A stretch of 32,000 nt of DNA, from positions 2,370,001 through 2,402,000 of the forward strand of contig OZ245049.1 in NCBI GenBank assembly GCA_965224465.1. The letters are read 5' to 3'. This stretch comes from Flavobacteriaceae bacterium. GTDB lineage: Bacteria > Bacteroidota > Bacteroidia > Flavobacteriales > Flavobacteriaceae. Below the pieces are notes generated by a model. It saw only the letters and a program-made list of their open reading frames with translations. It did not search any database and was not told the origin of the DNA. Each line of letters opens with the position of its first letter. Positions within the stretch are counted from its first letter, which is position 1. Below, piece after piece: positions 1 to 32,000 of this stretch. The position numbers and the translations under genes were made by a program.

Positions 1-977
1 ACAACATCCGAACAATAGATGTATCTGCAGAAAAATTAAAGGCTGTAAAATCTGGTTATGTAGGGAAATTTGTAATGGCATTGGAACGCCCTTCTACGCT
101 CGCTAGATATGCTTTAAATATAGAAACAAACAAATTACCTAGTAATTATTATAAAAACTATTTAGCCAATATCAACAAGGTAACTGTAGCGGACATTAAA
201 CGCGTTGCCCAAAAATACTTTACAACAGAAAAAGCGAGAATTGTTATTACAGGTAAAGCAATTGATGTACTACCAAATCTAGAAAAAACAGGATATACCA
301 TTCGCTATTTTGACAAGCAAGGAAACAGCACAGACAAACCTGAAATGACGAAGCCAATTCCTGCTGGAATCACAAAAAAAACTGTAATTAACAGTTATTT
401 TGATGCTATCGGAGGGAAAGATAAAGTTGCAGCTATTACGTCTACCTTGACCGTTTATGAAACTGAAATGAACGGGTCAAAAGTAAGCGTAACAGAAAAA
501 AGAACTGCAACTCACTATTTGGCAAGTACCGCAATGAATGGTGCGACTATGATGAAAGTTACTGCACATGATGGGGGTGTTTTTATGAACGGACAAGCCA
601 TGCCTTCTGAAATGGCAAATGAGCTAAAAGTACTGGGAACCTTTATAGAATTTTACTTACTAAACAACGAAAATTCTACACTAAGTGCTATTGAAATGAT
701 CGATGGAAAAGAAGCGTATGTAATTAAAACAACTGGAGAAATAGTAAACACCTCTATATATTACGATACAAAAACAGGGCTAAAATTAAAAGAAGTACAA
801 GCGATATCAATGGGAGGTCGCACACAAAATCAAGAAGCCACTTATAGCGAATACAAAACATTTAATGGAATTAAATTTGCTACTAAAAAAACAGGAAGCA
901 TGGGGCCACAAAAAATGACGTTCACTCTTTCAGAAGCAAAGATAAACGAAGGTGTATCTGACGCAGATTTTAAATAA
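1..977 (+). CDS. M16 (pitrilysin/insulinase) family peptidase, C-terminal portion; 5' end lies upstream of the window
   Basis: The frame of the 75..977 ORF is open back to nt 3 with no stop, so the first ATG at 75 is internal. The ...NYLANINKVTVADIKRVAQKYF... region resembles the non-catalytic C-terminal M16 domain. A hairpin terminator follows at 1007-1035. Confidence 0.65.
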   Translation, partial: NIRTIDVSAEKLKAVKSGYVGKFVMALERPSTLARYALNIETNKLPSNYYKNYLANINKVTVADIKRVAQKYFTTEKARIVITGKAIDVLPNLEKTGYTIRYFDKQGNSTDKPEMTKPIPAGITKKTVINSYFDAIGGKDKVAAITSTLTVYETEMNGSKVSVTEKRTATHYLASTAMNGATMMKVTAHDGGVFMNGQAMPSEMANELKVLGTFIEFYLLNNENSTLSAIEMIDGKEAYVIKTTGEIVNTSIYYDTKTGLKLKEVQAISMGGRTQNQEATYSEYKTFNGIKFATKKTGSMGPQKMTFTLSEAKINEGVSDADFK

Positions 978-1006
978 AATTTGATTCAGAAAATACATAC
1001 TATAAG

Positions 1007-1035
1007 CGCAACTATTTATTTAGTTGCGTTTTTTT
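1007..1035 (+). terminator. Rho-independent terminator after the M16 peptidase gene
   Basis: CGCAACTA (1007-1014) pairs with TAGTTGCG (1021-1028). A run of 7 T follows (1029-1035). It overlaps the stop of the convergent EamA gene. Confidence 0.65.
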
Positions 1036-1903
1036 GTTTTCCATTTACCAAATACACTCCAAACATAATCAAAACTGAAGCCGCAACCTGAACAAAATCC
1101 AACCGCTCTCCATCCCTAAGCCCCCAAGCGATAGCCACAATTGGAATTAAATAGGTTACAGAGGACGAAAATACAGGTGACGCTATTTTTACCAAATTAT
1201 TGAACAATACTTTTGCCACACACGTTCCGAGAACTGCTAAAATAGTAAGGTAAAAAAAACTAATCTTTAGGGTATCTGTATATCTATAATCCTCAAAAAA
1301 ACCAGTTAAATAAACAACCACTAATGCAGGGATAATTAACAATACAAACTGAGCCACAGTAACACTCATTGCTGACAAACCACCCAAATAACGTTTTAAA
1401 ACATTTACATTGAAAGCATATCCAATGGAAGAAACAATCACAAAAACAGCATAAAAATAATCCTGACTAGGATGTAATTCTGCACCTTTTAAAATCAAAA
1501 CTATGGTACCAACTAAACCAATTACAACGCCTAACAATTGCTTTTTTCCAAACAAAAAACCATATAACAAAGCTCCAATTAATAAGGTATTCAATGGGGT
1601 TAATGAATTTAAAATAGCCGCTACTGAGCTATCTATCTTCTGAACAGCAAAAGCAAACAAAAAAGCGGGAAAAAAAGTCCCTAAAAACGAAGTTAACACA
1701 ATATGCTTCCAATGATGTCTCTTGACATACCGAAGCTCTTTAAACCCTACAATCACCAATAGAACAGCCGCAATCAATACTCTAAAAGCACCAACCTGAA
1801 TAGGCGTAAGCCCCATTAGAGATTTTTTTATCAATATAAAAGAACTTCCCCATATTAGCGTAAGCACTATTAAATACACCCATTTCTTTTTTCTGTTATC
1901 CAT
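1016..1903 (-). CDS. EamA/DMT-superfamily transporter (about 10 TM helices)
   Basis: 295-aa highly hydrophobic ORF. Its two internally similar halves are typical of EamA-domain permeases. Confidence 0.8.
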   Translation of the reverse strand: MDNRKKKWVYLIVLTLIWGSSFILIKKSLMGLTPIQVGAFRVLIAAVLLVIVGFKELRYVKRHHWKHIVLTSFLGTFFPAFLFAFAVQKIDSSVAAILNSLTPLNTLLIGALLYGFLFGKKQLLGVVIGLVGTIVLILKGAELHPSQDYFYAVFVIVSSIGYAFNVNVLKRYLGGLSAMSVTVAQFVLLIIPALVVVYLTGFFEDYRYTDTLKISFFYLTILAVLGTCVAKVLFNNLVKIASPVFSSSVTYLIPIVAIAWGLRDGERLDFVQVAASVLIMFGVYLVNGKQKNATK

Positions 1904-1989
1904 TGTTTATTTAAAAACGCTAAATTCTACATTTTTTTTCAAACCATTCTTCTTTTTAGTACATTCGTCATTTAAAATACTATTTAACC

Positions 1990-2364
1990 ATGAAAAAAAT
2001 ACTTTATTTACTCCTAACTACTTTTTTTTTGACAATTTCATGTAATAATTCAGACAAAAAAAAGTCTTCTACAAAAAATATTTCTAGTGAGTTAGTCGTT
2101 AAAAAATTAGCATCTATAGAAACAAATATAGAAGGTATGACTTGTGAAATTGGTTGTGCTAAGATCATAGAATCTAAGATTTCAAAACTCCCAGGAGTTT
2201 CATTTTCTAAAGTCAATTTTCAATTAAAAAAAGGATACTTCACCTATAATGAAAACCTAATTTCTAAGGAAGAAATTACTGAAAAAATTAATAAGATTGC
2301 AGGAGGTAACTTATACCATGTCACCATGACAAAGGAGCTTGACACCATTATTAACAAAGAATAA
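1990..2364 (+). CDS. Heavy-metal-associated (HMA) domain lipoprotein
   Basis: Lipoprotein signal peptide ending LTISC. The GMTCEIGCA motif matches the MxCxxC metal-binding loop of HMA/CopZ-like domains. Confidence 0.8.
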   Translation: MKKILYLLLTTFFLTISCNNSDKKKSSTKNISSELVVKKLASIETNIEGMTCEIGCAKIIESKISKLPGVSFSKVNFQLKKGYFTYNENLISKEEITEKINKIAGGNLYHVTMTKELDTIINKE

Positions 2365-2466
2365 CTCCATTCAAGACACAGTAATAAAATAACATTTGTC
2401 ATTTAAAAAAGGGCTTTTATCATTTTTTAATTGTTTATTTGTCAGATAAAAATCAATCTATAAAAA

Positions 2467-2826
2467 ATGAAGTTATTTAAATCATTAGCTATCATCGCTT
2501 TAGTAAGCGTTTTAGCCATCTCATGTAAAGAAGAAGTAAAAGGAGCTGCAGATGCAGTAAAAGACGGAGTTGAAACAACTAAAGAAGTTTCAAAATCTGT
2601 AACTGAAAAAGCGACAGAAACTGCAAAAGCAACTGATGCTGCTGCACAAAAAGCTGCAACTACTACAGGAAACGCTATTGATAGTGTTGCTGCAAAAGTT
2701 AAAGACGTAACTAAAGGAGCTAAAGACGCTGCTACTACTACAGTAGACAACGTAAAAGATGCTGCAAAAAAAACAACTGAAGATGTTAAAAAGGGATTGA
2801 ATACAATCAAGAAATCCGTTAACTAA
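2467..2826 (+). CDS. Small low-complexity lipoprotein (Ala/Thr/Lys/Asp/Val-rich, amphipathic-repeat-like)
   Basis: Signal peptide plus lipobox (LAISC). The rest is repetitive KDxxxxT/AAKxxT-type sequence. The long antisense ORFs here are by-products of this composition. A terminator lies at 2848-2875. Confidence 0.6.
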   Translation: MKLFKSLAIIALVSVLAISCKEEVKGAADAVKDGVETTKEVSKSVTEKATETAKATDAAAQKAATTTGNAIDSVAAKVKDVTKGAKDAATTTVDNVKDAAKKTTEDVKKGLNTIKKSVN

Positions 2827-2847
2827 ACATTTCTCAAAAATTTTCAG

Positions 2848-2875
2848 AAACTCTAACTTCGGTTGGAGTTTTTTT
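2848..2875. terminator. Hairpin terminator between convergent genes (UUCG-type loop)
   Basis: AAACTCTAAC (2848-2857) pairs with GTTGGAGTTT (2862-2871) across a TTCG loop, with one G-T wobble. T-run to 2875. It abuts the ctaA stop. Confidence 0.7.
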
Positions 2876-3920
2876 ATGTCTTTTTTTGACAACTATACTG
2901 ATAAAACAACAAGCTAATAAAAAACAATAACCCTACCAATTGATGCATCACTCCATACACTAATGGAATTTTACCCTGAACATTTAACACCGTTAGAACT
3001 CCCAAGCCAAGTTGTATAATCACCAATAATAAAGTTGTTTTCAACCAATTTAAAGACCTATTTTTCCTCATTTTAAATTGCTTTACAAATACAAAAACAA
3101 CCATTACTACAAGAATATAAGCCAATATCCGATGCACAAATTGAACCAGTGCTGGAGCAAAAACATCGGAATCATAATGTGTCATATTTAACCAATTCCA
3201 ATTATCTATAGACAACAGCACCTCTGGTATAAACGCACCATTCATAGAGGGCCAAGAAGGGTAATATAGCCCAGCTTTCATCCCTGCCATCAGACCTGCC
3301 ACTTGCATTTGTAATACCGTCAATCCTAAAACCCACTTTATAAGTTTGTTTCCCTGGCTTTCAAATACCCCATAATTATAGGCATAAGCAATTGTTTTTA
3401 CCATGGCCCAAATCACAAAAATGGCGAGGATAAAATGAACTGCTAATTTATATGCATTTACCCAAGGTCTGTCTACCAAACCACTCTTCACCATAATCCA
3501 CCCAGCAGATGCAGTAAGCATTGTCAAAACCACCACAACTAACAATAGTTTTACAAGCTTTGCGTCAATTTTTTTTCTCCCTAAAAAAATAAGAAATGGG
3601 ACTAGAAAAATAAGTCCTAAAGAGCGCACCCATAATCTATGAAAATACTCCCAAAAATAAATAAATTTAAAATCGGACAGCGTAAAAGAAGTATTGATCT
3701 TTAAAAACTGAGGTGTTTGTTTATACAATGCAAAGGAGGCTTCCCATTCCAACCTATTTAATGGAGGCAATACTCCACTAATTATATCCCATCTAGTAAT
3801 AGAGAGCCCCGAGCCCGTTAAGCGCGTTATACCTCCTAAAACCACTTGACCTATAAGCATTATTAAGCCTAACAATAGCCAACAACGCACTGTTTTAGAA
3901 TACCTGTAATCCTGTGTCAT
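2874..3920 (-). CDS. ctaA: Heme A synthase, COX15/CtaA family
   Basis: 348-aa polytopic membrane protein with conserved His residues in TM segments (HFILA, HRILAY, HQLVG), as in COX15/CtaA. Confidence 0.8.
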   Translation of the reverse strand: MTQDYRYSKTVRCWLLLGLIMLIGQVVLGGITRLTGSGLSITRWDIISGVLPPLNRLEWEASFALYKQTPQFLKINTSFTLSDFKFIYFWEYFHRLWVRSLGLIFLVPFLIFLGRKKIDAKLVKLLLVVVVLTMLTASAGWIMVKSGLVDRPWVNAYKLAVHFILAIFVIWAMVKTIAYAYNYGVFESQGNKLIKWVLGLTVLQMQVAGLMAGMKAGLYYPSWPSMNGAFIPEVLLSIDNWNWLNMTHYDSDVFAPALVQFVHRILAYILVVMVVFVFVKQFKMRKNRSLNWLKTTLLLVIIQLGLGVLTVLNVQGKIPLVYGVMHQLVGLLFFISLLFYQYSCQKKT

Positions 3921-3924
3921 AAAA

Positions 3925-4497
3925 TTATTTCCAATACGTAGTTTCCATTAAGTGTAATATATCCTTTTCTATATATCTAACTGCGGGTAAAATAGAATCG
4001 TAATTGGGTCTCACTTTAAAATATAAGGCACCCGACACAACGTGATTTACACTATCTGTTAGTTGAAATTGAACATTTGAGGCCACATTACCTTCCACTT
4101 GATACAAACGTCCATACACTTTAGTTTTCTTATTCACAAAATCTTTCCCTGGGCTTATTTTATCTGCCTTGACGGCGTGCTCATAGGTTAATTTTTCAAC
4201 CTCTCTAAGAATTTCTTCAAGATTCCCATCTACTTTTCTATACGTTATATGTATTGTAGCTTTTAATTTAGGGTAGTGAATCTTTAACCAACATTTATCT
4301 TTATCAAAACTAGCAAATGCTTGATCAGAAATTTCAAAAGAATACTTGCAAGGAGAATCCATTTTTTCATACCTAGCTACTGGATACGTCAAACGTAAAT
4401 ACGAAATAGGTTTAGGCTGTGTTTCAGAAGTACATGATACCCCTAAAAATAAATACCCAAGAGCGCTAACAATACACCATTTTTTACTTCCGAACAT
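3925..4497 (-). CDS. gldD: Gliding motility lipoprotein GldD
   Basis: 190-aa lipoprotein (LGVSC lipobox). Its start abuts the stop of the upstream CBS-domain gene. Size and the gldE-gldD arrangement match Flavobacterium johnsoniae. Confidence 0.75.
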   Translation of the reverse strand: MFGSKKWCIVSALGYLFLGVSCTSETQPKPISYLRLTYPVARYEKMDSPCKYSFEISDQAFASFDKDKCWLKIHYPKLKATIHITYRKVDGNLEEILREVEKLTYEHAVKADKISPGKDFVNKKTKVYGRLYQVEGNVASNVQFQLTDSVNHVVSGALYFKVRPNYDSILPAVRYIEKDILHLMETTYWK

Positions 4498-5805
4498 CTA
4501 TCTAGAAATTGTAATTTTTACTTGTTTAATTCTTCTCTTATCCATCGCTTCAATCACAAACGTACAGTTTTTAAAAAACAATTGATCATTATTCTTAGGA
4601 AACTTACCTGATATTTCTAAAATAAAACCAGCAATAGTCTCTGACTCACCTTTTTCTTTTTCAAAATCATCAATATTTTCTAAGGACACAATTTTATAAA
4701 AATCTTTAAGCGCTGTCTTCCCTTCAAACACATAATTATTAACATCAATCTTTGAATAGAACAAATCATCATCATCAAATTCATCACTAATATCTCCTAC
4801 TATTTCCTCTATAACATCCTCCAATGTAACAATTCCACTAGTACCTCCATATTCATCTACAACTACCGCTAAATGGATTTTCAAACTTTGAAACTCACTC
4901 AATAAATCATCTAATTTTTTATTCTCTGGAACAAAATAAGGACTCCGAATTAACGCTTTCCATTGAAACTCTTTTTTATCGATGTGAGGTAATAAATCTT
5001 TCGTGTACAATACTCCCACGATATTATCTATAGATTCGCTATAAACAGGATTTCGAGAAAATCCATTTTTTATAATTTTCTTTAGAACTTTGACGTAGGG
5101 TTCTTCTATTGACAATGCGAAAATATCAATTCTTGGTGTCATAATTTGATTGGTTTCTGTAGCGCCAAAACTAACGATACCTTCTAAAATTTTCTTTTCT
5201 CCTTCCGAGGTGGCATCGGTTGCTGTAAGTTCTAATGCTTGAGACAGGCTTTCTATAGAAATATTTGTTTCTTTTTTAGACAATCTTCTTTCTACAAGGG
5301 ACGTCAATCCAATCATAGGAACACTAAAAAATGACAAAAGACTAGCTAAAACCCTAACAGGAATAGCCATAAACGAAGCAAATTTTAATGCATTTCTAGT
5401 GGCATACACCTTTGGAAGAACTTCTCCAAAAAGCACAATCAAAAACGTTACTAACACGACTTCAATTGCAAACTTAAGCTTCTCAGAATCGATAGAGACC
5501 AAAAATATATCTCCTAAATAAGCAAAAATCAGTACTACTAAAATATTGATAAAATTATTAGTGATAAGAATAGTCGCCAGTAATTTTTTAGGATTCTCCA
5601 GCAATTGCGCCACTGTATTTTGTTTTTTAGACGTATGTTCAGAAGCCTCTTGAATCATTAATTTTGACATCGAAAAAAAAGCTACTTCTGCACCGGAAAT
5701 CAGTGCGGAACAAATCAATAAAACAACTAACGCAATACAATTTATAAAAACCAAACCATCTAGGTCAGATAAAAAAGAGTTTATTAATATGGGTTCAGGA
5801 TCCAA
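4498..5805 (-). CDS. gldE: Gliding motility protein GldE (DUF21/CNNM TM domain + CBS pair + CorC/HlyC C-terminal domain)
   Basis: 435 aa with an N-terminal 4-TM domain, a CBS region and a CorC-like C-terminus. It lies directly upstream of gldD. Confidence 0.8.
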   Translation of the reverse strand: MDPEPILINSFLSDLDGLVFINCIALVVLLICSALISGAEVAFFSMSKLMIQEASEHTSKKQNTVAQLLENPKKLLATILITNNFINILVVLIFAYLGDIFLVSIDSEKLKFAIEVVLVTFLIVLFGEVLPKVYATRNALKFASFMAIPVRVLASLLSFFSVPMIGLTSLVERRLSKKETNISIESLSQALELTATDATSEGEKKILEGIVSFGATETNQIMTPRIDIFALSIEEPYVKVLKKIIKNGFSRNPVYSESIDNIVGVLYTKDLLPHIDKKEFQWKALIRSPYFVPENKKLDDLLSEFQSLKIHLAVVVDEYGGTSGIVTLEDVIEEIVGDISDEFDDDDLFYSKIDVNNYVFEGKTALKDFYKIVSLENIDDFEKEKGESETIAGFILEISGKFPKNNDQLFFKNCTFVIEAMDKRRIKQVKITISR

Positions 5806-5827
5806 ATAAAATTTATTTAAAGTTTAT

Positions 5828-6271
5828 CTAAAATGGTAAATCGTCTACATCTTCTGTACTCGTAGGCATCGAGGATGTAGGAGCTACTGGATTAGGAATT
5901 GGTTTATTATCTACAGAAGTAGGTACAACAGTCTCTTTTTTTGTACTCAAAAAGGTCATTTCTATCACCTGAATCTCTGTTATGTATCTGGTTGTTCCTT
6001 CTTGATCCCATTGGCGTGTTTTAATGCGACCTTCGCAATATACTTTATCGCCTTTACTCAAGTATTTTTCACAAATTTCAGCCAATTTATTTCGAACCAC
6101 AATATTATGCCATTCTGTATTTGTAATACGTTCACCGGTTTGTTTATTAGTATATGTTTCATTGGTAGCCAAAGAAAAACGACCTATAGAATTACCCCCT
6201 TCAAAATAATGCATTTTCACATCATCTCCAAGATGACCGATAAGAATCACTTTATTTATTGTCCCTGCCAT
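5828..6271 (-). CDS. ssb: Single-stranded DNA-binding protein
   Basis: OB-fold N-terminus MAGTINKVILIGHLG... and an acidic tail ending DDLPF. I prefer the ATG at 6271 (MAGTINK) over the 8-codon-longer ORF start at 6295. Confidence 0.9.
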   Translation of the reverse strand: MAGTINKVILIGHLGDDVKMHYFEGGNSIGRFSLATNETYTNKQTGERITNTEWHNIVVRNKLAEICEKYLSKGDKVYCEGRIKTRQWDQEGTTRYITEIQVIEMTFLSTKKETVVPTSVDNKPIPNPVAPTSSMPTSTEDVDDLPF

Positions 6272-6307
6272 AATGTATGCATCAATTTTAATCAAATATA
6301 CAAAAAA

Positions 6308-7345
6308 TTACGATGCTAGGTATCTATTTAAAAAATTATGGATCAATATTGGCACAGGATAGTCAAACACATCTTCCCAAGAAGTAGTAAAACTAGGGGT
6401 ACGCTTTATTTGTACAATCCAAAATTTCGTATGAATATGCTGATGTGATAGTTTATGGATAATGGGCTTGGGGTTGAACAATTTTAATGTCGAATTCCCT
6501 TTTACAACGGCATTAAACGCCACCGTATCAACCAATTCTTTTTCGTCCAATTCAATCGTACTTTCCACACAAGGAAACTCATATAAACCTTCCCATATTC
6601 CTTTTCCTTTTCGCTGGTTTAACTGTGTAAATCCATCAGCCTGAACTACCAGGTAATTAAAATATCGCTTCCTAACTTTTACTTTTTTCAGTTTCACGGG
6701 TAAAACAGACACTCTATTTTCAGCAAAGGCTACACACTTGTGACTTGCAGGACAATCCATACAATTAGGACTTTGAGGCTTGCATTGCACAGCTCCAAAC
6801 TCCATCATGGCTTGATTGTGTTCTCCTGGCCGCTTCAAATCCAATAATTCCTGAGCTAGCAATTTAAATTCTTTAATTCCAGCAGTACTATTTATGGGGG
6901 TATCGATGCCGAAAATCCGACTTAAAACACGATATACATTCCCGTCTACCACGGCAGTTGGAGCATTAAAACAAATAGAAGCAACTGCAGAAGCTGTATA
7001 ATCGCCTACCCCTTTTAATTCTAATAATTTTTTATAGGTATTTGGAAACTCTCCCCCCAACTGATTCATGATGTATTGGGCACTAAAATGCAAATTTCTA
7101 GCCCTTGAATAATAGCCCAAACCTTGCCACAATTTCAAGACCTTAGATTCATCACTATTTGCAAGGTCTTCCACCCTTGGAAAGTTCTCTACAAAAGCCA
7201 AATAATAGGCCATTCCTTGGTCCACACGCGTCTGTTGTAAAATGATTTCGGAAAGCCAAATATAATAGGGATTTGAAGTCTTGCGCCACGGTAACTCCCT
7301 TTTATTCAGTAAGTACCACTGCGTTAATACGTTAGTAAGCCACAT
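6308..7345 (-). CDS. mutY: A/G-specific adenine DNA glycosylase MutY
   Basis: HhH-GPD region (LKGVGDYTA), a 4-Cys Fe-S cluster loop (CKPQSPNCMDCPASHKC) and a NUDIX-like C-terminal domain. Confidence 0.9.
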   Translation of the reverse strand: MWLTNVLTQWYLLNKRELPWRKTSNPYYIWLSEIILQQTRVDQGMAYYLAFVENFPRVEDLANSDESKVLKLWQGLGYYSRARNLHFSAQYIMNQLGGEFPNTYKKLLELKGVGDYTASAVASICFNAPTAVVDGNVYRVLSRIFGIDTPINSTAGIKEFKLLAQELLDLKRPGEHNQAMMEFGAVQCKPQSPNCMDCPASHKCVAFAENRVSVLPVKLKKVKVRKRYFNYLVVQADGFTQLNQRKGKGIWEGLYEFPCVESTIELDEKELVDTVAFNAVVKGNSTLKLFNPKPIIHKLSHQHIHTKFWIVQIKRTPSFTTSWEDVFDYPVPILIHNFLNRYLAS

Positions 7346-7427
7346 GTAATTCGATATATTTGCAATAATACACTTTTTATTTCATTAATTTTTAGCAAAT
7401 TAACTTTTACGAATTGATTTAATATCA

Positions 7428-7435
7428 TATCTTTG
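7428..7435 (+). promoter_or_regulatory. Candidate Bacteroidetes -7 promoter box (TATCTTTG) for the HU gene
   Basis: Exact match to TAnnTTTG, 41 nt upstream of the ATG at 7476. No clean -33 TTTG was seen. Confidence 0.4.
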
Positions 7436-7475
7436 CGCTCTCAAAAATATTATTAATATATAATTATATCAAAAA

Positions 7476-7766
7476 ATGACGAAAGCAGATATCGTATCGA
7501 AAATTGCAGAGAAGTCTGGGATAGAAAAGGCAGATGTTTTAGCAACAGTTGAAGCGTTTATGAATGAAGTAAAGGAATCTTTGGAAAATGGTGACAACGT
7601 TTACTTAAGAGGATTTGGTAGTTTTATTATTAAAAAAAGAGCCGAAAAAACAGGAAGAAACATTTCAAAAAACACAACTATCAAGATTCCTGCACACAAT
7701 ATACCTGCTTTTAAGCCTTCAAAAGTATTCTCTGAAGGGGTAAAGAGTAAAGTTGCAGTAAAATAG
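7476..7766 (+). CDS. HU/IHF family DNA-binding protein
   Basis: 96 aa. The sequence ...YLRGFGSFIIKKRAEKTGRNISKNTTIKIPAHNIPAFKPSK... shows the typical HU beta-arm. Confidence 0.9.
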   Translation: MTKADIVSKIAEKSGIEKADVLATVEAFMNEVKESLENGDNVYLRGFGSFIIKKRAEKTGRNISKNTTIKIPAHNIPAFKPSKVFSEGVKSKVAVK

Positions 7767-7799
7767 TTAACAGATTTATTAATTTAAAATATTTTCATT

Positions 7800-7889
7800 A
7801 TGCCAAGTGGTAAGAAAAGAAAGAGAACAAAGATCTCTACACACAAACGTAAGAAGAGACGTAGACAAAATAGACATAAGAAAAAGTAA
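7800..7889 (+). CDS. Unlisted 29-aa extremely basic peptide MPSGKKRKRTKISTHKRKKRRRQNRHKKK (possible bS22-like tiny ribosomal protein)
   Basis: An ATG lies 34 nt after the HU stop, and a TAA stop is embedded in a perfect terminator hairpin. 19 of 29 residues are K/R (20 of 29 if H26 is also counted). It is too short for the supplied ORF track. Confidence 0.5.
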   Translation: MPSGKKRKRTKISTHKRKKRRRQNRHKKK

Positions 7890-7905
7890 GCTTAGCTTAC
7901 TTTTT
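7881..7905 (+). terminator. Rho-independent terminator of the HU/small-peptide unit
   Basis: AAAAAGTAAGC (7881-7891), loop TTA, then GCTTACTTTTT (7895-7905). The stem is a perfect 11 bp including the A/T runs. Confidence 0.75.
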
Positions 7906-7990
7906 CTTTTCGTTTATCGATCATTGAAATAGAAATTTATTCGTAAATTTCAATAGGGATTAAACCCCCTGTGAACTTAACATAACCAGT

Positions 7991-9574
7991 ATGTATAAAT
8001 ATACTATACATACACAAAAACAATACAGAGTGAAATCAGAATTAGTTATAAGATCGAACAGCTCTGGTATTGATTTTGCCTTATTAAAAGATGGCAGGCT
8101 GATAGCGTTAAACAAAGAATCATCTGGCAACAAATTTTCTGTTGGAGATATTTTTTTAGCAAAAACCGGGAAAGTTTTAACTGGATTAAACGCATCGTTT
8201 GTAAATGTTGGATATGAAAAAGATGGTTTTTTACACTATCATGATCTAGGAGCCCAACTTGTATCTTTACAGAAGTATATAAATAGAGTAAGCACAGGTA
8301 AATTAAAAGAATTCAATTTAAGTAATTTCCATTTAGAAAAAGATATTGACAAAAATGGAAGCATTAAAGACGTACTAAAATCAGGACAAAATTTATTAGT
8401 ACAAATAGTAAAAGAACCAATTTCTACTAAGGGACCCCGAATGAGTTCGGAATTGTCTATCGCAGGTAGATATTTAGTTTTAGTCCCTTTTTCTGACCGA
8501 GTTTCTGTATCGCAAAAAATACTAGACACAAAGGAAAAAGAACGACTGAAGCGATTGGTAAAAAGCATTAAACCAAAAGGATTTGGGGTAATTATTAGAA
8601 CAGTTGCAGAACATAAAAAAGTAGCTGATCTAGACAAAGATTTAGAATCATCATTAGAACGATGGGTAGCCATGAGCAGAAAGATTAAAGAAGCTCAATC
8701 ACAAAAAGGTCCTGTAAAGGTCTTAAGTGAACTTAACAGAGCATCCTCTATCTTAAGAGATATTTTTAATGATTCTTTTTCAGCAATCACCACCAATGAC
8801 AAATCATTGTTTAACGAAATTAAACAATACTTACAGGAAATTGCTCCTGACAAAGAAAAGATTGTGAAATTATACAAAAACGAAACTCCAATCTTCGAAA
8901 AGTTTGGTATAGAACGCCAAATTAAAACTTCGTTCGGTAAAACTGTTTCGATGAGCAAAGGTGCCTATTTAGTCATAGAGCATACAGAAGCATTACATGT
9001 TATAGATGTAAATAGCGGAAATCGATCTAATAAATCGTCTTCACAAGCTAATACAGCATATGAAGTAAATATGATTGCAGCTACAGAAATTGCTAGACAA
9101 TTACGTTTACGCGACATGGGAGGCATCATAGTAGTCGATTTTATTGACATGCACACTGCAGATCATCGTCACAAGTTATTTGAACATTTAAAGGAGGAAA
9201 TGTCTGACGACAGAACAAAACACAAAATTTTACCTCCAAGTAAATTTGGTCTTGTACAAATTACAAGACAACGGGTAAGACCCGAATTAGTGATTAAAAC
9301 TAAAGAACCAAACCCCAACACAGGTGGAGAGGTAGAAGCTCCGATAGTTCAAATTGAAAAACTTGAATTGGAATTGGATCGATTAATGTCAAAAAATCGA
9401 AGTAATGTGAAGTTAAACGTACATCCGTTTATTGCATCATATTTAACCAAAGGACTCCTATCTACACAAGTAAGATGGTTTTTTAAATACAAAAAATGGA
9501 TTACAATTATACCTAGAGACGCTTATCAATATTTATATTTCCGTTTTTATTACAACGGAACTAAAAAACAATAA
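7991..9574 (+). CDS. rng: Ribonuclease E/G family endoribonuclease
   Basis: S1-like N-terminus and a catalytic region ...ALHVIDVNSG...GGIIVVDFIDM.... The true start may be the GTG at 8030 (VKSELVIRS) rather than the ATG at 7991. Confidence 0.85.
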   Translation: MYKYTIHTQKQYRVKSELVIRSNSSGIDFALLKDGRLIALNKESSGNKFSVGDIFLAKTGKVLTGLNASFVNVGYEKDGFLHYHDLGAQLVSLQKYINRVSTGKLKEFNLSNFHLEKDIDKNGSIKDVLKSGQNLLVQIVKEPISTKGPRMSSELSIAGRYLVLVPFSDRVSVSQKILDTKEKERLKRLVKSIKPKGFGVIIRTVAEHKKVADLDKDLESSLERWVAMSRKIKEAQSQKGPVKVLSELNRASSILRDIFNDSFSAITTNDKSLFNEIKQYLQEIAPDKEKIVKLYKNETPIFEKFGIERQIKTSFGKTVSMSKGAYLVIEHTEALHVIDVNSGNRSNKSSSQANTAYEVNMIAATEIARQLRLRDMGGIIVVDFIDMHTADHRHKLFEHLKEEMSDDRTKHKILPPSKFGLVQITRQRVRPELVIKTKEPNPNTGGEVEAPIVQIEKLELELDRLMSKNRSNVKLNVHPFIASYLTKGLLSTQVRWFFKYKKWITIIPRDAYQYLYFRFYYNGTKKQ

Positions 9575-9594
9575 AGGCTTACAATATCATAAAT

Positions 9595-9623
9595 CTCGTT
9601 ACAACAGTAACGGGATTTTTTTT
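9595..9623 (+). terminator. Rho-independent terminator after rng
   Basis: CTCGTTAC (9595-9602) pairs with GTAACGGG (9607-9614), with one G-T wobble. An 8-T run follows (9616-9623). Confidence 0.65.
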
Positions 9624-9631
9624 GCGTTTTT

Positions 9632-11881
9632 CTAAAACCAATACCCTAAATTCACATACCAAAGTTTACTATTATGGTCTGGAGACCAGGTGTAATGGAT
9701 TTCTATAGGCCCTAAAAGAGAGTCAATTCCATAACTCACCCCATAACCGTTATTTGTTGATTTTAAAATGTCATGTCCTTTATATAAATCGTTTCTAACA
9801 TTTGCCACGTTTTTAACAAAAGAAATATAATTGTCTTTAAAGATTTCGACTTGAACTTTGGCAGAACTCATTAAATAAGAATTGGCAGAAAGCTCGGCAA
9901 TTTCGTATCCATAAAACGGAATAAATTGCGGCAAATAATTAGTCCCATTTCCTCCTATAAAAAAATTGAGTGACTGGCTTGTATCCCCTCCTAAACTCAC
10001 TCCTCCAGACGTACCTAATTGTAGTGTGAATTTATCGAAAAAAGTATGGGTATATCCTAATTTCCCAAACAATTTAGAGGTCGGAAGAAAAGTATCCGCA
10101 GACTCAATTTCGTATAATTTAAAATCAGATTTCCTATCCGTGGAATACGTATGCCATACAAAATTAACATCCAATTGCCATCCTTCTTTTACAAAATGAT
10201 CCCTATCATACGTATCGTATTTTATATAACTGTAGAAATTTAGGTAATAATTATCATCAAAATAAGACTTTTCATTATTTAAACCAGGCTTTATCAAAGT
10301 CTTTGTATAGGCTTTTATGCGCTGTAATTCTGCTCCGACTCCAAATGCTAAATCGCGATCAAAAACGGTTTGAAAATAGATTTGATTCCTCATGTCTTCA
10401 TATACTAAATTAATACGTTGTACATAGTCGTTTTTGTATTTTACGTTTGTATTAAACCCATTGAGTTCGGAGCGCAAACCAAAACTCCAATAAAACCCGT
10501 TATCAATAAAATAATTCACTTTATATCTCAAATTATCTCCCAACATAAAATCAACAGAGAACAGATCGTTTTTAACAAATAAGTTTTGAGTAGTTCCATT
10601 GATCAGCACACTGGTTTTATACAGTCTATCGTAATGGACTCCTAAATTAATACTTGTTTCGATCGTAGACTCCTCTAGGTTAAAAATCAGATTCTTACCC
10701 TTATCTATTCCTGAATCTAACACTGCATAATCAATCCCTTTAAAATTTTTAGTAGCGGATAAATTATTGATGCCTGCTAATAAATCATGGTAATTTATAG
10801 AGTCGTTTTTAGTAATATTTAGTTTTCCTTTTACATATCTTTTTGTATAGTTTTTTGCTCCGAAAATAGAAATATTATCTACTACAAACACCTCTTCGTA
10901 ATTTGTTTTCTTGACTATAAGAGGTTTCTTTTTTTGTTGTAATCCTATTTTTTTTAACAGCTCAAAATGCATACGAGCAGCAATATCACCTTCCTTCATA
11001 ATCTCTATTCGCTTGTCAAAACTCACCACATCATAATTGGTCATATCTGGTTTAATATGAACATCTAAATTCTCATAATAGACTTTCTTATCACCTCCGT
11101 ACATTTGAAAACCAACAATTTGAGAGATTATTTTTACGGCAGAATCCAGGTCGTCTTTTTTATCCAATCCATCTTGTACATCCACTCCTATAACAATATC
11201 TGCCCCCATGTTTTTTACTTCATCAACAGGGAAATTATTGACAATACCACCATCCACTAACAATTTCCCATCTATTTCTACGGGGGCAAGTAAGGTTGGA
11301 AAAGCACCACTAGCACGAATCGCTTTTGCTAAAGAACCGCTATTCAATATTTCCTGAGCACCTGTTTCTAAGTTTGTCGCTACACAGAAAAACGGAATTG
11401 GTAATTTATTAAAGTCTCTAACACTATGTACGTGCTGGGTCAACTTCATAAATAAGTTCAATACATTTTGCCCTGTAGAAATAGCTACAGGAAGACCTAC
11501 TTTTCTGTTTTTGACAGGTAATTTAATCGCGTATTTCTGTCCTTCTCTTTTTTCATAAAATGATTTTGAAGACCTTGGAATGTCATCTATCATAATAGTT
11601 TCAAAATCCACACTAGCTAAAATAGAATCTAATTCTTTTGCTCTATAACCTGAAGCATACAATGCCCCCACAATAGCCCCCATACTTGTTCCCCCAACAT
11701 AATCAATACGAATTCCCGCCTCCTCAATCACTTTTATCGCTGCAATATGAGCAAATCCTTTTGCTCCTCCACCACTAAGAACCAAACCCACTTTGAGATC
11801 CTTGTCCTTAGAATAATCTTGTGCTGACAGCTGAAAAACCAACATGAAAACAACAAAGAATGGTACTAATTTGATATTCAT
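9632..11881 (-). CDS. Patatin-like phospholipase fused to an Omp85/BamA-type beta-barrel (PlpD-like, type Vd autotransporter architecture)
   Basis: Signal peptide, oxyanion motif GGGAKG, nucleophile elbow GTSMG and catalytic DGG. The C-terminal half of about 400 aa is beta-strand-rich and ends in ...NLGYWF. Confidence 0.85.
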   Translation of the reverse strand: MNIKLVPFFVVFMLVFQLSAQDYSKDKDLKVGLVLSGGGAKGFAHIAAIKVIEEAGIRIDYVGGTSMGAIVGALYASGYRAKELDSILASVDFETIMIDDIPRSSKSFYEKREGQKYAIKLPVKNRKVGLPVAISTGQNVLNLFMKLTQHVHSVRDFNKLPIPFFCVATNLETGAQEILNSGSLAKAIRASGAFPTLLAPVEIDGKLLVDGGIVNNFPVDEVKNMGADIVIGVDVQDGLDKKDDLDSAVKIISQIVGFQMYGGDKKVYYENLDVHIKPDMTNYDVVSFDKRIEIMKEGDIAARMHFELLKKIGLQQKKKPLIVKKTNYEEVFVVDNISIFGAKNYTKRYVKGKLNITKNDSINYHDLLAGINNLSATKNFKGIDYAVLDSGIDKGKNLIFNLEESTIETSINLGVHYDRLYKTSVLINGTTQNLFVKNDLFSVDFMLGDNLRYKVNYFIDNGFYWSFGLRSELNGFNTNVKYKNDYVQRINLVYEDMRNQIYFQTVFDRDLAFGVGAELQRIKAYTKTLIKPGLNNEKSYFDDNYYLNFYSYIKYDTYDRDHFVKEGWQLDVNFVWHTYSTDRKSDFKLYEIESADTFLPTSKLFGKLGYTHTFFDKFTLQLGTSGGVSLGGDTSQSLNFFIGGNGTNYLPQFIPFYGYEIAELSANSYLMSSAKVQVEIFKDNYISFVKNVANVRNDLYKGHDILKSTNNGYGVSYGIDSLLGPIEIHYTWSPDHNSKLWYVNLGYWF

Positions 11882-11892
11882 TTTTATGTATT

Positions 11893-13686
11893 TTAGGTAT
11901 TCGTTTTATTTTTAAAATAGTGAGTAACTTTCAATGCTCTCGATTCTCCTATCACCATTTTTATATCCTCAAAAGATGCTGCTTGCACTCTTTTTGCAGA
12001 TTTAAAATAACGCAATAACGAGATAACTGTTTGATCTCCAATTCCAGAAATGGATTCCAATTCGTTTGAAATTGCAGATTTACTCCGTTTATTCCTATGA
12101 AATGTAATTCCAAACCTATGTGCTTCATTTCTCAAAAATTGTATAATTTTTAAGCTTTCAGATTTTTTATCTAAGTACAAGGGAATAGGATCTTCTGGAT
12201 AATATATTTCCTCCAATCGTTTTGCAATTCCAATAATGGCTATTTTATTTCTAAGTCCAAGTAAATCTAGGCTTTTAACAGCCGACGACAATTGCCCTTT
12301 TCCTCCGTCAATTACAATTAACTGAGGCAATGATTGCTCTTCTGCCAATAAGCGTTTATAACGCCTAAAAACCACTTCTTCCATCGATGCATAATCATCC
12401 GGACCTTCTACTGTTTTTATATTGTAATGGCGGTATTCTTTTTTACTAGGCTTCCCATCTTTAAATACCACACAAGCAGCTACAGGATGTGTCCCTTGAA
12501 TGTTTGAATTATCAAAACACTCTATATGTCTTGGCTCAGAAGACAGCCGTAAATCGGATTTCATCTGGCTCATTATACGTTTTACATGACGTTCTGGATC
12601 AACAATTTTTAATTGCTTAAATTTTTCTTGGCGAAAATAATTGGCATTTCTAAGAGACAATTCTACAATTCGTTTTTTATCTCCCAACTTAGGAACTGTC
12701 ACTTTTATATCCGCTCCCAAATTCACTAAAAAAGGCACATAAATCTCTTTGGTGTTCAACTGAAAACGCTGCCTCAATTCTACGATTACCAATTCCAATA
12801 ATTCTTTATCCGTCTCGTCTAATTTTTTCTTTACCTCTGTTGTATGTGACTGAATAATTGCACCATTAGAAATCTTAAAAAAATTGATATAACCATAACT
12901 CTCGTCAGAAATAATAGTAAACACATCTACATTGTGAATGGAAGGGTTTACTACGGTAGATTTTGATTGATAATTTGCCAATAAAGCAACCTTTTCTTTG
13001 ATGCTTTGCGCTTCTTCAAACTCCATATTAGATGCATAATTCATCATTAAAGTATGCAATGCCTCCAGAGATTCTTTAAAATTTCCTTTTATTATATTCC
13101 GAATTGCTTTGATATCAAACTCATAATTCTCCTCTGTTTGCAGCCCTTCACAAGCACCTTTACAATTCCCTATATGATAATCTAAACACACCTTATACTT
13201 CCCTTCAGAGATGTTTTTAAAACTTAAATCAAAGTTACATGTCCGTATTTTATACAGTTCTTTTATCAAATCCAACAAGGCTCTTGCTGTGCGCACATGA
13301 GTGTAGGGACCAAAATATTCAGAACCATCTTTGATGATTCTACGGGTTAAAAAAATGCGCGGAAAACGTTCTTTTTTGATGCAAATCCAAGGATACGTTT
13401 TATCATCTTTTAACATGATATTATAACGGGGCTGGTATTTTTTTATTAGATTATTTTCTAATAGCAATGCATCTGCCTCCGTATCCACGATAATGTGTTT
13501 AATACTCACTATTTTTTTAACCAACACACGTGTTTTACCATTATCATGTGTTTTGGTAAAATAAGAAGACACCCTACTTTTAAGATTCTTAGCTTTTCCC
13601 ACATATAAAATCACCTGATCTTTATCGTAATACTGATAAACACCTGGTAAACTTGGCAAGGTTTTTATTTGAATTTCTAAGTCCAA
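11893..13686 (-). CDS. uvrC: Excinuclease ABC subunit C
   Basis: GIY-YIG N-terminus (GVYQYYD...ILYVGKAKNL), a UvrBC domain and a C-terminal HhH. 597 aa. Confidence 0.95.
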   Translation of the reverse strand: MDLEIQIKTLPSLPGVYQYYDKDQVILYVGKAKNLKSRVSSYFTKTHDNGKTRVLVKKIVSIKHIIVDTEADALLLENNLIKKYQPRYNIMLKDDKTYPWICIKKERFPRIFLTRRIIKDGSEYFGPYTHVRTARALLDLIKELYKIRTCNFDLSFKNISEGKYKVCLDYHIGNCKGACEGLQTEENYEFDIKAIRNIIKGNFKESLEALHTLMMNYASNMEFEEAQSIKEKVALLANYQSKSTVVNPSIHNVDVFTIISDESYGYINFFKISNGAIIQSHTTEVKKKLDETDKELLELVIVELRQRFQLNTKEIYVPFLVNLGADIKVTVPKLGDKKRIVELSLRNANYFRQEKFKQLKIVDPERHVKRIMSQMKSDLRLSSEPRHIECFDNSNIQGTHPVAACVVFKDGKPSKKEYRHYNIKTVEGPDDYASMEEVVFRRYKRLLAEEQSLPQLIVIDGGKGQLSSAVKSLDLLGLRNKIAIIGIAKRLEEIYYPEDPIPLYLDKKSESLKIIQFLRNEAHRFGITFHRNKRSKSAISNELESISGIGDQTVISLLRYFKSAKRVQAASFEDIKMVIGESRALKVTHYFKNKTNT

Positions 13687-14336
13687 TAGAAAGGTTTATT
13701 TTTTATTAAATGTATCAACTAATTTCGTGTCAGAATTACCAATCAACTTATACCCACTTGATAATTAATACAGTTATGTTAACTATTTAATTAATTACTC
13801 AGGTGCATTTATACTTAAAGAGGATCAATATCCTTTTTTATACCTGTGGATCAAAACAATCTCTAAAACAGGAATTCCATTTAAGAACCTCCTCTTTTTC
13901 ATTATAATCATTTGAGTTTACATCCGCATTAAAACAGAGACTACTTGTGTTTTAATAACTTTTAGCACGCTCTTTTTTCCAAATTTATAATCTTATAAAA
14001 ATATTTTTACAACAAAAAAACAACAGCCCCCTTAAGAATTCAGTTCTAAAGCAACTCTTTCTCAAAGATACCGCATTCGATTTTTTTAATAGTAGTTTTC
14101 TTCTTTTGTTATTAATTATTCTTAATAAGCATTCAAAAGTATGAAAAAAAACTCCCTATTAAAAAAATACACGCATATTTAATGCGTTTTTCCTTACAAT
14201 AAAACACAGGATAAAGATACTGCATTTATCTAGGTAATTCAACATCCCTAAACAGCAGCTAAAAATCAAGTAAACACAGAATTCTGATTCCTTAATTAAT
14301 TAACATTATTATTCGTGAATAAATCAATAAAATAAC

Positions 14337-14344
14337 TACTTTTG
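14337..14344 (+). promoter_or_regulatory. Candidate -7 box TACTTTTG upstream of repeat copy A
   Basis: Exact TAnnTTTG match. If used, repeat A would be transcribed as part of a roughly 300-nt leader of the decarboxylase gene. Confidence 0.3.
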
Positions 14345-14419
14345 CAAAATAGTTTAAAAAAATACATAAAAAAGGGGTGTGTTTTATATAATACCTAAAA
14401 TACCAGTACAACCCAAAGC

Positions 14420-14594
14420 GTTCAGAGAATAACACCAATTACAATCCAAAATGACCTATATAAATAGTTTGTTTTACGTTCTAGCGTTGTTGAAAAACAG
14501 AGCGACAGCTAAGGCTATCCTTCCATTTTTCGCCTAGCAATAACAAAAAATAATTCGATTTCTAAACCGTCACTTGGAAAATATATTTGGTATA
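14420..14594 (+). repeat. Interspersed repeat, copy A (full length; core 14433-14594)
   Basis: Starts CACCAATTACAATCCAAAAT and ends CCGTCACTTGGAAAATATATTTGGTAT. Aligns by eye over its whole length with copies B, C, F and G. Shares an upstream GTTCAGAG with copy B. Confidence 0.9.
14559..14589 (+). promoter_or_regulatory. Promoter-like module inside the 3' end of repeat A (TTTC - 19 nt - TATATTTG)
   Basis: Perfect -7 box TATATTTG at 14582-14589. A near -33 (TTTC versus TTTG) lies at 14559-14562. The decarboxylase ATG is 64 nt downstream. Confidence 0.45.
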
Positions 14595-14652
14595 ACTCTC
14601 AAACACTAAGACAAAGCAATGGCAGGCACCCCACCTAAAATCAATTATTTAG

Positions 14653-15888
14653 ATGAAATACTGGAAAAAATTGTCTCATGACAAATTAAAGAAAAAAATT
14701 GACAAAGCCTTAAAGTCAACTGTTGATTTTCAAGAGAACTGTTACCTTGGATACCCTGTATCAAAATTAGACGAAAACGTATTTAACACTAAAGGTTCGT
14801 TTTTAAAAGAATCCCCTTTATTAAAATCATATATAGCCAATCCGAACAATATCGGATGCCATACTGTAGGAAAATCTGAATTGGCTTTTAAAGGTTCTCA
14901 AGAATTAGAAAAAGAAGTATTAGAAGTACTTGCCATAGATATATTTAAGGCAAAGAAGAACGAATATGACGGCTATATTGCCACTGGAGGAACCGAAGCT
15001 AATATCCAAGCCTTGTGGATTTACAGAAATTTATACAAAAATGATTTTGGAGCTAGCAACGACGAAATGGTTATTTTATCTTCTGAAGACACACATTATT
15101 CTGTATATAAAGGTTCAAATATCCTTAGCGTAGATGCCGTGAGTATTCCCGTAGATTTTGAGACCCGAAAAATAAATACCCAAGAACTAGATGCTATTGT
15201 AGCCAAACTTATCAAAGAAGGAAAAAAATACTTTATGGCAATTTCTAACATGGCTACTACCATGTTCGGATCTGTAGACGACCCAAATGTATATGCTGAT
15301 GTGTTTTTAAAATACAACGTGCCATTTAAAATACATATTGATGGTGCTTTTGGAGGGTTTATCTACCCTATTTCCAATTTAAAATCTCCTATTAACTTTA
15401 CAAATCCTCACATATCATCTATCACCATAGATGCACATAAAATGTTACAAGCTCCCTACGGAACAGGTGTGTTTTTATGTCGTAAAAACCTAATACAACA
15501 CGTACTCACCAAAGAAGCGAAATATGTAGACGGAATGGACTTAACCATGGTAGGAAGTAGGTCTGGCGCCAATGCCATTGCTGTTTGGATGATTTTATTT
15601 AGCTATGGATTTTATGGATGGTACGAAAAAATAAACACGTTACTTCTAAGAACCAATTGGCTATGTAAACAATTAGATGCTCTTAAAATTGATTATTACC
15701 ACGATCCTTATGTAAACATTGTAACCATCAGATCGCATCATATTACAGATAAAGTAGCCGAGAAATTTGGCTTAGTTCCAGACACTCATGATGAGAATTG
15801 CAACTGGTACAAAGTAATTATCATGGATCATGTAGAGATTGATGACTTACAAAAATTTATGACTGCTTTAAAGAAAAGCAACTCCTAA
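14653..15888 (+). CDS. Group II PLP-dependent decarboxylase (MfnA / tyrosine-aspartate decarboxylase-like); substrate unknown
   Basis: The GGTEANIQAL motif and the Schiff-base lysine context SITIDAHKMLQAPYGTG are typical of group II decarboxylases. 411 aa. Confidence 0.8.
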   Translation: MKYWKKLSHDKLKKKIDKALKSTVDFQENCYLGYPVSKLDENVFNTKGSFLKESPLLKSYIANPNNIGCHTVGKSELAFKGSQELEKEVLEVLAIDIFKAKKNEYDGYIATGGTEANIQALWIYRNLYKNDFGASNDEMVILSSEDTHYSVYKGSNILSVDAVSIPVDFETRKINTQELDAIVAKLIKEGKKYFMAISNMATTMFGSVDDPNVYADVFLKYNVPFKIHIDGAFGGFIYPISNLKSPINFTNPHISSITIDAHKMLQAPYGTGVFLCRKNLIQHVLTKEAKYVDGMDLTMVGSRSGANAIAVWMILFSYGFYGWYEKINTLLLRTNWLCKQLDALKIDYYHDPYVNIVTIRSHHITDKVAEKFGLVPDTHDENCNWYKVIIMDHVEIDDLQKFMTALKKSNS

Positions 15889-15959
15889 ATTAGGCTTCCA
15901 ATTACACGGGTTTTAACAGTTTTTTAAAAAAACTACAAATTCATTATTTACAATAAAAA

Positions 15960-15989
15960 GTACGCTTATACAAAGCGTGCTTTTTTTTT
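15960..15989 (+). terminator. Rho-independent terminator after the decarboxylase gene
   Basis: GTACGCTT (15960-15967) pairs with AAGCGTGC (15973-15980), with one wobble. A 9-T run follows (15981-15989). Confidence 0.7.
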
Positions 15990-16123
15990 ATGAAATTATT
16001 TTAACACAAAACCTCAGGCCTTCTAAATTAAATTCAAAATACTTTTTTTTGTTATTTCATGTTGCCCCATACAAGAAGGATTGCAACTTAGTTGTATTAC
16101 TTTTTAGGCTTACTTTAAAATTG

Positions 16124-16298
16124 GTTCAGAGGCGTCTACACCAATTACAATCCAAAATAACCAATATAAATGATTTATCATACGTTCTAGCATTGTTGAA
16201 AAACAGAATGATAGCTATGCTATCCATCCATTTTCCGATTAGTTAAAACAAAAAATAATTCCATTCCTAATCCGTCACTTGGAAATATATTTGGTATT
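16124..16298 (+). repeat. Interspersed repeat, copy B (full length; core 16139-16298)
   Basis: Same termini and internal blocks as copy A, and a perfect TATATTTG at 16286-16293. It explains the spurious 89-aa ORF at 15977..16246. Confidence 0.9.
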
Positions 16299-16506
16299 CC
16301 TTTTTCAACCTACTAAGCAGGGAAATTCTTATAAATATACGGCTAGACGCCAAAAAAATTTACAACTTGAACAAATCAAACTCAGGAAATAAACATAAAA
16401 AAGTATGCGTTCAGACTAATTATAAAATACTTTTTTATACTTCAAAATTCTTGTATTTTTATACGAACTAATCAAGCACTAGCTTTCTTAAACATCCCTG
16501 AAAATA

Positions 16507-17334
16507 ATGAAAAAACACTACTTCATAATAGCACTATTTTTAACAGTAATACTAAGTTGCAAGGAAACACCTTCTCAAATTATTAAATCACACGTTTATT
16601 TACAAAAGGAAGGTAAAGAGAAAAAAGATTGGAAATTAATTTGGCAAGATCATTTTAGCGAATCCAAATTAGACACAACCAAATGGTCGCTAATTCCTCC
16701 AAACAAGTCAGATTGGGGAAAACACCTAACAACTAGCAAACAATGCTATACTATTTCAGATGGAAAACTATTTTTAAAAGGAATTGTCAATCCAGATACT
16801 CTAAAAGATTCAAGACCATTTTTAACTGGAGGAATTTATTCTAAAGGGAAATTTGCCTTTCAATACGGTAAAATTGAAATACGCGCAAAGTTAGCGTCTG
16901 CTCAAGGTGCCTGGCCAGCTATATGGATGCTAGCTGAACAACATAAATATGGTGCTTACCCAAGAAATGGTGAGATTGACATTATGGAGCACCTCAACTA
17001 TGACGACATCATCTACCAAACAACACACTCCTATTATACGTTGGAGCTAAAGCAAAAAATGAATCCACCACATTATGGAACTAAAAAAGTAAATGTCGGT
17101 AAATATAACACGTATGGATTGGAATGGTATCCCGATAAATTGGTGTTTACATTAAATGATAAAACAACTTTTATATACCCAAGAATTAACGGGGTGGATT
17201 CTTCTCAATGGCCCTATGATCAACCCTTTTACATTTTAATAGACCAACAACTTGGTGGATCTTGGGTAGGAAAAGTAAATGCAGAGGAATTACCAGTTCA
17301 AATGATTATTGACTTTGTAAAAGTGTATCAATAA
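16507..17334 (+). CDS. Glycoside hydrolase family 16 lipoprotein (laminarinase/beta-glucanase-like)
   Basis: Lipobox ILSC. The GH16 catalytic motif ExDxxE is present as EIDIME. The concanavalin-like fold signature WPAIWM is also present. Confidence 0.85.
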   Translation: MKKHYFIIALFLTVILSCKETPSQIIKSHVYLQKEGKEKKDWKLIWQDHFSESKLDTTKWSLIPPNKSDWGKHLTTSKQCYTISDGKLFLKGIVNPDTLKDSRPFLTGGIYSKGKFAFQYGKIEIRAKLASAQGAWPAIWMLAEQHKYGAYPRNGEIDIMEHLNYDDIIYQTTHSYYTLELKQKMNPPHYGTKKVNVGKYNTYGLEWYPDKLVFTLNDKTTFIYPRINGVDSSQWPYDQPFYILIDQQLGGSWVGKVNAEELPVQMIIDFVKVYQ

Positions 17335-17485
17335 TTTCATAATAAAAGGGATTTAATTCAGTGGAACAAGCTATTTAAACCACCTTAACATGTTGTTTTC
17401 CTGAATAGAAGTTTACAATTCACACGCCTTAGCACAACACAAATTTATTGTTCTAACACCTATTTAACCTTTTAATCTAATGTTA

Positions 17486-17609
17486 CACCAATTGCAATCC
17501 AAAATAACCGTTATAAATAGTTTGTTTTACGTTCTAGGGTTGTTAAAAAACAGAACGATAACAAAGGCTATCCTTAGTTATTTCGCCTAGCTAAAACAAA
17601 AAATAATTA
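17486..17609 (+). repeat. Interspersed repeat, copy C (3'-truncated; lacks the CCGTCACTTGG module)
   Basis: About 87% identical to copy A by hand alignment over 124 nt. It ends 6 nt before the stop codon of the arsP-like gene. Confidence 0.85.
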
Positions 17610-17614
17610 CATCT

Positions 17615-18592
17615 TTACAATAAAATATTAAACACATACCCCGATATCATAATACAGATAGTAACTACACTAAAAAAGATGGCGATCAATTGTAAACTCA
17701 TTACTTTTTTTAACAACAGAGCTTCAGGCAAGGAAAGTCCAATCACACCCATCATAAAAGCAATGGCAGTTCCTAAGGGAATTCCTTTAGCTACCAACAC
17801 TTGTACCACGGGTAATATACCTGATGCACCCGCATACATTGGAACACCCAAAACAGTAGCTATAGGTACAGACCACCAGTTCTCTTTACCCATATATTGC
17901 TCAAAAAAACCTGTAGGAACATACCCATGCATCAAGGCACCAACAGCCAATCCAACCAAAACATAAAGAACAATTCCTTTTAATATAGAAGTAGTTTCTG
18001 ACCAAATAAAAGGCAGACGATTTCTAAAAGACCTGTGTTTTTGTGAAAAACCTTCCGTTTCTTTCGTGGCGTTTATCAATACGTCTTGCACCCAGGGACT
18101 CAAGTATTTTTCCAATTTTAATTGCTGTAAAAACATTCCAGAAAACGTACCTAAAAGCACACCTATCACCACATAAATCACCGTAGTTTTTACACCAAAC
18201 AAACCAATAAATAAACCGATAGCTACTTCGTTAACCAATGGTGAGGTTATCAAAAAGGAAAACGTGACTCCCAAAGGAATTCCACCTTTTACAAAACCTA
18301 TAAATAAGGGTACAGAGGAACAAGAGCAAAAAGGGGTGACTACTCCAAACAGGGAAGACATCAAATACTCAAAACCATATAATTTTTTTCGAGAGAGGTA
18401 ATTACGCACTTTTTCTACAGGAAAATAACTATTTACAATCCCCATAAAAAAGATAATCACAAAAATAAGTAGCATTATTTTAATACTATCGAAAATAAAA
18501 AAGTTGAGTGCCTTTCCGAAACTACTCGTTATATGGATGTCAAAAACATCAAATACCAGCCAATCTGCAAACTTTTGTAACCAATTAAACAT
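17615..18592 (-). CDS. ArsP-like permease (PF03773-type predicted permease)
   Basis: 325-aa polytopic protein with the TPFCSCS motif in a TM segment. As I recall, this motif characterises organoarsenical efflux permease ArsP. It is the last gene of the ars cluster. Confidence 0.7.
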   Translation of the reverse strand: MFNWLQKFADWLVFDVFDIHITSSFGKALNFFIFDSIKIMLLIFVIIFFMGIVNSYFPVEKVRNYLSRKKLYGFEYLMSSLFGVVTPFCSCSSVPLFIGFVKGGIPLGVTFSFLITSPLVNEVAIGLFIGLFGVKTTVIYVVIGVLLGTFSGMFLQQLKLEKYLSPWVQDVLINATKETEGFSQKHRSFRNRLPFIWSETTSILKGIVLYVLVGLAVGALMHGYVPTGFFEQYMGKENWWSVPIATVLGVPMYAGASGILPVVQVLVAKGIPLGTAIAFMMGVIGLSLPEALLLKKVMSLQLIAIFFSVVTICIMISGYVFNILL

Positions 18593-18605
18593 AGCTCTTT
18601 ACTTA

Positions 18606-19640
18606 TTATTTTACGTAGAAACGTTTTTTCAAATACAAGGAAATATTTACTAATAAAATAAGCACTGGAACTTCCACTAAGGGACCTATAACTCCTGTAA
18701 ATGCTTGAGGAGAATTCAATCCAAATATTGCAATAGCAACAGCTATTGCTAATTCAAAATTATTTCCCGTAGCAGTAAATGCCACCGATGCATTCCGTTT
18801 ATAATCAATCCCCATAGCTTTCCCTAGAAAGAAACTCACAAAAAACATCACCATAAAATAAATAACAAGAGGTACAGCTATGCGGAATACATCCCTCGGG
18901 ATTTCCAATATCATATCACCTTTTAAACTAAACATCAATACAATAGTTGCCAATAATGCAATCAATGTAATCGGGGAAATAAAAGGAATAAAGGTATGAT
19001 TGTACCAGTCTATTCCTTTGAGTCTCACCAAGTACTTTCGACTTAAAAAACCTGCTAAAAACGGCAATCCAAGATAAATAAGAACACTCTTCGCTACTTC
19101 CCATACAGAGATAGTCACATCAAACCCTTCTACTCCAAAATAAGGAGGCAATACCGTAATAAACAACCATGCATAAAAGCTATAAGTAAACATCTGAAAA
19201 ACACTATTCAAAGCTATTAGTGTCGCACTATATTCACGAGAGCCTCCTGCCATATCGTTCCAAACAATCACCATAGCAATACAACGTGCCAGTCCTATCA
19301 GAATAACTCCAGACATATATCCTGGGTAATCTCTTAGAAAAACAACAGCCAATACAAACATCAAAATAGGCCCCACTATCCAGTTTAAAAACAAAGACAT
19401 GGTCATTAATTTGGTATCTTTAAGTACCGTAGGAATTAAGCTGTAATCAACTTTTGCTAATGGCGGATACATCATTAATAACAGTCCTATTGCTAAAGGG
19501 ATATTGGTAGTCCCAACAGTCAAAGATTCCGTTAGATTTTTAATGCTTGGAAAAACATAACCGAATCCTACCCCAATAGCCATCGCTAAAAAAATCCATA
19601 AGGTTAAATAACGATCTAAAAATTTTAATCTTGTTTTCAT
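18606..19640 (-). CDS. acr3: ACR3 family arsenite efflux transporter
   Basis: N-terminus [17 protein letters not shown] and the conserved Cys context GLARCIAMV are typical of ACR3/ArsB(Acr3). Confidence 0.9.
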
Positions 19641-19676
19641 AAGTAAGTATTGAAAATTGAATAGTGAATAGTGAAA

Positions 19677-20156
19677 TTAACAACAGTCACTTCCACTGCA
19701 TGACTCCTTGTTTGTATCACTCGTAGGGGCACAGCAAACATCTAATGCTTTACACCTAGAATCCACCAAAGCCAAATTTACAAGTAACCTTTGATAATTT
19801 ACATCCAAAGAAGCTACCGACATAACCGATGTATGAAATTGCGCATTGCCATATTCAAATTTTATTTCAGTCTCCATTAATAATGGCTTGACTTGGTTTA
19901 CTCGCTTAAATATAGCCAATGCTTTCTCCGATTTCAAATAAGTCCTTTTCTCTAATTCTGTAGGACTTTCCCATAATTGAACAATGGTTTCTTGCCAATA
20001 ATTAGGAGTACCTCCACAATCTACTGTGTCAAAAGTAACATTCTTAATTTCGGTGATGTGATAATTAGCCCCAACCAATTCTCCCTCTTGGTATTGAAAC
20101 ACCAATTCTTTATTAATATGAGCAGCTAATTGTTGTATAAATTCGTTTGTTTTCAT
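19677..20156 (-). CDS. DUF6428-like ars-associated protein with a Cys-rich C-terminal tail
   Basis: I prefer the start at MKTNEFIQQLAAH (20156). The longer ORF (to 20240) would overlap the upstream gene. The protein ends ...CKALDVCCAPTSDTNKESCSGSDCC. The family assignment is from memory of Bacteroidetes ars clusters. Confidence 0.6.
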   Translation of the reverse strand: MKTNEFIQQLAAHINKELVFQYQEGELVGANYHITEIKNVTFDTVDCGGTPNYWQETIVQLWESPTELEKRTYLKSEKALAIFKRVNQVKPLLMETEIKFEYGNAQFHTSVMSVASLDVNYQRLLVNLALVDSRCKALDVCCAPTSDTNKESCSGSDCC

Positions 20157-20209
20157 AAGTGCGTATTTAGTAGTGATTAGTAATAACGGGCAGTAAAATT
20201 CCTTAAGAA

Positions 20210-20503
20210 TTAACAACAAGAAGTAGCTCCTCCACAACAAGGAGTATCCATAGCCTCATTGGCTAAAATAGCTACTAATAGATTTTTACATTCCTCTTTT
20301 GAAGGAACTTTTCCTGACAAAACTACTTTATCATCAACCACAATAGCAGGAGTACTCATTACATCATACTTCATTATTTGCTGTATATCTTCTACTTTTA
20401 TAACAGAGACTTCTATACTTAATTCAGTAACCAACTCTTTAACTATCGCTTCTGTAGCTTTACAATTTGCACAGCCAGTTCCTAATATTTTTATTGTTTT
20501 CAT
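20210..20503 (-). CDS. Thioredoxin-fold protein (redox-active disulfide protein 2 type) with a Cys-rich tail
   Basis: Start at MKTIKILGTGCANC, which carries the CxxC. The 28-codon upstream extension looks non-coding. The C-terminus reads ...DTPCCGGATSCC. Confidence 0.75.
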   Translation of the reverse strand: MKTIKILGTGCANCKATEAIVKELVTELSIEVSVIKVEDIQQIMKYDVMSTPAIVVDDKVVLSGKVPSKEECKNLLVAILANEAMDTPCCGGATSCC

Positions 20504-20629
20504 AGTATCCTTTTTAATAATTACACATAATTCGTAAACATTCGTCAAAATAAACCTTGTGTCAAACCTCCTGGCTTTCCCCAACAAAGATTGTCCTGTT
20601 TGTTACCCTCCTGTTTCTAACTGGCATTA

Positions 20630-20703
20630 CATCAATTAATACACAAAATAATCGATATAAATAATTCTTTTTCTAAACCGTCACTTGGAAATTTAATTGG
20701 AAT
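20630..20703 (+). repeat. Interspersed repeat, mini copy D (internally deleted; both termini retained)
   Basis: CATCAATTAATACACAAAATAATCGATATAAATA matches about 30/38 of the 5' end of the consensus. It is joined directly to AATTCTTTTTCTAAACCGTCACTTGGAAATTTAATTGGAAT, the 3' module. The copy overlaps the arsR stop codon. Confidence 0.75.
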
Positions 20704-21044
20704 TACTCTTCACAACTTCCCATACAGCAATTTTTATCAAAAAAATGACTGAATAGCTCCCTTGCTTTACTCCAATTTTCGGTATGGATGCAATATCTAA
20801 TTTTAGGCGCTTCTACTTGCCCCTGTATTAAGCCTGCCGATTTTAATTCTTTTAAATGTTGAGATATCGTAGACTGAGCCAATTGCAATACAGTTACCAA
20901 TTCACCCGTATAACAGCAACTTTGACTGGACAAATAATTTAAAATCTTAAGCCTAGCAGGATGCCCTAATGCTTTTGCATACTTTGCCAGTAGTTCTGTT
21001 TCTACTAAATAATTCACCTTTTGATTAGTTCGCTGTATACTCAT
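20703..21044 (-). CDS. arsR: ArsR/SmtB family metalloregulator
   Basis: Winged-HTH protein with a CC pair in the metal-site helix (SQSCCYTGELV) and a Cys-rich tail (NCCMGSCEE). The ATG at 21044 (MSIQRTN) is preferred. The ORF-track start at 21056 is a TTG codon. Confidence 0.85.
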   Translation of the reverse strand: MSIQRTNQKVNYLVETELLAKYAKALGHPARLKILNYLSSQSCCYTGELVTVLQLAQSTISQHLKELKSAGLIQGQVEAPKIRYCIHTENWSKARELFSHFFDKNCCMGSCEE

Positions 21045-21248
21045 AGTTAATCGCAAATATACGATTGATATTTATAAAGATACGTGTTTTTTCTATTAAA
21101 TTTTAAAATGATATTTAAAAGCAGGTGAATTAAGAAATGAACGCCGCATCTCTTTTTTAAATTTTCCTCCTGTAAAACCTTTCCTATTCTAGTGAAAAAA
21201 AAGCCAAAAACTCCGGGAGATTACACCCTAACTAAACGTCAAATTTCA

Positions 21249-22163
21249 CTAAAAGATAGAAGTCTCTAAGTCCGTAGTAAATGCTTCTAAAAACAGAATA
21301 CCTTTATAAGAATTCCCTTTCAAATTGAGTTTTGGACTCCATACAGCAATACTATATTGATGAGGATGAACAGCAATAATACCCCCACCAACACCACTTT
21401 TCCCAGGCAAACCTACCTTGAAAGAAAACTCACCAGCTTCGTCATAGAAACCACATAATTGCATTATAGCATTGATTCGTTTGGACATACTGGGACAAAT
21501 AACCGTCTCTTTAGTTGTGGGATTTACACCATTATTAGCTAAATATAAAAAAGTAGTTGAAAGCTCTTTACACGTCATTTCAATAGAACAGAGATTGTAA
21601 TATAAATCCAATACTTCCGATACATCGTTGTGTATATTTCCATACGATTTCATTAAATTTACTAAGGCGGCATTACAGAAGCCTGTTTCTTTTTCAGAAG
21701 CCTGAATGCGTGGACAAAAATCAATTTTGTGATTGTTTGATACCGAACGAATAAAATTTAATAATTCCTGTTTCGGATTTTTATAATGACTTATCAATAC
21801 ATCAATAATTACCAAAGCACCACCATTGACTAGGGGATTACGTGGAATTCCTTTATTGTGTTCTAATTGCACTAAGGAATTAAATGAAGTTCCCGAAGGC
21901 TCCACACCAACACGTTTCCATAAATTCTCACCTTCCAATTTATAAGCCATAGTAAGAGACAACACTTTTGCAATACTCTGTATAGAAAACGTAACATTGG
22001 AATCACCAAAACTAGAATTCTGATTATCAATCGTCGTCAAATGAACCCCGAATTTAGAGGGGTCTACATTGTTTAATTCTGGAATATAACTTGCAACACG
22101 CCCTAAATCTGGAGAGCTTTGTAAATCAAAGAAGATTTCTGAAAATAAATTTGAATAATTCAT
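21249..22163 (-). CDS. glsA: Glutaminase A
   Basis: 304-aa serine-dependent beta-lactamase-like fold with S-x-x-K (SIQSIAKV). Glutaminase signatures ...PRNPLVNGGAL... and GLPGKSGVGGGI are present. Confidence 0.9.
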   Translation of the reverse strand: MNYSNLFSEIFFDLQSSPDLGRVASYIPELNNVDPSKFGVHLTTIDNQNSSFGDSNVTFSIQSIAKVLSLTMAYKLEGENLWKRVGVEPSGTSFNSLVQLEHNKGIPRNPLVNGGALVIIDVLISHYKNPKQELLNFIRSVSNNHKIDFCPRIQASEKETGFCNAALVNLMKSYGNIHNDVSEVLDLYYNLCSIEMTCKELSTTFLYLANNGVNPTTKETVICPSMSKRINAIMQLCGFYDEAGEFSFKVGLPGKSGVGGGIIAVHPHQYSIAVWSPKLNLKGNSYKGILFLEAFTTDLETSIF

Positions 22164-22214
22164 AGGAGCTAAATTTCTCCTATAAAATTAGGCAATTTAT
22201 AGCTGAAAAAGATG

Positions 22215-22266
22215 ATTAAAATCAGGATGAATACCATTTATAACTGTCACTTGGAAATGTATTTAA
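22215..22266 (+). repeat. Interspersed repeat, mini/partial copy E
   Basis: CCATTTATAACTGTCACTTGGAAATGTATTT matches the 3' module. The preceding ATTAAAATCAGGATGAATA weakly resembles the 5' end of copy G. It lies 52 nt upstream of the divergent glsA start. Confidence 0.6.
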
Positions 22267-22823
22267 CATTAGATAGAAATGATAATACGATAGATGCATT
22301 GCCAACTTTAAAACAAAACGGATTAAAAACTGACACTCATTAAAAGCCCTTCTTAAATAAAGACAAACCAAGGATACAATAATACTTCCGAAAGAATATT
22401 TTCTATTGTACAATTAAACCCGCCATCTATAATTAAAAATCATTTTAAAAAAAAATTAATACTTACATCAATTCTCTCACAATAAACCTTGAGGAATGTA
22501 GTTTAAACAAAGGAAACAAGAACAAAAAGACATCCCTAAATCATCTTTCAAAAACAACCGTATGATTTATAAAAAACCTAATAAAGACAAGAGACCTAAC
22601 CAGAATCATAAACAACAAGTACCATTTTAATTGATTAAATAACATTAGATCCCACCGAAACAAAACAATAAAACCCAAAGATTAACAGTACGTATCAATC
22701 ATTCAACCACATACAATTCAACAACAAAATAGCACCAGATTTATTTGGTATTCAAAAATCAAAATAACGTATCCCCAATACTTGAACGATACGATTTAAA
22801 TTAACAACCATTAACTATAAAAC

Positions 22824-23687
22824 ATGAAGTACAAACTATTATTTGCTATTGCCTTATTATTGACAATAGTATCCTGTGAAAAATCTAATATAGAAGAAGA
22901 TCTACCAACAAAAACTGATAAAACTGACCCTAAAGATGACGGCGCAAAAACAGATGTTTTGATTTTGAATACCATCATCAAGTCTATTGACAAAGCTCCT
23001 GAAAAATTTACTAAAAAATTCCTAATTGAAGACTATACTGCTACATGGTGCTATCTCTGTCCAAAAATGACGGAAGCTATAGAAAAAGCTATGAAGACGT
23101 ATCCAGACATCGCTTATAACATCAATATCCACTCGTCTAACGGTGGGGACCCCTATGGAAATGCCATCACAAAAGCATTACAAGTTAAGAATGATGTCAC
23201 AGGATTTCCAAGAAGCTATTTAGACCGTAAAGATAGATATGGAGTTAACAGTAGAAATTATATTGAAATTGACATAAAAAAAGAGCTAAACAAAAACTAT
23301 TACTTAGGTCTAGGAATACAAACAAGCCTCAAAGAAAAAACATTAAAAGGCTATTTTGAATATGCAATAAACAAGGACATAACAGAGGAATTAACCTATA
23401 CCATATACATTACCGAAAGCGGGCTAGAACATCAGCAAGAAGGGTCTGCTACAGGCATAGCATCTCAAGATAATCTATTGAGAGAACGACTAACAAATGT
23501 ACACGGAGATGCTATTCCAACTGACAAACAGGCTAAAAATACCGTATATAAAATGGCTTTTGAACATGTATTTGAATCTGAAATAGTCTTAGAAAACAGC
23601 AATATCGTAGTATTCATTTCAAATAAAGAAGGAACAGTAATTAACATCCAACAAGTAAAAATTGGAGACAACAAAGCATTTGACTAA
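22824..23687 (+). CDS. Lipoprotein with an N-terminal thioredoxin-like CxxC region (Omp28-related type)
   Basis: Lipobox TIVSC and the motif YTATWCYLCP. The family name is from memory, so function confidence is low. Confidence 0.6.
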   Translation: MKYKLLFAIALLLTIVSCEKSNIEEDLPTKTDKTDPKDDGAKTDVLILNTIIKSIDKAPEKFTKKFLIEDYTATWCYLCPKMTEAIEKAMKTYPDIAYNINIHSSNGGDPYGNAITKALQVKNDVTGFPRSYLDRKDRYGVNSRNYIEIDIKKELNKNYYLGLGIQTSLKEKTLKGYFEYAINKDITEELTYTIYITESGLEHQQEGSATGIASQDNLLRERLTNVHGDAIPTDKQAKNTVYKMAFEHVFESEIVLENSNIVVFISNKEGTVINIQQVKIGDNKAFD

Positions 23688-23764
23688 ATAGTTATTTAGA
23701 AAATTATTTGAAATAATCTTACGATCTCTAAAAAAGAATCTGTGAAATTCTTATCAACACCTTT

Positions 23765-23804
23765 GAACAACCAAGTATCGTTTTCCATGCTTGGTTGTTC
23801 TTTT
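23765..23804 (+). terminator. Rho-independent terminator
   Basis: GAACAACCAAG (23765-23775) pairs perfectly with CTTGGTTGTTC (23790-23800). TTTT follows. Confidence 0.7.
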
Positions 23805-23903
23805 ATAAATCATACGTACTTATAAAAATAGCATACGCAACACGTAAACAAACTCCAAAAAAAGAACAGGAGCCTACCAGCAACCAAAACAAATAAAACA
23901 CCG

Positions 23904-24389
23904 ATGAAAAAAATATTAACCCTAGCTACCTGCTGCTTTATAGCAACAAGTATCTACGCACAAAAAATGCCTGATATCCCACTAAAAACACTGAGTGGAT
24001 CAACTGTATTAGCCTCAGAGTTAAGTACTGGTAAAGGCCCCATACTCGTAACATTCTGGGCTACTTGGTGCAGTCCTTGCATACAAGAGCTCGATGCATT
24101 AAACGACGAGTATATTGACTGGGAAGAGGAAACAGGTGTTAAAATAGTAGCCATCGCTACAGACGATGCTCGGAGTCAATCTAGAGTTAAAATACTCAGT
24201 AATGGCAAGGGTTGGGAATTTGACATTTACAAAGACGACAACCAAGAACTTAAAAGAGCTTTGGGAATAACAACAATTCCGTTTACCTGTATTTTGGATG
24301 CAAAAGGAACTATTATTTGGAAACATACAGGATACACTCCTGGCAGCGAAACAGATATTATCGAATTTTTAAGAACCTTAAAAAAATAA
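23904..24389 (+). CDS. TlpA/ResA-like periplasmic thiol:disulfide oxidoreductase
   Basis: Signal peptide, FWATWCSPC active site and AhpC/TSA-like length (161 aa). Confidence 0.85.
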   Translation: MKKILTLATCCFIATSIYAQKMPDIPLKTLSGSTVLASELSTGKGPILVTFWATWCSPCIQELDALNDEYIDWEEETGVKIVAIATDDARSQSRVKILSNGKGWEFDIYKDDNQELKRALGITTIPFTCILDAKGTIIWKHTGYTPGSETDIIEFLRTLKK

Positions 24390-24392
24390 ATA

Positions 24393-25988
24393 GTGATGAA
24401 AAATTCAATCTTATTTCTGATCTTCATAGTGTGCTCATTTTCGACTACATTGGAAGCACAAATATTTAACCACCATAATTTAACGGGTAGTTTAGAAACG
24501 AATAACAAATATTATTTTGACGACAATTTAACAGGCGCAGAACGTCCTTCAGGTAACTTTGGCTCTAATAGCTATTTACAACTAAATTACACGAGCGGAA
24601 AAATAAGTACTGGACTGCAATACGAAGCCTATTTACCCCCTTTATTGGGTTATAATTCTAAATATGACCACAGTGACATCACACACAAATACCTAACATA
24701 TAGAGATAAAAAACTAACATTCACTGTCGGAAATTTTTACGAACAATTTGGTAGTGGATTACTATTTAGAGCATGGGAAGATCGTCAATTAGGGCTCAAT
24801 AACTCGATTGAGGGCATCAATATACATTTTAAACCAACAGATTATATCTATTTAAAAGCTGTTTACGGAAAACAACGAACTTACTTTACAACGGCAGATT
24901 CGAAGATAAGGGGTATCGATGCAGAAATATATATAAATCAGCATCATAAAACAAACATAAACATTGGCTTAGGAATTATACAACGTTATGAAGCCTATAC
25001 GGGGGCCCTCAAAGATTTTCCGGAAACCACCACCGCCTACTCTGGACGTATGAACCTACGTAGTGGAATTGTAGATCTTAGTTGTGAATATGTTTACAAA
25101 GGAAAAGACGGTATCCTATTCGGAAAAGCAATAAGTTCCGAAGGAAGTGCACTCTTGATAAACAATAGCTATAGTTTTTACGGTTTTGGCGCAAATATAT
25201 CCTTACGAAGACTCGAAAACATGAACTTTAGAGGAATGCAAAAAGCAAGTAACAATGAGCTTTTATTAAATTACCTACCTAGCAATACCAAGCAACAAAC
25301 GTACAGCTTAGCATCTCTTCACCCCTATGCAACAGTATCCATGGGAGAAATAGGCGGGCAACTAGATTTGTACTACACCTTAAAACGAAACAGCTCCTTA
25401 GGAGGTAAATACGGAACTCAAATTGCATTTAACTTTTCTAAATATTTTAAATTAGAAGGAAAAACAAGCCAAGAATCTTATTATACAGAAAGTAGTTTTA
25501 TACCACAAAACCCAACTGCTTTATACTACAATTACAACTTAGAACTAAAAAAGAAATGGAGTAAACGGTTTAAATCTAGCCTGAGTTACATCAAACAAAT
25601 GTATAATAAAACCGAATTAGAAGGAACGCAGTACGAGATTATTAAAAGTGATATTATTGCGGCAAATCTACTGTTTACATTCAACAATAGAAACAGTTTA
25701 AAAATAGAGTTGCAGCATCTATCAAGTCAAGATGACGACAAAAACTGGGCATCGACACTTTTAGAATTTAGCACTGCCAAAAGGTGGTCTCTATATGCTA
25801 GTGACATGTATAATTACGGAAAAACAAACATCCATTATACAAATTTCGGAATTGCTTACAACAAGGGAACAAGCCGAATGGAATTTAGTTATGGAAGACA
25901 ACGAAAAGGTTTAATCTGCGTAGGTGGTGTCTGTAGACTGGTACCTGCCGCTACTGCCCTATCCTTTAATCTTAGTAAAACCTTTTAA
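24393..25988 (+). CDS. Predicted outer-membrane beta-barrel protein (DUF6029-like)
   Basis: Signal peptide, an alternating beta-strand pattern rich in Y/G/N, and a C-terminal aromatic residue (...LSKTF). It starts 4 nt after the TlpA stop, which suggests co-translation as one unit. Confidence 0.6.
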   Translation: MMKNSILFLIFIVCSFSTTLEAQIFNHHNLTGSLETNNKYYFDDNLTGAERPSGNFGSNSYLQLNYTSGKISTGLQYEAYLPPLLGYNSKYDHSDITHKYLTYRDKKLTFTVGNFYEQFGSGLLFRAWEDRQLGLNNSIEGINIHFKPTDYIYLKAVYGKQRTYFTTADSKIRGIDAEIYINQHHKTNINIGLGIIQRYEAYTGALKDFPETTTAYSGRMNLRSGIVDLSCEYVYKGKDGILFGKAISSEGSALLINNSYSFYGFGANISLRRLENMNFRGMQKASNNELLLNYLPSNTKQQTYSLASLHPYATVSMGEIGGQLDLYYTLKRNSSLGGKYGTQIAFNFSKYFKLEGKTSQESYYTESSFIPQNPTALYYNYNLELKKKWSKRFKSSLSYIKQMYNKTELEGTQYEIIKSDIIAANLLFTFNNRNSLKIELQHLSSQDDDKNWASTLLEFSTAKRWSLYASDMYNYGKTNIHYTNFGIAYNKGTSRMEFSYGRQRKGLICVGGVCRLVPAATALSFNLSKTF

Positions 25989-25993
25989 GTTTG

Positions 25994-26151
25994 ACACCAA
26001 ATACATTTCCAAATGACGGTTTAGAAATGAAATTACTATTTGTTTTTAAGCAAGTGAAAATGGATGGATAGCATAGCTATCGTTCTGTTTTTCAACTACG
26101 CTAGAACGTAAAATAAAATATTATATCGGTTATTTTGGTTTGTAATTGGTC
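25994..26151 (-). repeat. Interspersed repeat, copy F (full length, inverted orientation)
   Basis: The reverse complement reads GACCAATTACAAACCAAAATAACCGATATAAT...CCGTCATTTGGAAATGTATTTGGTGT. The copy begins 6 nt after the stop of the beta-barrel gene. Confidence 0.9.
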
Positions 26152-26248
26152 TAAGTTCAGAATAGCATACATTTTTAGAATCTTTATCCTTTTAATCTAC
26201 GTCTATTCAAAAGTATAAAAAAAAGGTTCTAAAAGTGTATTATATTTT

Positions 26249-26397
26249 ACACCTAATGCATTTACAGATAACGGTTTAGAAATGGAATTAATATTTATTT
26301 TATCTAGGCAAATACTCTAAGGATAGCCTTATCGTTCTATTTTTTAACGACGTTAGAACGTAAGATAAACTATTTATATCGTTCATTTTAATTACAG
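26249..26397 (-). repeat. Interspersed repeat, copy G (full length but degenerate termini, inverted orientation)
   Basis: The reverse complement aligns from AAAATGAACGATATAAATAG through CCATTTCTAAACCGTTATCTGTAAATGCATTAGGTGT. It lies in tandem with copy F, 49 nt downstream of lspA. Confidence 0.85.
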
Positions 26398-26445
26398 TAC
26401 CCACAAAAAGTAAATAGCTTTAACAACGCTGTTTCACATCAGAAA

Positions 26446-27042
26446 CTAGGTCTTAGGAAAAATCCGTTTATTAAAAAGAATCATTAGGGTAACCCCCATA
26501 GAAATAGCACTGTCGGCAATGTTAAAAATAGCATTGAAAAAAGTAAATTCTCTCCCTCCAAAATAAGGAATCCAAGAAGGCAAATCCACCGTAAAAAAAG
26601 GGAAATACAACATATCTACCACTTTACCGTGAAAAAGAGACCCATAAGGTTGGTCTGCAAATAACGTAGCTGTTTCTCTAAAAGGAGTATCAAAAATAAT
26701 TCCATAAAAAACAGAATCAATAATATTCCCTACTGCACCAGCAAAAATCATAGACACCGCAATAATTAGGATTTTATGCGTACCTTTTTTAATAGAAGTA
26801 AACAACCAATATCCAATACCAGAGATAGCGACCAAGCGGAATAATGTTAAAAATAATTTCCCTGTTTTTCCACCAAACTCAGCTCCCCATGCCATGCCAT
26901 TATTTTCAATAAAACGAATTTTGAACCATTCAAAAACAACTACTTCACCAGCACTTCCCATCAAGAAATTGGTTTTGATATAGATTTTACTAATTTGATC
27001 AATTAATAAAATAAGAACGATGATAATGATTGATTTTTTCAA
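26446..27042 (-). CDS. lspA: Lipoprotein signal peptidase II
   Basis: 198-aa 4-TM protein with the conserved regions ...NNGMAWG... and ...FNIADSAI.... Confidence 0.9.
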   Translation of the reverse strand: MKKSIIIIVLILLIDQISKIYIKTNFLMGSAGEVVVFEWFKIRFIENNGMAWGAEFGGKTGKLFLTLFRLVAISGIGYWLFTSIKKGTHKILIIAVSMIFAGAVGNIIDSVFYGIIFDTPFRETATLFADQPYGSLFHGKVVDMLYFPFFTVDLPSWIPYFGGREFTFFNAIFNIADSAISMGVTLMILFNKRIFPKT

Positions 27043-27117
27043 TGAGGTAATTTTTTAGTTGATAAAAAATAGGATTCCAAACCACGTTCAAAATCCTATT
27101 CTTAAGTAATATTATAT

Positions 27118-27498
27118 TTATTTTTGCATTTTTTTAGCTTCAATACTAAGTGTAGCATGAGGCACTAATTTTAAACGCTCTTTTTGAATTAATTTTCCTG
27201 TTACACGACAAATCCCATAGGTTTTGTTTACTATACGCAGCAATCCATTTTTCAAATCGCGAATAAATTTCTCTTGGCGAATTGCCAATTGCACATTTGC
27301 TTCTTTGGACATGGTCTCAGACCCTTCTTCGAAAGCTTTAAAAGTAGGAGAGGTGTCTTCAGTTCCGTTATCACTATCGTTTTTAAAGGCACTTTGAATC
27401 ATTCTCAAATCTTCTTCAGCATTGGTTATTTTTGCCAAAATGATTTCTTTAAACTCTACTAAGTCTTTATCTGAATATTTTTCTCTCTTGTCTTCCAT
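27118..27498 (-). CDS. DksA/TraR family regulator-like protein
   Basis: 126 aa with a coiled-coil N-half and a C-terminal ...YGICRVTGKLIQKERLKLVPHATL... region. It sits between ileS and lspA, as is common in Bacteroidetes. Confidence 0.75.
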   Translation of the reverse strand: MEDKREKYSDKDLVEFKEIILAKITNAEEDLRMIQSAFKNDSDNGTEDTSPTFKAFEEGSETMSKEANVQLAIRQEKFIRDLKNGLLRIVNKTYGICRVTGKLIQKERLKLVPHATLSIEAKKMQK

Positions 27499-27499
27499 G

Positions 27500-30400
27500 T
27501 TAATGCATTTTCTCGATTAATATAAGGGTTTGTATATCATCAAAAGCAATTTCCACGCCATTTTCTAACGATTCGACAAATACTAATTCGTCAGTAAGGG
27601 TTTCGCTCTTAATATAAAATTCGTTCGCAAGCACCGCTTCTTTTAAAGTATCATTTTGCTGTATGGATAATCTAATTTGGTCCGTCACATCAAAACCTGA
27701 TTCCTTACGGATATTTTGTACGCGATTTACTAGTTCTCGTGCATTTCCTTCCTTGCGTAATTCTTCTGATATGGTAACGTCTAGCGCAACTGTTAAATTG
27801 CCTTGATTTGAAACTAACCAGCCTTCGATATCTTGGGAAGAAATCTCAACTTCATTAAGTGTTAAAACTACGGATTTCCCATTGATTTCCAAGGTTATTT
27901 CTCCTTCTTTTTCAATTTTAGAAATCCCTTCTTGATCAATGTTTTGTATTGCTTGTCCAACAAAGCGCATCTCTTTCCCGTACTTAGGTCCTAATACTTT
28001 GAAATTAGGCTTGATGTTCTTTACCAAGATCCCAGAGGCATCATCTAACAATTCTATCTCCTTAACATTTACCTCAGATTTTATCAAATCGGCAATCGCC
28101 AAAATATCATCTCTATCGCTTTGATCCAATACAGGAATCATAATACGTTGCAGAGGTTGACGTACTTTTATCATCTCTTTTTTACGTAAAGACAAGACCA
28201 TAGAAGCAATTTTCTGTGCCTTTTGCATCTTGCGTTCCAGTACTTTATCTACGAGTTCCTCATTATACGTTGGATAATATGCCAAGTGAATAGATTCGAA
28301 AGATTCTTTTCCTGTTACTGCAATTAAATCCTTGTATAGGTTGTCCATAAAGAATGGTGCAATAGGCGAAGCCAATTTAGAGACCGTAAGCAGACAAGTG
28401 TATAATGTTTGATATGCAGATATTTTATCTGTTGCATATTCCCCTTTCCAGAAGCGTCTTCTACTCAATCTTACAAACCAGTTACTCAAGTTTTCAGATA
28501 CAAAATCTTGAATCGCTCTTGCTGCTCTTGTAGGTTCGTATGTTGCATAGAATGTATCTACATTCTTAACCAAGGTATTTAATTCGGACAATACCCAACG
28601 GTCTATTTCTGGACGTTCATCGGAAGGCACATCAGCTTCTGCATAGATAAAACCATCTAAATTTGCATATAAAGAGAAGAATGAATACGTATTGTACAAC
28701 GTTCCGAAAAACTTACGACGTACTTCGTCTATTCCAGACACATCAAATTTTAGGTTATCCCAAGGGTTTGCATTGGAAATCATATACCATCGGGTCGCAT
28801 CTGGACCATAGGTGTCCATGGTTTTAAATGGATCTACGGCATTCCCTAAACGCTTAGACATTTTCTTACCAGTTTTATCCAACACCAATCCGTTAGATAC
28901 AACATTTTTATAGGCTACAGAATCAAAAACCATCGTACCAATAGCATGCAAGGTATAAAACCATCCACGCGTTTGATCTACTCCTTCTGCAATAAAATCG
29001 GCAGGGAAGAATTTTTTATCATCTATCAATTCTTTATTTTCGAATGGGTAATGCCATTGTGCATAAGGCATAGAACCAGAGTCAAACCACACATCAATCA
29101 AATCATTTTCACGTTTCATTGATTTCCCAGAGGCAGAAACTAAGATTACTTGATCTACAATATTTTTATGTAAATCGATTTTATCATAGTTCTCTTCCGA
29201 CATATTTCCTACTTCAAAATCAGCAAAAATATCTTCGGTCATAAAACCTGCTGCAATGGATTTTTTCATTTCCTCTTTCAACTCTCCTACAGATCCAATT
29301 AGAATTTCTTCCAATCCATCTTCGGTACGCCAAATAGGTAATGGCACTCCCCAATATCTAGAACGAGATAAATTCCAGTCATTGGCATTTTTTAACCAGT
29401 TTCCAAAACGGCCTTCACCGGTAGATTTTGGTTTCCAATTAATGGTATTGTTCAAATCGAACATGCGATCACGCTTGTCTGTCACTTTTACAAACCAAGA
29501 ATCCATTGGATAATACAAAATAGGCTTGTCTGTCCTCCAGCAATGTGGATAACTGTGCTTGTATTTTTCTACGTGAAAGGCTTTATTTTCTTCTTTAAGT
29601 TGGATGGCAATCTCCACGTCCATAGAACGCGCTGGAGCTTCACCATCTTCATAATATTCGTTCTTTACATATTTAAGCGCATAAGGCCCCATGTGCTTGG
29701 TAAACTTTCCTTGTAAATTTACCAATGGTACTGGATTGTCATTTTCATCCAATACTAACATTGGCGGCACCTCTGGTTCCGCTTGTTTAGCTACCAGCGC
29801 ATCATCTACTCCAAAAGTAGGAGCTGTATGTACAATTCCTGTTCCATCCTCTGTGGTTACAAAATCACCAGCAATAACACGGAATGCATTTTCAGGGTTT
29901 TGATATGGCAAAGCATAAGGCATTAACTGCTCGTATTTTGCTTCTAATAAATCTGCTCCTTTAAATTCTTTAAGAATGATATAAGGAATCTTTTTATCGT
30001 TTGCTTTATATGCTTTTAAATCTTCTTTGTTTTCAACGATAAAAAACTTTTTAGAAAATTGTTTCCCTACTAAGTTTTTCGCTAGAATAACTTGCGTTAC
30101 TTCAAACGTATATTGATTGAATGATTTCACCAATACATAGTCTATTTTTTTACCAACAGTCAACGCGGTATTACTTGGCAAGGTCCACGGTGTGGTAGTC
30201 CAAGCTAAAAAATACAGATCACCTTCAAATGCTTGTAACATTTCTGGCAACGTATTTTTGACAGCTTTAAACTGCGCCACAATGGTTGTATCCGTAACAT
30301 CTTGATAGCAGCCAGGCTGATTCAATTCATGAGAACTCAATCCTGTACCCGCTTTAGGCGAATACGGCTGAATGGTATAACCTTTGTATATCAAGTTTTT

Positions 30401-30910
30401 TTTGTACAATTGAGACAACAACCACCATACAGTTTCCATGTATTTAGGCTTATAAGTTACGTAGGCATCTTCCATGTCTACCCAGTGCCCCATACGTTTG
30501 GTTAATTCTTCCCAAACATCTGTATAACGCATTACGGCGGTACGACATGCTTGGTTATACGCTTCTACAGATATTTTTTTGCCAATATCTTCTTTCGTAA
30601 TTCCCAGCTCTTTTTCTACCCCCAACTCAATAGGTAAACCATGCGTATCCCAACCAGCTTTTCGCTTAACTTGAAACCCTTTTAGTGTTTTATAACGACA
30701 GAAAATATCTTTAATAGCACGTGCCATCACATGGTGAATCCCAGGCAATCCATTGGCTGATGGAGGTCCTTCGAAAAACACGAATGGTTTATTGGCGTCT
30801 CTGGTAGAAATACTTTTTTCAAAAATATTTTTTTCTTCCCAAAAACGCAATGTTTCAGCTGCTACATCTGTTAAATTCAGCCCTTTATATTCTCTAAATT
30901 TTACGCTCAT
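27500..30910 (-). CDS. ileS: Isoleucine--tRNA ligase (long, type 2 form)
   Basis: HIGH-type motif (PGIHHVMAR) and the KMSKR motif as KKMSKRLGN. The start is set at MSVKFREYKGLNL (30910). The 28-codon GTG-initiated extension overlaps the upstream terminator. Confidence 0.95.
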   Translation of the reverse strand: MSVKFREYKGLNLTDVAAETLRFWEEKNIFEKSISTRDANKPFVFFEGPPSANGLPGIHHVMARAIKDIFCRYKTLKGFQVKRKAGWDTHGLPIELGVEKELGITKEDIGKKISVEAYNQACRTAVMRYTDVWEELTKRMGHWVDMEDAYVTYKPKYMETVWWLLSQLYKKNLIYKGYTIQPYSPKAGTGLSSHELNQPGCYQDVTDTTIVAQFKAVKNTLPEMLQAFEGDLYFLAWTTTPWTLPSNTALTVGKKIDYVLVKSFNQYTFEVTQVILAKNLVGKQFSKKFFIVENKEDLKAYKANDKKIPYIILKEFKGADLLEAKYEQLMPYALPYQNPENAFRVIAGDFVTTEDGTGIVHTAPTFGVDDALVAKQAEPEVPPMLVLDENDNPVPLVNLQGKFTKHMGPYALKYVKNEYYEDGEAPARSMDVEIAIQLKEENKAFHVEKYKHSYPHCWRTDKPILYYPMDSWFVKVTDKRDRMFDLNNTINWKPKSTGEGRFGNWLKNANDWNLSRSRYWGVPLPIWRTEDGLEEILIGSVGELKEEMKKSIAAGFMTEDIFADFEVGNMSEENYDKIDLHKNIVDQVILVSASGKSMKRENDLIDVWFDSGSMPYAQWHYPFENKELIDDKKFFPADFIAEGVDQTRGWFYTLHAIGTMVFDSVAYKNVVSNGLVLDKTGKKMSKRLGNAVDPFKTMDTYGPDATRWYMISNANPWDNLKFDVSGIDEVRRKFFGTLYNTYSFFSLYANLDGFIYAEADVPSDERPEIDRWVLSELNTLVKNVDTFYATYEPTRAARAIQDFVSENLSNWFVRLSRRRFWKGEYATDKISAYQTLYTCLLTVSKLASPIAPFFMDNLYKDLIAVTGKESFESIHLAYYPTYNEELVDKVLERKMQKAQKIASMVLSLRKKEMIKVRQPLQRIMIPVLDQSDRDDILAIADLIKSEVNVKEIELLDDASGILVKNIKPNFKVLGPKYGKEMRFVGQAIQNIDQEGISKIEKEGEITLEINGKSVVLTLNEVEISSQDIEGWLVSNQGNLTVALDVTISEELRKEGNARELVNRVQNIRKESGFDVTDQIRLSIQQNDTLKEAVLANEFYIKSETLTDELVFVESLENGVEIAFDDIQTLILIEKMH

Positions 30911-30975
30911 TATTCCTAAATTCAATTGATTTGCGAAATTACATTTTTTATTGCATAAATTATTTGTTATTCCAT

Positions 30976-31009
30976 AAAAAAAAGCGTCTTTCACGAGGAA
31001 AGACGCTTT
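30976..31009 (-). terminator. Rho-independent terminator after the OmpA-family gene
   Basis: On the minus strand, AAAGCGTCTTTC pairs with GAAAGACGCTTT (12 bp, 30981-31009). A T-run follows (A-run 30976-30980 on the plus strand). Confidence 0.75.
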
Positions 31010-31070
31010 GATTTATAAAAAATATCTATAGAACGTAAAAAATTATTTAGTTCTCATCACAATACTGCTT

Positions 31071-31979
31071 TTATTTAAGCACTACAAACTCTGTTCTTCT
31101 ATTTAATTGATGCTCTTGTTTAGAACAAGACACTCCATTACTACATGTATTTTTCAATTTTGTTTCACCATAACCACGTCCCGAAATACGATTTGCATCT
31201 ATTCCTTTAGAAATGATATAAGCTACAGTAGAAGCAGCTCTTTTTGCGGACAATTTCATATTGTATTTGTCATTTCCTCTAGCATCGGTATGCGATCCTG
31301 ATTCCACAATAATTGTTGGCTGTGCTTTCATCGCTGCAACTACTTTATCCAATTCAACAGCGGCATCTGATCTGATATCGTATTTGTCAAAATCAAAATA
31401 AATAGGATTTATATCGATCACAACTGGTTCCTCAACAACTATTTTATCTAAGAGAATTACAACATTTAACACATCATTATTCAACTCCGAAATATGAACA
31501 GGCGTCCTTTTAGTTAGATACCCCACATTTTCGGTTGTTAACTCATAACGTTTATTACAATCAATACTATTCTCAAAAGCCATTGAATCCTCTAAATTAA
31601 CACGAGAAACAACCACTTCTTTATCCGTCAACAAGGTAACCAATGCATTATTTAACAAGTCACCCGTTGCTGCATCTTTTACAGTAACATGCAACATTTT
31701 ATTACAAATAAAACGCATAGGCTCTGGGCTAGAGAAATGATAAATATCGTCATCTCCTTTCCCCGCTTCTCTATTGGAAGAAAAATAACCTGCCGTATAA
31801 TCTGCATTCACAATCAAAGAAAAATCATCCACAGCTGTATTGATAGGTGCTGGTAAATGTTCGGATTTTAATATAAAAGTTGGATATATTTTTGTCACGT
31901 ACATGTCCAATCCTCCGAAATTATTTTCATGCCCTTCTGAAGCAAAATAAAGTTCGTTTCCTTTCACAAATGGAAACAT
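31071..31979 (-). CDS. OmpA-family protein (C-terminal OmpA/peptidoglycan-binding domain); probably only the C-terminal part of a longer protein
   Basis: The OmpA_C signature reads ...FDFDKYDIRSDAAVELDKV...TDARGNDKYNMKLSAKRA...NRRTEFVV. There is no signal peptide at the listed Met. The N-terminal sequence looks like the middle of a PD40-type repeat. Confidence 0.75.
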   Translation of the reverse strand: MFPFVKGNELYFASEGHENNFGGLDMYVTKIYPTFILKSEHLPAPINTAVDDFSLIVNADYTAGYFSSNREAGKGDDDIYHFSSPEPMRFICNKMLHVTVKDAATGDLLNNALVTLLTDKEVVVSRVNLEDSMAFENSIDCNKRYELTTENVGYLTKRTPVHISELNNDVLNVVILLDKIVVEEPVVIDINPIYFDFDKYDIRSDAAVELDKVVAAMKAQPTIIVESGSHTDARGNDKYNMKLSAKRAASTVAYIISKGIDANRISGRGYGETKLKNTCSNGVSCSKQEHQLNRRTEFVVLK

Positions 31980-32000
31980 TTCCTTTTCAACAGTATTGAC

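Follow-up and report, generated by a model that had tools for sequence, protein, structure and literature searches.

A palindromic intergenic repeat family in a Flavobacteriaceae genome, read as a probable and previously unnamed MITE

The window, a stretch of 32,000 nucleotides from a marine Flavobacteriaceae bacterium, raises the question of what kind of element would recur seven times between the genes of a single 12-kb portion. The answer that best accommodates the data is that the family is very probably a MITE, hitherto unnamed, that an inferred DDE transposase moves in trans. Its members are small and non-coding, possess terminal inverted repeats and a target duplication, and occur as dispersed copies with insertion polymorphism; the element is thus of an ordinary kind, and it is the family that is without a name.

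Copies and anatomy of the repeat

All seven copies originally proposed are recovered by an nhmmer profile and a repeat finder, with refined coordinates (Table 1) and no eighth copy in the 32-kb window. The profile resolves five long copies (E 1e-35 to 1e-48; individually 5e-48, 2e-44, 8e-44, 7e-37 and about 4e-35 in a 64-kb search space) and two fragments, copy D being matched in its 3' part at E 1e-7 and in its 5' part at E 0.009, and the search also returns reverse-strand self-hits. Pairwise identity between copies is 73-89%, in agreement with the divergence of 10-25% first estimated by eye. Four copies had been taken as full length, which holds for A, B and F but not for G, and the short lengths assigned to the mini copies D and E stand, although D proves to be an internal deletion that has kept both ends and E a 3' fragment; the 3' truncation of copy C is borne out by junction alignment. 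The flanking ~19 kb of the window, described as housekeeping DNA free of copies, likewise contains none detectable with the profile. The copies were further said to be intergenic and non-coding, with frame-breaking indels, and indeed the only ORF to overlap a copy is a mechanical one of 89 aa at copy B, while no ORF is common to the copies, and the indels of 1-4 nt between them break the reading frame.

Table 1. Coordinates within the window of the repeat copies and of the associated features.
Feature	Positions	Strand	Description
PLP-decarboxylase gene leader	14370-14652	+	conserved; split by copy A
Copy A	14433-14592	+	full length, 160 bp; nhmmer E 5e-48
GH16-carrying strain-specific segment	15996-17601	+	holds copies B and C; GH16 gene 16507-17334
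Copy B	16139-16296	+	full length; nhmmer E 2e-44; upstream of strain-specific GH16 gene
Copy C	17486 to about 17614	+	3'-truncated; nhmmer E 3.5e-35
Copy D	20630-20702	+	73 bp; centre deleted, two ends retained
4.2-kb strain-specific segment	22226-26441	+	Omp28-like, TlpA-like and DUF6029 genes
Copy E	22226-22268	+	3' fragment, about 43 bp; nhmmer E 6.5e-5
Copy F	25995-26151	-	full length; nhmmer E 8e-44
Copy G	26250-26391	-	without first ~13 nt of 5' end; nhmmer E 7e-37

The master form is about 160 bp long, AT-rich and non-coding, and constitutes an imperfect palindrome over its whole length, the arms being imperfect inverted repeats centred on GATAGCTAAGGCTATC. Its termini read 5'-YAYCAATTA...TAATTGGWR-3' and form short terminal inverted repeats with the core CCAAWT/AWTTGG; the anchored termini ACCAATTACA / ACCAAATACA agree at 8-9/10 positions in A, B, F and a copy found in a second genome, the MAG NORP129 (locus L001). 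In the NORP129 copy, global alignment of the left arm to the reverse complement of the right arm scores 28, versus -6.8 +/- 4.7 in shuffles (0/500), and the copy is predicted to fold as a single long hairpin on both strands (z -4.7 and -6.7). When the terminal 35 nt are aligned locally without anchoring, the result is no better than for shuffles, and the strict terminal repeats are therefore short. Copy D is an internal-deletion derivative with both termini, and its deletion point carries AAATA microhomology. Similarity within the family is star-like, as the NORP129 copy is the nearest match of each window copy except F, as well as the best match to the consensus; substitutions of one subtype (ATGCTATCCATCC) are common to B and F.

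Insertion sites and breakpoints in related genomes

In close relatives (UvrC 91-94% identical), gene order is conserved and the element is missing. By blastn, copy A is a 168-nt insertion in otherwise collinear sequence, and its site is empty in comparator loci L003, L005, L007, L008 and L012-14, where it reads GAGAATCCTTCTC, GAGAATCTAATCTC or GAGGCTCAAGTCTC. The copy is flanked by TAA at 14430-14432 and 14593-14595, a repeat that extends to 5 bp (ATAAC at 14429-14433 and 14592-14596), and it interrupts the decarboxylase leader at the variable apical loop of a predicted GAGA/UCUC hairpin; the intact leader of L007 has no Rfam match. Opposite copy D, L003 has an 80-nt gap bounded by ...CATTCC and CACAAC...; the copy is flanked by TTA at 20627-20629 and 20703-20705, within a 5-bp repeat ATTAC, the right-hand TTA being the ArsR stop codon. 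The third such site is that of the NORP129 copy (L001 5381-5539), an eighth copy, at an unrelated locus, which shares 81-89% identity with those of the window and whose flanks are unrelated. It is placed between a purF-like stop codon and a terminator and is missing from L009, L010 and L011 (PurF 95-96% identical), the single TAA of L009 aligning to both TAA copies in L001. Matching TWA flanks are present at 3/3 sites with an empty-site comparator (TAA at A, TTA at D, TAA at L001), and these three filled/empty pairs define the ends of the element and its TWA target. Copies C, E and G are truncated, and B and F are without matching flanks (CTA and TTC for B; TTA and TCA, in element orientation, for F). 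In DNA of 33% GC, a 3-bp TWA holds little information per site.

Copies A and B have flank words in common, GTTCAGAG on the 5' side and TNTCAANC..ACTAAG on the 3' side, and those of A are ancestral, which hints at copying together with flanks or at an unexplained target preference. Absence from relatives is supported by a profile search of about 144 kb from other loci, among them the syntenic stretches of 4-5 related populations, which gave no match at E<=1. Against the MITE reading stand the short strict terminal repeats, the unmatched flanks of B and F, the low information of a TWA and the flank words shared by A and B. To these are added the wider scans, in which a single further genome out of 185,579 species representatives carries the central motif and two motif scans of JGI metagenomes returned zero matches, so that a high copy number is not in evidence.

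Two strain-specific insertions are bordered by copies or fragments of copies, and the truncated ends show microhomology. The slot of the GH16-carrying segment is empty in L003 and L005 and contains an Exo_endo_phos gene in L007, L008, L012 and L013; the region of copy B is missing in relatives, and 140 nt of strain-specific DNA lie outside that copy. Copy C is truncated within a junction zone of ~24 nt (17594-17617), which can be aligned both with the interior of the element and with ancestral sequence beside the ArsP stop codon, and blastn places the breakpoints nearby, at 17602-17627. The 4.2-kb segment is edged by copy E on its left and by copies F and G on its right, F starting 6 nt past the DUF6029 stop codon and G adjoining lspA, about 50 nt from the right breakpoint. 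L003 here has a 274-nt glutaminase-lspA spacer, of which roughly the distal 215 nt are replaced, and identity to the nearest DUF6029 homologues beyond the source genome is 69%, falling then to about 52% (Marinifilaceae). Copy E starts exactly where homology to L003 stops, which is the left breakpoint (blastn 22225), and its junction alignment contains a 9-nt overlap, TAAAATCAG. Because C and E end exactly at two gene-insertion breakpoints, copies may also be recombination substrates at strain-specific insertions. It is conceivable, though unlikely, that they act as handles for the capture and swapping of cassettes at this locus, making it a MITE-driven hot spot for which an integrase is not needed. 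An incoming copy would then recombine with a resident copy on one side, with microhomology joining the other, or alternatively a pair of copies would have moved as a composite. If true, such a process would yield the GH16 and Omp28/TlpA/DUF6029 segments, with truncated C and E as their edges.

Other explanations for the palindromes

The long hairpin predicted over the whole element on both strands is compatible with a derivative of a Y1/HUH single-strand transposon, either a RAYT-moved REPIN or an IS200/IS605-derived PATE, which would insert 3' of a short fixed word without duplication. The left 4 nt of most copies are in fact alike (TAAC, CTAC, TTAC, TTAC, TTAG, TAAT), approximating T(T/A)AC, and resemble TTAC, the target of IS608. 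However, the nucleotides past the right end differ between copies and change together with the left flank at 3/3 comparator sites, which, in this small sample, favours a duplication over an element-encoded end. In addition, the termini are inverted repeats and Pfam detects no Y1 transposase gene among the 25 larger window ORFs scanned, and such an origin is considered improbable. Stable predicted folds may also point to structured RNA, with the copies forming a family of small or cis-regulatory RNAs, for example leaders, terminators or sRNA paralogues. Several copies are probably transcribed, given that A occupies a 5' leader, D lies within the ars operon and the NORP129 copy belongs to a 3' UTR, ahead of a terminator; the 3' end of A and B carries TATATTTG, which matches the Bacteroidetes -7 box TAnnTTTG. 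However, the copy that best fits the consensus lacks this box, the copies have no consistent orientation with respect to adjacent genes, and the orthologous positions in close relatives are without copies. No Rfam match was obtained for the window at gathering score, Flavo-1 included, nor for the copies (13600-26500) even at E<=5. The RNAalifold covariation terms are unfavourable. Among six sequences, the observed covariation score is equalled or exceeded in 424/500 shuffles, and no compensation is apparent, as 85.0% of cells are paired versus 85.1 +/- 0.7 in shuffles. The lack of both an Rfam match and compensatory base-pair change therefore argues that this is not a structured RNA family, a reading to which we assign a very low probability.

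The association of C and E with insertion breakpoints, where both finish exactly, might alternatively indicate recombination sites of a cassette array, like integron attC or CALIN, each palindrome marking a cassette boundary. The succession A-decarboxylase-B-GH16-C resembles an alternation of genes and sites, the copies, which are imperfectly palindromic, vary in length and have conserved ends, and the gene content of the decarboxylase/ArsP slot differs among relatives. However, that slot is also variable in relatives without any copy, 140 nt of strain-specific DNA continue beyond copy B, orientation is mixed, and solo insertions with duplications occur in the leader loop and on stop codons. 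Further, by eye the RYYYAAC/GTTRRRY core is not seen at the element ends, Pfam identifies no tyrosine recombinase or integrase among the 25 larger window ORFs scanned, and the proposal is less probable still than an RNA family. Least credible of all is local segmental duplication or gene conversion of a spacer, entailing no mobility. This would account for the location of 7/7 window copies within 12 kb and for the short flank words common to A and B. However, copy flanks are otherwise unrelated, A and D are sharply bounded with flanking duplication, and a near-consensus, sharp-edged copy is present at an unrelated locus of another genome.

A model of transposition and its relation to known elements

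The MITE reading can be framed as a model in which a transposase encoded elsewhere in the genome would bind both termini, excise or copy the element, and insert it at TWA, each insertion duplicating 3 bp, or possibly 5 bp. We infer this enzyme, its family and any present-day activity; as originally stated, there is no transposase or recombinase nearby, Pfam identifying none in the 25 larger window ORFs scanned, including every gene from uvrC to ileS. The target duplication suggests a DDE-type enzyme, while to name it IS5/Harbinger-like from TWA alone would be a guess. Insertions would persist only at harmless places, such as the loop of a leader hairpin (A), stop codons regenerated by the duplication (D and the NORP129 copy) and long spacers in recently acquired DNA. 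Survival restricted to such places would explain both the clustering in the uvrC-lspA accessory stretch and the absence from the packed housekeeping flanks. Once inserted, copies would decay neutrally. They were probably also involved in the recombination events by which the two strain-specific segments arrived or were rearranged. The original prediction implied a density beyond that of ordinary elements, a view that is not upheld: the element is built like any ordinary MITE, and the clustering is not extraordinary, because only there does the window have long, dispensable intergenic spacers.

The family adds a documented MITE to the Flavobacteriaceae, in which few have been individually described, and leaves current understanding unchallenged. 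Its 160-bp hairpins, lying in a leader, the ars operon and a 3' UTR, could pass for regulatory RNAs in annotation. For a lineage represented mostly by subseafloor and marine MAGs, whose assemblies such repeats break, the element further provides a marker of strain-level genome flux, and the truncated copies at two gene-insertion breakpoints offer a concrete case in which to ask whether MITEs promote gene gain.

Large surveys have already catalogued candidate MITEs without names in Bacteroidota by the tens of thousands, and several better characterized systems invite comparison. Like Correia (Neisseria), RUP (Streptococcus pneumoniae) and MITEAba12 (Acinetobacter), the element falls in the range of about 100-200 bp and is AT-rich and non-coding. 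In common with bacterial MITEs, it ends in inverted repeats and is flanked by a short target duplication, its insertions are intergenic, including UTRs and operon spacers, and its presence varies among close relatives; full-length copies coexist with internally deleted ones, much as Correia elements occur in a long and a short form. However, it has no sequence similarity to Correia, RUP or MITEAba12, and differs from them in its termini (YAYCAATTA), its TWA duplication and its arms, which are inverted repeats along the whole length. The target duplication is TA for Correia and 9 bp for MITEAba12. A 3-bp TWA duplication is characteristic of Tourist-like MITEs of the PIF-Harbinger/IS5 superfamily (IS1031, ISL2 and IS427 groups), which are small, AT-rich and hairpin-like. 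TWA (TAA or TTA) is the only link to these elements, and the 5-bp repeat at two sites would not fit. REPINs consist of two short REP palindromes and are RAYT-moved without target duplication. Like REPINs and BIMEs, the present element is intergenic and hairpin-forming, with inverted arms and a length of about 100-160 bp, often just past stop codons, but it differs from them in its flanking duplications and terminal inverted repeats.

No named family had been recognised at the outset, and this impression is sustained, as there is no Rfam match, Flavo-1 included, and the ends of Porphyromonas MITEs are different. The MITEs of Porphyromonas gingivalis (BrickBuilt, MITEPgRS/MITE464, MITE239 and MITE700) are non-coding and intergenic, number roughly 10-20 copies per genome, often adjoin mobile or rearranged DNA, and are tied to IS5-family transposases through terminal repeats that read GAGACC... 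(GAGACCTTYGCA) or ACGTCAGTTCGA (PMC4596501). Membership in this group was rejected, since neither terminal repeat corresponds to YAYCAATTA. The Porphyromonas elements further possess internal tandem repeats, which the present element lacks, and the likeness between them extends to phylum, non-coding character and intergenic position.

Copies and anatomy of the repeat family

The interspersed repeat family of the original prediction is real, in that a repeat finder recovered it on both strands, and an nhmmer profile built from the long copies and run over a search space of 64 kb (two strands) returned all seven copies, A to G, with no further family match across the whole window. It was likewise borne out that every copy is intergenic and that no transposase or recombinase lies nearby, none having been found by Pfam among 25 larger ORFs of the window, which include every gene from uvrC to ileS. 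Pairwise identity between copies is 73-89%.

Genes, repeat copies and additional segments of the window in left-to-right order, with profile-search E-values for the copies
Feature	Coordinates	Strand	Position or context	E-value
uvrC	11893-13686	-	left side; then about 1 kb of non-coding DNA	
Copy A	14433-14592	+		5e-48
PLP-dependent decarboxylase	14653-15888	+	between copies A and B	
GH16 segment	about 15996-17601		extra relative to L003	
Copy B	16139-16296	+		2e-44
GH16	16507-17334	+	between copies B and C	
Copy C	17486 to about 17614	+		3.5e-35
ArsP permease, ACR3, DUF6428, thioredoxin-like gene		-	in this order after copy C, before D	
Copy D	20630-20702	+		1e-7 (3' part), 0.009 (5' part)
ArsR		-	after copy D	
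Glutaminase		-	after ArsR, before copy E	
Omp28/TlpA/DUF6029 segment	22226-26441		4.2 kb, strain-specific	
Copy E	22226-22268	+		6.5e-5
Omp28-like, TlpA-like, DUF6029 genes		+	between copy E and copies F, G	
Copy F	25995-26151	-		8e-44
Copy G	26250-26391	-		7e-37
lspA, dksA-like gene, ileS		-	after copies F and G	

The element is about 160 bp long, with about 30% G+C, and its copies differ by indels of 1-4 nt and have no ORF in common. In the profile search it matches its own reverse strand, and an alignment of its left arm with the reverse-complemented right arm scored 28, as against -6.8 +/- 4.7 in shuffles (0 of 500 reached it). The predicted fold of the least-decayed copy is a single long imperfect hairpin centred on GATAGCTAAGGCTATC, with z-scores of -4.7 on the plus strand and -6.7 on the minus strand. 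When the alignment is anchored at the ends, the terminal repeats ACCAATTACA and ACCAAATACA agree at 8-9 of 10 positions; in unanchored local alignment the terminal 35 nt performed no better than shuffles, and the claim is therefore limited to short terminal repeats and whole-arm symmetry. Copy D is an internal deletion that has kept about 35 nt of each end, with an AAATA microhomology at the join.

Insertion sites in relatives and in NORP129

The window UvrC shares 91-94% identity with its counterparts in Flavobacteriaceae (MAGs and metagenome scaffolds) and about 80% with those of Lutibacter and Polaribacter. The order uvrC, decarboxylase, ArsP, ACR3 ... glutaminase, lspA, dksA, ileS is kept in the syntenic loci of relatives (L003, L005, L007, L008 and L012-14), where the profile search found no copy at E<=1. 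By blastn against the relatives, copy A is a 168-nt insertion within otherwise collinear DNA, the filled site reading GAGA[ATAAC]ACCAATT...TTTGGT[ATAAC]TCTCAAAC and the empty sites GAGAATCCTTCTCAAAC (L005), GAGAATCTAATCTCAAG (L007) and GAGGCTCAAGTCTCAAAC (L012-14). Copy D stands opposite an 80-nt gap in L003, its filled site being GGC[ATTAC]ATCAATT...ATTGGA[ATTAC]TCTT and the empty one TTCATTCC followed directly by CACAAC; its right-hand TTA is the stop codon of ArsR. The flanking repeat is 5 bp at both sites, ATAAC at A and ATTAC at D; the duplication itself may be 3 or 5 bp long.

An eighth copy came from a scan of 185,579 GTDB species-representative genomes with a 26-nt degenerate central-hairpin motif conserved in all long copies, the single match of which was the Flavobacteriaceae MAG NORP129 (locus L001). 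This copy (5381-5539, minus strand) shares 81-89% identity with the window copies within unrelated flanks. For every window copy but F it is the nearest match, which gives the family a star-like pattern. It is placed after the stop codon of a purF-like gene and ahead of the intrinsic terminator of the same gene, and three relatives with PurF 95-96% identical (L009, L010 and L011) are all without it. The filled site reads GCGTAT[TAA]TATCAATT...ATTGGTA[TAA]GAAG and the empty site (L009, L010) GCGTAC TAA GGAG, the sole TAA of which aligns with both flanking TAAs of the filled site. The filled and empty comparisons at A, D and L001 thus give a duplicated TWA (TAA or TTA) at all three insertions having an empty-site comparator; two of the three fall on stop codons, and the duplication regenerates the stop. 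Motifs for the central hairpin and the 3' end had no match in JGI metagenomes (two scans) or IMG/VR (two scans), and the element had none by blastn in PLSDB plasmids and INPHARED phages.

Nature of the family and its clustering

By its defining features the repeat family is best read as a MITE, a small non-autonomous transposon derivative, because it is small and non-coding, with inverted termini, a TWA duplication and empty sites in relatives, and because its deletion derivative keeps both ends and a second genome has a copy at a different locus. A reading as a structured RNA family was rejected. The Rfam check proposed with the original prediction, Flavo-1 included, gave no match at gathering score, and none on the copies at E<=5, the element thus matching no curated RNA family; RNAalifold covariation terms were unfavourable on both strands; and compensatory signal was lacking, as among six long copies 85.0% of cells were paired on the long-hairpin structure, against 85.1 +/- 0.7 in shuffles, and the observed covariation score was reached in 424 of 500 shuffles. 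The hairpin is an inherited design in decay, not a structure under selection.

Movement of the MITE would depend on a putative DDE transposase, to which the duplication points; that it might be IS5/Harbinger-like is a guess from TWA and the features of those families. The simplest explanation of the clustering of copies would be tolerance of insertions, as spacers are long and AT-rich in the accessory stretch and the housekeeping flanks have hardly any spacer DNA; local reinsertion may contribute, or copies may have come in together with foreign DNA. In architecture and behaviour the element is like Correia elements, RUP and the MITEs of P. gingivalis, although the termini of the latter (PMC4596501) are unlike its own. 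A preprint survey of Bacteroidota counted 81,380 unique candidate MITEs in 46,051 genomes, and an unnamed family is therefore expected; a literature search on Flavobacteriaceae MITEs found nothing specific.

Gene segments and spacers beside the copies

The window has two segments more than L003. The GH16 slot, which is the spacer separating the convergent genes for the decarboxylase and ArsP, exists in three states, being empty in L003 and L005, occupied by an Exo_endo_phos gene in L007, L008, L012 and L013, and occupied in the window by GH16; no repeat copy is present in the relatives among which the slot varies. The slot spans 15889-17614 in the window, 8013-8122 in L003, 2257-2314 in L005, 2184-3556 in L007 and 2078-3156 in L012, and in the slot region of L007 an (AGT)n microsatellite (2540-2690) lies beside a scaffold gap (run of N). 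The counterpart of the 4.2-kb segment in L003 is a 274-nt spacer, of which roughly the distal 215 nt are replaced. Outside the source genome the nearest DUF6029 has 69% identity, on the Logan contig L002, which has the TlpA-DUF6029 pair too, and the next at about 52%, in Marinifilaceae; sequence comparison of this kind suggests that the Omp28/TlpA/DUF6029 segment was acquired from a distant Bacteroidota lineage. The inserted segments bear no foreign sign in base composition, and tblastn found no DUF4230 or Exo_endo_phos remnants in the window spacers.

Several copies lie at or near these breakpoints. Copy C is cut short at its 3' end within about 24 nt that can be aligned with the interior of the element as well as with ancestral sequence adjoining the ArsP stop. 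The start of copy E is the exact left breakpoint of the 4.2-kb segment, with a 9-nt overlap; between copy G and the right breakpoint there are about 50 nt. The two copies facing the cassettes, B and F, are without matched flanking repeats and have subtype substitutions in common; copy E resembles copy F. The junction pattern at C, E, G, B and F fits recombination involving element copies. Beyond B, on its outer side, there are still about 140 nt of strain-specific DNA, and C is without its outer end, which speaks against a composite transposon B-GH16-C; with the slot also variable in copy-less relatives, neither a simple composite-transposon nor an attC-like model is supported.

The decarboxylase gene is preceded by a leader of about 130 nt whose conservation among relatives far exceeds that of other spacers. 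It comprises window positions 14370-14432 and 14596-14652 and is contiguous in L003 (9345-9475), L005 (3545-3672), L007 (4785-4915) and L012 (4385-4515), all on the minus strand. Its predicted fold combines a GGGGU/ACCCC stem on the outside with a GAGA/UCUC hairpin, in whose variable loop copy A lies. The intact leader of a relative had no Rfam match, and covariation was not seen in four sequences because these are nearly identical; the leader may be an undescribed cis-regulatory RNA. Between uvrC and this leader, about 480 nt of the window (13731-14210) have no counterpart in relatives and form a second variable spot, with about 325 unrelated nt in L003 and a DUF4230 gene in L005 and L006. 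The decarboxylase gene is followed, at 15950-15990, by the strong hairpin of an intrinsic terminator, GTACGCTT...AAGCGTGC and then a T run, and L003 has a similar one (8045-8075, minus strand); the Rfam match to Thr_leader at this terminator, which scored 26.8 bits where the gathering score is 55, was discarded as weak and spurious.

Copies A and B also have flank words in common, namely GTTCAGAG, which precedes the 5' end by 6-7 nt, and TNTCAANC..ACTAAG on the 3' side, and GCGTTCAGA occurs again about 110 nt downstream of B (flank-word coordinates 14419-14427, 16124-16132 and 16408-16416; 14597-14613 and 16302-16318). The flanks of A are ancestral, since they are found in the empty sites, and the shared words could reflect target preference or copying together with short flanks.

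Follow-up and report, generated by a model that had tools for sequence, protein, structure and literature searches.

MITEs are non-autonomous elements of about 50-1000 bp that have no transposase gene or other conserved open reading frame. In bacteria they include ERIC, Correia (NEMIS) and RUP, which are shorter than about 200 bp and A+T-rich, carry terminal inverted repeats and are accompanied by target-site duplications (PMC2229807). Their transcripts fold as one long stem-loop through pairing of the 5' and 3' ends (PMC2229807). In Porphyromonas gingivalis, the terminal repeats of the MITEs BrickBuilt, MITE239/PgRS and MITE293/700 match resident IS5-family elements, and there are 10-20 copies per genome, many of them partial (PMC4596501). 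A further group that bears on what follows is formed by the PIF/Harbinger elements, for which a 3-bp duplication is described (PMC2213677).

Here, we describe an interspersed repeat in a 32,000-nt stretch of DNA from a marine member of the Flavobacteriaceae (the window, by which we mean the whole stretch that was analysed). The window is A+T-rich (30-37% G+C) and carries housekeeping genes of a Bacteroidota/Flavobacteriaceae chromosome, amongst them uvrC, ileS, lspA, the genes for RNase G and glutaminase, and an ars operon. An earlier note, made from the letters alone, had seen in the repeat a rod of nested helices and left two explanations side by side: a structured RNA or MITE-like inverted termini. 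We consider it very likely that this is a MITE-type element, transposable but non-autonomous, which measures about 158-160 bp, codes for nothing and has given rise to a 73-bp deletion derivative. It represents a new family of bacterial MITE, like ERIC, Correia and RUP elements in its architecture, within a class that is itself well known.

The same seven copies were obtained by repeat finding, by BLAST and by a profile search, and they all lie between 14.4 and 26.4 kb of the window. Four are of full length, one is without its 3' quarter, one has lost internal sequence and one is a fragment of the 3' end. Copy A (14433-14592, plus strand, 160 bp, CACCAAT...TTTGGTA) sits inside the conserved 5' leader of a PLP-decarboxylase gene, and copy B (16139-16296, plus strand, full length, 158 bp) lies between the terminator of that gene and a GH16 gene that is specific to the window. 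Copy C (17486-17609, plus strand) is without roughly the 3' quarter; its intact 5' end points toward the GH16 gene and its broken end abuts the stop codon (17615-17617) of an ArsP-type permease gene. Copy D (20630-20702, plus strand), found between arsR and a thioredoxin-like gene, is a 73-bp derivative in which an internal deletion, with its junction at an AAATA microhomology, has left both termini in place. Fragment E (22231-22268, plus strand) consists only of the 3' terminal 38 bp or so; at its broken end it adjoins the promoter region of the glutaminase gene, which is conserved, and its intact end, followed by TTA (22269-22271), faces a window-specific Omp28 block. The last two copies are on the minus strand. 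Copy F (25995-26151, full length, 157 bp) has its 3' end 6 nt past the stop codon of the DUF6029 gene (last base 25988); copy G (26250-26393), the 5' terminus of which is degenerate or missing, follows the stop codon of lspA at a distance of about 50 nt and is arranged head to tail with copy F across a spacer of about 98 nt. The coordinates and sequence features of the repeat that the earlier note had described are all present, at or within 1-2 nt of the positions it gave.

The long copies (A, B, C, F and G) are 73-87% identical to one another, and none overlaps a credible gene. The element, at 157-160 bp, has a base composition of 37% A, 32% T, 18% C and 12% G. The longest open reading frame in copy A would encode 28 amino acids, and its ATG is missing in copy B; a small-protein reading was rejected on the grounds that this frame is not conserved. 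The gene context varies from copy to copy: A lies in a 5' leader, B between co-directional genes and D antisense inside the ars operon, and C, F and G lie between convergent genes. An eighth copy, also between convergent genes, was found by scanning GTDB genomes with a degenerate core pattern. It belongs to the Flavobacteriaceae MAG NORP129 (contig L001:5381-5539, minus strand), follows a purF-like gene and is 83-89% identical to the window copies (88.6% to copy A). Across the window copies and that of NORP129, neither orientation nor position is constant relative to promoters, terminators or host genes. Beyond the NORP129 copy, the scan of GTDB genomes returned one chance match only. In metagenomes and viral contigs, the core pattern found no copy and a 3' pattern only a chance match in coding sequence; blastn found nothing in plasmids, in phages or, with copy A as the query, in 5,426 complete E. 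coli genomes.

The two ends of the element resemble one another. The terminal consensus is 5'-YACCAATTA...TAATTGGTR-3', and one half of the element is an imperfect inverted repeat of the other. Ungapped, the termini match at 11-14 of 20 positions, and the family profile also recognises itself on the reverse strand (E = 2e-5 to 8e-3). Each full copy is an imperfect palindrome, either strand of which is able to fold into one long rod, and the NORP129 copy is the most regular palindrome of all. The individual helices drawn in the earlier note were found again. In copy A, ACCAA (14434-38) pairs with TTGGT (14587-91), an outer helix that is paired in 100% of cells; the second helix, TCCAA/TTGGA, changes to CCAAA/TTTGG in copy F; the long-range helix, TTTGTTTTA/TAAAACAAA, has an A-T pair in copy G, as had been said; and the GATAGC..GCTATC hairpin is present. 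When the five helices were written onto a six-copy alignment, 90.3% of the pair cells held standard pairs, against 38-49% when the 3' partners were slid by 1-3 columns, so that the register of the helices is specific, far beyond chance. The other central hairpin, CGTT..AACG, likewise exists, together with its variant CATT..AATG in copy B, but it is not confirmed as the central fold; it competes with a longer stem of the rod, GAAAAACAGA/TCCATTTTTC, which encloses the GATAGC/GCTATC hairpin. This hairpin and the central rod stem are mutually exclusive local folds, and one double change favours each.

Evidence on how the element came to be where it is comes from its absence in relatives. Contigs with a glutaminase 85-88% identical to that of the window are syntenic with the locus and share the gene order ileS-dksA-lspA-glutaminase-arsR-trx-DUF6428-ACR3-arsP-decarboxylase-uvrC-patatin-RNase G; in these relatives, no copy of the repeat occurs anywhere in the shared locus. 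The site of copy A is empty in one of them, L005, as a precise gap between flanks that are about 90% identical (GAGA-ATAAC-[ACCAAT...TTTGGT]-ATAAC-TCTC in the window; GAGA-TTCCT-TCTC in L005). The site of copy D is empty in L005, L006 and L007, again as a precise gap, the end of arsR running directly into the spacer. The site of the NORP129 copy is empty in L012, L013 and L014, which have PurF proteins 95-96% identical. At this last site, L001 reads GCGTAT-TAA-[TATCAATT...AATTGGTA]-TAA-GAAG and L012 reads GCGTAC-TAA-GGAG, so that L012 has a single TAA, the purF stop codon, where L001 has two. Empty sites, which the earlier note had said would support a mobile-DNA explanation, are thus on record for three copies (A, D and NORP129).

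The same three copies are flanked by short direct repeats. Copy A lies between two TAA triplets (14430-14432 and 14593-14595), which form part of a longer direct repeat, ATAAC (14429-14433 and 14592-14596); copy D lies between two TTA triplets (20627-20629 and 20703-20705), extending to ATTAC (20626-20630 and 20702-20706), with the right-hand TTA being the complement of the arsR stop codon TAA; and the NORP129 copy lies between TAA and TAA, with no extension to 5 bp. At copy D, it is the stop codon (TAA) of arsR that has been duplicated, and at the NORP129 copy that of purF. The flanks of copy B (CTA/TTC) and of copy F (TTA/TCA) do not match, and these copies may be older or rearranged. Target-site duplications, of which the earlier note had seen a possible case at copy A only, are perfect at A, D and NORP129 and absent at B and F. 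When all the ends are aligned, the similarity between the inverted repeats reaches as far as Y-A-C-C-A-A, and the next three bases are T-W-A on both sides. These triplets are read as a duplication because the middle base agrees across the two sides within each of A, D and NORP129, whereas inverted-repeat symmetry on its own predicts TTA to the left and TAA to the right. A duplication of 3 bp is favoured, possibly of 5 bp; a 2-bp (TA) model was rejected, as it does not fit the flanks. It should be noted that L014 has TAG-TAA in tandem downstream of purF (10115-10130), at the site of the NORP129 insertion. This could mean that L014 shows the ancestral state and that the NORP129 element inserted without any duplication, or that L014 carries an excision footprint.

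Dispersal, inverted termini, absence from the corresponding sites of relatives, flanking duplications and a deletion derivative together make up the support for mobility observed here. The MITE assignment follows from the small, A+T-rich and non-coding character of the element, its inverted termini, the T-W-A duplications, the empty sites, the truncated copies and the 73-bp derivative. Of the two explanations in the earlier note, it is the MITE-like one that is supported, with empty sites at three copies, short duplications at those same copies and a derivative that keeps both termini. On this basis, the life of the element may be pictured as follows. Its terminal inverted repeats would be bound by a DDE-type transposase acting in trans from a gene elsewhere in the genome, and the element would be transposed by cut-and-paste or copy-and-paste. 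The A/T-rich sites used for insertion would have the form T-W-A, with the TAA that ends a gene being a frequent case, and 3 bp of this sequence, or possibly as many as 5, would be duplicated. The mobilising IS would be expected to have ends matching 5'-YACCAATTACAATCC around its transposase gene, and to be IS5/Harbinger-like if the duplication is TWA; within the window, neither a transposase nor a full-length IS with matching termini was found. A copy co-transcribed with a neighbouring gene would form a long RNA hairpin as a consequence of the palindrome, and this hairpin may incidentally affect mRNA processing or termination.

The copies are found in a part of the chromosome that differs from that of the relatives in other ways. 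Only two gene blocks of the window are absent from the syntenic relatives, and both fall within the same 12 kb as all seven copies. One is the GH16 glycoside hydrolase block (about 15990-17609) and the other is the block encoding Omp28, a TlpA-like thioredoxin and DUF6029 (about 22272-25995); each is missing from all of the syntenic relatives and is bordered by copies. The closest foreign DUF6029 proteins are 69% and then about 52-54% identical, and the named ones amongst these are from Marinifilaceae, a family placed in a different order. Judged from these sequence comparisons, the distribution suggests that both blocks may have been acquired horizontally. The contig that carries the closest DUF6029 homologue (69% identical) is without any copy of the repeat. 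As a separate observation, about 550 bp of A-rich sequence with no open reading frame (22272-22823) lies between fragment E and the Omp28-like gene and has no counterpart in the relatives. Copy C, which comprises the 5' three quarters of the element, and fragment E, which comprises the 3' quarter, have the same orientation and complementary break points, and their broken ends face the interval 17610-22230. Exactly between them lies a segment of 4.6 kb, from arsP to the glutaminase gene, for which relatives show synteny; this suggests that C and E are a single copy, split by rearrangement or insertion. An extension of the same argument is that the copies serve as breakpoints and as portable homology for gaining and reshuffling gene blocks, with the G.U-rich rod of the complement strand co-opted as an RNA insulator or terminator at gene ends. 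We regard this extension as unlikely.

Two further observations concern the decarboxylase gene. Its 5' leader (14340-14428 and 14597-14652) is more than 90% identical to that of L005, and the rest of the intergenic region can barely be aligned. Two complementary segments, GGGGTG (14374-79) and CACCCC (14629-34), could pair with each other across the likely start codon (14620); copy A has been inserted in the middle of the leader. The leader may be regulatory; it has no Rfam match. After the gene, there is a strong terminator hairpin (15955-15985) that is conserved in L005 and L006, and to which a weak, sub-threshold Rfam match to 'Thr_leader' (15851-15989) can be attributed.

Next in order is the other explanation of the earlier note, namely that the repeat is a family of structured RNAs: an sRNA gene, or a cis-acting hairpin for mRNA stability, processing or termination, the rod being under selection at the RNA level and mobility being secondary or ancient (a domesticated MITE). 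We consider this improbable, although the folding is real. On the strand read in the earlier note, copies A, B and F fold modestly better than dinucleotide shuffles (z = -1.7, -1.9 and -2.6, respectively). On the complement strand, they form a single end-to-end rod that is far more stable than the shuffles (z = -4.1, -5.8 and -4.2), and the NORP129 copy gives z = -6.25 on the complement strand and -5.45 on the other; the fold of copy G is not significant (z = -0.85). In the consensus fold, the complement strand forms 55 pairs and the other strand 14. The complement-strand rod keeps 90% of its pair cells, and its percentage paired is reached by 5 of 500 shuffles, a value that is, however, also reached by 5-25% of unconstrained alignments. 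The difference between the strands arises because mismatches read as G.U on the complement strand and as A.C on the strand of the earlier note. That note had taken G-T wobbles to favour a structure at the RNA level. Most of them prove to be on the opposite strand: with the arms aligned as DNA in five copies that share ancestry, there are 37 wobble-type mismatches on the complement strand and 17 on the strand of the note. Composition alone predicts a ratio of 1.67:1, the forward strand being A+C-rich, and the asymmetry is for this reason not evidence of selection on an RNA.

The compensatory changes exist as described, and amount to only two pairs in the six-copy alignment, one in the CGTT/AACG hairpin (copy B) and one in the long-range helix (copy G); what does not stand is any excess over controls, since 104 of 500 shuffles do as well. 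When the first hairpin is replaced by the continuous central stem, the double changes are matched by 350 of 500 shuffles, and for the RNAalifold rod on the complement strand by 342 of 500. Thus, the G-C to A-U exchanges that might speak for a selected RNA, one in the central stem and one in the hairpin of the earlier note, are within what shuffling yields: two double-change pairs compare with a shuffled mean of 1.0-2.0, in a test of 5-6 sequences that has low power. Covariation is not demonstrated. In addition, Rfam gave no match at the gathering score and, within 14000-27000, none on any copy at E values up to 10; no tRNA or tmRNA genes were found; and a sigma-70 promoter scan was at or below shuffle expectation, using a model that is unsuited to Bacteroidota promoters.

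There is some circumstantial evidence in favour of an RNA. Copies often follow directly upon stop codons, and those in two different genomes are still 83-89% identical. The central GATAGC..GCTATC hairpin, with its flanking runs of A and T, scored as terminator-like on both strands (14504-14519, 16210-16224 and 26067-26081). As a terminator, however, it is weak at best, with a T run that starts 5-6 nt after a stem of no more than 6 bp. Against a dedicated RNA is also the fact that the transcribed strand may vary with the copy, copies A, B and NORP129 being sense to the neighbouring gene and D antisense in the ars operon, and that broken copies persist (C, D, E and G are truncated, internally deleted or degenerate). 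The structured-RNA explanation is disfavoured: covariation does not exceed that of shuffles, Rfam has no match, orientation is inconsistent and the best fold is found not on the strand for which the structure had been proposed but on its complement. The hairpin in the RNA comes with the palindromic sequence, and nothing here shows selection for it or that the repeat is a functional RNA. Such a hairpin is a property of the class rather than evidence for a dedicated RNA gene, because the transcripts of published MITEs fold likewise (PMC2229807). It is nevertheless plausible that individual copies have incidental effects on the mRNAs with which they are co-transcribed.

It could also be argued that a tyrosine (HUH) transposase moved a hairpin element in single-stranded form, as a RAYT-mobilised REPIN or a palindrome derived from IS200/IS605. 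The TTAC-like left flank would then be a target or cleavage site and not one side of a duplication. The left flanks are indeed close to a fixed short motif (ATAAC, TCTAC, GTTAC, CTTAG and ATTAC) that is reminiscent of TTAC, the target of IS608, and the two strands of the element, which is a single long hairpin, differ in their ability to fold. We nonetheless judge this proposal improbable. The flanking triplet co-varies between the two sides (TAA/TAA in copy A, TTA/TTA in copy D), as a duplication predicts and as a fixed target joined to a fixed end would not. The ends are inverted repeats of one another, and separate subterminal hairpins of the kind present in IS200/IS605 were not seen. The fold of copy A in single-stranded DNA is not significantly more stable than that of shuffles (z = -0.79), and neither a RAYT nor a TnpA gene was found in the window. 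An A+T-rich element of 160 bp is, moreover, unlike REPs, which are 20-40 bp long and G+C-rich, with a GTAG or CGTC head (PMC3733652). Finally, the suggestion that the copies are recombination sites of a gene-cassette system (integron attC-like) bounding the GH16 and Omp28/DUF6029 blocks would fit with imperfect palindromes of about 160 bp, with the A-gene-B-gene-C series in one orientation and with the copies bordering two blocks that relatives do not have, but is largely refuted and exceedingly improbable: there is no GTTRRRY or RYYYAAC at the ends of A, B, F or G, no integrase was found in the window, A, D and the NORP129 copy were inserted solo with no gene along, and the left edge of the GH16 block falls about 150 bp before copy B, away from the repeat boundary.

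With a MITE as the preferred explanation, the finding leaves the current understanding of such elements unchanged; its value lies in annotation and in the history of the genome. It keeps these repeats from being labelled as a novel RNA. The copies mark recent insertions, one of them in a conserved 5' leader and another in an ars operon, and the 12-kb stretch is a place where copies of a mobile element coincide with blocks that appear to have been acquired horizontally, which is of interest with regard to genome plasticity. The cataloguing of MITE families in marine Flavobacteriaceae is poor. Repeat masking and strain typing would benefit from the description of one with a T-W-A target, which could also point to an active transposase.

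It remains to place the element amongst known systems. It shares with REPINs (about 100 nt) an interspersed, non-coding nature and one long hairpin. In contrast to the short, G+C-rich REPs with a GTAG or CGTC head and no target duplication (PMC3733652), it is A+T-rich, 160 bp long and accompanied by flanking duplications, and the window has no RAYT gene. The P. gingivalis MITEs are closer, being non-autonomous, intergenic and from the same phylum (PMC4596501). Their terminal repeats, GAGACCTTTGCA, are nevertheless unrelated to YACCAATTA, and BrickBuilt differs further in having an internal 23-nt minisatellite, no palindrome over its whole length and duplications of variable length (PMC4596501).

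Tourist-like MITEs and the PIF/Harbinger-IS5 superfamily resemble the element in that short terminal inverted repeats are flanked by 3 bp of duplicated target, TAA or TTA. A 3-bp duplication is the hallmark of the superfamily (PMC2213677). In PIF/Harbinger elements it is TWA, and some bacterial groups of the IS5 family have 2-4-bp duplications around TA. These families are mainly eukaryotic, and neither an IS5-like transposase nor a matching terminal repeat was found here. The similarity concerns the duplication alone, and is best taken as a possible lead to the transposase rather than as a test; a duplication of 5 bp would point to another IS family.

The elements with which the repeat compares best are ERIC, Correia and RUP. 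It differs from them in sequence, to which it has no similarity (blastn with copy A gave no match in 5,426 E. coli genomes, which carry ERIC, a repeat with a 127-bp consensus), and in its host, which is from a different phylum (Bacteroidota, Flavobacteriaceae). Their duplication is the dinucleotide TA, whereas here it is T-W-A, of 3 bp or possibly 5, and RUP has been linked to IS630-Spn1, whereas the mobilising transposase is here putative. The architecture is otherwise the same: 100-200 bp, A+T-rich and non-coding, with terminal inverted repeats (PMC2229807), TA-containing termini and, at three of the copies here, a short target-site duplication (PMC2229807). Correia elements, which exist in 155-bp and 107-bp forms, also have internal-deletion variants (PMC2229807), as copy D exemplifies here. 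As in all three, the copies are intergenic, often lie just past genes, and have a transcript that would form one long stem-loop (PMC2229807).
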